In this document: positions 1 through 19,577 of the stretch, one piece after another
Layout of the letters: every line of letters begins with the position of its first letter
How positions within the stretch are numbered: the first letter of the stretch is position 1
Notes under the pieces: generated by a model
The model's database searches: none
What the model saw: the letters and a program-made list of their open reading frames with translations, nothing else
What the model was told of the DNA's origin: nothing
Origin: a virus
Taxonomy: Duplodnaviria; Heunggongvirae; Uroviricota; Caudoviricetes
IMG/VR virus record: IMGVR_UViG_2671180460_000010
Coordinates: 1 to 19,577 of that record
Reading direction: 5' to 3' (one strand)
Length of the DNA: 19,577 nt
Position numbers and translations under genes: made by a program

Positions 1-19
1 CTAATTGATAAATAAAAAT

Positions 20-1315
20 TTAATTTTGCATCGCTTCGTTATGGGGCATGGTTGGGGCAAACTCGCTTAACTGTGTATTTAACAGCGTTACCTGCGCATT
101 ATTATTTTCTGACATCCATTTCCCGTACACCTGAAACACCATTTGCGCATCTGCATGACCCATCTGGTTTGCAATGAATGCCGGGTTAGCTCCTGCTGTT
201 AACGACCAGCAGGCATAAGTGTGTCTCGACTGATACGATTTGCGATGGCGGATTCCGGCACGCTTTACCGCTGCGTCCCACATCTGCCTTATTGAGTCAA
301 CGGTAAAATGGTCACCATACTTTTTTACTTTCGCTGACACTTCAGGTTGAAAAACAAAGGTACATTTTTGTTTCTCTGTTCTGCCGAATTCTCTGAGGTG
401 AACATCGATGATATGCTCTTTGCTCAGTCTCGTTAGTGCCATCTGACTCCGAAGAGCGTCTATTGCTGGCTTAATAAGGTGAATCACACGATTGGTGCCT
501 GCCTGCGTTTTTGGTACTGTAAAACGGTCTTTTGCCAGGTTTCTTCTGATCATCATTGTTCCATTTTTCAGATCTATATCTTCCCATCCAAGCGCACATA
601 GTTCACCAGGGCGAATCCCCGTATAAACGGAAACACACCATAAATTTTTGGCTTGCTGATTTCTACACGCGTCAATAAGGCGGATAAACTCCTCCCGGGA
701 AAGTGGATCTGGGATGGTTCTCGACTCCTTTAATGGTGAGATCCCCTTAAATGGATTATCTGCCAGGTAACCGTTATCAACACCAAACTGGAACACGGCA
801 TAAAGATTTGTCATGTAATTATTTACGGTAACAGCCGATCTCCCCGGTTGTGTAACAATATAATTACTTTTGGGGATCTGGTATCCAGTAAGTAACTCTT
901 TACGTACCGCTAACAATTTTTCTTTATTAATCGACGAGGCAAGATTTTTTTCACCGATTATGCTTAAGACGTTTTTTATTACAGCACGGTATGTATTGAG
1001 TGACGTTCTGGCTACTTCAGTTTCTTTCAGTGCCAGAAATTTTTCAGCCAGTTCCTTTATGGTTAAATCTTGTCGGGCCTCACCAAATTTTTCCAGATTG
1101 TGTGAGGAGGGAAACTGTTTTGCATAGTCAAAAACGCCGGTTTTTATTGCGTAACAAACAGAGGCGCGCAACTCTCCTGCAATGCGTCTGTTTTTGGCTG
1201 TGTCAGGGACCCCAAGATTTTCCCTGACTCTTACGCCTCTATAAACAAACCAGATACGTAATTTCCCTCCATGGTTTTCCACGCCTGTCGGATATTTCAT
1301 TTCAGCTTCTCTCAT
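20..1315 (-). CDS. int: Phage tyrosine integrase (site-specific recombinase)
   Basis: 431-aa ORF. The C-terminal region has the tyrosine-recombinase box II pattern (RHTYA...GANPAFIANQMGHADAQMVFQVY) and an upstream conserved Arg context (TGIRPGEL). It sits at the prophage end directly downstream of an excisionase-like gene. The true start may be the internal Met (MKYPTG, 1300) rather than 1315. Confidence 0.9.
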   Translation of the reverse strand: MREAEMKYPTGVENHGGKLRIWFVYRGVRVRENLGVPDTAKNRRIAGELRASVCYAIKTGVFDYAKQFPSSHNLEKFGEARQDLTIKELAEKFLALKETEVARTSLNTYRAVIKNVLSIIGEKNLASSINKEKLLAVRKELLTGYQIPKSNYIVTQPGRSAVTVNNYMTNLYAVFQFGVDNGYLADNPFKGISPLKESRTIPDPLSREEFIRLIDACRNQQAKNLWCVSVYTGIRPGELCALGWEDIDLKNGTMMIRRNLAKDRFTVPKTQAGTNRVIHLIKPAIDALRSQMALTRLSKEHIIDVHLREFGRTEKQKCTFVFQPEVSAKVKKYGDHFTVDSIRQMWDAAVKRAGIRHRKSYQSRHTYACWSLTAGANPAFIANQMGHADAQMVFQVYGKWMSENNNAQVTLLNTQLSEFAPTMPHNEAMQN

Positions 1316-1335
1316 TGGTTAGTATTGTTTTTTAG

Positions 1336-1587
1336 TCAAGTAAGATGGCGTCTTGGTCTTGCCGATGCCTGGCGCTCAATCCAGCGGTCAATTTCTTCCA
1401 GGTTGTAAAAGCATGGGCTGTTATCCCATGGCATACCGTCATGAGCGACATGCTTATATTCCCTTCCTTCCATAAACGATTTTTCCCTGGCTTTTTTTAG
1501 AGTTCCCTTTTTTATTCCTTTCAGTGCAATTAGTTGCTCTTCGGATACCCATTTACCGGGATAGACAATCATGATTACTTCGCTCAT
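1336..1587 (-). CDS. xis: Excisionase-like protein (putative Xis / recombination directionality factor)
   Basis: 83-aa ORF immediately upstream of int on the same strand, 20-nt gap. Small basic protein; the resemblance to the DUF1233-type 'putative excisionase' family (KWVSEEQLIALKGIKKGTLKKAREKSFMEGREY) is recalled from memory, not searched. Confidence 0.65.
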   Translation of the reverse strand: MSEVIMIVYPGKWVSEEQLIALKGIKKGTLKKAREKSFMEGREYKHVAHDGMPWDNSPCFYNLEEIDRWIERQASARPRRHLT

Positions 1588-1657
1588 CGCTTTTTATCTC
1601 TTACATCAGATGAGCGCCGGTTGCAGAATACCAGTCACAACCGGCGATGGTTGAACA

Positions 1658-4114
1658 TTAAAAATCAGCCTGATTCGGGATCAGTTTTTGCCAGATAGCT
1701 GAAACGTATTTTGCCTGGTGGCGGGCATCATCCAGTGCATTATGGCGCTCACCTTCGAATGGAATAGCCGTTCTGGCATCGAAGTCTATAGCTTTCCCCA
1801 GCTCAACGATTGTGCGTACATCGCGATCGTTGTAGTAACGCCACGGGCAGGGGATCCCCTGCCGTTCGTATGAACGGCGCAAAATCGTGTTGTCGAAGTT
1901 GGCTCCATTTCCCCAGACCTGAACAAAAAATTCACCGGAGTTTTCGTCGATAAATTCTCGCAATTGTAACAGTGCATCATCTAACGGGATTTCATCGGTC
2001 ATAATGGCAGATTGCGCTTCGCGTGATTGCTTCAGCCACCATTTAATGGTGTCCCGATCAATGACTCCGCCAGCAGTTTCCAGATCGATAGTCTTACTAA
2101 ATTCCGGTCCCATATCTCCGGTTTGCGGATCGAAAAATATTGCACCTATTGAGATAATCGGGGCATCAGGATTTTTTCCCATGGTTTCGAGGTCGATCAT
2201 TAGATGGTCACACGTCCTGCTGGTGGATGTGATTTCGTGATGACCGTTCACCTTAATTGAGTGATCTGCCGCCTCGCCAGTTTCATTATCGCTGGCGTGG
2301 TCCTGAGCGCTGCCAGCATTCTCCTTGTGTGGATGTTCAGCGCCTTCCATTTCCTCCGGATCATTTTCCTGAACTTCAACCTGATTCTCTTCATCGAATG
2401 TTTCCAGGTATGTTGCGTCGCCCATCACCGCGCCACAATCAGGGAAGTTGCCGCTGCCGGTCTGACCGCAGACGGTGCAAGCTTTTTCCGGTTCCTGTTG
2501 CGCTGCTGGTTCATGTTGTTTCGTTTCTGGCTCGTTTTGTAACGCATTTGGGCTGTTTTGTTCCGCTTTCTGGTCGTTCTGTTCCGTTTCTTGCTGGTTC
2601 TGATTCACTGAATCGCGGGTTTCAATCCCCTTCACCCATTTCGGATCATTCGGGTCGCTAATCCCTGCAACAAATTCACCGCGAGAGGCCGCAAGCAACT
2701 TATCGGCGTCAGGCTGGCCGATATTGGCTGCCTGCATAATTTTGTTTACTTCGTCAGCGGTAACTTTCACCTGATTAACTGGATCTACCTGTTCCTGAGT
2801 ATCCAGCGATTGCGTGTCCTGGCGATGTTCAGTTGTATCCGGTTCCATTGTTTCAGCCGTTGCCTGTTCATCTGCCAGTACGCCAGACGGTTGCGGTTTT
2901 TCTTCATCATTTTTTTCTTCTTCTGTTTCTTGCCCGGCAGCCAGCTCGCGGTTAACTTCTTCCAGGATATCTTTTTCCGGTGTATGTCGTGCAGCAGTGA
3001 GAGTTTCCTTGCTGGGGTTCTCGTGATCAGTCTCCGTTAAGTAGGCGTTGATATACCCCTGAAGGCGTCCCGGGTAATGATAAAATTCAGGGTGTGCGCT
3101 CCGGATAAGCGCAAAAATAGCGGCGCGGGAATAATCCAGGATACCCGGGATTGCGCGAAGTGCTGCGGACCATTCTTTGAACGGGCTTTCTTTCTTCCGG
3201 ACGACTTCTTTTGCGCGACGATAAACGCTGCCCGGAATTTCATAAATATTAAAATCCATCGGAAGTGTGGCCGCTGCAATCTCCACATCCAGCGTATCGA
3301 AGGTGTGTACTAAATTAGGATTGCGATCGGTTTTGTTCCCTCCACCGGCATTAGCACCGGAAGCCGTGCGGGTAATGCGTGAAACACGATTTCCTTTCAT
3401 CCACTCTTTTGTCAGCAGACCGCGATCGGTGTAGTCAGCGCCCAGGTATGCTTCGAAAAAAGCAGTCATCAGTCCCAGGTCTGAATTACCAGGATTAGGG
3501 AAAACTTTGTCCGTGTCACGAACCAGTTTGTGGAGATCGCGAATTTCCAGCGGTTCGAGTTGCGCTGCTTTATTTGAGATGGCCAGAGCGGTAACGGCGG
3601 GAAGTTTTTCATCCTGTGCGTTATGTAATGCGCGCAGTTCGTCCCGCGAAACGTGTGTGATCGGTTTTTCGCTGCCGTGCTGTGCCAGCCATCGAACAGG
3701 CAGAATCTGACCTGAAACCGGCAGGAGCATGTTCTCCTCAATCTCCGTCATGTCTTCGCCGTTGACGTTGGTATTGTCAGTGCTGGCTGGTTTGTCCTGC
3801 GCAGAGTGAGAGGTCTCAATAAATACCATTGTTATACCATCTTCCCCGCCTTTTTCGTATCGATTGCAGAATTCGGTATCAAACACGCCTTCCGGAGGAA
3901 GGTCATTCACAATGGGTAAATGGACGCGAACAGGTTTTTTAAAATCCTCTTCGTCAAATCCGGCATCGTCCATTGCGACAACACCGCGTGATATTGCAAC
4001 CGATAATTTTTTTGCTGTGCGCCAGTAAAAACCGCCTTTAATCCCAAGGCGTTTTCTGACTTTGTCATTTTTGGCTTCGTAATATAGTGCAATTTCTTCT
4101 TTATCAGCGCTCAT
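1658..4114 (-). CDS. Large phage protein with C-terminal DnaQ-like DEDDh 3'-5' exonuclease domain (often annotated exodeoxyribonuclease VIII-like); long acidic/Gln-rich central linker
   Basis: 818-aa ORF with GAGG RBS 7 nt upstream of the ATG at 4114. The C-terminal ~180 aa carry Exo I (MIDLETMG), Exo II ([12 protein letters not shown]) and Exo III (HNALDDARH) motifs. The central ~250 aa are low-complexity E/Q/D/T-rich. Position matches the recombination-gene slot of lambdoid phages. Confidence 0.75.
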
Positions 4115-4191
4115 TGATAAACCTCGTAACTATTTTTAGGGTGAACAAATCCCTGCCATTTCTGACATATAAAAATGAAACCGGATATTAA

Positions 4192-4395
4192 TTACGGTGC
4201 TGTTTTAAGTCCTGCCGGGACTTCGTTATTATCCATGCGAATAACTTTATCGACCGGATAACAGTTACCGGGAATTTTCTGTTCATCTGCGGCAGCCATG
4301 CATTCTTTCATTGAGCTGTATACGCCAGTAACCATGTCAACTGGTTCACCGGAAACAAGAAAAACCGTCAGAACAAGTGCAAATGTGGTATTCAT
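4192..4395 (-). CDS. Small hypothetical protein with N-terminal signal-peptide-like hydrophobic segment
   Basis: Internal Met start (MNTTFALVLTVFLVSGEP...) preceded by AGGA. Its ATG overlaps the stop of the upstream gene in an ATGA arrangement (4392..4395), suggesting translational coupling. 67 aa with 3 Cys. Confidence 0.45.
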   Translation of the reverse strand: MNTTFALVLTVFLVSGEPVDMVTGVYSSMKECMAAADEQKIPGNCYPVDKVIRMDNNEVPAGLKTAP

Positions 4396-4580
4396 TGCCA
4401 GTATCCTTTTTGCATCAGGCGTGAACGGGCCATCATTGAAACAATGCAAACCTTATTTAATGAATCCGGCTCATGCTTTATCTGGTTAATGGCATCCTCA
4501 ATAAAAGTTTTATCGCCAGTGATAACGCCAATTTCAAAACGAGTTTCAGGCGTAGTGGAATTGAGTAATAACGTTTCCAT
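4392..4580 (-). CDS. Small hypothetical protein (62 aa)
   Basis: Start METLLLNSTTPETRFEIG with GAGGA RBS upstream; ATGA overlap with the next gene. One arm of a 19-bp inverted repeat lies just upstream of its RBS. Confidence 0.45.
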   Translation of the reverse strand: METLLLNSTTPETRFEIGVITGDKTFIEDAINQIKHEPDSLNKVCIVSMMARSRLMQKGYWQ

Positions 4581-5081
4581 TATCGCGTCCTCAACAATGA
4601 ATTTTGTGATGCGGTGCCTGGTGCCTCCAGGTGACGTTAACCAGTTAACAATTAACGCCGGATACAGGGAACCCATAAACACCCGATACGGGGGAACTAA
4701 TCGCTTTTTAACTGTTCCGCGTGCGCTGAGCCGCATTCACCGCATCACAAAATTCACTTTAAAAATGGCGGACATCAGCCAGCAATTAAACTGATGCCGC
4801 CAAAGGTCAATACTCAACATGGGTTGTTGCAGCGGGGTTGTCACTCAGGCGTATGGTCAACCTGACAACCCGGTGCTACCAATGGGGGTAAGGATAACCC
4901 CGCCATACTTACCGCCGCGCCATTTCGCGGATTGCCACAACCGGAAGCGCACGGTCGAAGAAATCTAACGACAAGCCTTCTAAGGAAAAGAAACCTTCGC
5001 TGTGCGCTTTCGTGTTGTGTGCCTGCTTTTAACCACATCAGGCGAGGTGGTTTCCGTCATTCCCCAACGACAAGAAATTTG

Positions 5082-5087
5082 TATAAT
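5082..5087 (+). promoter_or_regulatory. Candidate sigma70 -10 element (TG-adjacent TATAAT) for the 5119..5637 gene
   Basis: ttTGTATAATcc lies 31 nt upstream of the ATG at 5119. The -35 is weak (ttcccc region), consistent with an extended -10 type promoter. Confidence 0.4.
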
Positions 5088-5118
5088 CCGGATACCCCAA
5101 CAACAAAGAGAGTTAAGA

Positions 5119-5637
5119 ATGCTATCTGGAATAACTTCATCAATAACGGCAATTAAAGTCTCGATTGATTTATTACAGGTAATACTTGATGCAAAAAGCC
5201 AATCTGAACGTGAAAAGGCTGTCTACGAAATGCGTCGCCAACTGGCAGACTTACAAATACAGAACGCAGAGCTAGCGAAAACGCTCGCGCTTCAGTACGA
5301 GGAAATACTCTTGCTTAAGCAAAAATGTCATGAAATTGACGAGCGTAATCGAAAACTTGAATGCTATACGATACACAAAACTGGTTTTGGGCATTTTGTC
5401 TATGCTTTCAGGAACAGCCTCGACGAAGAAGACACATGTTTTCACTATGCCTGTCCCAATTGCTATCAGCATGGTGTAATAGCAATACTTCAACCTGTTG
5501 AAATTGGTGAGCATGATAAGTTCCATATTTCTAAATGCCTGAAATGTGATTCGCGCTTTAAATTTGAACGCAATGATGACTATATACCGCCCCCATCTGA
5601 AGAAGAGATAGGTAGAGCATTGAGCAGCAATCCGTAG
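5119..5637 (+). CDS. Hypothetical coiled-coil protein with C-terminal CxxC...CxxC zinc-ribbon-like motif (172 aa)
   Basis: Start at internal Met (MLSGITSS) with GAGAG RBS. Predicted heptad-rich central segment (QLADLQIQNAELAKTLALQYEEILLLKQKCHEIDERNRKLE). C-terminus has CPNC...(22 aa)...CLKC. Opposite strand to all neighbours, with its own promoter. Confidence 0.6.
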   Translation: MLSGITSSITAIKVSIDLLQVILDAKSQSEREKAVYEMRRQLADLQIQNAELAKTLALQYEEILLLKQKCHEIDERNRKLECYTIHKTGFGHFVYAFRNSLDEEDTCFHYACPNCYQHGVIAILQPVEIGEHDKFHISKCLKCDSRFKFERNDDYIPPPSEEEIGRALSSNP

Positions 5638-5799
5638 GTTATTGCTGTTGTGGATATCCAGATTGTTAAAGAGCATGCCGGAAGGTTATCCGTGTCCGGC
5701 GCACGACCACACGTAGCAGCGTGTTGGTCTCCATTTTTAATTCACCCCTTAATGGAGGATAAAATAATCGTGGTGCTGGTCGGCTCGGTCCCGCAGGTG

Positions 5800-6447
5800 T
5801 TACCCTTTAAACCAGTCAATCCAGAGCGGATAGTGTTCAGCATAAATATAGCTATACACATCCAGGTTGTATTTGCGGTCTGTCCTTAGCAGGTCGCAAA
5901 TACAGGCCGCAGCTTCCAGGGCAGCAGCTTTGTTGCTGAATAACCATGTAGCAACATTCCGGCGATTATCTGTATCCCACTCTTTTGTGAGGGCTGACAC
6001 CACGAAGGAGCCGTTGGTGTTGCCATCAAATACTTCCGTTTCCAGATTTTTAAGTAATGCCTGGTGAATTTTTGCCAGGTATTCAGTCGGAATTTCGCCA
6101 CGAATTCGGATAAGGTTGTCATAAACAAACATGTTCCCCGCATATGGCGATTTTTCTTTCTTTTGTTCACTGGCAGGCTGGTCAATTTCGTCTTCGGTTG
6201 GTTTCGTATTGATGTTTTGCGTTATCGTTTCTGCAATGGGCTTTGCTTTATTTTCTACACAATGATTGTTTGTGAACGAATCTGAATACAGTCCGGTAAA
6301 AGAATTGCGGACATGATTTGATAAATTTCTGATGAACACTTTATCTACTAATATCATTGGGTTCCGCGCCAGTTGCGAGCGAATCACATCAGCGGCCATT
6401 TCCTGTATTGAAATTGGTAAATCTTTAAATTCCATAGTCAACCTCAT
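5800..6447 (-). CDS. Hypothetical protein (215 aa), second gene of the leftward early operon
   Basis: Long ORF with GAGG RBS. Start is 6447 (MRLT) or 6435 (MEFKDL). No motif I can assign to a known family. Confidence 0.6.
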   Translation of the reverse strand: MRLTMEFKDLPISIQEMAADVIRSQLARNPMILVDKVFIRNLSNHVRNSFTGLYSDSFTNNHCVENKAKPIAETITQNINTKPTEDEIDQPASEQKKEKSPYAGNMFVYDNLIRIRGEIPTEYLAKIHQALLKNLETEVFDGNTNGSFVVSALTKEWDTDNRRNVATWLFSNKAAALEAAACICDLLRTDRKYNLDVYSYIYAEHYPLWIDWFKG

Positions 6448-6459
6448 CAGTCGGTGGTT

Positions 6460-6666
6460 TTAAATCACTCGCGAAACGTTTAATGCCGCGCTTTTTGCCA
6501 GAGCGGTAATATCCTGCGTCACTGACGCCAGTGTTTCAGAGAGGCGCTCTTTGTGATCAGTGGCCTGCTTCAGGTCATTAATGGCGCGTATCTTCCCGCG
6601 CATCCACTCATAAAGTTCATCATCGGTATAGCCTGGCGCGATGATGACGGGTTCTCGTTTCTGCAT
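6460..6666 (-). CDS. Hypothetical protein (68 aa), first gene downstream of the pL-like promoter
   Basis: ORF 12 nt upstream of the 215-aa gene on the same strand, about 180 nt downstream of a strong leftward promoter. Not Arg-rich, so not an obvious lambda N-type antiterminator. Confidence 0.5.
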   Translation of the reverse strand: MQKREPVIIAPGYTDDELYEWMRGKIRAINDLKQATDHKERLSETLASVTQDITALAKSAALNVSRVI

Positions 6667-6854
6667 GCTGATTCCTCTCAGTGCTGTTTCCCCTTAACGC
6701 CGGGGTAGCGGAACAAAAACCTGCTGCATAGTTAAAGTTGAACCCTGCCGTCATGTTCATACGCCTCGGGCTGGCTACTTAACCCCTGACCACTGCCTGG
6801 TAACTCGAAGTATTGCCCTGCGTTCTGTGGGATGGGGTGGGTTGGCATGGGAAA

Positions 6855-6898
6855 ACTATAGGTAATGCCTAATTATTTGTCAATAGGCTATGCCTAAT
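6855..6898 (-). promoter_or_regulatory. pL-like early-left promoter with overlapping operator half-sites (OL-like)
   Basis: On the minus strand: TTGACA (plus coords 6878..6883), 17-nt spacer, TATAGT (6855..6860). The -35 is embedded in ATTAGGCatagcctATT, and further GCCTAAT half-sites occur at about 6864..6876 and 6913..6925. Confidence 0.55.
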
Positions 6899-6991
6899 GA
6901 TTTAAGGGCAACCTAATAGGTGATGGTGTGTGGGAGAGGTAGTAGGAGTTAACTAACGGGATCTAGGAATTTCCCGTCGGACCATATAAGT

Positions 6992-7468
6992 TTAAGTACC
7001 TGTCTTGGTGATATTCTGGCTTTTCCGTTTTGATTCTTGATTTTTCAAATAGTTACCTACCTTCATTTCCATTGCGGCAATGTAGGCGCGAACGTCATGA
7101 TCAACCCAACTAGGCTCCGTAGCATTTCCAGATAAGAGGAAAGCTACAATTGCTCTTTTTTCATCAGAGGCGGCTTGATAAAGGCTGTTTATGTCTAAGA
7201 GTTCACTTTTTGTATCTGAAGTGGATGGGGTTGGTATGGGGTATTCGTTAAGCCCCCAATGCTCTGGACCAACCACATCAGAAAAGAAACGCCATAGTTC
7301 TGGAAGTTTGTCTTTACTTATCGAACCTTTCTTAATCCAGTCATGGATTGATGGTGGTTGGACTTTGAAATGACGTGCGATCTCCGCCTTTGATTTGACG
7401 GCCCCTGATGCAATTTTTTTGTTAATGGCCTGCTCTATCGCTCGGCCTAAGTCTTTACCACTAAGCAT
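6992..7468 (-). CDS. Prophage repressor, HTH (XRE-like) family, RacR-like; no C-terminal S24 peptidase domain evident
   Basis: 158-aa ORF with GGAGA RBS. N-terminal HTH-like segment (KSKAEIARHFKVQPPSIHDWIKKG). Sits between mirrored promoters/operators and is divergent from a Cro-like gene. Size and arrangement match the Rac racR-ydaS-ydaT layout. Confidence 0.7.
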   Translation of the reverse strand: MLSGKDLGRAIEQAINKKIASGAVKSKAEIARHFKVQPPSIHDWIKKGSISKDKLPELWRFFSDVVGPEHWGLNEYPIPTPSTSDTKSELLDINSLYQAASDEKRAIVAFLLSGNATEPSWVDHDVRAYIAAMEMKVGNYLKNQESKRKSQNITKTGT

Positions 7469-7520
7469 TGCTTAATAGTCTCCTATGCGTATCGCGTTAG
7501 GCAATCCCTATCTTTAATGT

Positions 7521-7570
7521 ATTAGGCATAGCCTATTGACAATGATATTAGGCGCAGCCTAATATCATTG
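7521..7570 (+). promoter_or_regulatory. pR-like early-right promoter with operator palindromes (OR-like)
   Basis: -35 TTGACA (7536..7541), 18-nt spacer, -10 TAATAT (7560..7565). A 31-bp perfect palindrome CAATGATATTAGGC-gca-GCCTAATATCATTG (7540..7570) overlaps the promoter. A second site ATTAGGCatagcctATTGACAA (7521..7542) is the exact reverse complement of 6877..6898. Confidence 0.6.
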
Positions 7571-7592
7571 TGTGTTTTTTGGAGTTCACTCG

Positions 7593-7916
7593 ATGAAAAA
7601 AGAGAACTATTCATTCAAACGAGCTTGTGCTGTTGTCGGTGGGCAATCAGCAATGGCTAGGCTTTTAGGTGTATCACCTCCAAGCGTAAATCAATGGATC
7701 AAAGGTGTACGTCAGTTACCTGCTGAGAGATGTCCTGCGATTGAACGAGCAACAAAAGGTGGTGTCCTGTGTGAAGAACTTCGTCCTGATGTTGATTGGT
7801 CATACTTACGACGCTCGTCATGTTATTCGCAGAATATGTCGATGAAGCAACCAAATGACGAAAACGATCATACCCGAAGCATCAAGAGGCAAATGATTCA
7901 TGAAAATCAAGCATGA
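7593..7916 (+). CDS. ydaS: Cro-like HTH regulator, YdaS family
   Basis: Start at ATG 7593 with GGAG RBS. HTH signature (ACAVVGGQSAMARLLGVSPPSVNQWIKGVRQLP). Divergent from the repressor, and its stop overlaps the start of the next gene. Confidence 0.8.
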   Translation: MKKENYSFKRACAVVGGQSAMARLLGVSPPSVNQWIKGVRQLPAERCPAIERATKGGVLCEELRPDVDWSYLRRSSCYSQNMSMKQPNDENDHTRSIKRQMIHENQA

Positions 7917-8325
7917 ACACATCCGCATGGCGATGAATGCCTGGGCACATCTGAACGGTGAAAAAGTTCCGGCTGCGAAAATTACCAAAGCGTATTTCGA
8001 ACTGGGTATGACGTTCCCGGAACTGTACGACGACAGCCATCCGGAAGCCCTGGGCCGTAACACCCAGAAAATTTTCCGCTGGGTGGAGAAAGACACTCCT
8101 GATGCGGTTAAAAAAATTCAGGCGTTGTTACCAGCGATCGAAAAAGCGATGCCGCCTCCGCTGGTGGCCCGAATGCGCAGCCACAGTTCCGCTTATTTTC
8201 GGGAGTTGGTAGAGACGAAGGAACGGCTGGTGAAAGATATTGATGATTTCGTTGCATCAGCGATCGTTCTGTTCGATCAGATGAATCGTGGTGGCCCGGC
8301 AGGAAACACTCTGGCTGTGCATTAA
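7900..8325 (+). CDS. ydaT: YdaT-family protein (CII-like / putative toxin of the debated YdaS-YdaT pair)
   Basis: 141-aa ORF starting MKIKHEHI, overlapping the YdaS-like gene by 17 nt. Same position as ydaT in Rac-type immunity regions. Confidence 0.7.
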   Translation: MKIKHEHIRMAMNAWAHLNGEKVPAAKITKAYFELGMTFPELYDDSHPEALGRNTQKIFRWVEKDTPDAVKKIQALLPAIEKAMPPPLVARMRSHSSAYFRELVETKERLVKDIDDFVASAIVLFDQMNRGGPAGNTLAVH

Positions 8326-8338
8326 TTGGGTAATAAAT

Positions 8339-8848
8339 ATGAGTAATGACAAAAAATTGACACTGAGCGTTTACGAAAACAGTCCGCACATCTGGCGTGG
8401 CGGTTTATCTGATGTGGAGCTGGCAGAGTGGTTGATACATAAAGCTAATGCGCTGCTCTGGCGTTTGTCAGCCAGAGAGCAGCGCAAGGAAACCAGAATA
8501 AAGCTGGCTGATGCAGAAGCGTGTGCCGGGCTTATTGAGGATTATACAAATCTTGGTATTTCTTCAGCAGAGAGTGATCCCATTCAGCCTCTGAGCAGGG
8601 AGTCAATCCAGCACGCTGGTTGTATGGCACATCTTGTAACTGCTCGTCAACATGAGGTGGGTATTGGATCACTTCCGGTGGGATATTCGCTGATTACAGA
8701 GCTGGTTGAAGCAAGAAAATCAGTTCAGAAAAAGAGAGATGACGCACTTCAATTATTGAGAGAGCACTATGGCGCGATACCAGAATGCGAACAGCGTCGA
8801 TACCCTGAAGGTTATGAATGGATGCAGTCTCTTTTTGAAGCTCGCTAA
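8339..8848 (+). CDS. Hypothetical protein (169 aa)
   Basis: ORF starting at internal Met (MSNDKKLTLSV) immediately after the YdaT-like gene, in the early-right operon. No assignable motif. Confidence 0.55.
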   Translation: MSNDKKLTLSVYENSPHIWRGGLSDVELAEWLIHKANALLWRLSAREQRKETRIKLADAEACAGLIEDYTNLGISSAESDPIQPLSRESIQHAGCMAHLVTARQHEVGIGSLPVGYSLITELVEARKSVQKKRDDALQLLREHYGAIPECEQRRYPEGYEWMQSLFEAR

Positions 8849-9065
8849 TCAATATGTCGAGACGAAGGTATGTTTCGGCGCGCAGCCAGGCTCTGTAATC
8901 CGGGAGCATTTCGGGGCTGTTACACCAGCGGTTTGTTGCTGCAACATTTAATACGTGAGCCTGATAAAGGCTTTTCAAAAAATACATGTCGAACCTCCTC
9001 TGGTTCTGTCGATTGGGAACCACAGATTATATCCGGAGGAAGGTTCGGCACCAGATGAGGTAGCC

Positions 9066-10175
9066 ATGCGTGATTACGCAAAAGTTTCTCCGCGATTCTG
9101 GCTGGGAGAAACGGGGAGAGAACTTAGAAAGGCGGGTGCAGAAGCGCAAGTTGTTGCTTTTTACCTGATGACATCCCCTCACGCAAATATGCTGGGTTTG
9201 TATTACCTGCCAGTTTTATACCTTGCTCATGAAACCGGGCTTGGTCTGGAAGGGGCTTCAAAGGGGCTTAAAAGGGCTGTTGAAGCTGGTTTTTGTAGCT
9301 ATGACCATGATGCCGAGATGGTCTGGGTCCATGAAATGGCAGCCTGGCAGGTTGGGGAAACGTTGAAGCCTGGCGATAACCGTTGTGCAGGTGTCAGGAA
9401 TGAGTATGCATCATTACCTGAAAACGCTTTTCTGTCAGCGTTTTACGACAGATATAAAACGGATTTCCATCTGGATGTGAGGCGGAATAATAGCCGAAAT
9501 TCGGTAAGGGGCTTCGAAGGGGCTTTTAAGGGGCTTCGAAGCCAAGAACAGGAGCAGGAGAAAGAACAGGAACAGGACAAAAACACTATAGCTCATGGCG
9601 AAAAAAACACCACGAACCAGGCAGGGGATGTTCAGACCGTAAATTCTGGTCAGCCAGCAGGCACGACACCGGAAGCCGATTCGGCGTATGCGCTGAAAGC
9701 CGATTCGGGCGCTGTGCAGCAGGTGATGACCGCAGGGTCGGAGCAATCACACCAACTGCAGCAGCCTGAAGCCGATTCCGCCATTCAGCGGGAAGCCGAT
9801 CGGGTAGTCCCGGAAAACACCGGGCGGCCTGTGGGACGAGTGGATTATCCGGATGTGTTCGAACAGGTCTGGCGGGAATACCCGTTGCGTGCCGGGGCAA
9901 ACCCGAAGAAATCCGCATTCAGTGCCTGGAAGGCCAGATTGCGCGAGGGGGTGCCACCAGAGACCATGCTGGATGGTGTGAGGCGTTACGCGAGATACCT
10001 GGCGGCGACCGGGAAAGCGGGAACGGAATTTGTTCAGCGAGCGACGACGTTTTTTGGACCGGACCGGAATTTTGAAAACCCCTGGTTGCTCCCGGTAAGC
10101 GGCACGAACAACCAGCGTTGCGTGAATCACATTTCTGAACCGGATACCGAAATTCCGCCGGGGTTCAGGGGGTAA
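9066..10175 (+). CDS. Replication initiation protein (lambda O-like / replisome organiser) with internal iterons
   Basis: Long ORF directly upstream of a DnaC-like gene with a 6-nt gap. ATG at 9066 has a GAGG RBS; an in-frame GTG at 8955 is an alternative start. The coding sequence contains two clusters of 11-bp-phased AAGGGGCTT repeats and an A-rich tract, as in lambdoid O genes that contain ori. Confidence 0.6.
   Translation: MRDYAKVSPRFWLGETGRELRKAGAEAQVVAFYLMTSPHANMLGLYYLPVLYLAHETGLGLEGASKGLKRAVEAGFCSYDHDAEMVWVHEMAAWQVGETLKPGDNRCAGVRNEYASLPENAFLSAFYDRYKTDFHLDVRRNNSRNSVRGFEGAFKGLRSQEQEQEKEQEQDKNTIAHGEKNTTNQAGDVQTVNSGQPAGTTPEADSAYALKADSGAVQQVMTAGSEQSHQLQQPEADSAIQREADRVVPENTGRPVGRVDYPDVFEQVWREYPLRAGANPKKSAFSAWKARLREGVPPETMLDGVRRYARYLAATGKAGTEFVQRATTFFGPDRNFENPWLLPVSGTNNQRCVNHISEPDTEIPPGFRG
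9250..9620. repeat. Putative replication origin: iteron clusters (AAGGGGCTT x3 at 9250..9279 and x3 at 9506..9540, 11-bp phasing) plus A-rich tract (9545..9620)
   Basis: Direct reading. Repeats start at 9250, 9261 and roughly 9271, and at 9506, 9517 and 9528. They are followed by caggagcaggagaaagaacaggaacaggacaaaaacac...aaaaaaacacc. Confidence 0.4.
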
Positions 10176-10181
10176 CGGGTT

Positions 10182-10928
10182 ATGAAAAATATTGCGGCAG
10201 GTGGTGTTCTTGAACGCATCCGTAAGCTGGCCCCGCAGCATGTAACCGCGCCGTACCGGACAGTGGACGAGTGGCGAGAGTGGCAGCTTGCAGAAGGGCG
10301 AAAGCGTAGTGAGGAAATTAACCGCCAGAATCGCCAGATCCGGGTGGAGAAAATTATGAAGCGTTCCGGTATCCAACTGTTGCACCAGAAGTGTTCGTTT
10401 GCGAATTACCAGGTGAAGAACGACGGGCAACGATACGCGTTGAGCCAGGCGAAATCTATCGCCGATGAACTGATGACCGGATGCACAAATTTCGTGTTCA
10501 GCGGTAAGCCGGGTACCGGAAAGAACCACCTTGCAGCTGCCATTGGTAATCATCTTCTGACGAAAGGTCACAGCGTGATAGTGATAACGGTGGCAGATGT
10601 GATGCTGGCGTTACACGGCAGCTACGACAACAAGAACTCGGGCGAAAAATTTTTGCAGGGGTTGTGTGACGTCGATCTGCTGGTTCTGGATGAAATTGGT
10701 ATGCAGCGGGATACGCGCAATGAGCAGGTTACGCTGAACCAGATAGTCGATCGCAGAACGGCCTCGATGCGTAGTGTCGGAATGCTGACAAATCTGAACC
10801 ACACGGCAATGAGCGCCCTTTTAGGCGAACGGGTGATGGACCGCATGACCATGAACGGTGGTCGCTGGGTGAATTTTAACTGGGAGAGCTGGCGTTCAAA
10901 TGTCAGCCATTTAAGGGTTGTGAAGTAA
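10182..10928 (+). CDS. DnaC-like replicative helicase loader (IstB-like AAA+ ATPase)
   Basis: Walker A (FSGKPGTGKNHLAAA) and Walker B (LLVLDEIG) motifs. Tightly follows the O-like gene. 248 aa. Confidence 0.9.
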   Translation: MKNIAAGGVLERIRKLAPQHVTAPYRTVDEWREWQLAEGRKRSEEINRQNRQIRVEKIMKRSGIQLLHQKCSFANYQVKNDGQRYALSQAKSIADELMTGCTNFVFSGKPGTGKNHLAAAIGNHLLTKGHSVIVITVADVMLALHGSYDNKNSGEKFLQGLCDVDLLVLDEIGMQRDTRNEQVTLNQIVDRRTASMRSVGMLTNLNHTAMSALLGERVMDRMTMNGGRWVNFNWESWRSNVSHLRVVK

Positions 10929-10942
10929 TTTCAGGAGGACTC

Positions 10943-11335
10943 ATGGCAAGCGTTTTTACACCCGAACAGCGGGAAGAACTGAAGGCACGAATTATCGGGC
11001 TGATACACAGGAACAAACGCATGACGATGTCGCAACTGGAGAGGGAAACGGGGGCGGGCTGGCATACGGTCAGACGTTGTCTTGTGGATGTGGTTGCTTG
11101 TGGTGATTTGTACATATCCGGTAAACACGGTGTTTTTGTATCAGAACAGGCGTATCAGGCGTGGTGTAAAACTCCGAAGAAAGCTGACCCGGCACTGGTC
11201 CGGAAGTTACCTGATGGTGAAATCCGTCGCTACGACAGAGACATGAACATAATTTGCCGGGAATGCCGTAACAGCGAATCAATGCAACGTGTACTGGCGT
11301 TCTATCGGGGTAATTTTCAGGAGGTGATGGAGTGA
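10943..11335 (+). CDS. Hypothetical protein with N-terminal winged-helix-like segment (130 aa)
   Basis: ORF with AGGAGG RBS (tttcaggaggactcATG). Possible HTH at MSQLERETGAGWHTVRRCL. Its stop overlaps the next gene's start (GTGA). Confidence 0.6.
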   Translation: MASVFTPEQREELKARIIGLIHRNKRMTMSQLERETGAGWHTVRRCLVDVVACGDLYISGKHGVFVSEQAYQAWCKTPKKADPALVRKLPDGEIRRYDRDMNIICRECRNSESMQRVLAFYRGNFQEVME

Positions 11336-11628
11336 GGGCGAGGGTTTATATCGCCGGTCCAATGACGGGCTATGAAAATTTCAACCGTGAAGCATTTCAC
11401 AGGGCGGAAGAGGAACTGAAACGGGAAGGGCATACCGTCTTAAACCCGGCAGTACTTCCGGACGGACTGACTCAGTCGCAGTACATGGATATCTGCATGG
11501 CGATGATACGTTGCGTGGATGCGATTTACATGCTGAATGGCTGGCAGCGGTCGGCGGGTGCCAGGGCAGAACTGGCGCTGGCGGAGAAGCTGGGGCATGC
11601 AGTTATTTTCCAGGAGGAGGTACAGTGA
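11332..11628 (+). CDS. DUF4406-like protein (nucleoside 2-deoxyribosyltransferase-like fold)
   Basis: GTG start with AGGAGG RBS 8 nt upstream. N-terminal VYIAGPMTG motif typical of this family. 98 aa. Confidence 0.65.
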   Translation: MRARVYIAGPMTGYENFNREAFHRAEEELKREGHTVLNPAVLPDGLTQSQYMDICMAMIRCVDAIYMLNGWQRSAGARAELALAEKLGHAVIFQEEVQ

Positions 11629-11909
11629 ATATCGACGCAACAATGACGATTGGTACGGCCCTCAATACGGGGCTGGCGCTTCTTGGTTGGTGCTACGTCA
11701 TGTTCTGCTCATGGCGGTGGCTGTCACTGATGTTACTGAAAAAATGGAATAAACGCTGTAAACAGACGCAGCGGCAGAAGGCAATGAATGCGTTTGTTGA
11801 GACCTTCGATATTGACAGTATGGAACCAGGAGAGCCAGCTCGCGTGATTAGCAGAGGTGACGTTGTAATTCTTGTATACCGGAGTGAAGAGAAAAATGAG
11901 CGAAATTAA
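11625..11909 (+). CDS. Small hypothetical membrane protein (94 aa)
   Basis: GTG start overlapping the upstream stop (GTGA), with AGGAGGAGG RBS. One strongly hydrophobic segment (TIGTALNTGLALLGWCYVMFCSWRWLSLMLL). An alternative ATG start lies at 11640. Confidence 0.45.
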   Translation: MNIDATMTIGTALNTGLALLGWCYVMFCSWRWLSLMLLKKWNKRCKQTQRQKAMNAFVETFDIDSMEPGEPARVISRGDVVILVYRSEEKNERN

Positions 11910-12052
11910 CTATCAGGCACTGCGTGAAGAAGAGAAAGCATAATCCAAATCTGAATAATTAAATTCAGCACTGTAAATAAAACTTAATCCTTAACCGGAG
12001 GGATTTCTGCACCCTCAGAACATCAGGAGGCCGCCCGAAAGGGTGGTAATGA

Positions 12053-12271
12053 ATGGTCACATTATTTAGAAAAAAATATCCGCGAAGGAGTAGAACAACA
12101 GAATTTTTGTTTCTCATTCTGTTTATCGTATTGATGATACCGATATCCCCGCTAATTTTTGTCTGGGCAATCGGGAAAATAATTGAGCCAGTTATTGAAT
12201 TGTATAACGACGTGGTGTGGGCGTCGTTCAACACACTGCACAATAAAATTAATCCGTATAAGGAAAGCTGA
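12053..12271 (+). CDS. Small hypothetical membrane protein (72 aa) in AT-rich segment
   Basis: ORF with GGTGG-type RBS. Hydrophobic core (FLFLILFIVLMIPISPLIFVWAIG). Its stop lies 1 nt before the HNH gene start. Confidence 0.35.
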   Translation: MVTLFRKKYPRRSRTTEFLFLILFIVLMIPISPLIFVWAIGKIIEPVIELYNDVVWASFNTLHNKINPYKES

Positions 12272-12272
12272 T

Positions 12273-12638
12273 ATGGCACTGACGAAAAAACAACGTGCAG
12301 AGCTGCGCATGAAGTTCGGCGGTCGCTGTGCTTATTGCGGCTGCGAACTTGGCGAAAAGTGGCATGCAGACCATGTAAAACCGGTCATTCGTTTTGATGG
12401 AAATATGCTTCACCAGGAACGTGACGATATATCCAACATGGTTCCGGCATGCCACCCATGCAATCTGCACAAGCATTGCAGTAGTCTGGAAGATTATCGG
12501 CGAATTATCAGTGATGGTCGTCGTGAATTCCTTGCGTCCGGGAAAGGCAAAGCGCTGGTTCGTATGGGATTGGTTGAAATGAAATCTGACCCGGTTGTGT
12601 TCTGGTTTGAAAAATATCAAGAAGGGGCTACGGCATGA
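12273..12638 (+). CDS. HNH endonuclease
   Basis: Start at ATG 12273 with AAGGAAAG RBS. Cys/His HNH pattern: CAYCGC...WHADHVKP...NMVPACHPCNLHK. Confidence 0.8.
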   Translation: MALTKKQRAELRMKFGGRCAYCGCELGEKWHADHVKPVIRFDGNMLHQERDDISNMVPACHPCNLHKHCSSLEDYRRIISDGRREFLASGKGKALVRMGLVEMKSDPVVFWFEKYQEGATA

Positions 12639-13033
12639 CCACTTTTACCAATAGCAAACTAACAGACGAATACGTTTCAAATGCAACGTTGATTCGGCTC
12701 ATTCTGTGGGCTGACCAGCACAATAGCCATTATGTTGTAGCGGCTCTGCGCGAGCTACAGGAGCGCCGCAAGGCTGATAGTGTGTCTGTAGAAATCAACG
12801 ACGACATGGCTTACGCATTCCATCATGCACTGTCAGACTCATCTCCAGGTGCTGATGAGGTAGAGGAAATTAAGGCCGGGTTGCGTGCTGCCTTTGCCAA
12901 TGTCACTGTCCAGCCGGTGCTGATAGTGCCGGATGAAATGGATTTGCTTACCTGCCATCTCGACGGTGTAACTGAAACATATGCTGATGGCTGGAACGCC
13001 TGCCGCGCCACCATGCTTAAGGGAGATAAATAA
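12635..13033 (+). CDS. Hypothetical protein (132 aa)
   Basis: ORF in the operon, overlapping the HNH stop by 4 nt. No assignable motif. Confidence 0.55.
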   Translation: MTTFTNSKLTDEYVSNATLIRLILWADQHNSHYVVAALRELQERRKADSVSVEINDDMAYAFHHALSDSSPGADEVEEIKAGLRAAFANVTVQPVLIVPDEMDLLTCHLDGVTETYADGWNACRATMLKGDK

Positions 13034-13617
13034 TGATTAATCGAACCAAACTGGAACACATTCTCGAATATGCCAGGCAGCAGAAATGTATTGGGCAACT
13101 TTGTAAAATTCCACCAGGAGATATGGTTGAAATCGTGGAAATGGCCATGCGTAAGGCTGGCAACTCTCCGGTAACTCCGGCTCGCCTGCCTGGCGGTTTC
13201 ACCATTGAGGATGCGAAGGAGTTACATGAAGACCTGGTACGCAGCCACATAAGCCAGGCTTTAAGTTGTGAGAGGATGAAAAAGAACGATCGCGATGCTG
13301 ATTTGCGCTGGATTCATGGCGTTATAGTTCAGGCCGCGTGGTTTGTAAAAGCGTCACTGGAGCAGAATGCGCTAACGGGCAACTCTCCGGTAACACCGGC
13401 TGACTGGATAAGCTGTAGTGAGCGAATGCCTGAAAAGAACCAGAACGTGCTTATTTCGGTGAATTTCGATAGCTCTCTGGTTGAACCGCTAATATGCTCC
13501 GCACGCTATACAGGAAGCACATTCCGGCGAGGAGAAGCAACGATTAAGCCGGGTAATGGTATTGAGCAGGCAACTCACTGGATGCCGCTACCGGAGCCAC
13601 CGCAGGAGGTGAACTGA
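13033..13617 (+). CDS. DUF551-like phage protein with internal GNSPVTPA repeat
   Basis: C-terminal HWMPLPEPP motif characteristic of DUF551. A 24-nt near-exact direct repeat within the gene encodes GNSPVTPA twice. Confidence 0.65.
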   Translation: MINRTKLEHILEYARQQKCIGQLCKIPPGDMVEIVEMAMRKAGNSPVTPARLPGGFTIEDAKELHEDLVRSHISQALSCERMKKNDRDADLRWIHGVIVQAAWFVKASLEQNALTGNSPVTPADWISCSERMPEKNQNVLISVNFDSSLVEPLICSARYTGSTFRRGEATIKPGNGIEQATHWMPLPEPPQEVN

Positions 13618-14012
13618 TGAAAAATGAAGTCGACAATGTTATCACCCTTGTACAGCCAAAATCAGAGGAGGAAGGACTCCTCAACGTTGTGATAACCGAC
13701 AGAAAAAGCGTCGAGCAAAAATGCTGTCAGCATTTCCGTACAACAATTTCAGAAGTGAATCGTACGATTACCTGCAAACGGTGTGGATTGGCTTTAGATC
13801 CGTTTGAACTTGTTCTCGACCGTGCGAGAAACGGTGAAAACATCGTGTCAGAGATTAAATCACTCTATACAAAGCGGGATGCTCTTCGTGAAGCTGTGGC
13901 AAAACTTGAACGTGAAGAGAAAAACGCCAAAGCGCGGTTACGAGCAGTCAGGACAGCAATACTGTATGCGGAAAATGACCTTAAAAATATTGAGCAGGAG
14001 GTGAATCGATGA
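13617..14012 (+). CDS. Hypothetical protein with Cys-rich N-terminal half and coiled-coil-like C-terminus (131 aa)
   Basis: ORF with ATGA overlap to the upstream gene. KCCQHF...TCKRCG motif; Lys/Glu/Arg-rich C-terminal helix. Confidence 0.55.
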   Translation: MKNEVDNVITLVQPKSEEEGLLNVVITDRKSVEQKCCQHFRTTISEVNRTITCKRCGLALDPFELVLDRARNGENIVSEIKSLYTKRDALREAVAKLEREEKNAKARLRAVRTAILYAENDLKNIEQEVNR

Positions 14013-14086
14013 CCGAAGCATTCACAACGGCAGGAATTGCGATGGCGGTGGCGCTGGTGGTGTATTCGATTTGCCGCTGGGGATAA
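14009..14086 (+). CDS. Possible 25-aa hydrophobic peptide (MTEAFTTAGIAMAVALVVYSICRWG)
   Basis: ATGA-coupled to the upstream gene, AGGAGG 6 to 7 nt upstream, and followed immediately by a terminator. Too short for confident calling. Confidence 0.3.
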   Translation: MTEAFTTAGIAMAVALVVYSICRWG

Positions 14087-14092
14087 CAAACA

Positions 14093-14122
14093 AAAACCCC
14101 GGATTGACGGTCCGGGGTTTTT
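14093..14122 (+). terminator. Rho-independent terminator ending the nin-like operon
   Basis: CCCCGGA-ttgacgg-TCCGGGG stem-loop followed by TTTTT. Confidence 0.7.
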
Positions 14123-14344
14123 GAAGGAAACAAACAGAAACAACAATTGCCGTTATCTGTTGCCACCAATGACAAGTAAACGTATCTCAGGCGAGCGCAT
14201 TGCGCCGTTCTGACGCGGATACATTAGCCTGGGCAGAAGGTTCTGGCAATAAAAAATAGCGTTTTCTTATCGGTGTCGGTAAGATTGTTGCGGGTGCTTG
14301 AGGCTGTCTGCCTCGGGCATGCCACTGTAAGGCAGACAGAGAAA

Positions 14345-14447
14345 AGCCCCAGTTAACATCACGCGTCCTGCAAGACGCTTAACATTAATCTGAGGCTCAA
14401 TCCATGCTGAACACATGTAGGTTAGCCTCTTACGTGCCGAAAGGCAA
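14345..14447 (-). ncRNA. Putative Sok-like antisense RNA and its promoter (type I antitoxin)
   Basis: Minus-strand promoter: -35 TTGCCT (plus coords 14442..14447), 17-nt spacer, -10 TAACCT (14419..14424). The architecture mirrors the R1 sok promoter, which sits antisense to the hok leader. The 3' end is not defined. Confidence 0.35.
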
Positions 14448-14460
14448 GGAGAAGCAGGCT

Positions 14461-14616
14461 ATGAAGCAGCAAAAGGCGATGTTAATCGCCCTGATCGTCA
14501 TCTGTTTAACCGTCATAGTGACGGCACTGGTAACGAGGAAAGACCTCTGCGAGGTACGAATCCGAACCGGCCAGACGGAGGTCGCTGTCTTCACAGCTTA
14601 CGAATCTGAGGAGTAA
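14461..14616 (+). CDS. hok: Hok/Gef-family type I toxin (51 aa)
   Basis: MKQQKAMLIALIVICLTVIVTALVTRKDLCEVRIRTGQTEVAVFTAYESEE is a near-match to the Hok/Gef family (HokD/RelF-like). The leader GGTGCTTGAGGCTGTCTGCC...AAGGAGAAG parallels the hok mRNA fold-back elements. The in-frame upstream extension from 14404 may correspond to a mok-like translational coupling frame. Confidence 0.85.
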   Translation: MKQQKAMLIALIVICLTVIVTALVTRKDLCEVRIRTGQTEVAVFTAYESEE

Positions 14617-14687
14617 GAGACCTGGCGGGGGGATTTTTATCCCCCGCCACCTCTGATGTGTCAGGCATCCTCAACGCACCCGCACTT

Positions 14688-14710
14688 AACCCGCTTCGGC
14701 GGGTTTTTTC
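14688..14710 (+). terminator. Rho-independent terminator at the 3' end of the hok transcript
   Basis: CCCGC-ttcg-GCGGG followed by TTTTTT. A GGCGGGGGGA/TCCCCCGCC hairpin precedes it at 14624..14648. Confidence 0.7.
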
Positions 14711-14746
14711 ACGTACTGTGGTTGTGAATACGATTGGTATTAGGCT

Positions 14747-14765
14747 ATGCTAACAACATTAGCAT
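14747..14765. promoter_or_regulatory. Operator-like perfect inverted repeat ATGCTAA-caaca-TTAGCAT upstream of the antitoxin/Doc pair
   Basis: Direct reading; lies about 60 nt upstream of the small ORF at 14828, near TTGTGA/TATGCT and TTGACT promoter-like hexamers. Confidence 0.4.
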
Positions 14766-14827
14766 GACTAATTTTGTATTGACTTAATTTTTGTTAAAGA
14801 ACAGGACGGAGAAGTAAGGGTACACCA

Positions 14828-15007
14828 ATGAGCTACGCACTAAAAAAACACCCGCGATTGACTATTCCCCCTCGCGATAAAAGCGTTGTGGCAGATCCGC
14901 GCCCGGCTATCGATGAAAATTGTACTCATCGTGAGCAGGTGAAAAATGCTTTCGATTTCGGTTTTTCTCGTTACGAGAAGGCAATGGAAGATCTTTCAAA
15001 AGTGTAA
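14828..15007 (+). CDS. Small protein upstream of Doc-family toxin; putative cognate antitoxin (59 aa)
   Basis: Short ORF (below the ORF-track cutoff) with AAGGG RBS, ending 18 nt before the Doc-like gene. Typical antitoxin-toxin gene order. No family assignment possible from sequence alone. Confidence 0.45.
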   Translation: MSYALKKHPRLTIPPRDKSVVADPRPAIDENCTHREQVKNAFDFGFSRYEKAMEDLSKV

Positions 15008-15025
15008 TGATAGGTATTGTGCTCT

Positions 15026-15511
15026 ATGGCTGAGATTGTTGAAGGAGTGCACTACCTCTCGGTTGATGATCTTACTGAAATCAATCGCCTTTTAATTGAG
15101 CTTCAAACACCAGATGAACCTGTTGGTGTGCTGAGTGTTGATAATTTAAGTTCTTCTCAGTCTCGTCCCAGTATGGTTCGATGGTATGAGCAAACCAACG
15201 ACATGTTTGTACTGGCATCGGTATTGATTGAAAGTCTGATTCAGAATCATCCATTTGCCAATGCAAACAAGCGCACAGCAATGATGGCTGGTGCGGTTTT
15301 TTTATTGTTAAATGGATACGAATTAACCGCGCCAGGCGATGAAGTTGTGGAGATGGCTGAGGGGCTGGCCTGTAAAATTTATACACGAGAAGAGCTTGAA
15401 AATTGGTTGTGTTATTGGTCTCGTGCGTATGACAGTCGGGAATTATGTAAAACAGGCGCAACTATTGTTTTGTATGAAACGATCAAGCTTAAAATAGAAC
15501 AGCAAAACTAA
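15026..15511 (+). CDS. doc: Doc/Fic-family toxin (death-on-curing-like)
   Basis: Motif HPFANANKRTAMMAGAVFLLLNGY matches the Doc signature HxFx(D/N)ANKR. An alternative TTG start lies at 15017. Confidence 0.8.
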   Translation: MAEIVEGVHYLSVDDLTEINRLLIELQTPDEPVGVLSVDNLSSSQSRPSMVRWYEQTNDMFVLASVLIESLIQNHPFANANKRTAMMAGAVFLLLNGYELTAPGDEVVEMAEGLACKIYTREELENWLCYWSRAYDSRELCKTGATIVLYETIKLKIEQQN

Positions 15512-15525
15512 AGATGCTTCTAATG

Positions 15526-15555
15526 AAAACCCGCTTTGGCGGGTTTTGTTTTTTC
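15526..15555 (+). terminator. Rho-independent terminator after the Doc-like gene
   Basis: AAAACCCGC-tttg-GCGGGTTTT followed by GTTTTTTC. Confidence 0.75.
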
Positions 15556-15626
15556 TGCGTATTCTGGTTTACAATTTGCACGCCAGCCTGAACAACTGGC
15601 ACCTGCTGCGCCAGCAGAGAAAACCG

Positions 15627-15899
15627 ATGGCGCACAATACCAAACCACACAATTCTGATACCGTCTTTGCCAGCAGGCGCGGACGGCATTCGCACATATT
15701 TAAAGCTGACTGGTACCAGCATGATCCATGCACTGAAGAACAGGCCGAATGGCTGATTCAGAACTACCGCAGACGCGGATACGAGATTAAGAAAGCCCTC
15801 AGCCTCGATTATCGTCACTGGATAATCTACGTCAGGCTGCCGTACTCCGAGCGCCCACCGCGTCCGTCCCGTACATTCCAGCAACGCATCTGGAGGTAA
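15627..15899 (+). CDS. Hypothetical protein (90 aa), basic
   Basis: Internal Met start (MAHNTKPHN) chosen because the upstream part of the ORF overlaps the terminator. Weak RBS. Precedes the YdfU-like gene; its stop is 1 nt before the GTG of that gene. Confidence 0.4.
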   Translation: MAHNTKPHNSDTVFASRRGRHSHIFKADWYQHDPCTEEQAEWLIQNYRRRGYEIKKALSLDYRHWIIYVRLPYSERPPRPSRTFQQRIWR

Positions 15900-15900
15900 C

Positions 15901-16947
15901 GTGCGGGTATTACTTCGACCTGTTCCGGTACCGGAACTTGGGCTGGTGGTGCTAAAGCCGGGCCGTGAATCCATGCAGGTATTTCATAACCCTCGAGTGC
16001 TGGTGGAGCCGGAACCGAAAAGCATGCGTGGTCTGCCGTCCGGAGTTGTTCCTGCCGTTCGCCAGCCGCTGGCGGAAGATAAATCATTACTGCCATTTTT
16101 CAGCGATGAGCGGGTGATTCATGCTGCTGGCGGCGCTGGTGCACTGTCTGACTGGTTGTTGCGTCATGTCAAATCCTGCCAGTGGCCTCATGGTGATTAC
16201 CATCACAGCGAAACCGTCATACATCGTTACGGCACCGGCGCGATGGTGTTGTGCTGGCACTGCGACAACCAGCTGCGTGACCAGACATCCGAATCACTTG
16301 AGCAACTTGCTCAACAAAACCTGACAGCATGGATGATTGACGTCATCCGTCACGCAATAAGCGGTGCGCAGGAGCGTGAATTATCGCTGGCTGAATTATC
16401 CTGGTGGGCTGTCTGCAATCAGGTGGCGGACGCACTACCGGAGGTAGTATTACGTCGTTCTCTGGGGTTACGTGCGGAAAAAATCCGCTCGGTGTACCGC
16501 GAAAGCGACATCATTCCGGGAGAGCAGGCAGCCGCCAGCATACTGAAGCAGCGCACAAAAAATCTTGCGCCGCTGCCTCACGCCCACCAGCAAAACCCAC
16601 AACAGGAAAAGACGGTGGTCAGCATTGCCGTTGATCCGGACGCTCCGGAATCTTTCATGAAACGACCTAAACGTCGCCGCTGGGTGAATGAGAAATACAC
16701 GCGCTGGGTAAAGACACAGCCGTGTACGTGTTGTGGTAAGCCAGCCGACGATCCCCATCACCTGATTGGTCATGGTCAGGGCGGAATGGGGACAAAAGCC
16801 CACGATATTTTTACGTTGCCGCTGTGCCGGGAACATCACAATGAACTTCATGCAGATCCGCAGGCGTTCGAAGAAAAGCATGGTTCTCAGGTTGATTTAA
16901 TTTTTCGTTTTCTTGATCACGCCTTTGCAACTGGCGTACTCGGATAA
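15901..16947 (+). CDS. YdfU-like prophage protein (DUF968-like C-terminal Cys/His domain)
   Basis: GTG start with GGAGG RBS 6 nt upstream. C-terminal CTCCGKPADDPHHLIGHGQGGMGTKAHDIFTLPLCREHHNELH. Position upstream of rusA and Q parallels Qin-type prophages. Confidence 0.65.
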   Translation: MRVLLRPVPVPELGLVVLKPGRESMQVFHNPRVLVEPEPKSMRGLPSGVVPAVRQPLAEDKSLLPFFSDERVIHAAGGAGALSDWLLRHVKSCQWPHGDYHHSETVIHRYGTGAMVLCWHCDNQLRDQTSESLEQLAQQNLTAWMIDVIRHAISGAQERELSLAELSWWAVCNQVADALPEVVLRRSLGLRAEKIRSVYRESDIIPGEQAAASILKQRTKNLAPLPHAHQQNPQQEKTVVSIAVDPDAPESFMKRPKRRRWVNEKYTRWVKTQPCTCCGKPADDPHHLIGHGQGGMGTKAHDIFTLPLCREHHNELHADPQAFEEKHGSQVDLIFRFLDHAFATGVLG

Positions 16948-16959
16948 AAGAGGTTACTG

Positions 16960-17319
16960 ATGCGTATAGAGTTTGTTTTGCCTTACCCGCCGACGGTGAA
17001 CACTTACTGGCGACGTCGTGGCAGCACATATTTTATATCGGAAGCCGGTAAGCGTTATCGCCGTGATGTGGCACTTATTGTTCGCCAGCAGCGGCTGAAA
17101 TTAAACCTGTCCGGAAGGCTGGCGATAACGGTTATCGCAGAGCCGCCGGATAAACGCCGTCGTGACCTGGACAATATCCTGAAAGCACCGCTGGATGCGT
17201 TGACGCATGCGGGACTGCTTATCGACGACGAGCAGTTTGATGAAATCAATATTGCGCGCGGTCAGGTCGTTCCCGGTGGGCGGCTGGGCGTGAAGATTTA
17301 CAAAATTGAAAGTGAGTGA
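16960..17319 (+). CDS. rusA: Holliday junction resolvase RusA
   Basis: 119 aa with AGAGG RBS. Characteristic LPYPPTVNTYWRRRG and DKRRRDLDNILKAPLDAL motifs (catalytic Asp cluster). Confidence 0.85.
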   Translation: MRIEFVLPYPPTVNTYWRRRGSTYFISEAGKRYRRDVALIVRQQRLKLNLSGRLAITVIAEPPDKRRRDLDNILKAPLDALTHAGLLIDDEQFDEINIARGQVVPGGRLGVKIYKIESE

Positions 17320-17870
17320 GCGTAAATATGATATACCCGGAAATTACAGGCAAAAGCGGTGAGCATTTACGCCTGAAAACGCTGGAAAGTGTCTGGCTCC
17401 AGGGGAAACTGCGTATGTGGGGGCGTTGGTCGTATATAGGTGGTGGCAAAACAGGAAATATGTTCAATCAGTTGCTGGCATCCAAAAAACTGACAAAAAC
17501 CGCGATCAATGAAGCCATGCGCAAAATCAGGGAATCAGGGATTGATAAACCTGAACTGGAAGCATTCTTGCGAGAGATGATCGCTGGCAGACAGAAGAGC
17601 TGGCTGTCTCACTGTACTGATGCAGAGGCGTTACGCATTGATGGGGTGATAAGTAAAGCGCTCGCAAGTTATCCTGGATTGATTGATATCCTGCGGCAAC
17701 GGTACGAAGGGCGGGGGATGAGTAAACGAAAAATGGCTGAATTGTTGAATGAGGTTCACCCTGAGTGGTGCTATGCAACATGCCGCAATCGTATAGATAT
17801 GTGGCTGAGAATAGCTGAGTTTATTCTATATCCACTGATGCGAGATGCATTTTCTTTTACTGACGCTTAG
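17316..17870 (+). CDS. Putative late-gene antiterminator (Q-like) by position
   Basis: 184-aa ORF directly after rusA (GTGA overlap; alternative ATG at 17328) and directly before a promoter-plus-terminator unit resembling PR'/tR'. Family assignment is not confirmed by motif. Confidence 0.45.
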   Translation: MSVNMIYPEITGKSGEHLRLKTLESVWLQGKLRMWGRWSYIGGGKTGNMFNQLLASKKLTKTAINEAMRKIRESGIDKPELEAFLREMIAGRQKSWLSHCTDAEALRIDGVISKALASYPGLIDILRQRYEGRGMSKRKMAELLNEVHPEWCYATCRNRIDMWLRIAEFILYPLMRDAFSFTDA

Positions 17871-17947
17871 AGTCTGGAGGGCGTTTGTTGTTGTACGAAG
17901 CGGATTTCTGGTTGGTGGCAAGGCTTATGCAGTTTTTAGAAAAAAGC

Positions 17948-17976
17948 TTGTATTTTTAGCCATAAACTGTTTTAAT
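17948..17976 (+). promoter_or_regulatory. PR'-like late promoter candidate
   Basis: TTGTAT (17948..17953), 17-nt spacer, TTTAAT (17971..17976), about 60 nt upstream of a strong terminator. Confidence 0.35.
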
Positions 17977-18035
17977 CCAGCTAAGCTTCGCAAAGCTGTA
18001 CCGCTAGGCGAATAGCAGACATGGACATTTGAAAG

Positions 18036-18060
18036 AGCCCGCTTTATGCGGGTTTTTTTA
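18036..18060 (+). terminator. Rho-independent terminator (tR'-like) downstream of the Q-like gene
   Basis: AGCCCGC-tttat-GCGGG followed by TTTTTTT. Confidence 0.75.
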
Positions 18061-18182
18061 TGCCTGAAAAACGGTACAGGACGTTAAACGCGCTGATGGT
18101 TGCGAATACCGGTCTTTCAGCTTGCTGGCTTTTTCGACAAGAGCTATTGGTATGTCACGTTAACCAGAAAAGGAAAAAAGAC

Positions 18183-18380
18183 ATGCTAAAACAGCAGGAT
18201 ATGACCGAAACTGCCAGAGTGGTGTTTAATGAATTAAGCGTCACCGAACCGGCGACCGTCGGGGAAATTGCGCAGAATACTTACCTTTCACGCGAACGCT
18301 GCCAGTTAATACTGACCCAGCTTGTTATGGCGGGTCTGGCAGATTATCAGTTCGGTTGTTACAGACGCCTTCCGCAGTGA
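18183..18380 (+). CDS. Small hypothetical protein, possible winged-helix DNA-binding (66 aa)
   Basis: Internal Met start (MLKQQDMTETAR) with AAAGGAAAA RBS, chosen because the upstream part of the ORF overlaps the terminator. Segment TVGEIAQNTYLSRERCQLILTQLVMAGL resembles a recognition helix context. Confidence 0.4.
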   Translation: MLKQQDMTETARVVFNELSVTEPATVGEIAQNTYLSRERCQLILTQLVMAGLADYQFGCYRRLPQ

Positions 18381-18530
18381 AGGCTTTTTAATTTGTGGTA
18401 ATGGGCGGCTGGTGGGTGTTAGCGGCACCTGCCAGCCATCTGCTCATGCGTTGGGGTCACAAGCAAACCTCAGGCCCATCTGCTTTGCGCAAAAGCGGTA
18501 TGAGCCTATCAGAGAAGTGCTTATTGATCT

Positions 18531-19577
18531 ATGGCTAATACTGTAAAAATATCCAGTTGTGAGTTAATCAACGCTGATTGCCTGGAATTTATCCGGACCT
18601 TACCGGAAAACTCCGTCGATCTGATAGTCACAGACCCGCCATACTTTAAAGTGAAGCCCGAGGGCTGGGATAACCAGTGGAAGGGCGACGCTGATTACCT
18701 GCAATGGCTGGACCAGTGTCTTGCGCAGTTCTGGCGGGTATTAAAACCCGCCGGAAGTCTTTACCTGTTCTGTGGTCATCGCCTGGCATCTGATACCGAA
18801 ATCATGATGCGTGAACGCTTTAATGTACTGAACCACATTATCTGGGCGAAGCCGTCCGGACGCTGGAACGGGTGCAACAAGGAAAGCCTGCGGGCGTATT
18901 TCCCGGCAACAGAGCGCATTCTGTTTGCTGAACATTACCAGGGGCCATACCAGCCCAAAAATGACGGTTATGCAGCAAAGGGGCGCGAGCTTAAGCAACA
19001 CGTCATGGCACCGATGATTTCTTACTTTCGTGATGCGCGGGAATCACTGGGGATAACGTCGAAACAGATAGCGGAAGCCACCGGAAAGAAAAACATGGTT
19101 TCGCACTGGTTTGGTACCAGTCAGTGGCAGTTACCGAATGAGGCCGATTACAGTAAACTGCAGGCGCTGTTTGCACGTGTGGCGGCAGAAAAACACCAGC
19201 GCGGTGAACTGGAGCAGCCACACCACCAGCTGGTCAGCACATACAGCGAACTGAACCGGCAATATGTCAGCCTGCTGGAGGAATACAAATCACTGCGGCG
19301 TTATTTTTCCGTATCGGCTGTCGTTCCTTATACGGATGTCTGGACGCACAAGCCCGTGCAGTATTATCCGGGCAAACATCCCTGTGAAAAACCGGCGGAT
19401 ATGTTGCGTCAGATAATTACTGCCAGCAGCCGTCCAGGCGATTTGGTCGCAGATTTTTTTATGGGGTCAGGTTCCACGATAAAAGCGGCACTGTTGCTGG
19501 GACGCAGGGCGATTGGCGTGGAACTGGAAGAGGAACGTTTTAATCAGACGGTCAGAGAAATAACGAAAGATTTTTAA
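18531..19577 (+). CDS. DNA methyltransferase, N6-adenine/N4-cytosine (DPPY) type, beta-class motif order
   Basis: Motif IV DPPY near the N-terminus (DLIVTDPPYF) and motif I FxGxGxT near the C-terminus (DFFMGSGST). Complete 348-aa ORF ending at the window edge. Confidence 0.9.
   Translation: MANTVKISSCELINADCLEFIRTLPENSVDLIVTDPPYFKVKPEGWDNQWKGDADYLQWLDQCLAQFWRVLKPAGSLYLFCGHRLASDTEIMMRERFNVLNHIIWAKPSGRWNGCNKESLRAYFPATERILFAEHYQGPYQPKNDGYAAKGRELKQHVMAPMISYFRDARESLGITSKQIAEATGKKNMVSHWFGTSQWQLPNEADYSKLQALFARVAAEKHQRGELEQPHHQLVSTYSELNRQYVSLLEEYKSLRRYFSVSAVVPYTDVWTHKPVQYYPGKHPCEKPADMLRQIITASSRPGDLVADFFMGSGSTIKAALLLGRRAIGVELEEERFNQTVREITKDF

Follow-up and report, generated by a model that had tools for sequence, protein, structure and literature searches.

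What use does a lambdoid prophage have for a RecE-like protein that ends in an exonuclease of apparently opposite polarity and has no annealase beside it? RecE–RecT is a workhorse of recombineering. The question is raised by a gene at 1658..4114 (minus strand) of the window, by which we mean the whole 19,577-nucleotide stretch of tailed-phage DNA that was analysed.

The open-reading-frame list and its translation give a complete gene that starts with ATG and encodes 818 residues. Pfam, NCBIfam and PHROG matches, together with an AlphaFold2 (AF2) model, make it almost certain that the product has three parts: a RecE-type N-terminal module, an acidic disordered tether and a DEDDh exonuclease domain. 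Residues 637–808 match the Pfam family PF16473 (Rv2179c-like; E = 4.4e-68; score 228.9 bits, cutoff 27), covering profile positions 2–177 of 177, and residues 56–189 match PF06630 (Exonuc_VIII; E = 4.8e-29). An initial annotation, made from the sequence, had proposed a domain search in which the N-terminal part might match RecE and the C-terminal part an Rv2179c-like family, and had named a PD-(D/E)XK nuclease as the result that would speak against its reading; both matches were found, and the Pfam search detected no PD-(D/E)XK domain in the protein.

The relation to RecE is close and ends abruptly. Residues 58–620 align with residues 50–591 of Rac RecE at 56% identity (BLASTP), and the NCBIfam model for exoVIII, NF007259, is matched over positions 1–602 of its 877 with a score of 896, below the equivalog cutoff of 1269. 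The DNA alignment, the end of the BLASTP match (620/591) and the NCBIfam span place the breakpoint of the recE homology at about codon 620 (...GEAADHSI|KVNGHH...; 2250..2260), which coincides with the start of the PD-(D/E)XK nuclease domain of RecE (residues ~600–866). Past residue 620 neither BLASTP nor the DNA alignment showed any similarity to RecE, and the RecE nuclease domain, used as a phmmer query, did not match the 818-residue protein. Shared with the RecE/RecT system are the N-terminal ~590 residues, including the acidic tether, a conserved island and a Cys knuckle, and the position in the operon, upstream of xis-int. The differences are that RecE ends in a 5'-3' PD-(D/E)XK nuclease where the present protein has a predicted 3'-5' DEDDh exonuclease, and that RecE has recT as its partner whereas there is none beside this gene.

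The folded N-terminal module held in common with RecE (residues 1 to ~393; 2936..4114, minus strand) comprises three sub-domains, with the PF06630 match at 3548–3949. It has no recognisable fold relative, and any targeting role assigned to it is therefore a guess. The tether (residues 371–636; 2207..3004, minus strand) is mostly disordered, as judged from composition, pLDDT and dN/dS. It holds 61 Asp or Glu against 19 Lys or Arg (net charge −42) and 24 Gln, with a hydrophobic fraction of 0.17; the pLDDT falls to ~30 at residues 395–451, 495–545 and 552–630, and the disordered tether spans ~240 residues. Embedded in it is an island (residues 472–497; 2624..2701, minus strand), recognised from the BLASTP alignment, the AF2 model and column occupancy, that is nearly identical in RecE. 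AF2 predicts a short helix at residues 470–477, with block-mean pLDDT values of 74–76 across residues 471–490, and we regard the island as a candidate short interaction motif.

Further along the tether is a degenerate zinc knuckle (residues 546–561; 2432..2479, minus strand), the RecE counterpart of which is CNACGQTGGDNCPDCG. The family norm from our motif census is the four-Cys pattern CTACGQ[TS]GGGNCPDCG (CxxC-x7-CxxC), and four Cys are present in 128 of 130 motif-bearing database homologues. In the 818-residue protein the third Cys is Phe, a residue found there in only one of the 130; the motif is a damaged four-Cys knuckle. The tether up to residue 620 and the Cys motif are inherited from RecE rather than novel. 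The long acidic, Gln-rich disordered linker of the initial annotation is borne out by the composition and the low pLDDT, and the Cys motif that it had placed ahead of the nuclease domain is present with the one substitution.

The DEDDh domain (DnaQ-like, Rv2179c/DexA-type; residues 637–808; 1691..2206, minus strand) was assigned from PF16473, the catalytic residues, pLDDT, Foldseek and dN/dS. Asp641, Glu643, Asp741, His791 and Asp796 are each kept in at least 90% of ~50 aligned homologues, and the active site is intact. The family match and these conserved residues agree with the earlier suggestion of a DnaQ-like C-terminal domain with a putative polarity opposite to that of the classic exonuclease. 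The AF2 model has pLDDT above 92 across the domain, which adopts the RNase H-like DnaQ fold. In a Foldseek search T4 DexA (8KEL) was the top match (E = 6e-9, TM 0.65–0.72) and RNase T the second, with Orn/REXO2, ERI and Cap18 further down; phmmer with the domain gave E = 1.7e-6 against 8KEL. Among solved structures, T4 DexA is nearest to the domain in both sequence and predicted fold. The two share the five catalytic residues, but DexA (8KEL/8KEN) is a stand-alone protein of 227 residues from a virulent phage, carries extra loops and is 21–23% identical to the domain. The host enzymes RNase T, ExoI and ExoX have the same DnaQ-like fold at 17–19% identity, but serve housekeeping functions and lack the RecE scaffold. 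Many database copies carry the NCBI label '3'-5' exoribonuclease', and a literature search for 'Rv2179c-like' with prophage, or for PF16473, found no papers. For the 818-residue protein, the polarity, the partner and the choice between DNA and RNA as substrate are all inferred from homology.

In its lambdoid prophage the gene closes the early-left (pL-type) operon, ahead of xis-int. The excisionase (1336..1587, minus strand; phrog_539, E = 2.7e-35) lies immediately downstream and leaves no room for an annealase gene; the integrase follows (20..1315, minus strand; phrog_1, E = 1.5e-75). Upstream, in the same leftward operon, are small genes (4192..4736, minus strand) identified by Pfam as DUF1482 (PF07358; 4192–4449) and DicB (PF05358; domain 4392–4580). 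A pL-like promoter (TTGACA-17-TATAGT; 6855..6883, minus strand), found in a consensus scan with 11 of 12 positions matched, lies below a cI-like gene; by its position and consensus match it probably drives the operon that ends with the 818-residue protein gene, xis and int. The nin region of the window encodes RusA and a DUF968/HNH protein.

No RecT, Bet, Erf or Sak turned up when 30 ORFs, from int to Q to a methylase, were scanned with PHROG and Pfam. The same resources detected no SAP, SSB, anti-RecBCD or Gam gene in the window, where small unrecognised ORFs could still carry such functions. As tblastn queries, RecT, Bet, lambda Exo, Gam and the RecE nuclease domain matched neither the window nor 80 related viral contigs (each taken with as much as 10 kb on either side), E. 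coli C5 or phage Tritos; in all, no annealase, Gam or lambda Exo was found in the window and the 83 sequences related to it. We considered a 215-residue upstream ORF (5800–6447) as a hidden annealase and rejected it: it has no Pfam, PDB or PADLOC relative, and of the 83 related loci only 32 carry it. The initial annotation had noted the lack of an annealase between the gene and xis and had raised a distant one as worth seeking; xis is indeed the direct neighbour, the operon scans were negative, and PHROG, Pfam and tblastn disclosed none in the window or its relatives.

The missing annealase proved to be a rule of this gene type. We took a census of 50 untruncated loci from different species of Enterobacteriaceae, found with an alignment of a 37-residue motif. 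A RecT-family gene (PF03837, E = 8e-40) directly follows all 30 RecE genes of the PD-(D/E)XK type, whereas it follows none of the 20 DEDDh-type genes, where excisionase and integrase come directly. Almost certainly the swap is an exchange of cassettes, in which one scaffold ends either in a PD-(D/E)XK domain accompanied by recT or in a DEDDh domain by itself. The split strengthens the earlier surmise that the function may differ from classic recombineering.

The DEDDh form is the more common. The arrangement is no accident of a single sequence: of 5426 complete E. coli genomes, 4089 (75%) carry it, in 8157 copies and with up to seven per genome, and 1736 (32%) carry canonical RecE, in 1827 copies. 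In these genomes the RecE N-terminal part accompanies a nuclease of predicted opposite polarity more frequently than it does its own. Members of the family occur in 691 phage genomes, whose hosts differ widely. The sequenced phages Tritos, mEp460 and HannyBb carry the gene, and distant DEDDh-type relatives with 36–45% identity hold the same genomic position. The dN/dS ratio is ~0.10 for the DEDDh domain, 0.24–0.33 for the N-terminal module and 0.38–0.51 for the linker. Purifying selection acts on the gene, which is intact.

The scaffold occurs in other contexts. Fragmentary and fused forms of the gene exist. There are also variants with no nuclease at all, among them 'RecE-2' (PMC12315714), and the scaffold may therefore serve a purpose that does not involve DNA ends. 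The variants P0139 and P0227 carry a C-terminal tail of 270–350 residues, a possible annealase, for which no Pfam or PDB match was found and the PHROG label is only 'exonuclease'. Fusions of the RecE N-terminal part to RecT fragments (P0128, P0222) were rejected as a designed architecture, since the RecT domains are truncated and the fusions are therefore likely to be deletion products. Two supposed K-12 remnants were also set aside: the translation of DLP12 exoD is a lambda-Exo-like C-terminus, not a DEDDh domain, and Qin ydfE, considered as an N-terminal remnant on the strength of faint PF27432 (YdfE_C) matches in distant relatives, has no BLASTP similarity.

A second property of the locus is its wealth of Chi sites. 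The window has eight against an expectation of 0.56, a number reached in none of 200 shuffles, and these are split between six on the lambda-top strand and two on the bottom strand in 19.6 kb. One site (GCTGGTGG; 2219..2226, plus strand) lies inside the 818-residue protein gene, antisense to it and ~30 bp from the domain junction; it is kept in 77 of 80 E. coli-clade loci and in one of ten loci of other species. The other seven (8160..19230) are at 8160, 14053, 15942, 15999 and 18408 on the plus strand and at 16584 and 19223 on the minus strand. In 80 related viral loci the strand counts are 269 and 50, although these loci are near-identical and therefore not independent. Early regions of the DEDDh type have 0.47 top-strand Chi per kb compared with 0.18 for the RecE+RecT type (~2.6-fold; Mann–Whitney p = 2e-6), a link that is a correlation; RecE+RecT-type regions are strand-biased for Chi as well. 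The genome is thus Chi-rich, and this points to reliance on host RecBCD.

Similar phages have been described. A 2025 paper (PMC12315714) reports that all four phages of a nuclease-only 'Tritos' class are Chi-rich, that DnaQ-like nucleases occur in Rec modules, and that Chi-rich lambdoid phages with neither anti-RecBCD nor Rec module are aided by RecBCD, as shown for phage LLS only. Tritos is the best phage match to the window: roughly half of the first 8 kb aligns at 90% identity, and int, xis, nuclease, ydfD-like gene and dicB have the same layout. Tritos likewise has a nuclease without SAP, SSB or anti-RecBCD and many top-strand Chi. The window presents the features of this class, an early-left nuclease in a Chi-rich sequence with no detectable SAP, SSB or anti-RecBCD; the first ~245 residues of the Tritos protein, in contrast, are unrelated to the 818-residue protein. 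The main text of that paper (PMC12315714) describes no RecE-N/DEDDh chimera, recT coupling or prevalence.

As our leading reading we tentatively propose, with more doubt than conviction, that the protein trims 3' ends and so feeds host RecBCD–Chi recombination. Upon induction or during lytic growth the 818-residue protein would be made from pL, and its N-terminal module would bring it to a site or partner also used by RecE. On linear phage DNA the tethered DEDDh domain would then trim away the single-stranded 3' tails, so that the ends become blunt or 5'-tailed. Host RecBCD could load or reload on these, run to the phage Chi sites and pass the DNA to RecA; with the trimmed ends handled in this way, the phage would gain recombination-dependent concatemers without an annealase of its own. 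In keeping with such a scheme, RecBCD reloading is blocked by 3' tails and becomes possible once host 3'-5' single-strand exonucleases remove them (PMC5592934), RNase T shortens the 3' ends of DNA during repair (PMC3942315), and T4 DexA, which degrades DNA 3'-5', serves in intron homing (PMC12153337). Normally, however, 3'-5' exonucleases degrade the 3' tails required by RecA and 'usually inhibit homologous recombination' (PMC12315714), and the benefit would therefore depend on timing or on shielding by RecA. Phages otherwise either bring their own exonuclease and annealase (Red, RecET) or have no module and rely purely on RecBCD–Chi. It is conceivable, if rather improbable, that a phage-encoded, end-conditioning helper for RecBCD, Chi and RecA represents a third recombination strategy, with the RecE N-terminal part as a general platform that targets ends or partners and accepts a nuclease of either polarity or none.

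A quite different role, as a weapon against competing phages or a scavenger of host DNA, we judge somewhat unlikely, although there are possible precedents in EcD, TONDO and the action of T4 DexA on host DNA. DexA is the closest solved structure; its homologues are commonest in Escherichia, and one from E. coli, EcD/HREX, protects from T4 and digests 5hmC DNA but not unmodified DNA (PMC12153337). The TONDO systems combine ISG20-like DEDDh nucleases with variable auxiliary domains, are prophage- or plasmid-borne and block RNA phages (PMC13344964). The present gene is itself prophage-borne, with as many as seven copies in a genome, and resembles TONDO in joining a DEDDh exonuclease to an auxiliary domain. 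The description of TONDO nevertheless sets it apart, none having been described with a RecE module, and the BLAST-arm TONDO candidates were restricted to top hits below 500 residues, picked by ISG20 similarity (PMC13344964). EcD is likewise a DEDDh homologue of DexA in E. coli, but a stand-alone defence gene and not a RecE-scaffold fusion in a lytic-phase operon. It reportedly retains Trp152 and Asp169 of DexA, which are reported to read 5hmC, and lacks the tetramer residue Asp90 (PMC12153337). In the 818-residue protein Tyr761 aligns with Trp152, and the equivalents of Asp169 and Asp90 fall outside the reliable alignment. The published primers imply that EcD starts with MIDTET and ends with TIPETYD; no such ends occur among the best 150 family representatives. 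The PADLOC defence models gave no match to the 818-residue protein, in a library that predates HREX. The position of the gene also argues against a weapon: recE is silent in lysogens, and this gene occupies the recE position at the far end of a repressor-controlled leftward operon. A weapon would moreover leave the strict either-or relationship with recT unexplained.

Self-sufficient end joining without an annealase appears unlikely. The DEDDh domain would here resect duplex 3' ends, the 5' tails would anneal spontaneously and the N-terminal module would hold the ends. The process would be comparable to XthA-dependent in vivo cloning in E. coli. The gene does occupy the recombination slot, RusA and the DUF968/HNH protein are encoded in the nin region, and full-length RecE, not the nuclease domain alone, boosts linear–linear recombination (reviewed in PMC11611040), which suggests an end-related N-terminal module. 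Against this, the closest relatives (DexA, RNase T and Orn) act preferentially on short overhangs or on 3' ends that are single-stranded, rather than by processive resection of duplex DNA, no annealing function is detectable in the 818-residue protein, and the Chi enrichment is left without an explanation.

An anti-defence role is improbable. The enzyme would degrade host immune nucleic acids with a free 3' end, such as retron msDNA or CRISPR prespacers, in lytic growth. Rac RecE acts on retron msDNA, the gene lies in an early lytic operon, and the nuclease family is also found in CRISPR prespacer trimming and in CBASS (Cap18 being among the Foldseek matches). The occurrence of the family in phages of such diverse hosts (the 691 genomes), in contrast, suggests general DNA metabolism rather than a specific counter-defence.

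We hold it to be similarly improbable that the protein is an exoribonuclease acting on 3' ends of host or phage RNA. The Pfam family is named after the mycobacterial 3'-5' exoribonuclease Rv2179c, RNases such as RNase T, Orn/REXO2 and ERI are numerous among the structural neighbours, and the NCBI names follow suit. The best match by sequence and by structure, however, is the DNase DexA, RNase T also works on DNA (PMC3942315), and the domain takes the place of a DNA nuclease on a DNA-recombination scaffold. Finally, a decaying remnant with no selected function is very improbable: many prophages are defective, one knuckle Cys is lost and fragmentary and fused forms occur, but the frame is intact, the active site complete and dN/dS ~0.1, and the gene is carried by Tritos, mEp460 and HannyBb, and its position is kept in relatives at 36–45% identity.

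Several consequences follow for this family. Thousands of database entries named 'exodeoxyribonuclease VIII' are not equivalents of RecE. Should the protein turn out to be a defence or counter-defence nuclease, its gene would be among the most widespread of that kind in E. coli. RecE and its DEDDh counterpart constitute a natural domain-swap experiment on the role of the RecE N-terminal module, and the 818-residue protein provides a testable candidate for the means by which annealase-less lambdoid phages may cooperate with RecBCD.

The C-terminal part of the 818-residue protein (1658-4114, minus strand) had been read in the initial annotation as a DnaQ-like nuclease, and its sequence, residues and fold all confirm it as a true DEDDh member of PF16473, the Rv2179c-like exonucleases. 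Pfam places the domain at residues 637-808 (E = 4.4e-68), with D641, E643, D741, H791 and D796 all present and each at least 90% conserved in about 50 aligned homologues. The top Foldseek match is T4 DexA (E = 6e-9), followed by RNase T, Orn/REXO2, ERI and Cap18; DexA is also the sole solved sequence relative found. AlphaFold2 models this domain and the N module (residues 1 to about 393) with confidence and leaves the middle disordered (pLDDT about 30). The tether (residues 371-636), described earlier as an acidic, Gln-rich linker, indeed contains 61 acidic residues, 19 basic ones and 24 Gln. The active site is intact and under purifying selection, with dN/dS at about 0.10 in the DEDDh domain, 0.24-0.33 in the N module and 0.38-0.51 in the tether.

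The N-terminal part is that of RecE, with PF06630 (Exonuc_VIII) assigned to residues 56-189; structure comparison found no structural relative of the N module. BLASTP aligns residues 58-620 with residues 50-591 of Rac RecE at 56% identity and nothing beyond, the NCBIfam exonuclease VIII equivalog is matched at model positions 1-602 of 877 only, with a score below cutoff, and DNA similarity to recE stops near position 2255. This breakpoint coincides with the start of the RecE nuclease domain (PMC11611040). The Cys motif noted before the nuclease domain (2432-2479) proved to be the otherwise conserved four-Cys knuckle of the RecE family, CxxC-x7-CxxC, with Phe in place of the third Cys, as in only one of 130 motif-bearing database homologues; the homologue P0012 is the only other such sequence in the set. 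The architecture is modular, and this is no RecE equivalog: two features that define RecE, its nuclease domain and a RecT partner, are absent.

The ORF list and profile matches show that the window is a lambdoid prophage's early region, oriented as in lambda. Integrase (20-1315) and excisionase (1336-1587) share the minus strand with our gene, DUF1482, DicB, two ORFs without assigned function and a cI-like repressor. The plus strand carries cro-like and cII-like genes, replication genes (DnaD-like and DnaC-like), the nin region, then Q and a DNA methyltransferase. A strong pL-like promoter match, pointing leftward, is found immediately below the repressor gene; from this and the gene order we place our gene last in the early-left operon before xis-int, the slot filled in Rac by recE-recT. 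The stretch 4392-4736, taken upstream to 5000, includes DicB and DUF1482 (YdfD-like) genes and a terminator-like hairpin at 4798-4771 (minus strand). No DicF sRNA reaches the Rfam gathering score in this region, although a DicF annotation exists for Tritos, a related phage. A 211-residue ORF with a CxxC...CxxC tail (5002-5637, plus strand; phrog_1244) lies antisense within the leftward operon; the arrangement is moron-like, and a similar antisense ORF is present in 48 of 83 related loci. The nin region, on the plus strand, holds a hok/sok-type toxin-antitoxin locus (14292-14616; Rfam sok, 114 bits) with a MokW/Hok-like ORF (14404-14616; phrog_251), a Doc-like toxin (15017-15511), a DUF968/HNH protein (YdfU-like; 15901-16947) and RusA (16960-17319). 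The phage therefore retains a Holliday-junction resolvase despite having no annealase.

The lack of an adjacent annealase, remarked on from the outset, extends beyond the neighbouring genes and includes Gam. None of the 30 window ORFs matches annealase, Gam or SSB families in PHROG or Pfam. With RecT, Bet, lambda Exo, Gam and the RecE nuclease domain as queries, tblastn gave no match in the window, phage Tritos, an E. coli C5 prophage (99% identical) or 80 related viral contigs with flanks of up to 10 kb per side.

A conserved motif of the N module, searched for in a single genome of each species, gave 62 loci, all in Enterobacteriaceae bar one probable contaminant bin; the 50 untruncated loci were used. 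The exception (L095, contig JAGZPX010000007.1), in a bin labelled Veillonella parvula, carries a copy of E. coli type whose motif is 100% identical, and is almost certainly binning contamination. Thirty of the 50 scaffolds (N module plus tether) end in a RecE-type nuclease, and a RecT-family gene (PF03837, E = 8e-40) comes directly next in all 30. Twenty end in the DEDDh domain; recT accompanies none, and excisionase and integrase come directly next, a layout also seen in distant DEDDh-type relatives (36-45% identity). Since the association with recT is 30/30 against 0/20, the swappable unit is either the PD-(D/E)XK domain plus recT or the DEDDh domain alone, joined within the gene to a common scaffold.

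Representatives of 50%-identity clusters revealed other endings: an uncharacterized tail of 270-350 residues, no catalytic domain, or truncated RecT pieces, the last probably deletions. Scaffolds without a nuclease domain (P0130, P0172, P0173, P0184, P0191, P0192, P0194 and P0224) terminate in a short helical segment, often with HGE or GHE as last residues, and are probably the 'RecE-2' proteins of PMC12315714. Their existence suggests an independent function for the N module. P0139 (locus L092, 6001-8996) and P0227 carry a C-terminal region of about 300 residues (phrog_2489/7838), with no Pfam or PDB relative, possibly a fourth type of ending; a Sipho_Gp157 gene follows that of P0139. The Tritos-type protein (P0123; locus L004, 16659-19130) shares tether and DEDDh domain with ours, and its first 245 or so residues are unrelated (N-region dN about 0.95). 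The gene is thus mosaic at a second internal point too.

Of 5426 complete E. coli genomes, 4089 carry the DEDDh segment, which is present at 8157 places in all and as many as seven times in one genome; the RecE nuclease segment is in 1736 genomes, at 1827 places. Sequenced phages with the gene include Tritos, mEp460 and HannyBb. The domain family spans 691 phage genomes from many hosts. Its members are mostly stand-alone proteins of about 185 residues, and phage Flotzy has this form in the corresponding slot beside int. The architecture is visible in databases, where NCBI names are 'exonuclease' or '3'-5' exoribonuclease domain-containing protein'; the label exodeoxyribonuclease VIII persists in many sources.

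The window is strongly enriched in Chi (GCTGGTGG), with eight sites against 0.56 expected and at least eight in none of 200 shuffles. Six lie on the plus strand (2219-2226, 8160, 14053, 15942, 15999 and 18408) and two on the minus strand (16584 and 19223). This bias favours the lambda-top orientation, in which Chi acts on a RecBCD that enters from the right end. The site at 2219-2226 is some 30 bp away from the RecE/DEDDh junction; copies of the E. coli clade retain it in 77 of 80 cases, those from other species in only one of ten. Across 80 related loci, which are not independent, the strands split 269 to 50. Across species, DEDDh-type early regions have top-strand Chi at 0.47 per kb, those of the RecE+RecT type at 0.18 (p = 2e-6). 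A 2025 Genome Research article (PMC12315714) already describes DnaQ-like nucleases in lambdoid Rec modules and a nuclease-only class named after Tritos, our best phage match; the window protein fits this class. The article also reports that lambdoids without an anti-RecBCD function are Chi-rich and that LLS, one of these with no Rec module, is aided by RecBCD. The searchable literature yielded no account of a chimeric junction where the RecE domains meet, of recT coupling that is all-or-none, of DEDDh forms outnumbering canonical RecE or of a Chi-density difference between the cassettes.

Several functions may be considered. Exclusion, defence or scavenging, by analogy with EcD/HREX, TONDO or DexA, carries most weight among the rivals; against it stand the position in a repressed operon, the lack of a PADLOC match and the relation with recT. 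Self-sufficient annealing through 5' tails would come second, RNA as substrate third and counter-defence fourth, and decay is effectively excluded by the data.

The mechanism that we favour, though possible rather than probable, involves RecBCD. The strongest argument against it is that recombination is usually antagonized by 3'-5' exonucleases. 3' tails block RecBCD reloading and host 3'-5' single-strand exonucleases remove them (PMC5592934). Made from pL in lytic growth, the protein would be directed by its RecE-type N module to RecE's own site or partner, and the tethered DEDDh domain would trim 3' single-stranded tails on linear phage DNA; RecBCD could then load on the trimmed ends, reach Chi and give way to RecA.

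Follow-up and report, generated by a model that had tools for sequence, protein, structure and literature searches.

The region under study lies directly upstream of dicB, a gene for a cell-division inhibitor, on the minus strand of the window (the whole stretch of DNA that was analysed, 19,577 nt in length). Downstream, dicB is adjoined by a DUF1482 gene (Pfam). The ORFs further left match positions annotated as exonuclease, excisionase and integrase in the closest genome, that of E. coli C5, and a Rac-like YdaS/Cro and YdaT pair is found to the right of the cassette. According to this gene order, the window contains the early-left arm of a lambdoid prophage. Places that match the 761 bases round the feature, with an annotated dicB, occur in 4,732 of 5,426 complete E. 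coli genomes (RefSeq annotation). Moreover, the region can be aligned, nucleotide for nucleotide, with ydfC-dicF-dicB in the Qin prophage of K-12, at about 85% identity overall. The features of the region are listed in Table 1.

Table 1. Features of the dicF-dicB region, in the order in which a leftward transcript would contain them (positions in the window).
Feature	Position	Strand	Evidence
Long interrupted hairpin A	4934-5022	minus	Fold; conservation across subtypes
GC-rich middle domain of the long DicF precursor, including GGGUUGUCAGGU.../...GUGACAACCC and GGGGU/ACCCC	4815-4930	minus	Fold; near-identity with K-12
DicF-like sRNA, seed variant	4761-4812	minus	Sub-threshold Rfam match; alignment with K-12 dicF; terminator hairpin 4767-4801, U-run 4761-4765
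P1 5' arm (AGUGAAUUUUGUGAUGCGGUG)	4738-4758	minus	Inverted repeat; covariation on alignment A2
Hairpin H1	4719-4734	minus	Folds; just past the conserved GGUG-AAU that ends the P1 5' arm
Hairpin H3 (10-bp stem, 7-nt loop), directly 5' of H4	4633-4659	minus	Minimum-free-energy folds; covariation
Hairpin H4 (CCUGG-AGGCA-CCAGG)	4617-4631	minus	Inside motif CACCNGGAGGCACCNGGCAC (4614-4633); Rfam STnc100 alignment
P1 3' arm (CACCGCAUCACAAAAUUCAUU)	4596-4616	minus	Inverted repeat; covariation on alignment A2
dicB, cell-division inhibitor gene, 62 aa	4392-4580	minus	Pfam PF05358 (DicB), 99.8 bits, full length; RefSeq dicB in homologues; alignment with K-12 dicB

The genomic setting differs from that of K-12 Qin in two respects. 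The immunity region (6992-8325) is Rac-like here, whereas K-12 has DicA/DicC: Pfam identifies a YdaS/P22-Cro-like gene at 7572-7916 and a YdaT-like gene at 7900-8325. Consequently, the dicB cassette of the window would answer to a repressor other than K-12's DicA. A 158-aa minus-strand ORF with no Pfam match faces the YdaS/P22-Cro-like gene. Secondly, ydfC is absent. Just upstream of the DicF cassette, where K-12 has ydfC, a plus-strand ORF of 172 aa (5119-5637) opposes the minus-strand early-left unit. It has a good ribosome-binding site, two CxxC pairs near its C-terminus and no Pfam match, and a longer, GTG-started form of it is annotated as hypothetical in E. coli C5. A promoter scan of positions 4300-5700 returned no sigma-70-like site and thus we propose no internal promoter for DicF or dicB.

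Upstream of dicB the region carries a copy of DicF. The initial annotation had recognized a minus-strand intrinsic terminator at 4767-4801, and this is borne out: the hairpin is followed by A-UUUUU-AAAG and a terminator scan detects it, with the hairpin at 4771-4798, although the scan itself found 2 sites against 1.5 expected by chance. It had also considered a small RNA ending at about 4757, which proved essentially right, as a permissive Rfam scan and the alignment with K-12 point to a DicF homologue ending in the U-run at 4761-4765. The match to the DicF model (RF00039) spans 4766-4812 on the minus strand and the full model (1-52), with 34.7 bits and E = 1.3e-5, below the gathering score of 48. 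K-12 DicF reaches 76.7 bits with the Rfam model. Compared with K-12 DicF, the copy in the window misses 7 nt at its 5' end (the UUUCUGG region) and has a different loop, which accounts for its low score. Its context is the one expected for DicF: it immediately precedes dicB in an early operon of a prophage, ends in a hairpin and U-run, and aligns column by column with K-12. An Rfam search, which had been suggested as a check, thus gave a divided answer. DicF and STnc100 both gave specific minus-strand matches in the permissive scan, but at gathering scores the only family in the window is the sok antitoxin RNA (RF01794). The latter lies at 14292-14466 on the plus strand (114 bits; gathering score 59) and suggests a hok/sok-type toxin-antitoxin locus in the same prophage.

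The seed-variant DicF falls under the Rfam gathering score and escapes annotation. It is also rare: near matches to it are present in only 18 of the 5,426 complete E. coli genomes, the best with 98.1% identity over part of the query, and none of the matches listed carries an RNA annotation. When prophages are compared, the loop proves hypervariable, in contrast to the hairpin base, U-run, AAAG and P1, which stay constant. The loop that pairs with ftsZ in K-12 is altered here. When duplex energies of the K-12 and variant DicF were computed with RNAduplex against ftsZ positions -60 to +40, they were inseparable from those of shuffled controls. Binding of DicF to Hfq is known from the literature on the K-12 copy. 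DicF-type RNAs with the same scaffold (GGCGG...CCGCC base, U-run, AAAG and P1) and very different loops and seeds were found in the window and in five further loci (L011, L022, L065, L082 and L241), and several of these variants fall under the Rfam gathering score. Copies of the E. coli dicF-dicB spacer with 82-84% identity were also seen in Aeromonas phage AP1 and Actinobacillus phage vB_Apl-pPE4. These are unexpected for such hosts and may reflect contamination or chimeric assembly. In two other prophages (L016, 4747-5234; L087, 5482-5670), a 119-aa ORF region with matches to isrK and C4 antisense RNA takes the place of dicB after dicF and the long-stem element. Thus, the dicF/long-stem cassette appears to be a module placed before varied cargo.

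On the other side of DicF, the GC-rich hairpins reported between 4836 and 4930, GGTTGTCA/TGACAACC and GGGGT/ACCCC, are present in the minimum-free-energy fold. This middle domain is absent as a block from the other subtypes of the DicF cassette, and covariation gives no test of its hairpins because the sequences that carry it are few and barely vary. For hairpin A, conservation extends to other cassette subtypes: its 24 pairs have 88% of their cells paired and include 5 that changed on both sides. A DicF species of 190 nt is described as RNase III-dependent in K-12 (PMC10448788). By comparison with K-12, RNase III probably cuts in hairpin A to generate the 5' end of this species, at about 4947 in the 3' strand of the hairpin, a position that we deduce from the length of the RNA.

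The minus-strand RNA is strongly folded, as the initial annotation had proposed to verify: the energy of 4830-4560 is -106.4 kcal/mol, with z = -6.5 relative to shuffled sequences, while the plus strand folds less well (-87.4 kcal/mol, z = -4.5). This RNA contains an element of 163 nt (4758-4596), closed by the helix that we call P1 and containing H1, a variable middle, H3 and H4. P1 has as its core a perfect 19-nt inverted repeat that had been noticed in the sequence: TGAATTTTGTGATGCGGTG (4598-4616) recurs, exactly reverse-complemented, at 4738-4756, and the two arms are 121 nt apart. Even with up to 3 mismatches allowed, the 19.6-kb window holds no third copy of the 19-mer; 0.01 matches would be expected by chance, and none of 200 shuffles contained 2. 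One G-U and one A-U pair join the 19 Watson-Crick pairs, giving a helix of 21 bp (4738-4758 with 4596-4616). In K-12, P1 shows a C-to-U change in each arm, so that two G-C pairs become G-U, while the helix of the window is Watson-Crick over 19 bp. The interior of the element also differs, with an 11-nt insertion in the window.

To gather relatives of the element, we searched public collections of viruses and genomes for the H4 motif, and 21 diverse long-stem homologues were aligned (alignment A2). The covariance analysis across homologous prophages that the initial annotation had called for came out in favour of the helix. Complementarity is kept while the arms change: both sides have changed in 12 of the 21 pairs of P1, and the share of paired cells is 98.6%. 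In control structures shifted by 1-3 columns this share is 34-42%, and none of 500 shuffles equals what was observed. In three groups (L036, L124/L137 and the dicB type) the arms are completely dissimilar in sequence but still form a helix of 20-22 bp. Inside the element, H3 shows changes on both sides in 5 of 10 pairs with 90% of cells paired, and H4 has one compensatory pair, U-A to G-C. H1 is 100% paired and almost invariant in A2, and therefore gives no covariation evidence. The wobble pairs are informative about the strand: there are 34 G-U cells against 3 A-C cells in P1, and 56 against 6 in H3. Only folding of the minus-strand transcript is expected to produce this asymmetry, and we therefore assign the structure to that strand.

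This same evidence makes it hardly credible that the arms are DNA sites, either looping paired operators, as had been suggested, or a cruciform, to which the prophage repressor or some other regulator would bind: two identical inverted 19-bp sites, 121 bp apart and near the start of a toxic gene, would suit such a role, but homologues keep the complementarity and not the sequence, the excess of minus-strand G-U over A-C cells is expected for RNA and unlike DNA sites, K-12 itself has the two wobble changes, the arms lie about 2.3 kb from the Rac-like repressor/Cro genes, and no further copy of the 19-mer exists in the window, immunity region included. The pattern that defines an operator pair, one sequence conserved among homologues and repeated at the regulated promoters, was not found, and looping operators are ruled out by the P1 covariation, the G-U asymmetry and the lack of the 19-mer in the immunity region.

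Three ORFs overlap the region, a 116-aa ORF on the plus strand (4444-4794), a 114-aa ORF (4392-4736) and a 65-aa ORF on the minus strand (4841-5038). That any of them is a real gene is very improbable. They are open, and a comparable antisense ORF of 111 aa is open in K-12, but that one is unannotated there, and the K-12 annotation includes none of the three. Pfam gave no match for the 116-aa or the 65-aa ORF, the latter is closed in K-12, and the 114-aa ORF is dicB extended upstream through the structured element. Moreover, insertions and deletions in the spacer of the aligned homologues are not in triplets. The remark that the 116-aa ORF is probably spurious was thus a reasonable one, this ORF being mostly antisense to dicB. 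From their sequences, the 116-aa and 65-aa ORFs are most likely not genes.

The position of P1 relative to dicB deserves attention. As stated in the initial annotation, one arm sits just upstream of the ribosome-binding site of the small gene: the P1 3' arm stops 4 nt before the dicB Shine-Dalgarno sequence (GAGGA, 4588-4592; AUG at 4580). The helix could in principle serve chiefly in translational control of dicB, if an extension of P1 paired the U-run with UUGAGGA, hiding the ribosome-binding site until an RNase III cut or melting freed it. Predicted folds do lengthen P1 by 7 A-U and G-U pairs that would cover GAGGA, and other long-stem subtypes also extend toward the downstream ribosome-binding site. 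The computed probability that the Shine-Dalgarno sequence is unpaired rises from 0.27-0.34 in the uncut RNA to 0.54 after the predicted cut. However, this effect on accessibility is small, the extension consists solely of weak pairs, and the computed accessibility of the start codon is unchanged. We consider it unlikely that such control is the main function of the helix. The earlier proposal of a structured 5' leader or attenuator holds in outline. An RNA helix does lie in the leader of dicB (identified by Pfam with 99.8 bits), but its documented role in K-12 is RNase III processing, not attenuation.

RNase III acts on unbroken RNA duplexes that extend over about two turns of the helix, some 20 bp or more. 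P1, with 21 bp kept by covariation, has this length. In K-12, according to PMC5069750 and PMC9438474, later papers that cite Faubladier et al. (1990), the 53-nt form of DicF obtains its 3' end by Rho-independent termination and its 5' end by RNase E, while a 72-nt form has a 3' end further downstream that is produced by RNase III processing of the full-length operon RNA. The position 19 nt past the annotated end of the 53-nt K-12 DicF (L002:2954, column 17 of A2) falls 10 bp from the top of P1 and 11 from the bottom, and its equivalent in the window is about 4747 (range 4742-4747). As the annotated 53-nt DicF stops before the U-run, the K-12 cut could lie up to about 5 nt deeper into the arm, still within P1. 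Given the cut that the K-12 literature describes and the near-identical helix, the 19-bp repeat can be regarded, by comparison, as the probable orthologue of an RNase III site that has been known since 1990.

The likeness to K-12 Qin dicBF extends to the whole cassette. Both have, in the same order, a long hairpin, a GC-rich precursor, the DicF terminator, U-run and AAAG, the 21-bp helix with its inner hairpins, the Shine-Dalgarno sequence, dicB and a small gene. Hairpin A, the middle domain and P1 are nearly identical in the two, and the published termination, RNase E and RNase III processing fits this architecture. We conclude that the whole region is very probably the dicF-dicB segment of the early-left operon of a Rac-like lambdoid prophage, transcribed leftward, with P1 as an RNase III substrate whose cutting parts DicF from dicB. 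The feature is the DicF processing cassette upstream of dicB, which is well known from earlier work.

The course of events would be as follows. A leftward RNA would contain hairpin A, the GC-rich domain and then DicF with its Rho-independent terminator. Polymerases that read through would transcribe the 163-nt multi-hairpin element closed by P1 and, 4 nt on, the ribosome-binding site and start of dicB. In this read-through RNA, P1 would be cut by RNase III in mid-helix, the cut that yields 72-nt DicF in the K-12 copy, and DicF would be separated from the dicB message. A cut with a 2-nt stagger on the other arm would place the 5' end of the dicB mRNA near 4605, so that its leader would measure about 25 nt. 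The paired cuts would also free the inner element, still closed by a stub of about 9 bp, as long as the closing stem usually is in STnc100/PasD RNAs. The read-through route could be a minor one, because the DicF terminator may stop most transcripts.

Helices of about two turns that are cut by RNase III lie between the early cistrons of other phages, in the lambda N leader and sib and in the spacers of T7 early mRNA. Their cutting separates the RNAs and can alter translation or stability of the downstream message. Unlike those helices, to which it has no sequence relationship, P1 closes a multi-hairpin element and comes directly after an sRNA terminator. The prophage products DicF and DicB stop the host cell from dividing and also change metabolism and sensitivity to phages. 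The way in which the operon RNA is cut matters, therefore, as it sets the dose of each toxic product. For this window the practical value of the analysis lies in annotation, and current understanding is not overturned. The additions are modest: covariation proof of the helix and of its strand, the link to STnc100, a bimodal closing-stem length that goes with the presence of a coding gene downstream, a rare, unannotated DicF variant, and variable loops on a constant scaffold.

The link to STnc100 (RF02076) comes from the permissive Rfam scan, in which this family matched 4561-4777 on the minus strand with 37.1 bits (E = 2.8e-6), below the gathering score of 47. The K-12 copy is likewise not listed at that score, and a long-stem relative (L138) just passes it with 47.8 bits. 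Motif CACCNGGAGGCACCNGGCAC is the most conserved part of STnc100 and is present in more than 240 fetched loci of Enterobacterales prophages and phages. The core architecture of the family was found in the window: a closing stem with GGUG/CACC at its top, AAU followed by H1, an H3 of variable sequence, and the invariant hairpin CACCNGGAGGCACCNGGCACC stacked on the 3' arm. The overall span is given as about 90-125 nt for both. Across 182 elements, the 5' consensus is GGUGAAU. Typical members of the family score 50-132 bits, are often arranged in tandem arrays of three or four beside tRNA genes, and have a closing stem NNNN-GGUG...CACC-NNNN of 6-9 bp with clear covariation in its variable part. 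The element of the window departs from them in its 21-bp closing stem, in its H1 (GCGGC...GCGC.CGC here, CCCCC...GGGG in the family), in its score, and in its neighbours, dicF and dicB, where the others adjoin tRNA arrays or the late region. The dicF-dicB element is best called a divergent relative of STnc100/PasD, rather than a curated member.

The closing-stem length is bimodal: the stem has 5-13 bp in 146 distinct elements, and in a further 28 it has 20-30 bp. A ribosome-binding site with an ORF of at least 30 aa lies within 90 nt downstream in 27 of the 28 long-stem forms versus 13 of the 146 short-stem forms, an association that is overstated, as is its nominal P value, because the 28 long-stem elements are not phylogenetically independent.

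It is tempting to speculate that the spacer element is mainly a functional sRNA itself, of the STnc100/PasD class and associated with Hfq, which the long stem merely serves to excise, the separation of DicF from dicB being a by-product. The STnc100 architecture runs throughout the element, from GGUG-AAU, H1, the variable middle and H3 to the invariant H4 motif and the CACC that starts the 3' arm, and this core is conserved although RNase III would need the helix alone. The cut mapped in K-12 would leave a stub of 9 bp, the modal closing-stem length of the family, and a long-stem form does pass the gathering score of the family, whose typical members are high-scoring and arrayed. PasD and STnc100 have been detected as stable RNAs (PMC8550237, PMC12370729), and a 2026 preprint, in which DicF is unmentioned, ties STnc100 to PasD sRNAs of pathogenic E. 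coli. On the other hand, the window and K-12 copies are under the gathering score, and both are devoid of the tail and terminator that the sRNA form has at its 3' end (model positions ~170-206), being followed at once by the dicB ribosome-binding site. In the window the Rfam alignment is poor there, the Shine-Dalgarno sequence comes 4 nt after the 3' arm, and the element is without its own tail because it is embedded in an mRNA leader. A literature search found no published RNA species from the K-12 dicF-dicB spacer, and the invariance of H4 in our sample is partly built in because the loci were fetched by that motif.

Weighing these points, we find a main role as an sRNA possible but doubtful, and processing at P1 remains our preferred explanation. 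Equally tentative is the corresponding view of the operon, that the dicF-dicB "spacer" is a third product, an STnc100/PasD-class RNA of about 140 nt that RNase III would excise from the read-through transcript with a closing stem of about 9 bp. If this were true, the family, which is very widespread among prophages, would have two modes of release: short-stem copies would occur in tRNA-like arrays or as terminated sRNAs, and long-stem ones in mRNA leaders from which RNase III frees them.

Two other identities were considered for the element and rejected. ARAGORN found no tRNA or tmRNA, and the closing stem with H4 is tRNA-like in resemblance only. Matches of phages P7 and D6 to the interior had brought up the C4 antisense RNA of P1/P7, but the match lies in the ban operon and not at c4. 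P1-like phages do carry an unannotated relative of the element core, at 2501-2616 of the P7 locus (L243) and 2501-2621 of the D6 locus (L244). In the ban operon it is flanked by tRNA genes and tciA/terB, and the coding start follows after about 40 nt. STnc100 tandem arrays of three or four copies were observed near or among tRNA genes, sometimes about 6-10 nt from a tRNA 5' end, in five loci (L013, 2265-3380; L172, 894-2010; L029, 342-1253; L196, 110-1688; L218, 3717-5512). This arrangement suggests that the arrays are co-transcribed and processed with the tRNAs.

What the first reader, a model, noticed from the sequence alone, without database searches (positions are those of the whole stretch)
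5082..5637. Stand-alone coiled-coil / zinc-ribbon gene with its own promoter in the sieB-like slot
The 172-aa ORF is the only rightward gene in an otherwise leftward early-left block. It has its own TG-TATAAT promoter and pairs a predicted coiled coil with a C-terminal CxxC-(22)-CxxC ribbon. In lambdoid phages this position, between the recombination genes and the repressor, holds superinfection-exclusion or abortive-infection genes such as sieB or rexAB, which are expressed in the lysogen independently of pL. I cannot match the protein to SieB or any family I know, so it is a candidate novel single-gene exclusion or defence factor.
Basis: partly seen in the sequence, partly recalled or inferred. 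Interest (0 to 1): 0.6.

Follow-up and report, generated by a model that had tools for sequence, protein, structure and literature searches.

The report
Divergent Rip1 pore-forming anti-phage gene

Summary
The ORF is real: 5119..5637 (+), 172 aa. It is the only + strand gene between the integrase and the RacR-type repressor of an ompW-integrated lambdoid prophage. It occupies the same position as sieB in the K-12 Rac prophage.

It is not an orphan. It belongs to phrog_1244 (E 7.5e-32). It matches the solved "ring interacting pore 1" (Rip1) of phage HK446 (PDB 9OOX), with E 6e-9 for the single sequence and E 8e-33 for a clade profile. An AlphaFold model finds only 9OOX in the PDB (Foldseek probability 1.0). 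All family-invariant residues are kept, including both CxxC pairs.

HK446 Rip1 and its relative HkaP also lie on the opposite strand, next to N or cIII. Pseudomonas relatives lie next to the large terminase gene.

The exact allele is rare: 3 of 5426 complete E. coli genomes, one of them with a nonsense mutation. A Salmonella copy is 89% identical, with dN/dS of 0.33.

A perfect TATAAT is present and conserved across different cargo alleles. However, it has no -35 and the TG is one base off the canonical extended -10. Expression was not tested.

Verdict: a new, divergent member of a known defence family. The defence-gene idea is supported; the novelty claim is not.

The parts
5119..5637 (+). 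Rip1-family gene, 172 aa plus stop
   Evidence: Translation. phrog_1244, E 7.5e-32. PDB 9oox Rip1, E 6.1e-9. Clade profile against 9oox, E 8e-33. Foldseek top hits 9oox_L/M, probability 1.0. dN/dS 0.33 against the Salmonella allele.
5122..5190 (+). N-terminal hydrophobic/amphipathic helix (residues 2-24); by homology, the membrane-active end of the protein
   Evidence: AF2 helix H2-24. Kyte-Doolittle 18-residue maximum is 1.42 at residues 5-22, below transmembrane grade and similar to HK446 Rip1 at 1.12. The review describes the Rip1 N-terminal part as an amphipathic helix (PMC13434031).
5200..5361 (+). Long central alpha-helix (residues 28-81)
   Evidence: AF2 helix H28-81, pLDDT 84-93. Aligns with HK446 Rip1 residues 40-92. 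Heptad pattern is weak.
5365..5568 (+). C-terminal beta-rich zinc-ribbon domain (residues 83-150) with C112xxC115 and C140xxC143; by homology, the domain that contacts the phage ring
   Evidence: AF2 strands. Family-conserved Y83, G91, Y95, H109, C112, C115, L124, Q125, C140 and C143. The review says the C-terminal half contacts the small-terminase ring.
5569..5634 (+). Clade-specific C-terminal tail (residues 151-172, DDYIPPPSEEEIGRALSSNP)
   Evidence: Present in the window, Salmonella, RM11911, PhiR29, P0030 and P0031 proteins. Absent from HK446 Rip1. Low pLDDT.
5080..5087 (+). TGTATAAT: perfect -10 hexamer (5082-5087) with an abutting TG; candidate own promoter
   Evidence: Read directly from the sequence. 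Not called by the consensus scan because there is no -35. Invariant upstream of four different cargo alleles and in Salmonella. Not beyond chance on its own.
5105..5112 (+). Shine-Dalgarno-like AAAGAGAG, 6 nt before the ATG
   Evidence: Read directly from the sequence. The leader is unstructured.
5677..5742 (+). Two hairpins (5677-5700 and 5705-5729), the second followed by UCCAUUUUUAAUU; terminator-like end of the unit, in the convergent gap before the 215-aa ORF
   Evidence: Centroid fold. Not called by the simple scan. HK620 hkaP also carries an annotated terminator.
4996..5066 (.). Conserved block upstream of the slot, containing the inverted repeat ACCAC-N11-GTGGT
   Evidence: Found in 1241 of 5426 complete E. 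coli genomes. Recognisable upstream of sieB in Rac. The stems never vary, so there is no covariation evidence.
4766..4812 (-). DicF-like sRNA (context, left flank)
   Evidence: Rfam RF00039, 34.7 bits, E 4e-5, below the gathering score of 48. Terminator-like site at 4798-4771.
4392..4736 (-). dicB (context, left flank)
   Evidence: PF05358, E 3e-28.
5800..6447 (-). 215-aa protein of unknown function (phrog_2151), convergent with the gene; not the repressor
6855..6883 (-). Strong sigma-70-like promoter (TTGACA-17-TATAGT) of the leftward operon; its transcript would be antisense to the Rip1-like gene
   Evidence: 11 of 12 matches.
6992..7468 (-). RacR-type repressor (context, right flank)
   Evidence: NCBIfam NF049929, 246.5 bits, cut-off 200.

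Best explanation
The gene encodes a divergent member of the Rip1 ('ring interacting pore 1') family, a single-protein, prophage-encoded abortive-infection defence.

Proposed working, by homology:
1. In the lysogen the protein is made from its own small transcription unit, on the strand opposite the repressed early-left operon. On its own it is harmless.
2. A superinfecting phage reaches late gene expression and produces ring-shaped oligomers (small terminase, portal).
3. The C-terminal zinc-ribbon domain docks around the ring. This templates a roughly 12-subunit Rip1 ring.
4. The N-terminal amphipathic helices then form a pore in the inner membrane.
5. The cell loses membrane integrity before progeny mature.

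Shown here: family membership by sequence, fold and conserved residues; the same slot and strand logic as the characterised HK446 Rip1; and purifying selection.

Inferred: expression in the lysogen, the identity of the trigger, pore formation and anti-phage activity of this particular allele.
For: **Homology and fold**
- phmmer against the PDB gives 9oox_L 'ring interacting pore 1 (Rip1)', E 6.1e-9, query 29-151 against chain 40-159 of 164.
- A profile of 27 relatives that excludes the HK446 clade hits the same chain at E 8e-33, 116 bits, over 139 positions.
- BLASTP against the 164-aa E. coli Rip1 P0008 gives E 5e-12, 23% identity over 150 aa.
- The AF2 model has pLDDT 79. Its only significant PDB matches are 9oox_L/M, 'Escherichia phage HK446 Rip1 in complex with phage T6 small terminase', at E 4.5e-7 and 7.9e-7, probability 1.00, TM 0.58-0.71 on the target.
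- phrog_1244 contains the window protein (7.5e-32), HK446 Rip1 (2e-53), JBD30 gp30 (3e-61) and HkaP (8e-51).
- Family-conserved Y83, G91, Y95, H109, C112, C115, L124, Q125, C140 and C143 are all present.
- The window protein is 20-25% identical to HK446 Rip1 and to JBD30 gp30. Those two are only 29% identical to each other, so it lies within the family's span.

**Context**
- HK446 Rip1 is on the + strand between an anti-restriction gene and N, both on the - strand.
- HkaP is on the + strand between cIII and HkaQ/N.
- JBD30 gp30 is on the opposite strand between a DNA-binding protein and TerL.
- The Salmonella allele sits in the same slot.

**Other**
- dN/dS is 0.33.
- The mechanism is taken from the review PMC13434031, section 5, and from PMC13601566.
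Against: - No experiment on this allele exists or could be run here.
- Identity to characterised members is low (20-28%). Surface residues of the C-terminal domain are not conserved, so the trigger may differ.
- The promoter is sequence-only, lacks a -35 and is not called by the consensus scan.
- One of the three E. coli genomes carrying the allele has a Q68 nonsense mutation, so the gene is dispensable and can decay.
- The window holds no terminase or portal gene. How the prophage avoids triggering its own copy cannot be examined.
- The primary paper is not in the held library. Mechanistic details come from a review and the PDB title.
Confidence: 0.75

Rival explanations
1. A Rip1 homologue with a changed trigger or output. 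It has the same fold and is still a lysogen-expressed exclusion factor, but it senses an oligomeric phage protein other than small terminase or portal, or it acts without forming a lytic pore (for example by sequestering the ring and blocking packaging).
For: - Only the structural core is conserved, and identity to studied members is 20-28%.
- There is a clade-specific C-terminal tail, PPPSEEEIGRAL, absent from HK446 Rip1.
- Even the two studied systems differ in trigger: portal for Pseudomonas phages and small terminase for E. coli phages.
- The window protein scores lowest of the tested members against phrog_1244, 111 bits against 172-206.
Against: - The N-terminal hydrophobic helix and the whole domain order are retained.
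- No feature argues positively for a different output.
Confidence: 0.15
2. A decaying or silent cargo gene of a cryptic prophage with no current function.
For: - The allele is in only 3 of 5426 complete E. coli genomes, and one copy carries a nonsense codon.
- The promoter has no -35.
- The slot often carries other cargo or none.
Against: - The ORF is intact with every family-invariant residue.
- dN/dS is 0.33 against the Salmonella allele.
- The -10, leader and SD-like sequence are conserved across genera.
Confidence: 0.06
3. A SieB/Rex-type exclusion protein or a zinc-ribbon DNA-binding regulator, that is, a function suggested by position or by the CxxC motif alone.
For: - Same slot and orientation as sieB in Rac.
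- CxxC...CxxC ribbons often bind nucleic acid.
- Weak sub-threshold NCBIfam hit to the ECs_2282 CxxC family, E 0.016, 15 bits against a cut-off of 37.
Against: - No hit to PF14163 SieB, whereas Rac SieB hits it at 1.5e-31.
- 14% identity to SieB in the alignment.
- No transmembrane-grade segment.
- It is a single gene, unlike rexAB.
- The strong, full-length Rip1 homology accounts for the ribbon.
Confidence: 0.03

Closest known systems
Rip1 of Escherichia phage HK446 (gp37, YP_007111990; PDB 9OOX, complex with T6 small terminase)
   Same: - Full-length homology: E 6e-9 single sequence, 8e-33 profile.
- Same fold (Foldseek probability 1.0).
- Same order of N-terminal hydrophobic helix, long helix and CxxC...CxxC beta domain.
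- Similar size, 164 against 172 aa.
- Stand-alone gene on the strand opposite the early-left operon of a lambdoid phage, in the sieB/N-proximal slot.
   Different: - Only 20-24% identity.
- HK446 has an 8-residue Gly/Ala-rich insertion in the N-terminal helix region.
- HK446 lacks the 20-residue C-terminal tail.
- The neighbours differ: N and an anti-restriction gene in HK446, dicB/DicF and ydf-like genes here.
Rip1-like proteins of P. aeruginosa Mu-like (Casadabanvirus) phages, e.g. JBD30 gp30, DMS3, D3112 orf25
   Same: - Same family (phrog_1244).
- tblastn E 1e-7 to 1e-8, about 28% identity over 91% of the query.
- Opposite-strand single gene.
- The position between a putative small terminase and TerL fits the review's description of the original P. 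aeruginosa Rip1. That identification is my inference.
   Different: - Located in the late (packaging) region rather than the early-left region.
- Different host.
- Different C-terminal tail.
HkaP of phages HK620, HK629 and HK630
   Same: - Same family: 28% identity, E 2e-11; phrog_1244 at 8e-51.
- + strand gene between cIII and HkaQ/N.
- An annotated terminator follows it in HK620.
   Different: - No experimental work on HkaP was found in the held library.
- Different tail sequence.
SieB (Rac, lambda, P22; PF14163)
   Same: Same genomic slot and same opposite-strand orientation in Rac. It is also a prophage-expressed abortive exclusion gene (function from established knowledge).
   Different: - No sequence relationship.
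- In my alignment SieB has a hydrophobic N-terminal region, while the window protein has no transmembrane-grade segment.
- Different, poorly understood mechanism.
Other sensors of phage packaging proteins (Avs1-3 sensing large terminase/portal; TerI sensing small terminase)
   Same: These also detect conserved late phage proteins by direct binding and trigger cell death (PMC13601566).
   Different: Avs proteins are large STAND NTPases with separate effector domains. Rip1-type proteins are about 165 aa, with sensor and effector in one chain.

Membership tests
Rip1 (ring interacting pore 1) family / phrog_1244 | Significant full-length sequence homology to an experimentally characterised Rip1 | tested here: met
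   9oox_L at E 6.1e-9. Clade profile at E 8e-33 over 139 positions. BLASTP against P0008 at E 5e-12. phrog_1244 at E 7.5e-32, shared with HK446 Rip1 and JBD30 gp30.
Rip1 (ring interacting pore 1) family / phrog_1244 | Rip1 fold: long helix followed by a beta-rich zinc-ribbon domain | tested here: met
   AF2 model with pLDDT 79. Foldseek against the PDB gives only 9oox_L/M as significant, probability 1.00, 120-125 aligned columns of 124-126 modelled residues, TM 0.58-0.71.
Rip1 (ring interacting pore 1) family / phrog_1244 | Family-invariant residues (two CxxC pairs, Y83, G91, Y95, H109, L124-Q125) | tested here: met
   All are present. Conservation across 151 family representatives is 85-100%.
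Rip1 (ring interacting pore 1) family / phrog_1244 | N-terminal amphipathic helix that forms the pore | tested here: inconclusive
   A helix at residues 2-24 is predicted. Its hydrophobicity and hydrophobic moment resemble HK446 Rip1. Membrane insertion cannot be computed here.
Rip1 (ring interacting pore 1) family / phrog_1244 | Stand-alone single gene in a prophage, transcribed against its neighbours | tested here: met
   Window layout. The same arrangement is seen in HK446, HK630, PhiR29, JBD30 and Salmonella.
Rip1 (ring interacting pore 1) family / phrog_1244 | Assembles as a roughly 12-mer ring around oligomeric phage small terminase or portal and permeabilises membranes | not testable with these tools
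   Needs biochemistry or cryo-EM. Known for HK446 Rip1 with T6 small terminase (PDB 9OOX title; review).
Rip1 (ring interacting pore 1) family / phrog_1244 | Confers phage resistance; non-toxic without infection | not testable with these tools
   Needs plating and growth assays.
SieB (PF14163) | Match to the SieB profile | tested here: not met
   No Pfam hit for the window protein. The Rac SieB positive control hits PF14163 at 1.5e-31. Identity in the alignment is 14%.
RexAB | Two-gene system (RexA sensor plus RexB membrane channel) adjacent to cI | tested here: not met
   It is a single gene. Its neighbours are phrog_2151 and phrog_1744 proteins on the other strand. There was no PADLOC hit.

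The most novel reading that the evidence does not exclude
The dicB-to-ydf/racR junction of these lambdoid prophages may be a cassette-exchange hot spot. In this reading a conserved upstream block (4996-5066, with the ACCAC-N11-GTGGT repeat) and a shared TGTATAAT leader drive interchangeable defence cargo. The window's Rip1 clade, with its extra conserved C-terminal tail, would recognise a class of oligomeric phage protein different from the small terminase and portal triggers described so far.
Probability: 0.2. Interest if true: 0.5.

Novelty: new member of a known kind. Interest (0 to 1): 0.3.

Why it matters
It gives a mechanistic hypothesis to a gene that RefSeq calls 'hypothetical protein', with a wrong 211-aa start, and that PHROGs calls 'unknown function'. 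It also shows that the classical sieB slot of Rac/Qin-like E. coli and Salmonella prophages is one of the places where highly diverged Rip1 alleles (about 30% identical to one another) are swapped in and out behind a conserved leader. For phage therapy and host-range prediction, such alleles are candidate determinants of which phages abort in a given strain. It does not open a new kind of biology.

Tried and rejected
- **Pfam:** no family; only DUF641 at E 0.07.
- **PADLOC 2.0:** no hit. Bona fide HK446 Rip1 and JBD30 gp30 also get no meaningful hit, so the library simply predates the family and the negative result says nothing.
- **NCBIfam:** only sub-threshold coiled-coil and CxxC noise.
- **Word-indexed protein search:** found only near-identical copies. 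The exhaustive search was needed to reveal 343 family representatives.
- **Primary Rip1 paper** (doi 10.1038/s41586-025-10075-1, PMID 41639445): not held. A broader literature search for HK446/HkaP returned only eukaryotic RIP1 kinase papers.
- **Consensus promoter scan:** does not call the proposed promoter.
- **Rfam inside the ORF:** snoRNA matches at E 0.2-0.27 are chance.
- **Coiled-coil heptad test:** not significant.
- **Covariation test of the conserved upstream hairpin:** uninformative because the stems never vary.
- **SieB, RexAB and DNA-binding regulator readings:** rejected (see rival explanations).

Full report
**1. Observation**

The window is the left arm of a lambdoid prophage of the type integrated next to ompW in E. 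coli. Reading leftward genes from left to right:

- integrase, 20-1315
- excisionase-like ORF, 1336-1587
- 818-aa ExoVIII/RNase T-like exonuclease, 1658-4114
- DUF1482, 4192-4449
- dicB, 4392-4736
- sub-threshold DicF-like RNA, 4766-4812
- 215-aa phrog_2151 protein, 5800-6447
- 68-aa phrog_1744 protein, 6460-6666
- RacR-type repressor, 6992-7468 (NF049929, 246 bits)

These are followed by rightward ydaS/cro-like and ydaT/cII-like genes.

The flagged ORF is ATG 5119 to stop 5637, 172 aa. It is the only credible + strand gene in this block. In K-12 Rac the same position, between kilR/kilS and ydaF/ydaG/racR, is occupied by sieB, also on the opposite strand.

Corrections to the observation:
- The two CxxC pairs (C112/C115 and C140/C143) are separated by 24 residues, not 22.
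- The TG abuts TATAAT (TGTATAAT, 5080-5087), rather than being spaced as in TGnTATAAT.
- No -35 hexamer scores better than 3 of 6, and the consensus scan does not report the site.
- The octamer alone is not beyond chance: 2 found, 0.5 expected, and 15 of 200 shuffles reach 2.
- The heptad signal in the long helix is weak.
- RefSeq's 211-aa version starting at GTG 5002 is not supported. Family N-termini align on the Met at 5119.

**2. What it is**

Pfam, PADLOC and NCBIfam are silent. PHROGs places the protein full-length in phrog_1244, 'unknown function', at E 7.5e-32.

The decisive result came from the PDB sequence search. The only significant hit is 9oox chain L, 'ring interacting pore 1 (Rip1)', at E 6.1e-9, aligned over residues 29-151 of the query and 40-159 of the 164-residue chain.

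An exhaustive HMMER search found 343 cluster representatives at E <= 1e-3. Nearly all are 145-175 aa and match end to end. A profile built from 27 of these, not including the HK446 clade, hits the Rip1 chain at E 8e-33 over 139 positions.

An AlphaFold2 model has mean pLDDT 79. It shows helix 2-24, helix 28-81, a beta-rich domain at 83-150, and a low-confidence tail helix at 161-169. Foldseek against the PDB finds exactly two significant matches: chains L and M of 9OOX, 'Cryo-EM structure of the Escherichia phage HK446 Rip1 in complex with the Enterobacteria phage T6 small terminase'. These score E 4.5e-7 and 7.9e-7, probability 1.00, TM 0.58-0.71 normalised to the target. The next hit is at E 0.2.

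In a 151-sequence family alignment the residues that define the family are Y83, G91, Y95, H109, C112, C115, L124, Q125, C140 and C143, with 85-100% conservation. All are present in the window protein.

HK446 Rip1, JBD30 gp30, HK630 HkaP and PhiR29 all score 8e-51 to 3e-61 on phrog_1244. That PHROG is therefore the Rip1 family.

The window protein is 20-24% identical to HK446 Rip1, 25% to JBD30 gp30 and 28% to HkaP. HK446 Rip1 and JBD30 gp30 are themselves only 29% identical. It is divergent, but within the family's span.

**3. Context in relatives**

- HK446 Rip1 (gp37) lies on the + strand between an anti-restriction gene and N, both on the - strand.
- HkaP of HK630 lies on the + strand between cIII and HkaQ/N.
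- The PhiR29 homologue lies on the + strand between yfdP and cI.
- JBD30 gp30 lies against the direction of its neighbours, between a DNA-binding protein (a putative small terminase) and TerL. This matches the review's description of the original P. aeruginosa Rip1.
- A Salmonella enterica prophage carries an 89%-identical allele in the same slot, with ParE/Phd on its left instead of dicB.

Between the E. coli and Salmonella alleles, dN/dS is 0.33, from 15 synonymous and 20 non-synonymous differences. The TTGTATAAT, leader and SD-like sequence are conserved.

The exact allele is rare. Three of 5426 complete E. coli genomes carry it: C5, strain 41 and PapRG-04-4. The PapRG copy has a Q68 stop.

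The slot itself is variable:
- Other prophages of this type carry Rip1-like alleles only 30-33% identical to this one (TUM9812, RM11911).
- Some carry an unrelated 148-aa phrog_6315 gene.
- Some carry a 66-aa phrog_34441 gene.
- Some carry nothing, and Rac carries SieB.

Upstream, the segment 4996-5105, including TGTATAAT, is nearly invariant in front of four different cargo alleles. Similarity ends a few bases before the start codon. A shorter block, 4996-5055, is found in 1241 genomes.

**4. How it most likely works**

According to the review of Patel et al. 2026 (PMC13434031, section 5; also PMC13601566, and PMC12908700):
- Rip1 is a prophage-encoded single protein that is not toxic alone.
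- Escaper phages carry mutations in portal (Pseudomonas phages) or small terminase (E. coli phages).
- Cryo-EM shows an 11-mer small-terminase ring surrounded by 12 Rip1 subunits.
- The C-terminal half of Rip1 contacts the ring, and the N-terminal part is an amphipathic helix.
- The assembly has a pore, releases dye from liposomes and makes holes in cells.
- Infected cells therefore lose membrane integrity before phage maturation.

By homology I propose the same for this protein:
- constitutive low expression in the lysogen from its own unit (-10 at 5082-5087, SD-like 5105-5112, terminator-like hairpins 5677-5742);
- ring-templated oligomerisation through the zinc-ribbon domain (residues 83-150);
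- pore formation through the N-terminal helix (residues 2-24), whose hydrophobicity resembles that of HK446 Rip1 and is below transmembrane grade.

The strong leftward promoter at 6883-6855 (TTGACA-17-TATAGT) would transcribe antisense through the gene when the prophage is induced. This might help to silence it during the prophage's own lytic cycle. That is speculation.

Family membership is shown. Expression, trigger, pore formation and defence for this allele are inferred.

**5. Rivals**

- Same family but a different trigger or output (0.15). Supported by low identity, non-conserved surfaces and a clade-specific C-terminal tail.
- Silent or decaying cargo (0.06). Argued against by the intact invariant residues and dN/dS of 0.33.
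- SieB/Rex-like protein or a DNA-binding zinc-ribbon regulator (0.03). The SieB profile test fails while the Rac SieB control passes.

**6. Comparison and novelty**

The protein passes every computable membership criterion for the Rip1 family. The biochemical criteria cannot be tested here. Relative to SieB it is a positional analogue only.

But the family and its mechanism were published in February 2026, and the review states that Rip1 relatives are widespread in proteobacterial prophages. This is therefore a new, divergent member of a known kind.

Points of modest added value:
- the correct start codon;
- the link from phrog_1244 and HkaP to Rip1;
- the picture of the dicB/racR junction as a variable cargo slot behind a conserved leader.

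Interest: 0.3.

Noticed in passing
window 4996-5066: A roughly 60-nt block (…CGCTTTCGTGTTGTGTGCCTGCTTTTAACCACATCAGGCGAGGTGGT…) lies just upstream of the variable + strand slot. It is present in 1241 of 5426 complete E. coli genomes, and a recognisable version lies upstream of sieB in K-12 Rac. It contains an invariant inverted repeat, ACCAC-N11-GTGGT. Its function is unknown; it could be an operator, an RNA hairpin of the leftward dicF precursor, or a cassette junction. No covariation evidence is possible because the stems never vary.
   Followed up: partly
window 5040-5800 and loci L008-L014: The slot between dicB/DicF and the ydf-like genes carries different + strand cargo in different E. 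coli prophages. These include Rip1-like alleles about 30% identical to each other, a 148-aa phrog_6315 protein, a 66-70-aa phrog_34441 protein, or nothing. Several share the same TGTATAAT leader.
   Followed up: partly
L002 6605-7255 (E. coli PapRG-04-4): This copy of the same allele has an in-frame Q68 stop codon and is annotated as a 106-aa hypothetical protein. It is a recent pseudogene.
   Followed up: yes
window 5002-5118: RefSeq annotates the gene in strain C5 from a GTG 39 codons upstream (211 aa, WP_187655783.1), and another record gives 267 aa. Family alignments support the ATG at 5119.
   Followed up: yes
window 4766-4812 (-) and 4561-4777 (-): There is a DicF-like RNA (34.7 bits, below the gathering score of 48, E 4e-5) with a terminator-like hairpin at 4798-4771. 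There is also a sub-threshold STnc100 match overlapping the 5' part of the dicB ORF. The dicB ORF here is 114 aa, of which only residues 53-114 match the 62-aa DicB domain.
   Followed up: no
window 14292-14466 (+): A sok antitoxin RNA (RF01794, 114 bits) sits beside a small ORF at 14404-14616 that was not examined. Together these would make a hok/sok-type toxin-antitoxin module in the prophage's right arm. A Fic/DOC-domain protein lies at 15017-15511.
   Followed up: no
window 5800-6447 (-): A 215-aa protein of unknown function (phrog_2151) is convergent with the Rip1-like gene. Its first ~55 residues also match several other PHROGs (1363, 6937, 9419), which suggests a shared N-terminal module with variable C-termini. 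It co-occurs with this Rip1 allele in C5, PapRG and L017, but not in Salmonella.
   Followed up: no
window 7539-7571 (+): A 15-bp perfect inverted repeat (ACAATGATATTAGGC…GCCTAATATCATTGT) lies between racR and ydaS and overlaps a TTGACA-18-TAATAT promoter-like site. It is probably the RacR/YdaS operator region rather than a terminator.
   Followed up: no

Follow-up and report, generated by a model that had tools for sequence, protein, structure and literature searches.

What are the two genes that stand first in the leftward operon of this phage genome, in the slot that N occupies in lambda, and do they belong together? The DNA in question, hereafter the window, is a stretch of 19,577 nucleotides (IMG/VR record IMGVR_UViG_2671180460_000010, Caudoviricetes). 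Both genes, here called A and B, are real open reading frames on its minus strand, as an earlier note made from the letters alone had reported: A at 6460-6666 (68 aa) and B in a longest ORF at 5800-6447 (215 aa). The note was also right to see them as the first two genes after a repressor-controlled leftward promoter, in a variable accessory region. A and B are independent, optional promoter-proximal cassettes of the dicBF-type early-left operon of a Rac/Qin-family lambdoid prophage. We hold their identity and organisation, as described below, to be very probable; the full explanation, in which cassette identity and operon placing are taken together with a proposed host-modulating role, comes a little short of an even chance.

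The window corresponds to the left arm of a lambdoid prophage of E. coli, of the Rac/Qin type. Its left 8 kb represent the integrase-proximal arm of such a prophage, and megablast assigns the region to E. coli. The minus strand of this arm carries an integrase gene (20-1315), an excisionase gene of the DUF1233 type (1336-1587), a gene for a RecE-like exonuclease (1658-4114), a YdfD-like DUF1482 gene (4192-4395; Pfam PF07358, E=4e-23) and dicB (4392-4580, 62 aa; Pfam PF05358, E=3.3e-28; NCBIfam NF049927, 129.6 bits against a cut-off of 100), with the start of the YdfD-like gene overlapping the dicB stop (ATGA). The order of the operon, taken from its promoter, is a conserved leader, gene A, gene B, a convergent inserted ORF, a DicF-like sRNA, DicB, the YdfD-like gene, the exonuclease, xis and int. 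Beyond the repressor gene racR, the genes ydaS and ydaT lie on the plus strand, and a Q-like antiterminator is found further right. A separate observation from the right-hand part of the window is a strong Rfam match to the sok antitoxin RNA (114 bits, 14292-14466, plus strand), indicating a hok/sok-type locus inside the prophage; a boxA-like 13-mer with one mismatch lies near it on the minus strand (14791-14803).

The promoter from which A and B would be transcribed is a PL-like sigma-70 promoter, TTGACA-17-TATAGT, on the minus strand at 6855-6883, agreeing with the consensus at 11 of 12 positions. Three operator-like repeats of the type TTAGGC-N3-GCCTAA (6858-6872, 6883-6897 and 6902-6916), 15 bp each and 19-25 bp apart from start to start, overlap this promoter. 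Beyond racR (6992-7468, minus strand; NCBIfam equivalog NF049929, 246.5 bits, cut-off 200), three more repeats of this type (7497-7562) lie over the rightward promoter. As read from their sequence, the two repeat sets flanking racR are candidate RacR operators in a lambda-like OL/OR layout, and it is this arrangement, together with a promoter on the strand of A and B, that makes the label 'pL-like operon' used in the earlier note a fair one. Since the promoter is overlapped by RacR-type operator repeats and is followed by a conserved leader, control of the A/B operon by RacR is the likely reading. A CI-like repressor gene with putative operators at the promoter, here racR with its repeats, and a gene for the DicB cell-division inhibitor are both features of a dicBF-type operon, and A and B are the first coding sequences downstream of the promoter that lies under the RacR-type repeats.

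Between promoter and gene A lies a transcribed leader of about 160 nt (6690-6850, minus strand), which begins near the transcription start, extends to the first ribosome-binding site and is C-rich in its 5' part. Of 167 fetched sequences, 151 contain a BLAST match to it, and most of the variants listed reach an identity of about 90% or higher, regardless of the repressor or of the first gene; this is too conserved for a covariation test. A put-like antiterminator RNA in the leader was considered and ruled out, as the leader folds less stably than shuffled controls (z=+2.07) and an Rfam scan of it gave no match. No boxA-like match occurs on the operon strand in 6667-6850.

Judged by sequence, the product of gene A (68 aa; 6460-6666, minus strand) is a YdfC-family protein. 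The PHROG 1744 profile covers residues 1-67 of the 68 (E=3.4e-28), and the product is 59-60% identical, at 100% coverage, to large clusters named 'protein YdfC' (E about 1e-16). To this full-length similarity is added the position of the gene, in the slot between the repressor-controlled promoter and dicF/dicB. In papers of 2016, 2023 and 2024, YdfC still appears among the dicBF operon genes whose function is unknown (PMC5069750, PMC10448788, PMC11551758). The earlier statement that A and B have no recognisable family stands for Pfam and NCBIfam, neither of which has a match for either protein, and falls for PHROG, in which A belongs to PHROG 1744/YdfC and B to PHROG 2151, families that are catalogued but uncharacterised.

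The first 25 or so residues of the YdfC family are nearly invariant and contain the peptide MQKREPVIIAP.YT.DE.YEWM, with which the product of A (pI 6.55; MQKREPVIIAP at its start) agrees; the C-terminal helix is variable. Gene A, like B, is under some purifying selection, with an overall dN/dS of 0.5-0.8; the value is 0.6-1.3 for residues 26-68 and about 1 in the C-terminal helix for close pairs. The first 25 codons (6592-6666, minus strand) have a dS of 0.07-0.25, against 0.6-0.8 in the remainder of the gene in the more divergent comparisons. Such a low value suggests either nucleotide-level constraint or a recombination junction that continues from the leader.

Gene B is a full-length member of PHROG 2151 (E=4e-91), with residues 5-212 of the 215-aa ORF matching profile positions 1-212 of 212. 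The longest ORF reaches 6447. The most likely start is nevertheless the ATG at 6435, which gives a protein of 211 aa (5800-6435, minus strand) rather than 215, because GAGG is found 6 nt upstream of this ATG, the resulting MEFKDL start is present in all 37 of 37 aligned homologues, and the RefSeq annotation of the gene in strain C5 is 636 nt long; the ATG at 6447 has no Shine-Dalgarno sequence. With the start moved, the spacing between A and B, previously given as 12 nt, becomes 24 nt. The protein begins MEFKDLP, has a pI of 5.45 and contains no transmembrane segment. It has 133 close homologues, almost all from Escherichia, a few of them named 'Ybl81' (a literature search for 'ybl81' returned no match), and one E. 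coli protein cluster is 100% identical to it. DNA encoding its C-terminal domain occurs in 600 of 5,426 complete E. coli genomes (about 11%), O157:H7 strains included. A search of 50,697 phage genomes on deposit gave no full-length copy of the gene.

A three-part architecture for B emerges alike from the alignment, from AlphaFold and from an HMM search that covered 1.8 billion representatives exhaustively. The N-terminal module, residues 1-52 (6280-6435, minus strand), is a two-helix hairpin with helices at residues 8-24 and 32-51. It is common to PHROGs 1363, 6937, 9419 and 33007 and to about 50 representative clusters with other C-termini or none, and it also stands alone, as proteins of 60-70 aa. 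It was found in 74 phage records, many of them from Stx-converting phages, where it is called 'hypothetical' wherever the listed records carry annotation. A polar and acidic linker follows, residues 53-93 (6157-6279, minus strand; GRAVY -1.41, pI 5.1), which is predicted to be disordered (pLDDT <50 for residues 53-94). The C-terminal alpha/beta domain, residues 94-211 (5803-6156, minus strand), is predicted to fold as a b-b-a-b-b-a-b-b sandwich of a generic kind (pLDDT 76, pTM 0.72), and is the most constrained part of B, with a dN/dS of 0.11-0.34.

Elsewhere, the C-domain is seen only in proteins of P2-like Salmonella prophages and in P0211. The former, of about 220 aa, have the C-domain after a different N-terminal module and are encoded directly after cox, in the early operon; in P0211, an HTH domain is inserted ahead of the C-domain. 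The distant relatives in Salmonella enterica were located in the int-repressor-cox switch region (L083, 8001-8663; L084 and L085, 8001-8654), and genes for Rv2179c-like and Exonuc_VIII exonucleases occur further downstream of them. Pfam and PHROG scans of ten N-module or C-domain relatives returned families of unknown function only, except for the HTH in P0211. Fold searches of PDB and BFVD matched no characterised protein, anti-defence proteins included, and profile searches (A1, A3, A4, A5) against PDB sequences gave nothing below E=0.05. No enzyme family or catalytic fold was matched by A or B in Pfam, NCBIfam, PDB profiles or fold searches. Among PADLOC profiles, gene A has no match, and the best match for B, PDC-S32 (E=0.015, 13.3 bits), is not meaningful.

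How A and B are combined with other genes was followed in 79 viral contigs fetched through B and 80 fetched through YdfC, in which all cassettes were mapped; the sampling of loci is biased by the fetching route, and the B-led and YdfC-led directions agree. Across 151 related loci, the order downstream of the leader is always YdfA, YdfB, YdfC, N-module protein, DicB, and any of the first four may be there or missing independently of the others. Most frequent are YdfA-B-DicB (66 loci), the Qin type YdfA-YdfB-YdfC-DicB (about 41), and YdfA-YdfB-YdfC with an N-module protein that has another C-terminus (22). In PPompW phages, ydfC follows dicA, and an N-module protein with a different C-terminus stands between ydfC and dicB. 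The succession of YdfC and full-length B is known only from three viral contigs, the window and a handful of genomes of pig ETEC.

Between B and dicF, the window holds a convergent ORF on the plus strand (5119-5637; 172 aa from its ATG), which is annotated in strain C5, encodes a coiled coil and a CxxC...CxxC motif, and belongs to PHROG 1244, a family of unknown function; Pfam and PADLOC searches gave no match. Among the fetched loci, copies at 99-100% identity are confined to L011, L077 and L086, the last being the locus of strain C5; L010 and L121 have distant relatives (30-35%), and other related loci have unrelated opposite-strand genes in its place. Before the 3' end of this ORF, on the operon strand, a 6-bp hairpin, GCCGGA-N12-TCCGGC (5677-5700), is directly followed by a perfect 13-nt rrn-type boxA (5663-5675), the whole at 5663-5700 with the boxA 26 nt from that 3' end. 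The boxA sequence, TGCTCTTTAACAA, is that of rrn boxA (PMC2724277, Table 1). As an element of about 55 nt, hairpin and boxA recur in 13 fetched loci, in 12 of which the boxA is exact and in one of which it has one mismatch. In the representatives checked, the element lies just upstream of the 3' end of an opposite-strand gene, these genes being of at least three kinds, and it may protect the operon transcript from Rho during its untranslated passage through the inserted gene. A minus-strand ORF of 134 aa at 5272-5676 was rejected, its translation having the look of a chance reading frame: its PHROG match is no more than marginal, it lies opposite an ORF that does have a family (5119-5637), and its first codons are the boxA sequence itself.

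Further along, a DicF-like sRNA with a terminator-like hairpin (4771-4798) is located at 4766-4812 on the minus strand. The match to RF00039 is divergent and sub-threshold (34.7 bits, E=3.5e-5, against a gathering score of 48), but lies in the expected place upstream of dicB. A sub-threshold match to STnc100 (4561-4777) overlaps it.

What, then, might A and B do? The Qin operon of this type is silent under DicA, fires spontaneously in a subpopulation and is derepressible by the Rem antirepressor, and its DicF and DicB affect the host through cell division, metabolism and phage receptors (PMC5069750, PMC10448788). A and B would likewise stay unexpressed in the lysogen, their synthesis starting once the repressor is gone, and we propose that they may be small, soluble proteins that act by binding rather than by catalysis and so adjust the physiology of the host, or a competing phage, soon after induction. 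Such a role is suggested by analogy with the characterised products of this operon type (DicB, DicF and YdfD), which act on the host. As each module of B occurs with other partners elsewhere, B might be a two-headed tether of two promiscuous modules. The mechanism is offered as a tentative one, well below an even chance. Against it counts the weak constraint on A, whose function could be no more than marginal; co-transcription along the operon, moreover, may be restricted by the convergent ORF and by the DicF terminator.

The main rival to this host-modulating mechanism is that A, B or both are counter-defence proteins (anti-restriction or anti-abortive-infection), and that their slot is a hotspot of the arms race. 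Lambdoid early-left regions hold Ral, Gam and Abc, and the operon context implies early expression. The slot is variable, with many alternative C-termini on a constant N-module and several N-module alleles joined to one C-domain, and the helix of A is evolving near-neutrally or diversifying. Nevertheless, the fold searches of PDB and BFVD revealed no likeness to a known anti-defence protein or fold, and what is known of the products of such operons points to cell division and metabolism as their targets, not to defence systems (PMC5069750, PMC10448788). We regard a counter-defence role as unlikely, if worth keeping in view.

It is improbable that A, perhaps together with the N-module of B, is an ORF in decay or without function that owes its retention solely to its place in a conserved, recombination-prone junction. 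The dN/dS of A, both overall and in residues 26-68, would fit such an origin, as would the very low dS of its first 25 codons, suggesting conservation at the nucleotide level, and the many truncated or frameshifted members of the family. However, the full-length ORF of A is kept across alleles that are 40-60% divergent, the invariant peptide of its first residues looks like a binding motif, and the C-domain of B is clearly constrained.

Poorer still are the prospects of B as an antirepressor, which would hold the switch on the lytic side once PL has fired. B is among the first products after derepression, its distant relatives come directly after cox in P2-like switches, and one relative, P0211, has an HTH domain. 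Against this, the same N-module allele (96-100% identical) and the same C-domain are found beside at least seven unrelated repressor types, RacR, an S24-like repressor and several XRE proteins of 103-162 aa among them, which makes recognition of a specific repressor unlikely.

That A and B form an obligate two-gene system, be it a toxin-antitoxin, an effector with its chaperone or a two-part anti-defence system, would be consistent with their adjacency, common strand and short gap, and with the presence of some N-module protein immediately downstream of YdfC in 29 of 73 YdfC-selected contigs. The distribution of full-length B argues strongly in the other direction. A YdfC-like gene precedes it in only 3 of the 79 B-holding viral contigs (L002, L003 and L015), with YdfA/DUF1391 in its place in most, and B follows YdfC in only one of the 73 YdfC-holding contigs with enough flank, that one being L002 again. 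B usually comes directly after YdfA or YdfB, and the Qin type has YdfC without any N-module gene. A and B do not show the consistent co-occurrence of an obligate module, and such a system is very unlikely; the co-expressed functional pair that the earlier note had read from their spacing gives way, on the same counts, to a rare combination of cassettes that behave independently in the co-occurrence analysis.

Least likely of all, and largely refuted by distribution, is that A or B is an N-like processive antiterminator in the lambda N slot. Both are first genes after a PL-like promoter, and their transcript contains a perfect boxA 125 nt beyond the end of B, but neither of these neutral to acidic proteins has an arginine-rich motif or, in Pfam, NCBIfam and PHROG searches, any antiterminator homology (as the earlier note had observed of the motif), no cognate nut site with boxA and boxB accompanies them, the leader being free of boxA-like matches on the operon strand, the downstream boxA tracks neither gene (it occurs with YdfC and no B in L092-L103, and with B and no YdfC in L011 and L077), boxA of the rrn type relies on host Nus factors and can do without a phage N, and the leader is kept in 151 loci while A and B are each absent from most, whereas an essential antiterminator and its site should be found together.

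Returning to A and B as cassettes, we can take the N-module one step further. Its pattern (M-E/K-F-K-D-L-P..Q.IAA..L ... LAR.VR.AF..LY) might define a family of polymorphic effectors, encoded in the early operons of lambdoid phages of enterobacteria, in which a constant adaptor head of about 52 aa would sit on one conserved host or phage hub and interchangeable C-terminal domains would deliver host takeover or counter-defence. This is speculative and rather unlikely; if true, the alpha/beta domain of B, which is without a clear structural relative, would be one such delivered activity.

For annotation, the outcome is that the window carries a Rac/Qin-type dicBF operon in which A is a YdfC-family gene and B a PHROG 2151 gene that starts at 6435. 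More generally, the promoter-proximal region of dicBF-type operons is an ordered array of small, independently swappable cassettes, one family of which is built on a shared N-terminal module. A and B are real but ordinary, being members of catalogued, uncharacterised prophage families in a known operon type and in a rare cassette combination. Nothing points to a new kind of system, and the biological gain is modest. With B-type genes in about 11% of complete E. coli genomes, however, a function, once found, would be widely applicable.

Comparison with known systems places the locus as follows. The early-left region of lambda (N, ral, sieB, cIII, kil, gam) likewise has the first genes of an immunity-controlled leftward operon as mosaic cargo, and the convergent gene of the window is in a sieB-like slot; A and B, however, show no likeness, in sequence or in motif, to lambda N or its neighbours, and the leader of the window has no nut-like boxA. 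The closest relatives of B are the PHROG 2151/'Ybl81' proteins of E. coli prophages, with full-length matches at 64-100% identity and the same three-part architecture. The C-domain of the window is 83-100% identical to theirs, whereas its N-module is a minority allele, about 50% identical to the common one. The counterpart of A is YdfC of Qin, a y-ome protein, with about 60% identity over the full length, the same near-invariant N-terminal 25 residues and the same operon slot, although YdfC has 72 aa where A has 68 and the C-terminal helix has diverged. The operon as a whole most resembles the Qin dicBF operon of E. coli K-12 (ydfA-ydfB-ydfC-dicF-dicB-ydfD-ydfE, repressed by DicA), with which it shares a repressor-controlled leftward promoter and the same conserved leader (PMC5069750, PMC10448788), and then, in the same order, a YdfC-family gene, a putative DicF-like sRNA with its terminator, DicB and a DUF1482/YdfD gene. 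It differs from Qin in having RacR rather than DicA as repressor, in lacking ydfA and ydfB, in a DicF match that is below the Rfam gathering score, and in the addition, between ydfC and dicF, of the 211-aa B, the hairpin with its boxA and the convergent ORF.

Follow-up and report, generated by a model that had tools for sequence, protein, structure and literature searches.

[quoted passage not shown] Krishnamurthi et al. reported three GCCTAA/TTAGGC repeats in the 123-bp K-12 racR-ydaS intergenic region. Binding of K-12 RacR was detected by EMSA, in which three complexes formed, and by ChIP, and a ydaS reporter was repressed (PMC5700373). The K-12 promoter P_ydaS was mapped by primer extension. 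Its -35 is a perfect TTGACA and its -10 is TAATAT; mutation of the -10 kills its activity (PMC9638921, NAR 2022). DNase I footprints of K-12 RacR gave the monomer site ATTAGGC and the inverted repeats (T/A)TAGGC-n3-GCCTA(T/A). On P_ydaS, O1 was protected at the lowest RacR concentration, and O3 lies over the racR ATG (PMC9638921). In later work, the same group described four inverted repeats and found by size exclusion that RacR is an octamer (PMC11014345). Footprints of YdaT were obtained on K-12 P_ydaS and, at the start of ydaT, on a box of the form ATGATT-N6-AATCAA (PMC11879457). In addition, K-12 YdaS represses itself and competes with RacR.

Here we analyzed a DNA stretch of 19,577 nucleotides (19.6 kb) from a tailed-phage record, IMGVR_UViG_2671180460_000010, which is called the window below. 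The original prediction, made from the letters of the window, was that a repressor gene is flanked by mirror-image promoters and operators. This design is less novel than was implied, since most of it is either published or the standard lambdoid plan.

The racR-ydaS-ydaT module

The 158-aa ORF product, predicted to be RacR-like, is RacR at the equivalog level. It scored 246.5 bits against the NCBIfam equivalog NF049929, for which the curated cut-off is 200, and it is 92% identical to K-12 RacR. The identity was supplied by NCBIfam, because Pfam has no model for this protein and gave zero matches with the window RacR. Residues from about 39 to 73, which include the predicted recognition helix (placed according to PMC11014345), are almost invariant in all homologs compared. 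The neighboring YdaS matched Pfam YdaS_toxin (3.5e-30, 104 bits; cut-off 30) and P22_Cro (1e-8), and YdaT matched YdaT_toxin (1.3e-9, 38.8 bits; cut-off 21). The YdaT-box pattern ATGATT-N6-AATCAA is present over the ydaT start.

Replication genes follow rightward beyond ydaT. Leftward of racR, small early genes, a RecE-like exonuclease and an integrase are encoded. Homologous E. coli loci carry the RefSeq annotation racR, ydaS and ydaT, and the isolated phage vB_EcoS-683R6 has the same racR-ydaS-ydaT module. From RacR, YdaS and YdaT together with the flanking gene content, the annotated homolog loci and vB_EcoS-683R6, we therefore conclude that the window is the early region of a Rac-type lambdoid prophage. 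The coordinates of the features are given in Table 1.

Table 1. Promoters, operators and genes of the racR region, with the sequence or evidence for each
Feature	Position	Strand	Sequence and basis
P_L -10	6855..6860	-	TATAGT on minus strand; consensus scan; invariant in 28 unique E. coli-type sequences
O_L1, RacR operator-like	6857..6873		TATAGGTAATGCCTAAT, 3 mismatches; motif search; fills P_L spacer and overlaps -10
P_L -35	6878..6883	-	TTGACA on minus strand; consensus scan; abuts O_L2; invariant or nearly so
O_L2, RacR operator-like	6882..6898		AATAGGCTATGCCTAAT, 1 mismatch; motif search; with -35 forms the 22-bp block 6877-6898
O_L3-like	6901..6917		direct repeat with O1; only half-site AACCTAAT(AGG), 6910-6917, conserved
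racR, 158-aa repressor	6992..7468	-	NCBIfam NF049929 equivalog; RefSeq annotation of homologs
Published O3	7460..7476		ACTAAGCATTGCTTAAT, 3 mismatches; motif search; over racR start codon, spacer holds CAT = ATG
Weak operator	7496..7512		GTTAGGCAATCCCTATC, 4 mismatches; seen in sequence; over racR promoter region
O_R2	7521..7537		ATTAGGCATAGCCTATT, 1 mismatch; motif search; abuts P_R -35; part of block 7521-7542
P_R (P_ydaST) -35	7536..7541	+	TTGACA; consensus scan; K-12 homolog mapped by primer extension (PMC9638921)
33-bp inverted repeat (15+3+15)	7539..7571		arms 7539-7553 and 7557-7571; spacer GCA
O_R1 = published O1	7547..7563		ATTAGGCGCAGCCTAAT, perfect; motif search; between -35 and -10, overlaps -10
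P_R -10	7560..7565	+	TAATAT; consensus scan; K-12 promoter abolished by -10 substitution (PMC9638921)
ydaS, Cro-like, 107 aa	7593..7916	+	Shine-Dalgarno GGAG 7581-7584; Pfam YdaS_toxin, P22_Cro
YdaT-box	7893..7910		ATGATTCATGAAAATCAA; over ydaT start codon; read in sequence; identical to K-12 box footprinted in PMC11879457
ydaT, CII-like, 141 aa	7900..8325	+	Pfam YdaT_toxin

The right promoter and its 33-bp inverted repeat

When positions 6400-8000 were scanned with the promoter consensus, exactly two promoter-like sites were found. These were the two promoters that had been named beforehand, each with the perfect TTGACA -35 claimed for it. P_R (TTGACA, 18 nt, TAATAT) matches the consensus at 10 of 12 positions.

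The predicted half-site arrangement, ATTAGGC-N3-GCCTAAT, is the published ATTAGGC and (T/A)TAGGC-n3-GCCTA(T/A) motif (PMC9638921). With up to 3 mismatches allowed, it occurs five times in the 19.6-kb window, and all five matches are inside 6857-7563. The mean count in shuffled sequences was 0.72, and none of 200 shuffles reached five. The three intergenic repeats among them (O_R1, O_R2 and O3, with 0, 1 and 3 mismatches) are at the K-12 positions. The K-12 counterpart of the weak site at 7496-7512 has 3 mismatches; it falls within the DNA that RacR protects and belongs to the 'four inverted repeats' (PMC9638921, PMC11014345). In every homolog locus compared, the operator at the racR start is centered on the ATG. 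The right half of the design has already been worked out experimentally in K-12 by others. The right-hand sites are homologous to the footprinted K-12 sites, and this supports the predicted arrangement, in which operators of a RacR-like repressor overlap two divergent early promoters. The elements of a RacR-type immunity switch, namely a RacR ortholog, divergent ydaS/ydaT, intergenic inverted repeats, the P_ydaST hexamers and the YdaT-box, are all present.

A perfect palindrome of 14+3+14 (7540-7570) had also been predicted. The inverted repeat is indeed perfect, but its size is 15+3+15, and the shorter form is nested inside it. The 15-nt arm is the longest perfect hairpin arm in the window; the maximum in 60 dinucleotide shuffles was 13. 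The 33-bp repeat consists of the 17-bp O1 and symmetric 8-bp flanks. The left flank, ACAATGAT, is made of the end of the -35 and promoter spacer, and the right flank, ATCATTGT, extends from the end of the -10 to about +1.

To describe the distribution of the symmetry, 214 pooled loci, including those from a DNA-pattern scan, were reduced to 90 distinct 1-kb contexts. The flanks are perfectly symmetric in 10 of the 90 contexts and in 7 of 36 P_R haplotypes. In the remaining haplotypes, two to six of the eight flank positions match, and none has seven. Only three of eight match in the commonest haplotypes and in K-12, from which the perfect palindrome is absent. A close match to the P_R haplotype of the window was present in only 13 of 5,426 complete E. 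coli genomes. On the racR tree, the perfect state corresponds approximately to one clade, which includes the window, and one further locus (L092), with a Fitch minimum of three changes. Thus, the flanks are confined to a minority lineage, and the palindrome is not a defining feature of the switch. We conclude that the 33-bp symmetry is a dispensable, lineage-specific extension of O1.

It is unlikely that the repeat across the P_R core is a selected functional element, whether as an extended symmetric contact made by a regulator or as a cruciform that forms under supercoiling and gates the promoter. Several observations speak for such an element. The perfect flanks exist in two co-varying forms, ACAATGAT..ATCATTGT (GAT..ATC) and ACAATAAT..ATTATTGT (AAT..ATT), which are found on four O1 spacers, and no 7/8 intermediate was sampled. 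Permutation of the 25 distinct flank pairs gave P = 0.018. Since the A:T and G:C forms alternate within the palindrome clade, the symmetry has outlasted at least two coordinated double changes. Furthermore, O1 is alone among the six operator sites of the window in having symmetric flanks. Against selection stand the rarity of the perfect state in contexts, haplotypes and complete genomes, and the K-12 locus, in which repression works and O1 is the highest-affinity site despite the poor flank match. The independent events are few, because the perfect state is limited to one clade and one outlier. In addition, no residue of RacR, YdaS or YdaT was found that tells perfect and imperfect loci apart, and both states occur with identical YdaS and YdaT. 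A linkage of the palindrome to a RacR, YdaS or YdaT allele was rejected for these reasons.

Quasi-palindrome template-switch mutation perfects imperfect inverted repeats in multi-base steps without selection. Such mutation would also explain the missing 7/8 intermediates. The flanks may be under weak selection, or they may be a product of template switching.

We also considered the flanks as a YdaT site. The ATGATA..TATCAT of the flanks is similar to the ATGATT half-site, but its spacing, N15, departs from the N6 of the box. The AAT/ATT form fits worse, and the YdaT alleles do not track the palindrome. This candidate was rejected.

The putative left promoter and the 22-bp mirror block

As predicted, 7521-7542 reads as the exact reverse complement of 6877-6898 (TTGTCAATAGGCTATGCCTAAT). 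Not one further base matches on either side of the block; with mismatches allowed, the block reaches 29 nt at 90%. This pair is the longest exact non-overlapping inverted repeat in the window, and its 22 nt compare with a maximum of 16 in 60 dinucleotide shuffles. The two blocks are identical because both promoters make use of the same module of operator plus TTGACA. Only the 3-nt operator spacer and the last base of the block are unconstrained by the half-sites or the -35. Thus, the 22-bp identity is a consequence of shared function (a 17-bp operator with an overlapping consensus -35) and no special device. Ongoing gene conversion between the two blocks was rejected, because the operator spacers drift independently: they differ between left and right in K-12 (ATA vs ACA), and the drift is also seen in other variants.

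P_L is composed of TTGACA (6883-6878), 17 nt and TATAGT (6860-6855) on the minus strand and matches the consensus at 11 of 12 positions. Read on that strand, the left block is ATTAGGCATAGCCTA-TTGACA-AATA-ATTAGGCATTACC-TATAGT. O_L2 borders the -35, and O_L1 extends over the spacer into the -10, which is the same placement as that of O_R2 and O_R1 on P_R. O_L1 has three mismatches because it doubles as the -10, and its affinity may therefore be low.

Conservation was analyzed with 92 loci fetched via RacR, which gave 28 unique left and 43 unique right sequences of the E. coli type. In both sets, little or no variation occurs in the half-sites and in the -35 and -10 hexamers, and the linkers vary freely. 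In the O_L3-like site, the half at 6910-6917 is invariant and the opposite half is variable in the E. coli-type alignments. The left pair of sites recurs in Mixta, Proteus and an uncultured proteobacterium MAG, where RacR is 64%, 61% and 58% identical, respectively. Its distance from the racR ATG is about 580-620 bp, the -35 lies directly against O_L2, and the two sites are 25 bp apart in all lineages having the left set. The left promoters of these three homologs consist of TTGACA or TTGACT, 17 nt and TAATAT; in Mixta and Proteus, the TAATAT is at the same position as TATAGT in the window. Near N-terminal-only RacR homologs (Achromobacter, Nitrosomonas, Klebsiella and Aeromonas), the left set is absent within 1.5 kb. 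Thus, the two-sided design is not universal. The comparison of half-sites among relatives that had been suggested shows that the operator/HTH module extends in conserved form from Escherichia through Proteus and Mixta to Achromobacter and Nitrosomonas, a range that defines a broad immunity group. As separate observations, the RacR HTH/operator module has spread beyond Enterobacterales, and MAG contamination is probable.

Judging from sequence and conservation, P_L would be active and RacR would bind O_L. The published K-12 RacR work covers the racR-ydaS intergenic region only and not the left set. No description of a Rac left operator was found in the newer RacR literature that was searched. 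The left set, in which O_L1, O_L2 and a half-site cover a leftward promoter, is therefore possibly new to the literature, and it is at the same time a predictable analogue of the right side. In K-12, RacR depletion raised ydaG, ydaF, kilR, racC and other genes 40-70-fold (PMC6765115), and xisR/intR rose about 100-fold when RacR fell (PMC11014345). This leftward de-repression was reported without a named binding site, and xis/int were called 'far away' from racR. A left operator of the kind predicted here would directly account for the fact that silencing of the leftward genes, xis and int among them, depends on RacR. The de-repression in K-12 could in principle be indirect, via YdaS or YdaT.

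It is very unlikely that the left block is no active promoter, being either a set of distal auxiliary operators that only loop with O_R or what is left of a duplication or gene conversion event between the two sides. The octameric state of RacR in solution (PMC11014345) is compatible with the former. For the latter, the number of right sites is relevant. Measured from the racR ATG, distant lineages have three (+0, +35, +60) and the E. coli type has four (+0, +36, +61, +87). In the E. coli type, it is the extra site that has the same sequence as the O_L2/-35 block; this fits past copying and is a hint of it. However, the left -35 and -10 are conserved with 17-bp spacing across lineages despite the change between TATAGT and TAATAT, the independent drift of the block spacers argues against ongoing conversion, and the genes downstream of the left block are strongly de-repressed on RacR depletion in K-12.

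The P_L leader is widely conserved. The leader and ydfABC-type leftward genes are common to many RacR-type loci and Qin. As a structured RNA, the conserved leader had zero Rfam matches and weak RNAalifold support. A leaderless 38-aa ORF that starts at 6848, 7 nt past the P_L -10, was rejected as a chance occurrence, its ATG being ATA in most relatives. Separately, a sok RNA was noted.

The proposed switch and its relation to known systems

At the sequence level, the locus has the bipartite O_L/O_R layout of lambdoid phages, with the repressor gene between divergent promoters that are each overlapped by at least two operators. The region is very probably a Rac-type lambdoid immunity switch, in which racR lies between two outward-facing early promoters with RacR operators. 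P_R (= P_ydaST) would drive ydaS, ydaT and the replication genes rightward, and P_L the early operon that runs leftward to the exonuclease, xis and int. At each promoter, one 17-bp operator would abut or slightly overlap the -35, and a second would fill the spacer and run into the -10. In the lysogen, RacR dimers on O_R1/O_R2 and O_L1/O_L2 would exclude RNA polymerase and shut both promoters. Autoregulation would come from the site at 7496-7512 and from that over the leaderless racR start, which would limit racR itself. When RacR falls, P_R would give YdaS (Cro-like) and YdaT (CII-like), and P_L would give the leftward operon to xis/int. A RacR octamer might bridge O_L and O_R, which are about 640-690 bp apart, into a loop of about 0.65 kb; this would be an alternative to the published idea that the four dimers are all inside the intergenic region.

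The 33-bp palindrome would not be needed for this switch. It is quite unlikely that the sub-lineage of the window keeps the repeat over the P_R core (from the -35 end to +1) symmetric as a DNA-structural switch, which would tune the lytic promoter independently of the 17-bp operator. If this were true, then together with an octamer-mediated O_L-O_R loop around racR it would make the Rac-type switch mechanistically richer than a plain lambda analogue. Least probable of all, and rejected, is that the hairpin at 7539-7571 and the T-run GTGTTTTTTG form a plus-strand intrinsic terminator: the 15-bp stem, 3-nt loop and following T-run match the pattern, and the RNA fold is -23.8 kcal/mol (z = -4.3), but the stem spans the P_R spacer and -10 upstream of the expected start (~7572) and thus outside the ydaS mRNA, no known plus-strand gene or promoter lies upstream, where the space is occupied by racR on the opposite strand, only 5 of the 15 pairs are G-C, and the T-run is a ydaS leader conserved in all relatives, whereas the stem extension is absent from most, K-12 included.

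These results give an annotation of the promoters, six operator-like sites, an additional conserved half-site and the YdaT-box that is transferable to other RacR-type loci. The left operator would tie RacR directly to the silencing of kil-type, recombination, xis and int genes. The understanding of lambdoid switches is unchanged by the findings in the window.

The locus shares with lambda O_L/O_R a repressor gene between divergent early promoters, one operator at the -35 and another over the spacer and -10, operator centers 25-26 bp apart, a leaderless repressor transcript, an octameric repressor (as shown for K-12 RacR), and Cro-like and CII-like genes downstream of P_R. In contrast to the lambda repressor, RacR has an unrelated C-terminal domain without the LexA-like self-cleavage domain (PMC11014345). 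The operator sequence also differs, the Rac type has an extra operator over the repressor start codon, and the O_L-O_R distance is 2.3 kb in lambda and about 0.65 kb here. Furthermore, K-12 YdaS reportedly does not repress racR (PMC9638921).

The PaaR2/YdaS/YdaT system of CP-933P in E. coli O157:H7 has a homologous ydaS/ydaT module and a left promoter, P_L933P, with O_L1-3 and with -35 and -10 identical to those of P_R (PMC8630535). It differs in the PaaR2 repressor family, in an operator consensus of GTTTAGTAA-type palindromes, and in a toxin-antitoxin pair that is co-transcribed with its repressor. In Qin, operators likewise flank the repressor gene, with a P_L-like dicBp and a P_R-like dicCp (DicA/DicC; PMC10448788), whereas the DicA repressor and its operators are different.

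K-12 Rac is the nearest of these systems. It shares with the window locus the half-site, the P_R hexamers, the operator over the racR ATG and the YdaT-box (PMC9638921, PMC5700373, PMC11879457), as well as the site positions from the ATG (+0, +36, +61, +87) and the left-hand sites. The window allele differs from K-12 in its perfect O1, its symmetric 8-bp flanks and another ydaT allele, and the match between the two ends near the ydaT start. YdaS has 107 aa in the window and 98 aa in K-12, and the first leftward gene is different. The window locus is a new allele of the known RacR system; publications already cover the half-site, P_R and the right operators, and the mirror plan is textbook.

Right-hand operators and the racR promoter

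In the E. coli type, four right-hand operator sites were found at +0, +36, +61 and +87 from the racR ATG (positions 7496-7563 of the window were compared). In the distant lineages (loci L007, L008 and L010-L013), three sites were found at +0, +35 and +60. The additional site of the E. coli type is identical to the block formed by the operator-like site O_L2 and the -35 of the predicted leftward early promoter P_L. This identity suggests that the additional site arose by an ancient 25-26-bp duplication or was copied from the left side.

A leaderless racR promoter has been mapped in K-12, with GAGAAT as its -10 (PMC9638921). At the corresponding region (7469-7490), the -10 reads GAGACT in the window and in most of the E. 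coli-type variants (TAATAGTCTCC, versus TAATATTCTCC in K-12), so that autoregulated racR expression may differ between alleles. For ydaS, the mechanical ORF list gives 7572-7916 with a GTG start at 7572 (114 aa). It is the ATG at 7593 that is conserved as the start; this codon is preceded by GGAG at 7581-7584 and gives a protein of 107 aa.

Distribution of the RacR module

Homologs of the N-terminal type were analyzed in Achromobacter (L011 and L013), a Nitrosomonas MAG (L012), an Aeromonas MAG (L014) and Klebsiella (L009). These proteins either have only the N-terminal DNA-binding domain in common with RacR (65-78% identity over about 77-93 residues) or are shorter than RacR. The same TTAGGC-N3-GCCTAA operators are retained at the five loci, one of them over the start codon, and no left operator set was detected within 1.5 kb. 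The spread of the RacR HTH/operator module extends far outside Enterobacterales, and the C-termini attached to it differ.

A K-12-like Rac racR-ydaS region was also observed on a 5.2-kb contig (JARKOR010000130.1) in a MAG of 'Candidatus Nanosynbacter'. Its haplotype at the rightward promoter P_R (operator O1 and its flanks) is that of K-12. Over the 165-nt region, the only differences from K-12 are at a few linker bases. The contig is most likely E. coli DNA contaminating the MAG bin.

The isolated phage vB_EcoS-683R6 (ON470595) carries a RacR-type module at 2788-4129. In this record, the ydaS homolog is labeled 'repressor protein cI', the ydaT homolog 'activator protein cII' and racR 'Rac prophage repressor'. 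For the Cro-like ydaS homolog, the cI label is misleading.

The leader downstream of P_L

Features downstream of P_L and the sok RNA
Feature	Coordinates	Strand	Description
P_L leader	6667-6848	minus	about 165-180 nt; C-rich 5' end CCAACCCACCCCATCCCACAG
38-aa ORF	6732-6848	minus	ATG at 6846-6848, exactly 7 nt past the P_L -10; leaderless appearance
sok antitoxin RNA (hok/sok-type module)	14292-14466	plus	Rfam RF01794; 114 bits (gathering score, 59)

The sok RNA sits within the prophage. The 38-aa ORF is probably due to chance, because its ATG codon is replaced by ATA in most relatives, including K-12.

The P_L leader is conserved: it precedes at least three first genes that are unrelated to one another. 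Its core (6689-6845) has matches in over 4,000 genomes of E. coli, irrespective of the immunity type. No match to the leader was found in Rfam, and RNAalifold gave weak support for a structure (covariation term of -0.57, two compensatory pairs). The leader could be merely a mosaic joint, or it could be an antitermination/termination element resembling nut, put or rut.

Follow-up and report, generated by a model that had tools for sequence, protein, structure and literature searches.

Phased repeat arrays within a phage initiator gene as a candidate replication origin of a lambdoid prophage

Described origins and the locus compared

In phage λ, the repeats of ori lie within the O gene, at the junction between the portions encoding the N-terminal domain and the flexible linker, and they form one array of four dyad-symmetric iterons of about 19 bp, directly adjoined by an AT-rich region that melts easily. 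Satellite phage P4 (ori/crr) and the replicons of F (incB/incC) and P1 (oriR/incA) carry two-part sets of initiator repeats, which the initiator presumably bridges and which in P4 are in opposite orientation. In these replicons the arrays lie on either side of the rep gene or kilobases from each other; iteron length ranges from 8 to about 22 bp, and the repeats are spaced differently. The initiators are the α protein in P4 and the Rep_3 proteins RepE and RepA in the plasmids, whose origins carry DnaA boxes and AT-rich 13-mers. Iteron plasmid replicons of the Rep_3 type have iterons of about 17-22 bp, one or more DnaA boxes and AT-rich repeats. In Bacillus phage SPP1, gene 38 itself contains oriL, whose direct repeats are bound by the gene product gp38, and the helicase-loader and helicase genes come next; the SPP1 origins have an AT-rich DUE, and the second origin, oriR, is about 13 kb away (PMC6316719).

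In the DNA analysed here, a stretch of 19,577 bp (hereafter the window), a gene for a replication initiator contains two arrays of the 9-bp repeat AAGGGGCTT. We put at roughly 70% the probability that these arrays are iterons bound by the N-terminal domain (N-domain) of the encoded protein and that, together with a purine hexamer tract, they form the replication origin of a lambdoid prophage. Sequence comparison gives most support to an origin that lies within the initiator gene and would act like λ ori or SPP1 oriL. As in λ, the repeats of the initiator gene occur at the N-domain/linker junction and are adjoined by a strand-asymmetric, A-rich stretch; the N-module and its repeats are exchanged as a unit with respect to the C-terminal helicase-recruitment module; and the gene lies between the immunity region and a helicase-delivery gene. 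Unlike λ O, the protein is not a member of Phage_rep_O, and its partner is DnaC-like rather than a relative of λ P. The locus also departs from λ in having 9-bp sites with an 11-bp period, arranged in two arrays separated by about 250 bp, of which one occupies coding sequence for a structured domain, and in that the adjoining tract is not AT-rich.

The resemblance to SPP1 lies in the presence of repeats inside the organizer's own gene, in the helicase-loader gene that comes next, and in an N-domain fold that is nearest to replisome organizers. The differences are that Phage_rep_org_N gives no match, that both arrays here are in one gene and that no AT-rich DUE is evident. Like P4, F and P1, the locus has one repeat in a two-part set, but its initiator is unrelated to theirs, its arrays lie in one gene and it has no DnaA box. 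A Rep_3-type iteron plasmid replicon was also considered and rejected, there being no Rep_3 match, an 11-bp period and no DnaA box in the gene region. The searchable literature, including that on the replication regions of prophages and Stx phages, yielded no published description of this origin. A search for the motif returned unrelated primer matches only, the Eru1-3 replication types involve different proteins, and no report of experimental binding or origin activity was found in that literature for any member of the family.

Repeats and initiator gene in the window

The window contains exactly five exact copies of AAGGGGCTT, all on the + strand (9250, 9261, 9506, 9517 and 9528), against a chance expectation of 0.13; none of 200 dinucleotide-preserving shuffles reached five. 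All five are inside the initiator gene (Table 1), in agreement with the initial annotation, which had placed the repeats within coding sequence. The relaxed motif AAGSSSCTT finds these same five sites only. The annotation was equally correct on the spacing: the 11-bp phase is exact within each cluster, and 256 bp separate 9250 from 9506. Its description of two clusters of three repeats holds for the second cluster, which has three exact copies; the first has two, followed by a third position that matches at 7 of 9 bases. The degenerate positions that continue array 1 in phase may be non-functional, the evidence for them as sites being weak. One more 11-bp step past both clusters, at 9283 and 9539, there is a partial site that starts with AAGC. 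The palindromic junctions between the sites of array 2 make a 10-bp hairpin possible at 9510-9543, with a computed energy of -11 kcal/mol (z = -3.6) for the array as single-stranded DNA. The window showed no other repeat cluster that might act as an origin.

Table 1. Positions of the features discussed in the text (window coordinates)
Feature	Position	Strand	Description or basis
pR-like promoter consensus upstream of cro-like gene	7536..7565	+	Consensus scan only, 10/12 matches
Replication initiator gene, 369 aa	9066..10175	+	N-terminal DNA-binding module, disordered linker, C-terminal helicase-recruitment module; ORF and translation
Coding region of N-terminal winged-helix domain (aa 1-142)	9066..9491	+	AlphaFold2 model
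Array 1	9250..9269	+	Two exact AAGGGGCTT (9250, 9261), 11-bp phase; codons 62-68 (EGASKGL), predicted recognition helix a3
Degenerate in-phase positions after array 1	9272..9291	+	AAAGGGCTG at 9272-9280 (7/9 match), AAGCTGGTT at 9283
Least stable duplex stretch within the initiator gene, between the arrays	9399..9480		Alternative candidate for first melting
Array 2	9506..9536	+	Three exact AAGGGGCTT (9506, 9517, 9528), 11-bp phase, three frames (VRGFEGAFKGL)
Partial site AAGCCAAGA into hexamer tract	9539..9575	+	(GARCAR)5 at 9546-9575, encodes EQEQEKEQEQ
A-rich, T-poor tract	9540..9615	+	A 50%, T 5%, purines 74%, GC 45%
Module joint	9576..9585		Downstream of about 9580, gene about 95% identical to phages with dissimilar N-module
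DnaT-like C-terminal 24 residues (SEPDxxIPPGFRG)	10101..10172	+	NCBIfam PRK02854 local match; phmmer vs PDB DnaT 6aep, 2ru8, 9zbt
DnaC/IstB-like AAA+ helicase-loader gene, presumed initiator partner	10182..10928	+	Pfam IstB_IS21 1.5e-17, Bac_DnaA 1.5e-7

The true start of the initiator ORF is the ATG at 9066; homologs begin with MRDY. The protein matches phrog_1701, "DnaD-like helicase loader", with E = 2e-145 and, weakly, a PHROG described as "replisome organizer DnaA-like" (E = 3e-4). No Pfam-A family was found for the whole protein at E <= 0.01, Phage_rep_O, Phage_rep_org_N and Rep_3 all being without a match, and NCBIfam gave nothing apart from a short match to the tail of DnaT. Some records annotate the protein as full DnaT (primosomal protein I), an assignment that we rejected: the DnaT equivalog model has a cut-off of 201, the protein scores 17.9 bits, and the alignment is confined to its last 24 residues, which resemble the C-terminus of E. 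coli DnaT. The initial annotation had called the protein "O-like", a label that has to be given up given the lack of any Pfam match, that to Phage_rep_O included, and a fold nearest to the N-domains of replisome organizers.

This fold was obtained with AlphaFold2 for residues 1-165, using 66 homologs; the model is confident, with a mean pLDDT of 83 over the 165 residues and means of 86-98 for the 10-residue blocks of residues 11-140. The model has a winged-helix topology (a1 25-36, b1 45-47, a2 50-57, a3 60-73, b2 77-80, b3 85-88), and residues 143-165, within which array 2 is encoded, are predicted to be disordered. Structurally, the N-domain model is nearest to the N-domains of viral proteins named "Replisome organizer"; a profile search of the N-domain against PDB sequences gave no match. 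We infer from the model that codons 62-68 of array 1 would lie in the helix equivalent to the canonical recognition helix of winged-helix proteins, and that array 2 and the tract would fall in the linker between the domains.

Upstream of the initiator gene are a cI-like repressor gene, a cro-like gene and a YdaT-like gene, so that the order runs from the immunity region to the initiator and on to the helicase-delivery gene. Rightward transcription from the predicted pR-like promoter would cross the initiator gene. In 55 relatives the gene that follows the initiator is DnaB-like in 20 cases, DnaC/IstB-like in 11 and λ-P-like in three. This variation in the next gene is the partner swapping typical of phage initiators, and the gene at 9066-10175 is the initiator of a phage replication module.

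Conservation of the arrays and exchange of the N-module

A protein search with the N-domain, combined with a genome scan, gave 80 loci from Gamma- and Betaproteobacteria plus a few other groups. Removal of genes more than 90% identical in DNA left 69 non-redundant homologs, with protein identities of 46-79%, from Entero-, Acinetobacter- and Burkholderia-type hosts and others. Array 1 is conserved at gene nt 185/196 in 63 of the 69 and array 2 is present in 65. Both arrays are found in 62; the two-array layout therefore recurs among related prophages, the comparison that the initial annotation had proposed as a check. Array 2, with two to three sites, begins 232-291 nt past array 1, its start varying in steps of about 11, and the spacing within arrays is 11 bp in 125 of 145 cases. 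A (GARCAR)3-16 tract occurs in 65 of the 69 genes and, in 54 of 63, starts exactly 9 nt past the last site.

The orientation of the sites is more variable. Array 2 of the homologs mostly consists of the reverse complement, AAGCCCCTT; array 1 reads "+ +" and array 2 "- -" or "- - -" in 33 of the 69 genes, and an array 2 may itself combine both orientations. Having plus sites throughout, as the window does, is a minority pattern that recurs in the relatives from Citrobacter, Raoultella, Arsukibacterium and Proteus. In PhiR5_2 and the Shigella phage 75/02 Stx, whose DNA is about 76% identical, array 1 is kept and array 2 consists of AAGCCCCTT and GAGCCCCTT in 11-bp phase. Depending on orientation, the peptide encoded by array 2 is EGASKGL or EAPSKPL(H), and RSQEQEQE follows. 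In the family, then, 9-bp sites with an 11-bp period form two arrays, separated by about 245-267 bp and mostly in opposite orientation, which is not the λ ori arrangement that had at first been read into the locus.

At the margins of the family, the most divergent subfamily (Undibacterium; L073, L076, L077 and L080, 46% identity) lacks array 1 and has no clear replacement repeat. Relatives from Acinetobacter have one to three extra sites over the ribosome-binding region, no more than about 40 nt ahead of the start codon. The viable Acinetobacter phage B1251, whose complete genome measures 45 kb, has sites of the GGGG/CCCC type only at 5611, 5830, 5841, 6097 and 6108, all of them in or just upstream of the homologous initiator gene.

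Several observations bear on whether the repeats are conserved as DNA or as peptide. The 11-bp period sets successive copies of AAGGGGCTT in all three reading frames. Codon use at array 1 was compared with that in the rest of the gene for 35 non-redundant genes encoding the same EGASKGL peptide. At the motif, the two Gly positions are GGG in 100% and 94% of cases (22% in the rest of the gene), Leu is CTT in 91% (12%), Ala is GCT in 77% (17%) and Glu is GAA in 100% (49%), while the third base of the Ser codon, which falls in the spacer between sites, varies freely. The bias holds in 22 hosts with a GC content of at least 58%. It is unlikely to be an artefact of recent shared ancestry, because the genes compared are less than 90% identical in nucleotide sequence. 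Along codons 1-140 of 57 gap-free genes, synonymous-codon entropy is strongly suppressed only at codons 60-68 and 73, the ratio for GAA at codon 73, among the degenerate positions that follow array 1, being 0.42. Lastly, a flipped array 2 alters the peptide (EGASKGL vs EAPSKPL) yet keeps the DNA motif. The repeats are under selection as DNA, because they are read in three frames, because synonymous positions are frozen at the sites and because array 2 can switch orientation.

A natural exchange of modules gives a further view of the repeats. In megablast searches several E. coli phages are about 95% identical to the gene from query position 581 (window 9580) onward and differ upstream. An example of such an exchange is Escherichia phage Tritos (L084). 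BLASTP aligns the C-terminal 201 residues, from residue 169, at 93% identity and detects no similarity between the first 155 or so residues of the Tritos protein and the first 168 or so of the window protein. The coding region of the Tritos N-module has repeats of its own, (T)GTCACG with a period of 10-11 bp, in four copies at L084:1154-1192 and five at 1414-1462, 260 bp apart; an A-rich 12-nt repeat comes next and then the joint to the shared module. The two types of gene thus have in common the C-terminal module and a layout of two arrays plus A-rich tract in the coding region of the N-module. They differ in that the N-modules share no similarity by BLASTP, in the sequence of the repeat and in that no DnaC-like gene follows in Tritos. 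A scan of viral contigs with the Tritos N-module found identical copies only, and we found no characterisation of initiator genes of this type. The repeats go with the N-module: exchange of the DNA-binding module brings another repeat in the same two-array layout, which ties the repeats to the N-domain rather than to a host factor.

Duplex opening, alternative readings and significance

The stretch that follows the second cluster is A-rich, as the initial annotation had noted (Table 1), and ranks in the top 0.13% of the window's 76-nt windows for single-base richness. The accompanying proposal of an AT-rich unwinding region beside the repeats fares less well: GC content is 45% against about 48% for the window, the nearest-neighbour stability of 40-mers reaches z = +1.3 only, and what is found instead is a purine-rich hexamer repeat. 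A classical AT-rich DUE in this tract was therefore rejected, composition and nearest-neighbour stability giving no support. No DnaA boxes were found within or near the initiator gene region. Across the family the (GARCAR)n tracts have a mean GC content of 52%, rising to 67% in relatives with (GAGCAG)n, and tract length differs by 6 nt among E. coli genomes. Within the tract, third positions vary between both purines, much as elsewhere, and because of this freedom most of the tract's conservation could be at the protein level, as (EQ)n. In five loci the DNA of the hexamer tract is preserved, with unchanged distance to the sites, but another frame is used, so that it reads as (GA)n or EGEREG; comparison of the sequences suggests selection on the tract at the DNA level. 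A specific tie between the tract and a DnaC-like partner was weakened as a candidate explanation: the tract persists with all three types of next gene, DnaB-, DnaC- and λ-P-like. The alternative candidate for first melting, between the arrays, shows a mild effect (nearest-neighbour dG of 40-mers at z = +1.2 to +1.5; 35% GC at 9400-9459), and synonymous sites in the conserved codons of this stretch, up to codon 140 (nt 9485), are unconstrained.

If the arrays do form the origin, initiator monomers would fill the 11-bp-phased sites of each array along one face of the helix, and the two arrays, some 250 bp apart, would be bridged or wrapped into one nucleoprotein complex. The resulting strain would open the duplex, possibly aided by rightward transcription through the gene, either in the purine tract that adjoins array 2 or between the arrays, where stability is weak (9399-9480). 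The C-terminal module, with its DnaT-like tail, would then recruit the DnaC-like loader and host DnaB. Of the origin that the initial annotation had placed in the initiator gene, this scheme retains DNA sites that look like protein-binding sites, travel with the N-module and sit at the N-domain/linker boundary; the λ-type details are dropped. One might go further and imagine a new class of origin, devoid of an AT-rich element, in which two arrays of 9-bp sites, of like or opposite orientation and one of them within the codons of the initiator's own recognition helix, are bridged across some 250 bp, and in which the invariant, T-free (GARCAR)n, at its constant 9 nt from the last site, serves as opening and loading element, a single-strand platform with 3-nt periodicity reminiscent of the DnaA-trios of bacterial oriC, and does more than encode an (EQ)n linker. 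We regard this bolder version as unlikely.

The sites might instead be operators through which the initiator regulates its own synthesis, or roadblocks to transcription, with the true origin elsewhere. It is common for a plasmid Rep protein to control its own expression through the sites that it binds; the Acinetobacter relatives have one to three sites over the ribosome-binding region, and no AT-rich unwinding element adjoins the sites. However, the window and most relatives have no sites near the promoter or start codon, and positions 185 and about 440 nt into the coding region would be a poor place for promoter control. Furthermore, no other origin-like repeat cluster was seen in the window or in the complete B1251 genome, and under a purely regulatory role the fixed 9-nt link to the hexamer tract would have no obvious purpose. 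We therefore consider it improbable that regulation is the sole function of the sites. Selection at the DNA level does not by itself identify the binding partner, which could be another protein, a host nucleoid protein or one from the phage, and the module joint directly after the tract might hint at a different role for the DNA, such as a signal for recombination or module exchange. Against this, the same 9-mer is kept across Escherichia, Acinetobacter and Burkholderia-type hosts, the repeat is replaced when only the N-module is replaced, as in Tritos, and the motif matches no DnaA box; we give such explanations little credit.

Two further readings can be weighed. In the first, repetition in the protein, or a conserved peptide motif, gave rise to the repeats as a by-product, and they have no role as DNA. 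It is true that EGASKGL is nearly invariant and belongs to the predicted recognition helix, and that (EQ)n, as encoded by the tract with variable third positions, would make a plausible flexible linker. A constraint on protein would not, however, produce copies with an 11-bp period that are read in three frames, nor fix rare codons at the sites even in GC-rich hosts while leaving the spacer base free; the switch in orientation of array 2 changes the peptide, and five loci retain the tract DNA while reading it as (GA)n or similar. This explanation strikes us as very improbable. The other holds that the arrays act in RNA or single-stranded DNA as a long-range stem, in translational control or as a hairpin for primosome assembly. 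Since the two arrays are reverse complements of each other in about half of the relatives, some 20 nt could pair there, and array 2 alone can fold into the 10-bp hairpin described above. Arrays in the same orientation, as in the window and in the Citrobacter, Raoultella and Proteus relatives, cannot pair, though, which led us to discard long-range RNA or single-strand pairing for the window itself. Some second arrays also mix orientations, and the local hairpin is to be expected in any case, the site GAAG-SSS-CTTC being itself nearly palindromic. A stem of this kind is hardly credible as the function of the arrays, and binding of the N-domain to an origin within its own gene continues to be the reading that we favor.

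The module is widespread. Its N-terminal 555 nt are matched in 547 of 5,426 complete E. coli genomes, and the same module, at 98% identity, is present in the prophage next to yccA in E. coli O157:H7 EDL933. Shiga-toxin phages such as 75/02 Stx and POCJ13 have it as well, as do phages of Acinetobacter and Klebsiella and many Betaproteobacteria. In a plasmid collection, the N-domain occurs in only six records, none an obvious minimal replicon. If the proposal is correct, the origin and initiator specificity would be defined for a widespread replication module without a Pfam family, and two AAGSSSCTT arrays followed by (GARCAR)n would provide an origin signature for such prophages. It would also explain the strong conservation of the EGASKGL/EAPSKPL and SQEQEQ peptides, and the gene would be a clean case of overlapping protein and DNA codes. 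Possible uses would include the construction of phage-derived replicons and the prediction of replication incompatibility between prophages that reside in the same host.

Array 2 and the hexamer tract

The initiator gene carries two arrays of proposed iterons, and its divergent homologues, which are about 46% identical, differ in how much of this layout they hold. Array 1 is missing from all five, namely L073, L076, L077 and L080 (from Undibacterium and relatives) and L081 (from Coxiellaceae). The Undibacterium group retains the EQ tract, encoded by the hexamer repeats that follow array 2, and the palindrome GGAAGGACCTTCC occurs in it close to where array 2 would lie; the Coxiellaceae locus retains array 2 itself. 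What these members keep and lose suggests that array 2 and the tract form the conserved core.

Between E. coli prophages that are otherwise 95–98% identical, the length of the hexamer tract changes in steps of 6 nt: matched lengths across it are 555, 561, 567 and 579 nt in E. coli genomes (nucleotide-search matches H15, H45 and H47; locus L003). The tract behaves like a slippage-prone microsatellite. Where neighbouring sites of array 2 meet, the junctions are palindromic (CTTCGAAG), and the array can thereby form a single-stranded DNA hairpin of 10 bp; this fold probably arises incidentally, from the site itself being nearly palindromic. A consensus scan also returned a terminator-like hairpin with a T-run, which is the complement of the A-rich tract. 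Its stem is weak and sites of this kind are exactly as numerous as shuffling predicts, so this hairpin is probably a chance occurrence.

Coordinates of features in the window and in Escherichia phage Tritos (L084)
Feature	Location	Strand	Remark
ORF, phrog_8304, unknown function	window 8288-8848	+	between YdaT-like gene and initiator
ORF overlapping the phrog_8304 ORF	window 8694-9023	minus	either strand a candidate for coding
Array 2 hairpin	window 9510-9543		-11 kcal/mol, z = -3.6
Hexamer tract	window 9546-9575		
Terminator-like hairpin and T-run	window 9589-9619	minus	
Four in-frame GAAGCCGATTC-like copies	window 9672-9802		starts 9672, 9696, 9768, 9792
DnaT-like tail of initiator (…SEPDTEIPPGFRG)	window 10101-10172		
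Tritos-type initiator gene	L084:1026-2096		also in L085, L086
Tritos (T)GTCACG arrays	L084:1154-1192 and 1414-1462		

Sequences upstream of the initiator gene

In seven Acinetobacter loci (L010, L017, L026, L029, L033, L045 and L051), the initiator start codon has, 16–40 nt 5′ of it, between one and three further sites of the AAGSSSCTT type, either perfect or with one mismatch. They overlap the gene's ribosome-binding region and may constitute an autoregulatory operator. Such extra sites are absent upstream of the start codon in the window. Homology to the initiator of Acinetobacter phage B1251 (L087, NC_019541.1; 5649-6542) begins at 5649; the RefSeq CDS starts at 5916 and omits the entire N-terminal DNA-binding domain together with array 1. 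The stretch separating the YdaT-like gene from the initiator holds two overlapping ORFs in the window; at the equivalent position in the O157:H7 strain EDL933 there is an “ECs1072 family” gene on the minus strand.

The C-terminal module and the Tritos-type initiators

The final 24 residues of the initiator resemble the C-terminus of E. coli DnaT, which accounts for its “primosomal protein I” annotations and suggests that this tail mimics a contact of the host primosome. Homology to DnaT over the whole protein was rejected, the likeness being confined to these residues.

The C-terminal module is common to the window initiator and the Tritos-type genes (L084, L085, L086), phages in which a DnaC-like gene is absent downstream of the initiator. 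Within this module, the GAAGCCGATTC-like copies encode (E/K)AD(S/R) repeats and share 9 of 11 positions with the reverse iteron 11-mer; they occur in Tritos too and are therefore not tied to the N-module. No similarity is detectable between the N-modules of the two types. That of Tritos has a separate set of repeats, (T)GTCACG, arranged as two arrays with (ACAGATAAAGAT)x3 after them. Initiators of this class may in general be built on such a two-array layout.

Follow-up and report, generated by a model that had tools for sequence, protein, structure and literature searches.

The hok/mok/sok unit and its prophage setting

The window analyzed here, a 19,577-nt stretch of tailed-phage DNA taken at its full length, carries on its plus strand the complete hok mRNA unit of a hok/mok/sok module (14292–14709), with the sok antisense gene on the opposite strand (Table 1). 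The presence, integrity, and conservation of all of its sequence and structure elements are established. A complete hok/sok-like locus had been proposed here in the initial annotation, and every element named in that proposal was found at the position assigned to it.

Table 1. Features of the hok/mok/sok cassette, with window positions, strand, and basis of assignment
Feature	Position	Strand	Basis
Putative hok promoter -10, TAAGAT	14280–14285	+	Sequence; 6 nt 5' of the predicted +1
Full-length hok (mok-hok) mRNA, ~418 nt to terminator	14292–14709	+	Rfam position 1 at 14292, fold, homology
tac (translational activator), GGGUGCUUGAGG	14292–14303	+	Pairing, conserved motif
Segment pairing locally with tac in a predicted 5' hairpin (14294–14304 with 14310–14320)	14310–14320	+	Truncated-RNA MFE, p ~0.37
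ucb / mok anti-Shine-Dalgarno, AAGCCCCAG	14344–14352	+	Pairing with 14390–14397 (SDmok region)
mok Shine-Dalgarno (SDmok), GAGG	14392–14395	+	Sequence; 8 nt 5' of the mok ATG; within the Sok-complementary region
Sok-target hairpin, 7-nt loop CUGAACA with YUNR motif (CUGA, 14408–14411)	14399–14423	+	Rfam structure alignment
mok-like frame, 70 codons, in frame with hok (N-terminally extended Hok)	14404–14616	+	ORF list, MokC identity
hok Shine-Dalgarno (SDhok), AAGGAG	14446–14451	+	Sequence; overlaps the sok -35 of the other strand
hok toxin gene, 51 aa	14461–14616	+	Pfam HOK_GEF, HokD identity
G+C-rich 3' hairpin, 9 bp	14624–14648	+	Fold; helix 23 conserved with compensatory changes
fbi (fold-back inhibition), CCUCAACGCACCC	14669–14681	+	tac pairing, position, covariation
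Intrinsic terminator, AACCCGC-UUCG-GCGGGUU followed by a U run	14688–14709	+	Fold
sok promoter: -35 TTGCCT (14447–14442), 17-nt spacer, -10 TAACCT (14424–14419)	14419–14447	-	Unique motif, positional homology
Predicted Sok RNA, ~77 nt	14412 to 14336	-	Ends mapped from annotated K-12 sokC (16952–17010)

The 51-aa product matches Pfam PF01848 (HOK_GEF) over the entire profile (positions 1–42 of 42; E = 1.2e-23) and is identical to K-12 HokD at 50 of 51 residues (98%), with lower identities to HokW (94%), HokC (84%), and R1-type Hok (45%), in agreement with the Hok/Gef assignment that had been made from the sequence. The NCBIfam Hok models scored 51 bits against this ORF, under their curated cut-off of 73, and these sub-threshold matches were therefore left out of the membership assignment.

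The upstream frame from 14404, originally suggested as a mok-like coupling frame, is likewise supported: its 70-aa product is 77% identical to K-12 MokC, and both proteins start with MLNTCR. Since mokC and hokC have a common frame and stop codon in the K-12 annotation, an in-frame mok is normal for this branch, and by analogy the translation of hok would be coupled to that of the mok frame. A comparison of mok frame coordinates (window 14404–14460; locus L005, 416–628; locus L007, 1622–1828) showed that mok and hok share a frame in the window, hokC, and hokW, whereas in R1-type plasmids, Rac-442, and loci L018–L020 the mok frame is shifted by the indel of one T in AAAGG(T)CAAGG. This variability fits the view that the translation of mok matters, and not the Mok product.

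Homology with the hok cassettes of other phages and genomes starts at 14284–14295 and ends at 14681–14714, with unrelated flanks on either side; the unit thus behaves as a discrete insert of ~420 bp, close to the extent of 14290–14710 given in the initial annotation. The insert lies in the early (nin-like) lambdoid region, between the replication genes and Q, within the order integrase, RecE-like exonuclease, DnaC-like gene, DUF551, hok/sok, Doc-family toxin, DUF968, RusA, and Q-like antiterminator. Lambdoid genes flank hok/sok on both sides, and the layout of the window agrees with that of Rac/Qin-like E. coli prophages. The prophage setting proposed earlier is supported by the integrase, the RecE-like exonuclease, the DnaC-like gene, RusA, and the Q antiterminator. 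When the whole window was compared to complete E. coli genomes, the best matches reached at most 62% coverage at ~94% identity. The cassette itself is present in 4722 of 5426 complete E. coli genomes, at a median of 2 places per genome, and the RefSeq names for its best matches are hokD or “Hok/Gef family protein.”

Two features adjoin the cassette. Upstream, at 14100–14124 of the plus strand, a hairpin with its T run resembles a terminator (CGGATTGACGGTCCG GGGTTTTTGA); it lies ~90 nt past the upstream ORF (13617–14012) and ~170 nt before the hok +1, and may shield the cassette from read-through out of the early operon. Directly 3' of hok/sok lies a second toxin-antitoxin-like pair (14828–15511, plus strand), made up of a 59-aa ORF without a family match (14828–15007) and a Doc/Fic-family toxin (15017–15511; Pfam Fic, E = 1.7e-11; TIGR01550 DOC_P1, E = 4e-35). 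In E. coli AH19B041, too, hok is followed by this pair of 59-aa ORF and Doc/Fic toxin, an arrangement that echoes relBE beside hokD in the Qin prophage of K-12.

The sok antisense gene and folding of the hok mRNA

A generic sigma-70 and terminator scan called neither a hok nor a sok promoter and missed the terminator downstream of fbi, and the promoters and terminator were therefore assigned by positional homology and folding. The motif TTGCCT-17-TAACCT has a single match in the window, with 0 expected from 200 shuffles, and it is the positional homologue of the R1-type TTGCGC-17-TATCCT and of the hokC and hokW promoters. Its sequence is identical to that of the sokW promoter of Sakai prophage 5 (Sp5), whose -10 element has been validated by mutation (PMC8621323). 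The 112-nt sok region as a whole, with its promoter, 5' tail, and mok start, matches the Sp5 sokW region at 109 of 112 positions, and the predicted 5' end of the RNA corresponds to the annotated 5' end of sokC; both results support the minus-strand sok promoter that had been proposed at this place. The antisense RNA had been expected to measure roughly 65 nt, a figure that end mapping from sokC replaces with ~77 nt. The greater length is due to 19 nt inserted at the Sok hairpin's tip, an insertion found in the hokD/hokW group and absent from hokC and the R1-type loci; annotated sokC, lacking it, is 59 nt long.

In its fold (-34.1 kcal/mol, z = -5.0, compared to -21.6 kcal/mol for sokC), the predicted Sok RNA begins with a short single-stranded 5' tail, continues into a long hairpin, and ends in a GGGGCUUUUCU tail. 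Five nucleotides of the 5' tail are unpaired in the MFE fold, and 13 nt lie ahead of the main hairpin. The first nine nucleotides (GUUCAGCAU) are identical to those of sokC, and the RNA spans both SDmok and the mok AUG. It is conceivable, although in our judgment very unlikely, that the hokD/hokW insertion, which adds a G+C-rich apical stem (-34 versus -22 kcal/mol for sokC), together with the extended 70-aa Hok that the in-frame mok would give, alters the kinetics of the system relative to plasmid hok/sok; if so, firing might be tuned to prophage induction and not to loss of the element, through a Sok of longer lifetime and an additional Hok isoform.

On the sense strand, the 5' leader (14292–14466) matches Rfam RF01794 with 114.1 bits (gathering score 59; E = 1e-25). 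This model is named “sok antitoxin,” is 157 nt long, and describes the sense (hok-mRNA) strand, whereas annotated sokC is encoded on the opposite strand; because it is the sense strand that is matched, such a hit marks the locus, or the hok-mRNA leader overlapping sok, and not the antisense transcript. TAAGAT stands where hokC has TATAAT, hokW has TAGAAT, and the R1-type locus has TATGAT; no good -35 is seen upstream of it, and it may act as the -10 of a weak hok promoter.

The full-length hok RNA has a predicted MFE of -175.1 kcal/mol (z = -6.7 versus shuffles); its length would be ~391 nt if it ended just past fbi as in R1. In the full-length fold, tac and fbi form 12 base pairs with one bulged C (p 0.97–1.0), SDmok is paired with the anti-SD (p 0.88–1.0), and the mok AUG is paired as well. 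The fold-back elements that the initial annotation had suspected in the leader and 3' end are thereby recovered, with C-G/U-A covariation (see below), and the fold-back inhibition pairing of the leader is retained in the predicted full-length structure. The SDmok/anti-SD helix contains an A·C mismatch opposite the SD, as in R1 (PMC9841398).

A truncated RNA was modelled by cutting after the G+C-rich 3' hairpin, which leaves 359 nt. In silico, this truncation lowers the SDmok/anti-SD pairing to a probability of ~0.37, raises the pairing of tac with the anti-SD (14344–14350) from 0 to ~0.62, and increases the mean unpaired probability of the Sok-target loop (14408–14414) from 0.28 to 0.66. The tac/anti-SD pairing is dominant in the ensemble only, the MFE structure of the truncated RNA being the local tac hairpin. 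The YUNR sequence of the target loop is a U-turn motif whose role in R1 hok/sok was reportedly described by Franch et al. in 1999. Truncated hok mRNA of R1 is 361 nt long, and the G+C-rich 3' hairpin of the window copy is expected, by analogy with R1, to stop 3' exonucleolytic processing and so to yield an mRNA of ~360 nt. In R1, the truncated mRNA is protected by the corresponding hairpin, and a metastable hairpin of the nascent transcript has been described mechanistically (PMC9841398); the local tac hairpin of the window copy resembles the latter and may be its counterpart.

Several other placements were tried and set aside. An earlier truncation point at 14668 was the wrong end, as the R1 analogy puts the end just past the 3' hairpin, and forcing tac onto 14424–14429 costs 6.5 kcal/mol. 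The helix joining 14427–14433 to 14613–14619 was rejected as ucb/dcb, since ucb is the mok anti-SD (PMC9841398). This long-range helix (plus strand, CUCUUAC with GUAAGAG) connects the region of the sok-promoter spacer to the hok stop codon. As helix 12 of the alignment described below, it is 85% paired over 50 loci with U-A/U-G variation, and it is distinct from both the tac/fbi and the SD/anti-SD pairings.

Covariation across hok loci

Scanning one genome per species yielded 80 hok loci, and in most of them the tac motif lies as far from hok as expected. Among the 60 tac-bearing loci, the best tac complement (i.e., fbi) lies 45–57 nt past the stop codon in 50. For the covariation analysis, 50 distinct loci, pre-selected for having their tac-fbi duplex where it was expected (which left out 10 of the 60), were aligned and scored on the full-length structure of the window copy: 80% of cells were paired, compared to 37–44% in slid controls, with the pre-selection inflating the percent paired for the tac-fbi helix. 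Compensatory changes, with both sides altered, were found in 48 pairs versus 19–30 in the slid controls, and the covariation score was 0.184 versus at most 0.083. The sole variable tac position that pairs with fbi (columns 4/446) was C-G in 26 loci, U-A in 22, U-G in one, and unpaired in one, a compensatory pattern that is not created by the pre-selection. Both translation signals are well preserved in the same alignment, with the GAGG of SDmok and the CAAGGAG at the hok SD nearly invariant.

Near-identical enterobacterial hok loci also turned up on contigs labelled as a Veillonella parvula MAG, Acinetobacter idrijaensis, Xanthomonas pisi, Ferruginibacter, Streptomyces morookaense, and Oscillibacter (loci L008, L026, L034, and L068–L070). 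Of these oddly labelled contigs, most span only 275 bp to ~5 kb, with 22.9 kb for that of Veillonella, and the hok loci on them most likely reflect assembly contamination or mis-binning, not host range.

Characterized relatives and the probable role of the cassette

The type of locus is already known: hok/sok of plasmid R1 is a textbook system, and the prophage lineage has been characterized as hokW-sokW. The latter resides in Sakai prophage 5 (Stx2 phage VT2-Sakai) of E. coli O157:H7, likewise a lambdoid prophage, and belongs to the same lineage as the window copy, with 93.2% nucleotide identity over 14284–14691. An alignment to hok/sok and hokD loci had been proposed in the initial annotation, and this value, along with the near-identity of the toxin to HokD, is its outcome. 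The two loci share the in-frame 70-codon mok (“orf74, gef homolog” in hokW-sokW) and the 19-nt extension of the Sok hairpin; they differ by 7 substitutions in the hok CDS, by a 3' hairpin loop that is 4 nt longer in the window, and in their flanking genes. Past ~14691, the sequence diverges from that of Sp5, and the window has its own CCCGC-UUCG-GCGGG-U6 terminator. Experimentally, hokW-sokW is a functional toxin-antitoxin system of type I, which aids the release of Sp5: HokW is toxic, mutation of the sokW -10 unmasks this toxicity, and growth recovers in part when sokW is provided in trans (PMC8621323).

In K-12, a near-identical toxin is encoded by hokD (relF) of the cryptic prophage Qin, in which the 3' UTR hairpin, fbi, and the terminator are also conserved. 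K-12 hokD, however, is homologous to the window only from approximately the hok SD onward and abuts relE upstream of that point, so that tac, the anti-SD, the mok start, the Sok target, and the sok gene, all of which are found in the window, are missing from it. The window copy is not of this truncated, relBE-fused form without mok and sok, although it encodes the same toxin orthologue; as everything 5' of the SD is lost from K-12 hokD, the window copy is the intact, ancestral-type form of hokD. The hokC/mokC/sokC (gef) locus of K-12 has the same architecture, including the in-frame mok with its MLNTCR start, a tac identical to that of the window (GGGUGCUUGAGGC), and the identical Sok 5' end, but its fbi region has been removed by IS186, 20 nt past the stop codon.

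R1 hok/mok/sok (parB) and related IncF plasmids share with the window the order and spacing of tac, the anti-SD, SDmok, the mok ATG, the sok promoter, SDhok, hok, the 3' hairpin, and fbi. The R1 tac GGCGC and fbi GCGCC correspond to GGGUGC and GCACCC in the window, a compensatory pair, and the closed/open mRNA switch of R1 (PMC9841398) was reproduced in silico for the window copy. In contrast to the window, R1 has its mok in a frame other than that of hok, a larger first leader hairpin, and a shorter Sok hairpin. R1 is also plasmid-borne with a proven role in post-segregational killing, whereas the window copy is prophage-borne.

The closest full-length match in E. coli, at 95.9%, is that of strain AH19B041 (locus L001, 8001–8559), in which CAA has changed to TAA at hok codon 4. 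Because of this stop, RefSeq annotates a shortened 45-aa “Hok/Gef family protein,” and the AH19B041 copy is likely inactivated.

Such decay, together with the leader lost from K-12 hokD and the IS186 interruption of K-12 hokC, invites the reading that the window cassette is also a functionally silent, neutral hitch-hiker, intact in sequence yet neither killing nor stabilizing. Several chromosomal hok loci are reported to be silent, and intact chromosomal hokA, hokB, and hokC are reported to lack post-segregational killing, as cited in a preprint (bioRxiv 10.1101/2025.08.07.668861). The window copy itself, however, has no visible disabling change in its ORF, both SDs, tac, fbi, anti-SD, 3' hairpin, or sok promoter, and disruptive changes of this kind, which were named at the outset as evidence against an intact locus, are thus not seen in the hok mRNA elements. 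Moreover, hokW-sokW, with its 93% identity, shows toxicity that SokW represses and has an effect on phage release (PMC8621323). We judge silence to be quite improbable, and regard the cassette, with high confidence, as a structurally intact hok/mok/sok type I toxin-antitoxin module of the hokD/hokW lineage, carried by a lambdoid prophage and most likely operating the canonical switch that homology predicts.

By analogy with these relatives, the window copy would be transcribed, processed, and toxic, in the following manner. A weak promoter would produce a stable hok mRNA of ~390–418 nt, which would be held closed by the pairing of tac with fbi and of SDmok with ucb. Slow 3' trimming back to the G+C-rich hairpin would remove fbi, after which tac would pair with the anti-SD, exposing the mok SD and AUG as well as the Sok-target loop. 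For as long as the cassette is transcribed, an abundant but unstable Sok RNA of ~77 nt would pair over the mok start region, blocking the translation of mok, and hence the coupled translation of hok, and triggering cleavage by RNase III. Once sok ceases to be transcribed, because the prophage is induced, the element is lost, or transcription is shut off, Sok would decay, mok and hok would be translated, and the 51-aa Hok would damage the inner membrane.

Most likely, the role of the cassette parallels that of hokW-sokW, with Hok made upon induction and helping lysis and phage release, possibly in addition to prophage retention. It could also be supposed that retention by post-segregational killing is the main role of an active cassette, and not an aid to lysis: plasmid hok/sok classically acts in this way, hok is approximately four-fold enriched in prophages (bioRxiv 10.1101/2025.08.07.668861), and a second addiction-type module, with its Doc-family toxin, lies directly downstream. 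The sole experimental study of a near-identical prophage copy nevertheless found a lysis and release phenotype, not one of maintenance (PMC8621323), and we consider retention as the main role a tentative and rather unlikely possibility.

The shut-off of host transcription by an infecting phage would also deplete Sok and free Hok, so that the active cassette might instead serve as an abortive-infection or exclusion defence. Prophage accessory regions often harbor defence genes, and work cited in one article describes R1 hok/sok on a high-copy plasmid as lowering the plating efficiency of T4 by 42% and its plaque size by ~85% (PMC8621323). This effect on T4 is modest, however, and seen only at high copy number, and hok loci are not enriched beside defence systems (bioRxiv 10.1101/2025.08.07.668861); a defence role thus appears improbable, and an induction-linked role like that of hokW-sokW is preferred.

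The locus adds little new biology: thousands of E. coli genomes contain near-identical copies, whose annotation as hokD is routine. The annotation of the window copy should nonetheless cover the whole mRNA unit, including mok and the ~77-nt antisense sok gene that protein-only pipelines overlook. Unlike K-12 hokD, the window copy retains every regulatory element, and it could be used to represent the hokD lineage in intact form.

A further observation concerns the hok coding sequence, in which the Tyr47 codon UAC is followed by G (14599–14602, plus strand), forming the UACG motif of TadA A-to-I editing (Tyr to Cys). Recoding at this motif has been reported for hokB and is said to extend to hokC, hokD, and hokE (bioRxiv 10.1101/2025.08.07.668861). 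Folding predicted no strong local tRNA-Arg-like hairpin around the UACG codon, and TTACGAA or CTACGAA is present at the Tyr47 region in 48 of the 50 aligned loci.

Follow-up and report, generated by a model that had tools for sequence, protein, structure and literature searches.

Two toxin cassettes in tandem

The window, which is the whole 19,577-nucleotide stretch of DNA analysed here, belongs to a Rac-type lambdoid prophage, and between the last gene of its nin region and the orf90-ydfU-rusA-Q block lie two self-contained toxin cassettes in tandem, hok/mok/sok and then orf59-doc (Table 1). That two unrelated toxin modules, a type I hok locus and one of the Doc type, should lie back-to-back here was the original prediction, and both are present at about the positions it gave, with matches far above chance (HOK_GEF and TIGR01550, Table 1). 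The flanks too have the gene content it described, a nin-like region on one side and the YdfU/RusA/Q block on the other. Upstream are DUF977 and DUF551 genes with further small genes of the nin-region type and then pep25, a 25-codon hydrophobic reading frame whose start overlaps the stop of the preceding gene and which is the last conserved element to the left of a variable slot; it is found by tblastn at 57-100% identity in many related loci, and the homology of relatives repeatedly stops at its end (14086-14089). The nin-like region is closed by a strong hairpin with runs of A and T on either side (fold −23 kcal/mol, z −5.05), and these flanking A/T runs suggest that it could terminate in both directions. 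Downstream follow orf90, the DUF968 (YdfU) gene, RusA and Q/DUF1133, and the integrase, replication, RusA and Q genes of the prophage are all intact.

Table 1. Features of the two cassettes and their flanks, in window coordinates
Feature	Position	Strand	Basis
pep25, 25-codon hydrophobic ORF (MTEAFTTAGIAMAVALVVYSICRWG)	14009..14086	+	ORF list
Terminator-like hairpin closing the nin-like region	14091..14123		terminator scan
Full-length hok mRNA unit, 5' tac element to terminator	14291..14710	+	Rfam, fold, breakpoints
Predicted Sok antisense RNA, type I antitoxin	14342..14412	−	alignment to annotated sokW RNA of phage 933W
mok, 70-codon ORF	14404..14616	+	96% identical to MokW of phage 933W
hok, 51-aa membrane toxin	14461..14616	+	Pfam HOK_GEF, E 1.2e-23
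Terminator hairpin copy 1 (AACCCGCTTCGGCGGGTTTT), hok terminator and left edge of Doc cassette	14688..14707	+	direct-repeat family D1
Doc cassette: upstream region, orf59, doc, terminator	14708..15547	+	840-bp insertion relative to empty sites
orf59, 59-aa candidate antitoxin of Doc	14828..15007	+	directly upstream of doc
doc, 161-aa Doc-family (Fic-fold) toxin, predicted kinase	15026..15511	+	NCBIfam TIGR01550 DOC_P1, E 3.8e-35
Terminator hairpin copy 2 (AACCCGCTTTGGCGGGTTTT), right edge of Doc cassette	15528..15547	+	terminator scan
orf90, conserved 90-aa gene, right anchor of slot	15627..15899	+	PHROG 1212, E 1.5e-36
ydfU-like DUF968 / HNH-type gene, first of ydfU-rusA-Q block	15901..16947	+	Pfam DUF968, E 8e-77

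Judged from its sequence, the first cassette is a complete hok/mok/sok module, nearly identical to hokW-sokW, which is a type I system by experiment (PMC8621323). The leader (14292-14466) scores 114 bits with the Rfam family RF01794 'sok', whose gathering score is 59 (E 1e-25), and in both the MFE and the centroid folds of the whole transcript (−176 kcal/mol, z −6.8) positions 14291-14303 pair with 14669-14682 as the tac-fbi closure. The region complementary to sokW is about 97% identical between the window and 933W (L165 2559-2629), mok is in frame with hok and shares its stop codon in the layout annotated for mokW/hokW, and the Hok protein (Pfam match across residues 6-47; PHROG 251, E 6e-33) has 98% identity to K-12 HokD by tblastn. 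Homology breaks off repeatedly at both edges of the unit, at 14284-14289 and at 14707-14710. The hokW-sokW loci of the Stx phages 933W and Sp5 have the same mok-hok layout, sok complement, tac-fbi pairing and terminator, but in 933W hokW is near the right end of the genome, where it adjoins a YgiW-like gene, and not upstream of Q. In operation the hok mRNA would be stable and held closed by tac at its 5' end pairing with fbi at its 3' end, while translation of mok, on which that of hok would depend, would be blocked by the short-lived antisense Sok RNA made from the minus strand; were Sok synthesis to stop, Hok would be made and the inner membrane damaged.

A pair of toxin-antitoxin cassettes is on its own an ordinary thing, and both toxins are already named in public annotation: the RefSeq (PGAP) labels in E. 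coli genomes read 'Hok/Gef family protein', 'hypothetical protein' and 'type II toxin-antitoxin system death-on-curing family toxin'. Lambdoid prophages are likewise already known for accessory and defence genes in the same part of the genome. What the locus adds is modest and concerns the partner of Doc, the junction at which the cassettes meet and the way in which K-12 Qin is to be compared with it.

Doc and its 59-residue partner

The product of doc matches, besides the DOC_P1 model, Pfam Fic (E 1.6e-11) and two PDB entries, 9vzc ('death-on-curing family protein', E 6e-14) and P1 Doc (3k33, E 2e-4); both alignments take in the motif. This motif, HPFANANKRTA, makes up residues 75-85, of which H75, F77, N79, N81, K82, R83 and T84 do not vary across 32 homologues; a conserved extension reaches residue 141, and the tail beyond it varies among homologues. 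An AF2 model built with the 32 homologues was poor (mean pLDDT 50). P1 Doc phosphorylates EF-Tu and so arrests translation, and by analogy the window protein would be a Fic-fold kinase acting on EF-Tu to stop translation. The toxin of P1 phd-doc is of the same DOC_P1 subfamily, has the motif HxFxxANKR in common with it and is likewise encoded after its antitoxin gene across a short gap, but is shorter at 126 aa. Searches with the PADLOC defence models gave for Doc only weak partial matches to PDC-S23 (E 0.0016) and for Hok and orf59 no match.

The gene directly upstream on the same strand, orf59, is separated from doc by 18 nt, a spacer in which three consecutive in-frame stops are found that are specific to the window and not conserved. 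In all 80 of the viral loci compared orf59 lies immediately 5' of doc, at 61-100% identity and with a gap of 6-18 nt, and three divergent homologues also precede Fic/Doc genes at gaps of 2-15 nt. Its length is constant and its C-terminal 23 residues are near-invariant across 24 variants, and in an AF2 model the first 33 residues are coil and residues 34-57 form a helix. The family is PHROG 2208, annotated as of unknown function. No Pfam or NCBIfam match was found for orf59, its profile gave against PDB sequences a chance-level match only (ribosomal protein S25, E 0.75), and BLASTP against P1 Phd gave no alignment. A library-wide HMM search returned only 37 representatives, for the most part free-standing proteins of 44-66 aa, a few reaching 95 aa, and partial matches in two long proteins (1274 and 2917 aa); with these two set aside, none of the 37 showed a fused DNA-binding domain. 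Two of the weakest homologues have no Fic neighbour.

The lack of similarity to Phd/YefM and the unstructured N-terminus of the model make the pair a Doc toxin with a non-Phd partner, and orf59, which is not Phd/YefM-like, is probably a minimal single-helix antitoxin. Phd/YefM antitoxins have a folded N-terminal DNA-binding domain, whereas orf59 with its 59 aa has no recognisable one; a counterpart of the neutralising C-terminal helix of Phd is predicted in it. A stabilised Phd-C helix is able on its own to neutralise a Doc toxin, and single-domain antitoxins exist (PMC10440598). The single C-terminal helix of the orf59 product would occupy the active-site groove of Doc as the Phd C-terminus does. 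Literature searches found no paper on this orf59-paired lineage of Doc, which is widespread in enterobacteria and pairs with an uncharacterised 59-aa partner and not with Phd.

The slot and its hairpins

The variability of the interval was surveyed in 80 related viral contigs, with the conserved 90-aa gene that precedes ydfU as the anchor. The slot is empty in 21 of them and takes at least 14 configurations overall, which bears out the proposal of a toxin-cargo hotspot with swapped contents; an interval invariant across relatives had been named as what would refute that proposal, and since the interval varies its own refutation test fails. Elsewhere the cargo is a lipoprotein gene, rem, ParDE, HicAB, an NgoMIV restriction-modification pair, HTH and M78 peptidase pairs, a Dcm methylase or an IS element, with the ParDE, HicAB, NgoMIV and M78 assignments confirmed by Pfam. 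A spread sample of complete E. coli genomes has 0, about 296, about 370, 574, 671, 1108 or 1355 extra bases at the same junction. The slot is thus a prophage cargo hotspot, or moron slot, of the known kind, with conserved flanks and swappable toxin-antitoxin, restriction-modification or defence-type cargo carrying its own terminators, but it differs from known cargo slots in a 20-nt terminator hairpin that occurs once in an empty site but on both sides of unrelated cargo.

Both modules end in a terminator of their own, as had been proposed. The hairpin at 14688-14705 is followed by a T run (fold −11.8 kcal/mol, z −4.0) and was missed by the pattern scanner because extension of the stem consumed part of that run; the one at 15526-15547 has a T tract to about 15555 (fold −14.3 kcal/mol, z −4.0). 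The two 20-nt copies agree in 19 of 20 bases and are 840 nt apart. In all relatives checked the first is 69 nt past the hok stop, and in relatives the hairpin is 98 nt before orf90. The empty site of phage Evi consists of the left flank of the window, one hairpin and the right flank of the window (alignment A3), and over the survey the 21 empty sites have one hairpin each, whereas three unrelated cargoes, the Doc cassette included, have a copy on either side. ParDE, HicAB and restriction-modification cargo are found at other junctions without the hairpin, so the hairpin is not the only joint. The two cassettes probably adjoin because insertion or recombination recurs at the hok terminator, and not because they cooperate. 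Literature searches found no description of a junction with single or duplicated hairpin, and a precise map is now to hand of a cargo junction found in most E. coli genomes, in which the hairpin marks empty from filled sites and which could serve the systematic mining of cargo.

Ending as they do in a terminator, the cassettes would each be insulated in the lysogen. In lambda biology the N-modified polymerase reads through terminators, and in lytic growth such a polymerase would still read through to Q. A consensus scan of the plus strand from 13900 to 15950 found no sigma-70-like promoter; visual inspection shows an extended −10-like TGGTATTAG around 14735-14743. Upstream of orf59 there is also a 7-bp inverted repeat, ATGCTAA-N5-TTAGCAT (14750-14768), which was considered as an operator; most relatives have the repeat in imperfect form, and another variant of the cassette has different sequence in place of the entire upstream region, and so an operator is not claimed.

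Qin-type prophages were put forward in the original prediction as holding relBE next to hokD in the same slot. In K-12 Qin a type II module does adjoin hok upstream of ydfU and Q, as in the window, and the statement is right for the region; it is not right for the insertion point, because relBE lies 5' of hokD and the Qin junction 3' of hokD holds rem. Homology of Qin to the window begins only at 14447, with relBE in place of the hok leader including mok and sok, so that in Qin relBE precedes a hokD that has lost its leader to it, while in the window the Doc cassette follows 3' of a complete hok locus. The picture of relBE-hokD-rem is corrected accordingly, relBE having replaced the hok leader and rem being an optional cassette. 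A homologue of orf90 lies in Qin between rem and ydfU, where this conserved gene is unannotated in K-12, and at least 595 relatives of it are found in IMG/VR. The label 'rem-like' given to orf90 in a phage record was rejected, K-12 Rem being an 87-aa cargo ORF.

Independence of the cassettes and other readings

Overall the locus is best read, and with good confidence, as two self-contained toxin-antitoxin cassettes in an accessory slot, a type I system of the hokW/hokD kind and then a type II Doc with orf59 as its inhibitor, made neighbours by the joint at the hok terminator. Observed directly are the identity and integrity of the parts, the independence of the two cassettes, the variability of the slot and the duplication of the hairpin; we infer that the toxins are toxic, that orf59 neutralises Doc and that the cassettes are expressed in the lysogen, and any part that they may play in excluding phages, in retaining the prophage or in the timing of lysis is likewise inferred. 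Counting against the reading are the failure to detect a consensus promoter on the plus strand, the lack of similarity of orf59 to Phd or to any solved structure, the two weak orf59 homologues with no Fic neighbour, the want of a convincing PADLOC match and the cargo at junctions that have no hairpin. It is improbable that hok and Doc form one unit, for example a two-layer abortive-infection island triggered together whose adjacency is selected. In its favour, the Doc cassette is directly behind hok in about 42 of the 47 close viral loci of the E. coli-type lineage, and hok and Doc travel as a single block between prophages whose downstream genes differ, as in L001, which is homologous at 97% over 14015-15547 and then continues with DUF1367/DUF1364/DUF1133 in place of ydfU. 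However hok-type DNA is carried by 4751 of the 5426 complete E. coli genomes, against 125 for the Doc cassette, and loci with orf59-doc but no hok are L037, L038, L050 and L052-L084 as well as some within the tail-gene regions of other enterobacterial phages. There is no sign of cooperation. Separate terminators, unrelated cargo at the same junction and the finding of no shared regulatory element point the same way, and the two modules are independent cassettes.

That one or both modules are inactive remnants in decaying prophage DNA would fit with the leader-less hokD of K-12, with the known inactivation of many chromosomal hok loci, and with the plus strand having no detected consensus promoter and the Doc tail past residue 141 varying. 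This too has little probability, given that all ORFs are intact, that the leader, mok, sok complement, tac-fbi pairing and terminator of hok are present and nearly identical to those of the functional hokW-sokW, that the catalytic residues of Doc and the length and C-terminus of orf59 are kept across the homologues compared, and that the surrounding phage genes are intact. A different doubt attaches to orf59, which might be no antitoxin at all and linked by chance, with Doc serving the phage as an accessory enzyme, on its own or together with a host factor, for example by modifying host translation during infection. The absence of similarity to known antitoxins and of a DNA-binding domain would be in keeping with this, as would orphan homologues of orf59 in phage late regions without a Doc gene. 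We regard it as unlikely all the same, in that gene order and a spacing of 2-18 nt are strictly kept across contexts down to about 35% identity and that, from established knowledge of P1 Doc, an active Doc kinase without its inhibitor is expected to be lethal to the lysogen.

Going beyond the reading of two independent cassettes, a more speculative and rather doubtful extension would have orf59 as the founding member of a hitherto undescribed group of minimal Doc antitoxins (some 50-60 aa, with a single neutralising helix and lacking a DNA-binding domain) and the 20-nt hairpin as a short-homology joint by which recombinases, for example the RecE-type enzyme of the prophage, swap or delete cassettes, with the hok terminator as the docking site for cargo. 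The orphan homologues in phage late regions could possibly be anti-Doc counter-defence genes.

Two toxin modules in a Rac-type prophage

The window is lambdoid prophage DNA of the Rac type, with integrase, RecE-like exonuclease, YdaT-like, DnaC-like replication, DUF977 and DUF551 genes followed by RusA and the Q/DUF1133 antiterminator, and from about 7.5 kb onward every gene is on the plus strand. The Pfam name of the YdaT-like gene is misleading, because YdaS and YdaT are Cro and CII analogues and not a toxin-antitoxin pair (PMC8630535). The original prediction placed a hok and a Doc module side by side, each with its own terminator, and this is confirmed by the gene matches, by both terminator hairpins and by the annotation in E. 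coli RefSeq genomes of the same three genes, hok, doc and the short orf59 that precedes doc. Both toxins were already annotated in public genomes. The modules are independent of each other: of 5426 complete E. coli genomes 4751 have hok-type DNA and 125 the Doc cassette, and the cassette is found without hok at three related loci (L037, L038 and L050) and at all the distant ones. Within the E. coli lineage the two are commonly neighbours, for no other reason than the position of the cassette at the hok terminator.

Features of the two modules and their surroundings (window coordinates except for the last row)
Feature	Position	Strand	Remarks
YdaT-like gene	7900-8325		Pfam YdaT_toxin; immunity region
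pep25, 25-codon hydrophobic ORF	14009-14086		overlaps stop of preceding 131-aa gene
Hairpin after pep25	14091-14123		terminator, -23 kcal/mol, very strong; possibly bidirectional
hok leader	14292-14466		Rfam sok family, 114 bits (gathering score 59)
Predicted Sok RNA region	14342-14412	minus	~97% identity to SokW RNA stretch
mok counterpart, 70-codon ORF	14404-14616		in frame with hok; 96% identity to MokW
Hok/Gef toxin, 51 aa	14461-14616		Pfam E 1.2e-23; PHROG 251
hok-module terminator	14688-14705		G+C-rich hairpin, T run; -11.8 kcal/mol
Repeated hairpin, two copies	14688-14707; 15528-15547		19/20 bases identical, 840 nt apart
orf59, 59 codons	14828-15007		18 nt upstream of doc
doc, Doc-family toxin	15026-15511		TIGR01550 E 3.8e-35; Pfam Fic; PDB 9vzc E 6e-14; P1 Doc E 2e-4
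Doc-module terminator	15526-15547		G+C-rich hairpin, T run; -14.3 kcal/mol
orf90, 90 aa	15627-15899		PHROG 1212; directly upstream of ydfU
orf90 homologue, K-12 Qin	L002 4310-4585	minus	intact, unannotated; between rem and ydfU

To judge from its sequence the hok module is complete. The 70-codon ORF and hok are laid out exactly as the in-frame mokW and hokW of phage 933W, where hokW, mokW and sokW are all annotated. On folding the whole predicted transcript (14291-14712) the extreme 5' end pairs with 14669-14682 (z -6.8 against shuffles), which is the tac-fbi closure familiar from the R1 hok mRNA. In lambdoid prophages hok loci are well studied. Experimentally hokW-sokW is a type I system whose toxin appears upon prophage induction and about doubles Sp5 release, and according to an earlier report R1 hok/sok lowers the plating of T4 (PMC8621323). 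One Doc-carrying contig (L051, ~2700-2960; cargo coordinates 411-614) has in the usual place of hok a diverged 67-aa Hok-like ORF, only 52% identical over the C-terminal 23 residues, and therefore a different hok allele at the same position.

The Doc cassette and its small partner

The HPFANANKRTA sequence of the toxin aligns with the Doc motif in comparison with PDB 9vzc and P1 Doc, and the catalytic residues are invariant across 32 homologues from many Enterobacterales; the predicted structure model is of poor quality. Directly upstream of doc stands orf59 in all 80 viral contigs that carry a related Doc gene, at 61-100% identity and with a gap of 6-18 nt, and the linkage recurs in distant phages, where the pair lies within tail-gene regions with no hok nearby. 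All 24 distinct orf59 variants are 59 aa long and share an almost invariant C-terminal sequence, QVKNAFDFGFSRYEKAMEELSKV. Searches of Pfam, NCBIfam and PDB gave no match to orf59, and BLASTP found no similarity to P1 Phd. Searched with a profile, 1.84 billion representative proteins yielded only 37 relatives. Most stand alone and have 44-66 aa, a few reach 95 aa, and two long proteins match in part; three divergent relatives adjoin Fic/Doc genes, 2-15 nt upstream, and two of the weakest are not upstream of such genes. The two genes form a conserved cassette in which the partner of Doc is not a Phd, and in the literature searched no description of the partner of this Doc lineage was found.

In the AF2 model of orf59 (pLDDT 72) the N-terminal half is unstructured and a single helix spans 34-57. 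In Phd-type antitoxins a C-terminal helical element can neutralise a Doc toxin once stabilised, and single-domain antitoxins exist (PMC10440598). This precedent, together with linkage, conservation and the single-helix model, leads us to infer that orf59 is a putative minimal antitoxin. In the late regions of some phages a distant and weakly matching homologue (P0168, E 2.4e-4; 2501-2665 of L169, L170 and L171) stands alone between an Endonuclease_1 gene and the holin gene, with no doc in the vicinity; it may be an orphan antitoxin or serve as counter-defence against Doc.

A variable slot and its repeated hairpin

The interval was also proposed to be a hotspot with swapped contents. Invariance across relatives would by the original prediction's own standard have refuted this, and the interval is far from invariant. 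Anchored on orf90, the survey classed the upstream content of 80 viral contigs. In 21 the site is empty, with hok followed directly by orf90; 15 have hok and a 130-aa lipoprotein-like gene, 15 a minus-strand ParE/ParD pair without hok, ten hok and rem, five a hok-leader remnant with a methylase and an NgoMIV-type endonuclease, two hok with a lipoprotein gene and ParDE, and one orf59-doc and rem without hok. The remaining 11 hold HicAB, HTH and M78 peptidase genes (three loci, two types), a Dcm methylase, ParDE with an MqsA-like gene, an IS4 element, an ORF6N-like gene, a 153-aa membrane protein, a 458-bp ORF-less insert or a truncated rem. The main cargo assignments are confirmed by Pfam. A composite query for the empty site matches 4135 of the 5426 complete E. 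coli genomes at 80% coverage or more. Among 60 E. coli records, chosen as a spread sample, the junction has 0, ~296, ~370 (rem), 574, 671, 1108 (IS481) or 1355 (HTH and ImmA/IrrE) extra bases.

The likeness drawn to Qin-type prophages holds for the region and not for the junction. The order in K-12 Qin is relB-relE-hokD-rem-(orf90 homologue)-ydfU-Q, homology of hokD to the window starts only at 14447, and therefore relBE replaced the hok leader, mok and sok included; it lies on the opposite side of hok from the window's Doc cassette. The K-12 rem (L002 4652-4903; compare L093 and the L005 class) is an optional cassette of the slot. It occupies about one third of the sites sampled and may also follow the Doc cassette, in the order hok-T-orf59-doc-T-rem-orf90. 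One phage record labels orf90 itself "toxin to Rem"; orf90 is not Rem.

On the left the slot is bounded by pep25 and its terminator hairpin; pep25 is kept at 57-100% identity across many related prophages and is without annotation in the RefSeq record L001. Homology breaks recurrently at 14086-14089, 14284-14289, 14707-14710, 15526-15529 and 15578-15610. The hairpin AACCCGCTTYGGCGGGTTTT lies 69 nt past the hok stop and 98 nt ahead of the orf90 start; it is single in all 21 empty sites, where the two distances add up to 167 nt, and doubled as a direct repeat flanking cargo of three unrelated kinds (Doc, the lipoprotein gene, HTH and M78). Cargo of the ParDE, HicAB and restriction-modification kinds sits at different junctions, without the hairpin. 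It is plausible that short-homology recombination at the shared terminator exchanges or deletes cargo, suitable recombinases being encoded by these phages. No description of this hairpin-bounded junction was found in the literature searched.

Between the pep25 terminator and the hok locus, about 160 bp without an ORF (14124-14283) are common to the window and L001 and absent in most relatives, where the gap is ~30 nt; an Rfam search of them gave no match at gathering thresholds. In the NgoMIV-type configuration (L102) the restriction-modification cargo took the place of most of the hok locus, of which the first ~110 nt of the leader remain (2695-2807). The first ~25 nt past each hairpin copy (14708-14730 and 15548-15575) are alike, CGTAYTnTGGTTkwvAAT, with a -35-like TTGTGA or TTTACA, and a second Doc-cassette variant (L045 type) starts with a similar GGTTGTAAT; this likeness may reflect a promoter element, or else a recombination joint of extended length.

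Follow-up and report, generated by a model that had tools for sequence, protein, structure and literature searches.

The locus described here raises the question of whether a Doc-type gene and the small open reading frame directly upstream of it, whose product does not look like Phd, form a toxin-antitoxin pair, and whether a palindrome in front of both genes serves as their operator. We addressed this question in an E. coli-like stretch of 19,577 nucleotides from a tailed-phage record (IMG/VR IMGVR_UViG_2671180460_000010, positions 1 to 19,577), which is referred to here as the window. Our analyses favour, with a probability of roughly 0.75, a two-gene type II toxin-antitoxin cargo cassette in which a Doc kinase is combined with a 59-aa predicted antitoxin from a small, unnamed family. 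This is a modest gain in annotation, and the type of system itself is not new.

First, the borders of the cassette can be placed by comparison with related phages. By blastn, similarity to phages mEp460 and PPompW breaks off at 14708 and is picked up again at 15606-15610, and none of the records in the phage collection searched carried the module at a coverage of at least 80%. Two intrinsic terminators mark the segment (Table 1). The upstream one consists of the stem AACCCGC/GCGGGTT followed by a T run; the downstream one, the only one flagged by a consensus terminator scan, aligns between 15528 and 15553 with the hok terminator of mEp460 and PPompW (92.6% over 27 columns). Classical morons are independently terminated cargo units that lie between conserved phage genes and carry their own promoter. 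Similar to lambdoid morons, the cassette is flanked by terminators, sits between conserved nin-region genes and is also found in unrelated prophage slots; unlike a classical moron, a dedicated promoter was not found by consensus scan in the window copy. An earlier note on this DNA had proposed an independently expressed cargo unit bracketed by terminators; the terminators, like the toxin gene, the small reading frame and the palindrome that it described, are all present in the sequence. We propose that the segment would be such a cargo 'moron', sitting immediately 3' of a hok/sok module within the nin region of a Rac-like lambdoid prophage.

Table 1. Features of the cassette and its flanks, in window coordinates.
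Feature	Position	Strand	Remarks
Upstream intrinsic terminator	14688..14709	+	3' end of hok/sok unit, left cassette boundary; -11.8 kcal/mol, z -3.0
Cassette segment	14709..15605	+	Absent from reference lambdoid phages, which carry the rem segment instead (blastn)
TGGTATTAGGCT, possible -10 region	14735..14746	+	Low confidence; GGTATTAR recurs elsewhere
Dyad ATGCTAA-CAACA-TTAGCAT, candidate operator	14747..14765		Arms 14747-53 and 14759-65
TATTGACTTAAT, with -35-like TTGACT	14777..14788	+	TTGACT at 14779-84; the 12-mer also heads Providencia/Morganella promoters
59-aa predicted antitoxin	14828..15007	+	PHROG 2208; RefSeq 'hypothetical protein', WP_000119355-like
Doc-family toxin, 161 aa	15026..15511	+	TIGR01550, Pfam Fic/DOC, phrog_577
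Catalytic motif codons, H75-P-F-A-N-A-N-K-R83	15248..15274	+	Direct reading
Toxin C-terminal extension, residues 127-161	15404..15508	+	Subfamily-specific; beyond the TIGR01550 match
Downstream intrinsic terminator	15526..15556	+	Near-copy of the upstream one; -14.3 kcal/mol, z -4.7, then T run

Second, the downstream gene encodes a member of the Doc family. Its product, taken from the ATG used in RefSeq (an alternative TTG lies at 15017), matches TIGR01550 (DOC_P1) over residues 11-130 with 120.7 bits against a cut-off of 38.65 (E=3.8e-35), Pfam Fic/DOC (PF02661) with 45.3 bits against a cut-off of 24 (E=1.6e-11), and the 'Doc-like toxin' group phrog_577 with E=1.1e-48. P1 Phd-Doc is a type II toxin-antitoxin system in which Doc phosphorylates EF-Tu. 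Like this system, the cassette is a prophage-borne two-gene operon with a small upstream partner, a Fic/Doc domain and the motif HxFx(D/N)(A/G)NKR; compared with P1 Doc itself, the toxin matches weakly (E=1.8e-4, residues 53-115), is about 35 residues longer and carries a conserved extension. The nearest solved structure is E. faecalis Doc (PDB 9VZC, chain A; E=6.4e-14, about 110 residues aligned), which shares the N-type motif, reading HCFYNANKR there. The Doc signature read by eye in the earlier note is borne out by these matches and by the motif HPFANANKR, which fits the published Doc consensus HxFx(D/N)(A/G)NKR (PMC13034048) and has Lys where AMPylating Fic proteins carry Gly. On alignment H75, F77, N79, N81, K82 and R83 are invariant among 27 members of the toxin subfamily, and all 79 assessable viral loci retain an intact motif. 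Within the C-terminal extension W127, L128, W131, R133, D136, L140 and C141 are also invariant in the subfamily alignment, and the last 20 or so residues vary. An AlphaFold2 model of the toxin, with 27 close homologues as input, contains helices only and is of low confidence (mean pLDDT 52.4). By homology, this Doc-family kinase would be expected to phosphorylate EF-Tu and so to stop translation.

Third, the small open reading frame is a genuine gene that accompanies this toxin subfamily. It is preceded by a Shine-Dalgarno sequence (AAGGG at 14816-20, 7 nt 5' of the ATG). Its end is marked by three stops in frame, TAA TGA TAG, and the Doc ATG, which shares this frame, follows after 18 nt. We conclude that it is a real coding gene because, among 42 distinct homologous DNA sequences, the mean pairwise difference at codon positions 1/2/3 is 0.22/0.14/0.51, and because dN/dS is low, about 0.05-0.09 in pairs with unsaturated dS, which reflects purifying selection; the constraint is strongest in the C-terminal half of the protein. 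Synteny with the toxin gene is strict. The small gene lies 3-18 nt 5' of a Doc-subfamily gene at every one of the 79 viral loci that could be assessed and at 13 of the 14 genome loci, the latter ranging from Providencia to Yersinia, and conversely an intact Doc reading frame begins 3-10 nt 3' of the small gene in 79/79 assessable IMG/VR loci. At the fourteenth genome locus both genes are pseudogenes. The pair thus shows the gene layout of type II systems, with a small partner immediately upstream, on the same strand, tightly spaced and conserved as a pair, and conserved operon linkage of a small gene to a known toxin strongly predicts an antitoxin (PMC2701414). Because of the strict co-occurrence and the joint decay, the 59-aa protein is very probably the cognate antitoxin, and a non-canonical one, as the earlier note had suspected. 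Both genes would be co-transcribed and probably also translationally coupled, with a gap of 18 nt here and of 3-10 nt elsewhere.

What kind of antitoxin this might be was approached through profile searches and structure prediction. The only match of the 59-aa protein is phrog_2208, a group of unknown function (E=2e-41, residues 1-59 on profile positions 1-59 of 59). Neither Pfam nor NCBIfam contains a family that it matches at E<=1, PADLOC gave nothing, and searches of PDB profiles with alignments of the small protein returned no antitoxin, only nothing or noise; ribosomal protein S25 (E=0.32) and TLE1 (E=1) were discarded as noise. Against P1 Phd, hhalign gave a probability of 1.1% (P=0.046) over 9 residues only and out of register. 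The impression that the small protein is unlike Phd therefore holds, and the profile search against antitoxin families that had been suggested along with it matched none. In the AlphaFold2 monomer prediction residues 1-33 are coil (pLDDT 58-68), although they might fold on dimerisation, and residues 34-57 form a helix, which is amphipathic (hydrophobic moment 1.18 against 0.53+-0.27 in shuffles, p=0.016). As in P1 Phd, a long helix would thus make up the C-terminus; unlike P1 Phd, the protein begins with 33 residues predicted to be disordered, in place of the folded Phd/YefM domain that binds DNA, and sequence similarity between the two is undetectable. As modelled, coil plus amphipathic helix would match the architecture of 'Phd-C', the element that neutralises Doc, with no folded domain for DNA binding. 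We picture the 59-aa protein as an antitoxin without such a domain, whose residues 34-57 would form an amphipathic, probably kinked helix lying in the groove of Doc, much as the 'Phd-C' helix does at the C-terminus of Phd and of Enterococcus Phd. [quoted passage not shown]

This arrangement has precedents among other Doc and Fic partners. The Phd-C element neutralises a Doc toxin when fused only to SUMO, single-domain antitoxins exist, and in PanA_Phd-C:Doc of Corynebacterium doosanense Phd-C is fused to a Panacea domain (NetFlax, PMC10440598). Our reading resembles modular Phd-C in that a short linear helix would suffice to neutralise Doc and the remainder would be exchangeable or dispensable, a likeness of concept. 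Unlike PanA_Phd-C, the helix of the 59-aa protein is nearly alone, behind a conserved tail that contains IPxRDK. Similar to YhfG in the YhfG-Fic pair, the partner is small (55-59 aa), is encoded upstream of a gene for a Fic/Doc-fold protein and is largely restricted to enterobacteria; unlike YhfG, with which the family shares no similarity (hhalign probability 0.1%), it accompanies a Doc-type NKR enzyme and not, as YhfG does, a Fic that AMPylates. Nor does the alignment of the 59-aa family contain (S/T)xxxE(G/N), the inhibitory motif of Fic proteins.

The palindrome upstream of the two genes had been described as perfect and as a plausible autoregulatory operator. In the window it is indeed an exact 7-N5-7 dyad, but this exactness hinges on one base, A14764, which is private to this copy: the position is C or T in 6/6 further genome copies from E. 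coli and in the 22 examined IMG/VR copies of the same upstream type, leaving 5-N5-5 with GCTAA-N5-TTAGC as the only conserved core. This variation counts towards the view that the dyad is a product of chance or neutral and not an operator, with the cassette constitutive, transcribed by read-through or controlled elsewhere, to which we give slightly less than an even chance. In the same direction, the probability of finding at least one dyad with arms of at least 7 and a loop of at most 12 in a 119-nt region of the same composition is about 0.09; across the window as a whole there are 32 such dyads, where about 13.5 would be expected. A search for compensatory change in the E. coli dyads likewise gave none, as the O121-type variant (AGGATA...TAGCTT) breaks both flanking dyads without compensation, and the idea that the palindrome is an RNA structure in the leader was rejected, since the fold of 14745-14840 is no better than that of shuffled sequences (z -0.59). 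An Rfam scan found no family above the gathering score in the module, and only sok in the neighbouring unit.

Searches for a promoter and for a DNA-binding domain point the same way. A consensus scan of the plus strand of the window detected no sigma-70 promoter around the dyad, and neither protein has a recognisable DNA-binding domain (Pfam, NCBIfam, AlphaFold). By eye, the sequence GGTATTAR within the possible -10 region is seen again in some 10 further upstream lineages, where it lies 15-18 nt 3' of a TTGnnC, TTGACC or TTGATA hexamer, and by the same kind of inspection no -35 matching TGGTATTAG at 14735 is present in the window. The 12-mer TATTGACTTAAT is common to three other loci, and two further loci read TGTTGACTTAAT; there TTGACT-17-CATTAT encloses a palindrome, and direct reading shows no -10 at 16-18 nt 3' of the TTGACT in the window.

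On the other side, of 24 distinct upstream lineages 10 have a perfect dyad with arms of at least 7, where shuffled sequences give 2.8+-1.6 and a count of 10 is reached in 1 of 300 shuffles. In addition, 5 of 28 lineages have a CAAC-N5-GTTG dyad that overlaps the -35 hexamer, where 0.08 would be expected, although this pattern was picked post hoc, and the conserved core of the E. coli dyad, GCTAA-N5-TTAGC, shares the N5 geometry. In some lineages the dyads are located within clear promoters: in Providencia and Morganella the spacer of TTGACT-17-CATTAT is taken up by the dyad, and its arms change symmetrically, from TAATGTAA/TTACATTA to TAATGAAA/TTTCATTA. Given the enrichment of dyads in the upstream regions of the family, we regard it as possible that the one at 14747-14765 functions as an autoregulatory operator. 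A simple model with a single operator is disfavoured, because the upstream dyads vary from lineage to lineage, in contrast to the highly conserved N-terminus of the antitoxin.

A different account of the small protein is that it is a truncated Phd/YefM- or AbrB/MazE-type antitoxin, a degenerate member of a known family that has kept the neutralising helix and lost the DNA-binding domain. In E. faecalis Phd (EFPhd) a bent helix at the C-terminus, about 26 residues long (52-79), is resolved in the groove of EFDoc, and a single palindromic operator is bound through an AbrB/SpoVT-like beta domain at the N-terminus (PMC13034048). The 59-aa protein lacks this domain. Like EFPhd, the 59-aa protein has its last 26 residues in register with the region of an Enterococcus Phd homologue equivalent to the one that binds Doc in EFPhd, with H34..L56 set on H56..L78 by hhalign, a similarity that is not significant. 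The closest relatives of the toxin outside its subfamily, from Enterococcus (34-39% identity), are moreover paired with AbrB-type antitoxins. We also counted in favour of truncation the R-L-T-I-P of the small protein, which we take to be loosely like the R-V-V-I-P strand of AbrB/SpoVT. Against this account, the hhalign comparison of the family with AbrB-type Enterococcus Phd covers the C-terminal 26 residues only, at a probability of 0.9% (P=0.063), the alignment to P1 Phd is short and misplaced, and no PhdYeFM or MazE/AbrB model in Pfam is matched at E<=1. Among 1.84 billion proteins the family has 34 representatives, none with a known DNA-binding domain and all short except one repetitive protein of 1274 aa, which is probably spurious. 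We therefore consider truncation improbable.

That the pair is no toxin-antitoxin system at all, with the Doc-like enzyme a non-killing accessory kinase of the phage and the small protein its cofactor, specificity subunit or regulator, would fit its constant residence in prophages, the lack of a PADLOC defence match above noise and the conserved C-terminal segment that P1 Doc does not have, but seems very improbable to us given the invariant Doc-type motif with the Lys of NKR, the type II pattern of gene order, size, spacing and joint decay, and the fact that P1 Doc and E. faecalis Doc, the nearest relatives to have been characterised, are both toxins with an upstream partner that neutralises them.

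Returning to the two-gene Doc cassette, its toxin is annotated and the partner is only a 'hypothetical protein' in all carriers. If the partner is an antitoxin, the annotation of a widespread prophage toxin-antitoxin cassette would be completed and the list of Doc antitoxins would gain a type of partner; it would represent a very small natural neutralising element with almost nothing attached, which could be useful for studies of Doc inhibition, of regulation without a classical DNA-binding domain and of the protection of lysogens against other phages. The general picture of toxin-antitoxin systems would be unchanged, as there are already well-documented cases in which antitoxin partners have been swapped. 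Our literature search found no mention of WP_000119355 and nothing linking the death-on-curing family with lambdoid phages, and the accessions of the cassette proteins are absent from the NetFlax supplements. A bolder and rather unlikely extension is that PHROG 2208 constitutes a distinct minimal class of Doc antitoxins specific to gammaproteobacterial prophages, without a folded DNA-binding domain, in which the helix would neutralise and the N-terminal motif would either clamp the toxin extension or, paired on a Doc dimer, read N5-spaced dyads in promoters. With its DNA-binding arm, such a minimal antitoxin would offer an unusual route of autoregulation. The N5-spaced dyads meant here are CAAC-N5-GTTG elsewhere and CTAA-N5-TTAG in the window.

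Finally, the pair spans phages from Escherichia to Pseudomonas and occupies several different prophage slots, including the tail region of a Salmonella siphovirus, the baseplate region of a Pantoea myovirus and an integrase-proximal position in a Pseudomonas phage. The cassette is likewise found in many other Enterobacterales and in some Pseudomonas phages. The full module is present in 120 of 5426 complete E. coli genomes (about 2%), and the copies fetched include strains of O104:H4, O157:H7, O121:H19 and APEC O1.

The 59-aa protein encoded just upstream of the toxin is an unassigned, selected and strictly linked partner of Doc, and the coordinates given for the module in the earlier note proved exact on direct reading of the window (see table). 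Comparison of 42 distinct DNA homologues of the small ORF gives mean pairwise differences of 0.22, 0.14 and 0.51 at codon positions 1, 2 and 3, respectively; dN/dS is 0.05-0.09 where dS is measurable, and constraint is strongest in the C-terminal 26 codons. The small ORF is thus a real gene under selection. It lies directly upstream of this Doc subfamily in 13 of 14 loci, surveyed as one representative genome per species in Providencia, Serratia, Morganella, Yersinia, Rosenbergiella, Xenorhabdus, Hafnia, Kluyvera and Proteus. At the fourteenth, in Providencia stuartii NCTC11800 (L014, 2814-3490), both genes are pseudogenes that have decayed together: the antitoxin carries a frameshift and an internal stop, and the toxin reads HPVANANKR, contains premature stops and has lost further invariant residues. 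Searching IMG/VR with the small protein as bait recovered 80 loci, and in all 79 that extend far enough to be assessed, a Doc ORF with intact motif starts 3-10 nt past the small-ORF stop. The slots held by the pair are unrelated, the window copy sitting in the nin region of a lambdoid prophage and others among phage tail genes or next to an integrase, and in Firmicutes the more distant Doc relatives are paired with proteins of AbrB or Phd type. A small gene in a conserved operon with a known toxin is a strong antitoxin predictor (Makarova et al., PMC2701414), and the comparative evidence for the small protein as the predicted partner of this toxin is strong.

Features of the module, its surroundings and related loci (window coordinates unless a locus record is named)
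Feature	Position	Strand	Details
818-aa protein	1658-4114	-	N-terminal Exonuc_VIII (RecE), PF06630, E=4.8e-29; C-terminal part, Rv2179c-like 3'-5' exoribonuclease domain, PF16473, E=4.4e-68
sok	14292-14466		Rfam match, 114 bits, E=1.1e-26
Hok ORF	14461-14616		PF01848, E=1.2e-23
Upstream hairpin	14688-14709		GC-rich, T run; -11.8 kcal/mol, far better than shuffles
Dyad ATGCTAA-CAACA-TTAGCAT	14747-14765		Perfect in window
Small ORF, 59 codons	14828-15007		AAGGG Shine-Dalgarno 7 nt before ATG
Triple stop TAA TGA TAG closing small ORF	15005-15013		Consecutive, in frame, all three stop kinds
Doc ORF, 161 codons	15026-15511		Same frame as small ORF, 18 nt past first stop
Conserved C-terminal extension, toxin residues 127-141	15404-15448		Beyond TIGR01550 model; absent from P1 Doc
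Downstream hairpin	15526-15556		GC-rich, T run; -14.3 kcal/mol, far better than shuffles
90-aa ORF between cassette and DUF968 gene	15627-15899	+	No match in Pfam or NCBIfam
CAAC-N5-GTTG dyad	L003, L006, L078, L080, L082; 100-130 nt upstream of small ORF		-35 hexamer as right arm (TTGATT, TTGACC or TTGAAG)
Pair in Salmonella siphovirus	L107 3811-4495		Between tail genes
Pair in Pantoea myovirus	L110 3817-4501		Between tail and baseplate genes
Pair in Pseudomonas phages Sirocco, LPPA56	L113 1501-2181; L114 1501-2175		Next to integrase or genome end

The toxin is ordinary; it is the antitoxin family that is unnamed and uncharacterised. The 161-aa protein scores 120.7 bits against TIGR01550 (DOC_P1; cut-off 38.65) and 45.3 bits against Pfam Fic/DOC (cut-off 24), also matches PHROG 577 'Doc-like toxin', and has E. 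faecalis Doc as its nearest solved structure (9vzc_A, E=6.4e-14). The Doc signature recognised in the earlier note, H75-PFANANKR-R83, agrees with the motif HxFx(D/N)(A/G)NKR (as quoted in PMC13034048) and is invariant in 27 subfamily members. Membership of the Doc family rests on sequence because the AlphaFold2 model of the toxin (pLDDT 52) is too poor for use, and homology suggests that the protein would act as a kinase on EF-Tu. The subfamily also shares a conserved extension past the Doc model, in which W127, L128, W131, R133, D136, L140 and C141 are invariant (27 sequences) and which may co-occur with the conserved IPxRDK motif in the N-terminal part of the small protein.

The small protein is labelled 'hypothetical protein' in RefSeq, has no sequence relative in the PDB, and its sole family match is PHROG 2208 (function unknown; E=2e-41). 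Profile searches, as proposed earlier, matched neither an antitoxin family nor any other in Pfam, NCBIfam or PADLOC at E<=1, and our literature search found no paper mentioning the protein. Its family comprises 14 clusters in a 5.8-billion-protein index, and an exhaustive HMMER search of 1.84 billion proteins yielded 34 representatives of 44-95 aa, save one repetitive protein that is probably spurious. Two motifs are conserved, R-L-x-I-P-x-R-D-K at the N-terminus and x-V-x-N-A-F-x-x-x-F-x-R-Y-E-x-A-x-E-x-L-S-K-V at the C-terminus. In the AlphaFold2 prediction, residues 1-33 are coil and residues 34-57 form a single helix (helix pLDDT 74-81); this helix is amphipathic, with a hydrophobic moment of 1.18 compared to 0.53+-0.27 in shuffles (p=0.016).

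Which known Doc or Fic partner might the small protein resemble? For the Enterococcus Phd family of AbrB type, to which the partner of the closest solved Doc belongs, hhalign aligned exactly the last 26 residues at a non-significant level (probability 0.9%, P=0.063), placing H34..L56 over H56..L78 of an Enterococcus homologue (L016). This stretch of the homologue corresponds to the region of E. faecalis Phd, residues 52-79, that is resolved as a bent helix in the Doc groove (PMC13034048). With YhfG, hhalign of the family profile found nothing, and with P1 Phd the alignment spanned 9 residues and was out of register (probability 1.1%). At the family level the earlier remark that the small ORF does not resemble Phd was therefore right, since no test links the protein to a known Doc/Fic partner. 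The natural reading would be a functional analogy with Phd-C, the C-terminal Doc-neutralising element of Phd; single-domain antitoxins have precedent, and a Phd-C element with SUMO as its sole fusion partner can neutralise a Doc toxin (PMC10440598). We favour, with a probability of roughly 0.75, a model by analogy in which the amphipathic C-terminal helix of the small protein would neutralise Doc in the manner of Phd-C, Doc freed from the antitoxin would phosphorylate EF-Tu and so arrest translation, and the module would stabilise the prophage or abort infection by other phages. To specialists this should come as no great surprise, because partner swapping in type II toxin-antitoxin systems is well documented (PMC10440598, PMC2701414). 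Possible roles of the N-terminal IPxRDK tail are contact with the conserved C-terminal extension of the toxin, DNA binding as a minimal arm and action as a degron; were the tail a domain-less autoregulatory or clamping element, the interest of the system would rise.

The case for the upstream palindrome as an autoregulatory operator, proposed in the earlier note, is mixed. Both arms match perfectly in the window, but the chance probability of a dyad with arms of at least 7 is ~0.09 in a region of this size, and the symmetry hinges on A14764, which differs in every other copy compared: the six other E. coli genome copies and all 22 IMG/VR copies of this upstream type examined have C, or T in O121-type copies. 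The conserved portion is GCTAA-N5-TTAGC plus an outer ATTAG...CTAAT, and in the O121-type variant the flanking dyad is broken without compensation. No sigma-70 promoter was detected in the window; TTGACT at 14779 lacks a -10 partner and the conserved TGGTATTAG at 14735 a -35 partner. Across the family, 10 of 24 distinct upstream lineages have perfect dyads with arms of at least 7, versus 2.8+-1.6 in shuffles, a count reached by 1 of 300 shuffles. In Providencia and Morganella (L004, L005, L008, L013), a clear promoter, TTGACT-17-CATTAT, lies between ~97 and 60 nt before the small ORF, and a dyad occupies its spacer with both arms altered symmetrically between species (TAATGTAA/TTACATTA, TAATGAAA/TTTCATTA and TAATGAAAG/CTTTCATTA). 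Moreover, a CAAC-N5-GTTG dyad overlapping the -35 hexamer, a pattern picked after looking, occurs in 5 of 28 upstream lineages versus 0.08 expected; the window has none. As RNA, the leader has an unremarkable fold (z -0.59). Together these observations make it plausible that a dimeric DNA-binding factor acts on these promoters. The cassette supplies just two proteins, neither with a recognisable DNA-binding domain, and the N-terminal motif of the small protein is conserved whereas the upstream dyads are variable. We put the odds that dyads upstream of the family act as an operator at about even, and those for the exact 7-N5-7 element of the window lower.

The Doc pair is a terminator-bounded cassette. 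Homology to the lambdoid phages mEp460 and PPompW stops at 14708, just past the hok terminator, and restarts at ~15606; the intervening 897 bp (14709-15605) stand in place of the rem segment of these phages (L025, L026, ~2570-3000), a replacement and not a simple insertion. Over 27 nt (window 15528-15553), the right-hand terminator copies the hok terminator of the reference phages at 92.6% identity, and thus the cassette is bracketed by two copies of one terminator, which is consistent with, and suggests, exchange through recombination where these short sequences match. Terminators and boundaries bear out the earlier description of a cargo unit, but for its independent expression no promoter was found in the window. 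Of 5426 complete E. coli genomes, 120 carry the full module, with identity reaching 98.9%, and a DNA-level search of the deposited-phage collection found no record covering at least 80% of the module.

Finally, the window spans the left half of a lambdoid, Rac-like prophage, whose genes run in the order integrase, Exo VIII-like protein, YdaT-domain protein, DnaC-like replication protein, DUF551 protein, hok/sok, small ORF and Doc, the 90-aa ORF, DUF968, RusA and Q-like antiterminator. The hok/sok type I unit (14292-14616) directly precedes the Doc cassette, so that two types of toxin-antitoxin system adjoin. At the position of the 90-aa ORF, related E. coli prophages have an annotated hypothetical protein. 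The pairing of Exonuc_VIII and Rv2179c-like domains in the 818-aa protein may be an unusual combination for a gene in the RecE position.

What the first reader, a model, noticed from the sequence alone, without database searches (positions are those of the whole stretch)
18183..19577. Small winged-helix-like gene and a DPPY DNA methyltransferase at the head of the late region
The methyltransferase is complete and sits where lambdoid phages carry late-region cargo. No restriction endonuclease is visible upstream, so within this window it looks orphan, and phage orphan methyltransferases can protect against host restriction or act epigenetically. The small DNA-binding-like ORF upstream could be a controller-like regulator. 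What lies downstream is beyond the window.
Basis: partly seen in the sequence, partly recalled or inferred. Interest (0 to 1): 0.4.

Follow-up and report, generated by a model that had tools for sequence, protein, structure and literature searches.

The report
Phage late-operon non-specific adenine methyltransferase
This is a prophage copy of the already characterised M.EcoGII-type enzyme, which methylates adenines in any DNA context and is thought to hide new phage genomes from restriction enzymes; with it come a small winged-helix gene and a strongly conserved RNA leader, found in no Rfam family, that may help keep this toxic enzyme off until the phage goes lytic.

Summary
Both ORFs are real and lie at the stated coordinates: a 65-aa winged-helix ORF (18183-18380) and a complete 348-aa DPPY/FxGxG beta-class methyltransferase (18531-19577). 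They follow a Q-like antiterminator and an intrinsic terminator.

The methyltransferase is about 85-86% identical to M.EcoGII, the characterised non-specific adenine methyltransferase. [quoted passage not shown] So a recognition motif is unlikely to exist.

It is an orphan. The source contig continues with tRNA-Gly and non-coding DNA. Relatives continue with tRNAs, cargo (stx2, TerB) and lysis genes, never an endonuclease.

The same two-gene module is annotated in phiP27 and SfV and occurs in many Stx2 phages. It matches about half of complete E. coli genomes.

The controller-protein reading is not supported. The small protein has a generic winged-helix fold and unknown function (phrog_331), and it is missing from about a third of genus-level relatives.

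One feature is new as far as these tools show. A ~131-nt non-coding leader directly upstream of the methyltransferase is 84% conserved, against 44% at adjacent fourfold-degenerate sites. It has no Rfam match. It is predicted to pair with the 11 nt before the AUG, and it is preceded by a covarying terminator-like hairpin. It probably helps silence the gene.

The parts
17316..17870 (+). Q-like late antiterminator gene (DUF1133). It lies upstream of the finding and defines the late-operon context.
   Evidence: Pfam DUF1133 at 1.9e-100 and Phage_antitermQ at 26.2 bits (cut-off 26). PHROG 753, 'anti-termination protein Q-like', at 1.8e-77.
17948..17976 (+). Candidate late promoter pR': -35 TTGTAT (17948-17953), a 17-nt spacer, and an extended -10 TGtTTTAAT (17968-17976). 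This is inferred only.
   Evidence: Read from the sequence. The consensus scan did not call it. The stretch is shared only with relatives that have the same Q type; homology with phages that have other Q types starts at the terminator.
18037..18059 (+). tR'-like intrinsic terminator: GCCCGC-UUUAU-GCGGG followed by U7.
   Evidence: RNA fold of 18000-18070: -24.8 kcal/mol, z = -3.8, 0 of 200 shuffles as stable. In 28 relatives a hairpin plus U-run with a different stem sequence sits at the same position.
18121..18158 (+). Conserved block in the 5' leader of the small ORF (relatives: CTTGCTG-N10-ACCAGAGTTATCTGTATGTCAC). Role unknown.
   Evidence: Alignment of 28 loci from many genera. No sigma-70-like promoter was called here.
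18183..18380 (+). Small winged-helix protein gene (65 aa; phrog_331, function unknown).
18367..18394 (+). Terminator-like hairpin (GCCUUC-CGCAGU-GAAGGC) plus a U-rich tail. It overlaps the stop codon of the small ORF and forms a second barrier before the methyltransferase.
   Evidence: Terminator scan. The fold is not more stable than shuffles in the window itself (z = -0.5). The equivalent hairpin in relatives covaries, e.g. CG/UA/UG/GC at three stem pairs. In loci without the small ORF the position is taken by a strong terminator.
18400..18530 (+). Conserved, structured, non-coding leader of the methyltransferase. Predicted helices:
- long hairpin 18401-18447, which contains a Chi octamer at 18408-18415;
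- domain 18455-18529, whose outer helix (18455-18464 with 18519-18529) pairs the 11 nt directly 5' of the AUG;
- alternative helix 18439-18444 with 18462-18467, which contains the covarying pair 18441/18465.
   Evidence: - Conservation: 84% mean pairwise identity, against 44% at fourfold sites and 90% at codon positions 1+2 of the adjacent gene.
- Stability: fold of 18386-18535 is -61.9 kcal/mol, z = -3.6.
- Pairing: 95.6% of cells paired, against 28-41% when partners are slid.
- Covariation: pair 18441/18465 reads CG22/AU9/UA6/UG4, with 0 of 500 shuffles reaching the score.
- Not coding: frame-breaking indels.
- No Rfam match at E <= 1.
- Linkage: the leader motif is followed by the methyltransferase at 128-131 nt in 110 of 114 viral contigs.
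18531..19577 (+). Orphan beta-class N6-adenine DNA methyltransferase, an M.EcoGII orthologue (348 aa).
   Evidence: Pfam N6_N4_Mtase at 3.6e-44. 86% identical to M.EcoGII by BLASTP. By global alignment: 85% to M.EcoGII overall, 82% in the target-recognition region, 87% to Anc291 and 72% to SUPREM. Closest solved structures are beta-class adenine methyltransferases. PADLOC finds MTase_II models only.

Best explanation
Identity and layout
- The region holds the first two genes of a lambdoid prophage's Q-dependent late operon.
- The large gene is an orphan, beta-class N6-adenine DNA methyltransferase of the M.EcoGII family. Members of this family methylate adenine in essentially any sequence context.

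Likely sequence of events
1. In the lysogen, transcripts from the late promoter stop at the tR'-like terminator (18037-18059). Any read-through meets a second hairpin with a U-run (18367-18394).
2. The methyltransferase has no Shine-Dalgarno sequence. The 11 nt before its AUG are predicted to be paired within a conserved 131-nt leader. The toxic enzyme therefore stays off.
3. After induction, the Q-like protein (17316-17870) makes RNA polymerase resistant to terminators. The small winged-helix gene and the methyltransferase are then transcribed together with the tRNA, cargo and lysis genes.
4. Replicating phage DNA becomes heavily adenine-methylated. Progeny genomes are then protected from type I, II and III restriction systems in the next host.

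Shown versus inferred
- Shown here: gene identity, orphan status, gene order, the terminators, conservation of the leader, and linkage of the parts.
- Inferred: non-specific activity (from 72-87% identity to enzymes tested by others), Q-dependent timing, the anti-restriction role, and the translational role of the leader.
- The role of the small winged-helix protein is unknown. It is a frequent but dispensable partner.
For: Family membership
- Pfam N6_N4_Mtase with DPPY before FxGxG.
- 86% identity to M.EcoGII over the full length.
- 82% identity in the target-recognition region.
- 87% identity to Anc291 and 72% to SUPREM. The SUPREM paper reports M.EcoGII and these variants as largely non-sequence-specific on RNA and measures DNA methylation rates for them.

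Biology of the family
- M.EcoGII is prophage-borne, unexpressed in the lysogen and toxic. Its authors propose that it defeats restriction (the review is).
- Murray et al. name phage 1720a-02 as carrying a very similar enzyme. That locus has the same small ORF, leader and methyltransferase.

Orphan status
- The source contig continues with tRNA-Gly(TCC) and non-coding DNA.
- Relatives continue with tRNAs, then stx2 or TerB, then holin and endolysin genes.

Late-operon position
- A Q-like gene lies upstream.
- The tR' hairpin is significantly stable, and the hairpin at this position differs in stem sequence across genera while staying a hairpin.
- No sigma-70-like promoter is called on the + strand between tR' and the methyltransferase, here or in a Kluyvera relative.
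- A second, covarying hairpin lies upstream of the leader.

Leader
- Under purifying selection.
- Not coding.
- Predicted to pair with the translation-initiation region, in the window's own minimum-energy fold and in relatives.
- Several predicted pairs are G-U in most sequences, which fits a structure on the + (mRNA) strand only.

Linkage
- 110 of 114 viral contigs have the methyltransferase 128-131 nt after the leader motif, and 108 of 112 have the small ORF upstream.
Against: - No activity or expression data exist for this particular gene.
- The M.EcoGII and ancestral sequences were taken from a machine-read PDF table with visible reading errors. The identities are therefore approximate.
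- The promoter is only a weak consensus match, and the scan did not call it.
- The second hairpin in the window is not more stable than shuffled sequence (z = -0.5).
- Most helices of the leader are invariant and so cannot be tested by covariation. The only strongly covarying pair belongs to a helix that competes with the helix pairing the initiation region.
- The leader contains a Chi octamer, and the whole window is Chi-rich. Part of the conservation could therefore act at the DNA level.
- M.EcoGII-modified plasmid DNA transforms E. coli very poorly. The net benefit of heavy methylation to a phage is therefore not self-evident.
Confidence: 0.8

Rival explanations
1. The enzyme is a sequence-specific orphan methyltransferase that acts epigenetically in the lysogen, like Dam or CcrM. 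This would make the first reader's motif search meaningful.
For: Beta-class relatives such as CcrM, M.RsrI and M.MboIIA are site-specific. The site-specific M.PflMI shares the overall predicted fold with M.EcoGII.
Against: The gene is 85-86% identical to M.EcoGII, and 82% in the recognition domain. It also keeps the region between domains without gaps; this is the stretch the SUPREM authors describe as a charged linker that M.PflMI lacks. M.EcoGII and M.EcoGI leave no signal in the lysogen's methylome. The gene lies behind two terminators with no promoter of its own called.
Confidence: 0.07
2. The methyltransferase is half of a restriction-modification system whose endonuclease lies beyond the window.
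For: The window ends at the stop codon, so the window alone cannot exclude this.
Against: The exact source contig continues for 794 nt with tRNA-Gly and non-coding DNA. Five annotated relatives have tRNAs, cargo and lysis genes downstream. PADLOC finds only methyltransferase models.
Confidence: 0.02
3. The small winged-helix protein is a Com-like activator. It would bind the leader RNA, open the helix that hides the methyltransferase start, and so time translation, as Com does for mom in phage Mu.
For: - The architecture is parallel: a small nucleic-acid-binding ORF, then a structured leader pairing the initiation region, then a toxic DNA-modifying enzyme that is silent in lysogens.
- The spacing is fixed at about 150 nt, and co-occurrence in viral contigs is near-universal.
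- Two relatives carry a 79-aa zinc-ribbon ORF at the same position.
- The one covarying pair supports an alternative conformer that would free the start.
Against: - At least 12 Enterobacterales loci keep the leader and methyltransferase without the small ORF.
- M.EcoGII is active when expressed alone.
- There is no sequence relation to Com.
- The fold is generic, and most neighbours are DNA-binding repressors.
Confidence: 0.15
4. The small protein is a DNA-binding transcription regulator, or an unrelated moron gene. It would be controller-like in the loose sense, acting on its own upstream block or on host genes.
For: The best structural neighbours are ArsR/MarR/BlaI-type repressors. Pfam gives a weak TrmB match. 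A conserved block with a CAGA-N4-TCTG inverted repeat lies upstream of the gene in relatives. The gene is bracketed by two terminator-like hairpins.
Against: No promoter was called upstream. The inverted repeat is degenerate in the window itself. The protein is not the XRE-type fold of C proteins, and there is no R gene. At 65 aa it has no obvious dimerisation element.
Confidence: 0.3
5. Conservation of the 131-nt leader reflects a DNA-level role, such as a recombination linker between phage modules or a Chi hotspot, rather than an RNA structure.
For: A Chi octamer lies inside the leader, and the window holds 8 Chi sites against 0.56 expected from shuffles. In one locus the methyltransferase was replaced with a breakpoint inside the leader. 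Most predicted helices do not vary.
Against: Conservation covers all 131 nt across at least 12 genera, at the level of non-synonymous sites. G-U pairs make the structure specific to one strand. One pair shows four Watson-Crick or wobble types with no exceptions. The element keeps a fixed distance to the AUG.
Confidence: 0.2

Closest known systems
M.EcoGII (and its 95%-identical paralogue M.EcoGI) of E. coli O104:H4 C227-11 (Murray et al. 2018, PMC5778455)
   Same: Beta-class DPPY...FxGxG enzyme of 348-349 aa, about 85-86% identical, with a colinear alignment including the recognition region. Prophage-borne, an orphan, and expected to be silent in the lysogen.
   Different: About 50 substitutions, concentrated in the C-terminal third (75% identity there). 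Activity of this allele is untested. The published work does not describe the upstream small ORF, the leader or the terminators.
phiP27 L23-L24, SfV orf47-orf48, and the 'hypothetical protein + DNA methylase' pair upstream of stx2 in many Stx2 phages
   Same: The same two genes, the same intergenic leader and the same position after Q and tR'. Nucleotide identity is 80-92%.
   Different: Those phages have other Q types and other downstream cargo (tRNA-Ile/Arg plus stx2e in phiP27; lysis genes directly in SfV). Here the downstream element is tRNA-Gly.
Phage Mu com-mom operon (my own knowledge for the Com mechanism; the parallel in silencing and toxicity is drawn in PMC12707154)
   Same: A late, toxic, broad-specificity DNA-modification gene that is silent in lysogens. 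It is preceded by a small nucleic-acid-binding ORF and by an mRNA structure covering the start site.
   Different: There is no sequence or fold relation: Com is a zinc finger and Mom is not an amino-methyltransferase. The role of the small ORF here is untested, and it is dispensable in many relatives.
Controller (C) proteins of type II restriction-modification systems
   Same: A small DNA-binding-type ORF just upstream of a modification-related gene.
   Different: C proteins are XRE-type HTH dimers that control an R gene through C-boxes. Here the fold is a winged helix, no R gene exists, and no C-box-like operator is evident in the window.
Hia5 / Hin1523-type non-specific adenine methyltransferases of Haemophilus and Neisseria prophages (from memory; not checked here)
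   Same: Prophage-borne adenine methyltransferases with very relaxed specificity, presumed to act against restriction.
   Different: I recall them as a different sequence family. No comparison was run.

Membership tests
Beta-class amino (N6-adenine / N4-cytosine) DNA methyltransferases (Pfam PF01555) | Match to the family profile above the curated cut-off | tested here: met
   151.8 bits against a cut-off of 26.7, covering residues 29-340.
Beta-class amino (N6-adenine / N4-cytosine) DNA methyltransferases (Pfam PF01555) | Catalytic motif IV (DPPY) N-terminal, recognition domain central, SAM-binding motif I (FxGxG) C-terminal | tested here: met
   DPPY at residues 35-38 and FMGSG at 310-314. 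PDB matches split into an N-terminal and a C-terminal stretch around an unmatched middle.
M.EcoGII family of non-specific adenine methyltransferases | Close full-length sequence relationship to M.EcoGII, including the helix-turn-helix recognition domain and the linker between domains | tested here: met
   86% identity by BLASTP; the only gaps are two single-residue ones that look like reading errors in the source table. 82% identity over residues 160-237. The reference sequence was machine-read from a PDF.
M.EcoGII family of non-specific adenine methyltransferases | Methylation of adenine in any sequence context | not testable with these tools
   Inferred only. Tested relatives at 72-87% identity (M.EcoGII, Anc291, SUPREM) are reported as largely non-sequence-specific.
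M.EcoGII family of non-specific adenine methyltransferases | Prophage location, with no expression in the lysogen | tested here: inconclusive
   Prophage late-operon location is shown. Silence is inferred from two terminators and the lack of a called promoter. There are no expression data.
Type II restriction-modification system | A cognate restriction endonuclease gene adjacent to the methyltransferase | tested here: not met
   Upstream lie the winged-helix ORF and Q. Downstream on the source contig lie tRNA-Gly and non-coding DNA. Relatives have tRNAs, cargo and lysis genes.
Controller (C) proteins | XRE-type helix-turn-helix protein of about 80 aa | tested here: not met
   No XRE/HTH_3 Pfam match. 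The predicted fold is a winged helix with a beta-hairpin wing.
Controller (C) proteins | Controls an adjacent R gene through palindromic C-boxes upstream of its own gene | tested here: not met
   There is no R gene (see above). The only inverted repeat (CAGA-N4-TCTG in relatives) is degenerate in the window.
TrmB family transcriptional regulators (the name given by NCBI annotation) | Match to the TrmB profile above the curated cut-off | tested here: not met
   18 bits against a cut-off of 25.6, E = 0.0026. No NCBIfam match. The name reflects a generic winged-helix resemblance.
Mu com-mom-type translational control | The start site of the modification gene is sequestered in an mRNA helix | tested here: inconclusive
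   Predicted in the window's own minimum-energy fold and across 43 relatives (98% of cells paired in that helix). The helix does not vary, so covariation cannot test it.
Mu com-mom-type translational control | The small upstream protein binds the leader RNA and activates translation | not testable with these tools
   No tool here addresses protein-RNA binding. The ORF is absent from at least 12 loci that keep the leader.
Any Rfam RNA family (for the leader) | Match to a curated covariance model | tested here: not met
   No match overlaps 18381-18530 at E <= 1. The only gathering-score hit in the window is sok at 14292-14466.

The most novel reading that the evidence does not exclude
The 131-nt leader (18400-18530) may be a cis-acting RNA switch not represented in Rfam that gates translation of a toxic, context-free adenine methyltransferase.
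- One conformer pairs the 11 nt before the AUG.
- A competing helix, which contains the one covarying pair, would free them.
- The trigger could be the co-transcribed winged-helix protein (Com-like), the kinetics of antiterminated transcription, or feedback from the enzyme methylating adenines in its own mRNA (M.EcoGII is reported to methylate RNA).
Probability: 0.3. Interest if true: 0.55.

Novelty: already known. Interest (0 to 1): 0.3.

Why it matters
The gene itself is ordinary. It is one more copy of a methyltransferase family that is characterised, sold commercially (my own knowledge), and present in roughly half of complete E. coli genomes. The practical message is that searching for a recognition motif is probably pointless.

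What could matter is the control of the gene. M.EcoGII is widely used as a tool and is toxic to cells, yet how prophages keep it silent has not been described in the papers read here. This analysis points to testable elements:
- a double terminator;
- a start site with no Shine-Dalgarno sequence;
- a leader conserved like protein-coding sequence across at least 12 enterobacterial genera;
- a tightly linked small winged-helix protein of unknown function.

In many Stx2 phages this module sits directly upstream of stx2 on the same late transcript. Any RNA element here also forms part of the toxin transcript's 5' region.

Tried and rejected
1. The 106-aa version of the small ORF (ATG 18060) is rejected. 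The ATG lies in the terminator U-run, SfV and 1720a-02 have 2-nt and 1-nt indels there, and M1-L2 of the short form are invariant.
2. A coding reading of the 150-nt intergenic region (74-aa and 47-aa ORFs) is rejected because relatives carry frame-breaking indels.
3. Rfam gave nothing for either leader. There were only sub-threshold terminator-driven hits at 17907-18061.
4. The RNAalifold consensus alone had a covariation term of only -0.74. I therefore built helices from per-sequence pair probabilities and tested two structures explicitly. Most helices remain untestable.
6. Sigma-70 promoter scans between tR' and the methyltransferase found none on the + strand. An independent promoter is therefore not supported, though weak or activator-dependent promoters are not excluded.
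7. The first viral-contig scan with the small protein returned only loci encoding a protein 98-100% identical to it, which is useless for diversity. It was used for linkage only.
8. Known prophage sRNAs (AgvB, AsxR, StxS, Pas) lie elsewhere, either downstream of cargo or between pR' and tR'.
9. No structure was predicted for the methyltransferase. The allowed inputs excluded my locus-derived alignment, and the identification did not need it.
Full report
**What is there**

The last 2.3 kb of the window reads as follows.
- A DUF968 gene (15901-16947) and RusA (16960-17319).
- A DUF1133 / Q-like antiterminator (17316-17870).
- A 190-nt gap ending in a strong intrinsic terminator (GCCCGC-UUUAU-GCGGG-U7, 18037-18059). 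The fold of 18000-18070 is -24.8 kcal/mol, z = -3.8.
- A 65-aa ORF (18183-18380) with a good Shine-Dalgarno sequence.
- A hairpin plus U-run overlapping its stop codon (18367-18394).
- A 150-nt gap.
- A 348-aa ORF (18531-19577) whose stop codon is the last triplet of the window.

The rest of the window is the early half of a lambdoid prophage. It holds an integrase, an excisionase, an ExoVIII-type exonuclease, a DnaC-like loader, hok/sok and a Fic gene.

**The methyltransferase**

- It matches Pfam N6_N4_Mtase at 3.6e-44.
- DPPY lies at residues 35-38 and FMGSG at 310-314. This is the beta-class motif order.
- Its nearest solved relatives are beta-class adenine methyltransferases, which match only the two halves of the catalytic domain.

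The decisive comparison came from the literature.
- Murray et al. (PMC5778455) describe M.EcoGII, a 349-aa prophage enzyme that methylates adenine in any context. They name phage 1720a-02 as carrying a very similar gene. That phage was among my nucleotide hits.
- The M.EcoGII sequence is printed in the supplement of the SUPREM paper (PMC11551740).
- It is 86% identical to the window's protein by BLASTP.
- By global alignment it is 85% identical overall, 95% in the N-terminal catalytic part, 82% in the recognition region (residues 160-237) and 75% in the C-terminal part.
- The window's protein is 87% identical to the reconstructed ancestor Anc291 and 72% to SUPREM. That paper reports M.EcoGII and its variants as largely non-sequence-specific on RNA and measures DNA methylation rates for them.
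- The table was machine-read and has visible errors, for example 'NHHIWA' where real homologues have 'NHIIWA'. The percentages are therefore approximate.

I conclude that this is an M.EcoGII orthologue and is very probably context-free.

**Orphan status**

An exact-sequence look-up placed the gene on NCBI contig LIVI01000003.1 (assembly GCA_001420065.1), 794 nt from the contig end. Those 794 nt hold tRNA-Gly(TCC) and no plausible ORF.

In annotated relatives the methyltransferase is followed by:
- tRNA-Ile and tRNA-Arg, then stx2e, in phiP27;
- tRNA-Gly, TerB, DUF3927 and holins in an avian E. coli;
- tRNA-Thr, tRNA-Glu and holins in a rodent E. coli;
- a disrupted stx2A in 1720a-02;
- a terminator and the lysis cassette in SfV.

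No endonuclease appears anywhere.

The module is common. It matches 51 phage records and 2739 of 5426 complete E. coli genomes. None of the E. coli matches listed exceeds about 94% nucleotide identity over the whole query.

**The small ORF**

- It is a real gene. Codon positions 1+2 are 80% identical against 51% at position 3 across 24 genera-level homologues.
- AlphaFold2 gives a confident canonical winged helix (pLDDT 91.5).
- It belongs to phrog_331, whose function is unknown.
- It misses the TrmB cut-off that gives it its NCBI name.
- It has no NCBIfam match and no meaningful PADLOC match.
- Homologues were named only from Enterobacterales genera.

Linkage to the methyltransferase is tight in E. 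coli-type prophages.
- In 80 viral contigs that encode a protein 98-100% identical to the small protein, every locus with enough downstream sequence except two has the methyltransferase at a fixed 153-nt gap. That methyltransferase is only 86-97% identical.
- In 120 contigs found through the leader motif, 108 of 112 have the small ORF upstream.

Across species representatives the picture changes. Only 29 of about 46 methyltransferase loci have it. The others carry unrelated cargo or nothing at that position. It is therefore a frequent but dispensable partner.

It is not a C protein. The fold is wrong, there is no R gene, and the window has no clear operator.

**The unexpected part: the leader**

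Aligning the 175 nt upstream of the methyltransferase start from 47 loci showed a ~131-nt block (window 18400-18530). It is nearly invariant from Escherichia to Rosenbergiella, Mixta, Kosakonia and Mangrovibacter, whether or not the small ORF is present.

- Conservation. Over 666 sequence pairs the leader is 84% identical. Fourfold-degenerate sites of the first 133 methyltransferase codons are 44% identical, and codon positions 1+2 are 90% identical.
- Not coding. One-nucleotide indels break every frame.
- No Rfam family matches it at E <= 1.
- It is tied to the gene. The 20-nt motif ATGGGCGGCTGGTGGGTGTT is followed by the methyltransferase start 128-131 nt later in 110 of 114 viral contigs.
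- It folds well (-61.9 kcal/mol, z = -3.6).

Per-sequence pair probabilities give two parts:
- a long hairpin (18401-18447);
- a second domain whose outer helix pairs 18455-18464 with 18519-18529, the 11 nt that abut the AUG.

No Shine-Dalgarno sequence lies within 15 nt of that AUG.

On the alignment, 95.6% of cells in this structure are paired, against 28-41% when partners are slid. Nearly all pairs are invariant, however, so covariation is uninformative (14 to 40 of 500 shuffles reach the observed values).

The one clearly covarying pair is 18441/18465 (CG 22, AU 9, UA 6, UG 4, no exceptions). With it, 0 of 500 shuffles reach the observed covariation score. It belongs to a short helix (18439-18444 with 18462-18467). 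That helix is mutually exclusive both with the base of the first hairpin and with the helix covering the start region. This topology is what a two-state regulatory leader would show. That reading is an inference from one pair.

Several predicted pairs are G-U in most sequences. The structure, if real, therefore belongs to the + (mRNA) strand.

**Terminators**

- Immediately 5' of the leader there is always a hairpin followed by a U-rich run. Its stem covaries.
- In loci without the small ORF this is a strong terminator directly after Q.
- Upstream of the small ORF, 28 loci from many genera all have a different-sequence hairpin plus U-run.
- No sigma-70-like promoter is called on the + strand between tR' and the methyltransferase, in the window or in a Kluyvera relative.
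- Transcription of the methyltransferase therefore most likely depends on terminator-resistant polymerase from the late promoter. This is the scheme established for lambdoid late genes and for stx (PMC7547250).

**Mechanism, with its status**

| Status | Item |
|---|---|
| Shown | family membership; orphan status; gene order Q - terminator - small ORF - hairpin - leader - methyltransferase - tRNA; selection on the leader; linkage of the parts |
| Inferred, strong | context-free adenine methylation; expression only after Q action |
| Inferred, moderate | anti-restriction benefit to progeny (proposed by Murray et al.; not demonstrated for any of these phages in the papers I read) |
| Hypothesis | the leader limits or times translation |
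| Hypothesis | the small protein acts on the leader, by analogy with Mu Com and mom |

The review PMC12707154 pairs Mom with M.EcoGII as silent and toxic. The Com mechanism itself is from my own knowledge.

**Comparison and verdict**

The gene is a member of a known, characterised family, and the two-gene module is annotated in named phages. The finding as given is therefore already known, and of low to moderate interest. It is wrong in expecting a motif, and it is unsupported on the controller idea.

The residual interest lies in the conserved leader and the double-terminator arrangement. These were not mentioned in any paper I read and match no Rfam family.

Noticed in passing
window 18400-18530: A ~131-nt non-coding leader upstream of the methyltransferase is conserved at the level of non-synonymous sites across at least 12 enterobacterial genera (84% against 44% at fourfold sites). 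It has no Rfam match and carries one pair (18441/18465) with four pair types. It is kept even where the small ORF is absent.
   Followed up: yes
window 2219, 8160, 14053, 15942, 15999, 18408 (+ strand); 16584, 19223 (- strand): Eight Chi octamers (GCTGGTGG) occur in 19.6 kb, against 0.56 expected from shuffles, and six are on the + strand. One lies in the 5' arm of the leader hairpin. Relatives have another in the small ORF's leader, where the window reads GCTGATGG (about 18091-18098).
   Followed up: partly
window 18121-18158; relatives: A conserved block lies about 25-60 nt upstream of the small ORF (CTTGCTG-N10-ACCAGAGTTATCTGTATGTCAC in most genera, with a CAGA-N4-TCTG inverted repeat). It is degenerate in the window. 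No promoter is called there, and its role is unknown.
   Followed up: partly
window about 17983-18059: If the candidate late promoter is real, a short transcript of about 77 nt would end at the tR'-like terminator. This is the same kind of by-product RNA as lambda 6S and StxS. Rfam gives only sub-threshold hits here (AgrB 24.6 bits, Trp_leader 23.3 bits).
   Followed up: partly
L098 3558-3797 and L103 3558-3797: In Kosakonia sacchari, and in a contig labelled Vagococcus, a 79-aa zinc-ribbon ORF (three CxxC pairs) occupies the position of the winged-helix ORF, just upstream of the hairpin, leader and methyltransferase.
   Followed up: no
L018 3001-4048: One viral contig keeps the small ORF, the hairpin and the first ~55 nt of the leader. 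An AraC-family gene then replaces the methyltransferase. The breakpoint lies just after the first leader hairpin.
   Followed up: partly
window 14292-14616: A hok/sok type I toxin-antitoxin module: Rfam sok at 114 bits against a gathering score of 59, and a 70-aa HOK_GEF ORF at 14404-14616.
   Followed up: no
window 15026-15511 (+): A 161-aa Fic/DOC-family ORF sits in the early-right region, between hok/sok and DUF968.
   Followed up: no
window 1658-4114 (-): An 818-aa ORF combines an N-terminal ExoVIII-like region with a C-terminal Rv2179c-like 3'-5' exoribonuclease domain. The integrase (20-1315) and a DUF1233 excisionase (1336-1587) lie beside it at the left end of the prophage.
   Followed up: no
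L094, L103, L113, L129, L132 (genome contigs): Methyltransferase loci 78-97% identical to the window's occur in assemblies labelled Geobacteraceae MAG, Vagococcus, Chryseobacterium, Collinsella and Bacillus MAG. These are most likely contaminating or mis-binned enterobacterial contigs.
   Followed up: no
L006 9265-9337 (271-343 nt past the window end): tRNA-Gly(TCC) follows the methyltransferase on the source contig. Relatives carry different tRNAs at this spot: Ile/Arg, Thr/Glu or Gly.
   Followed up: partly
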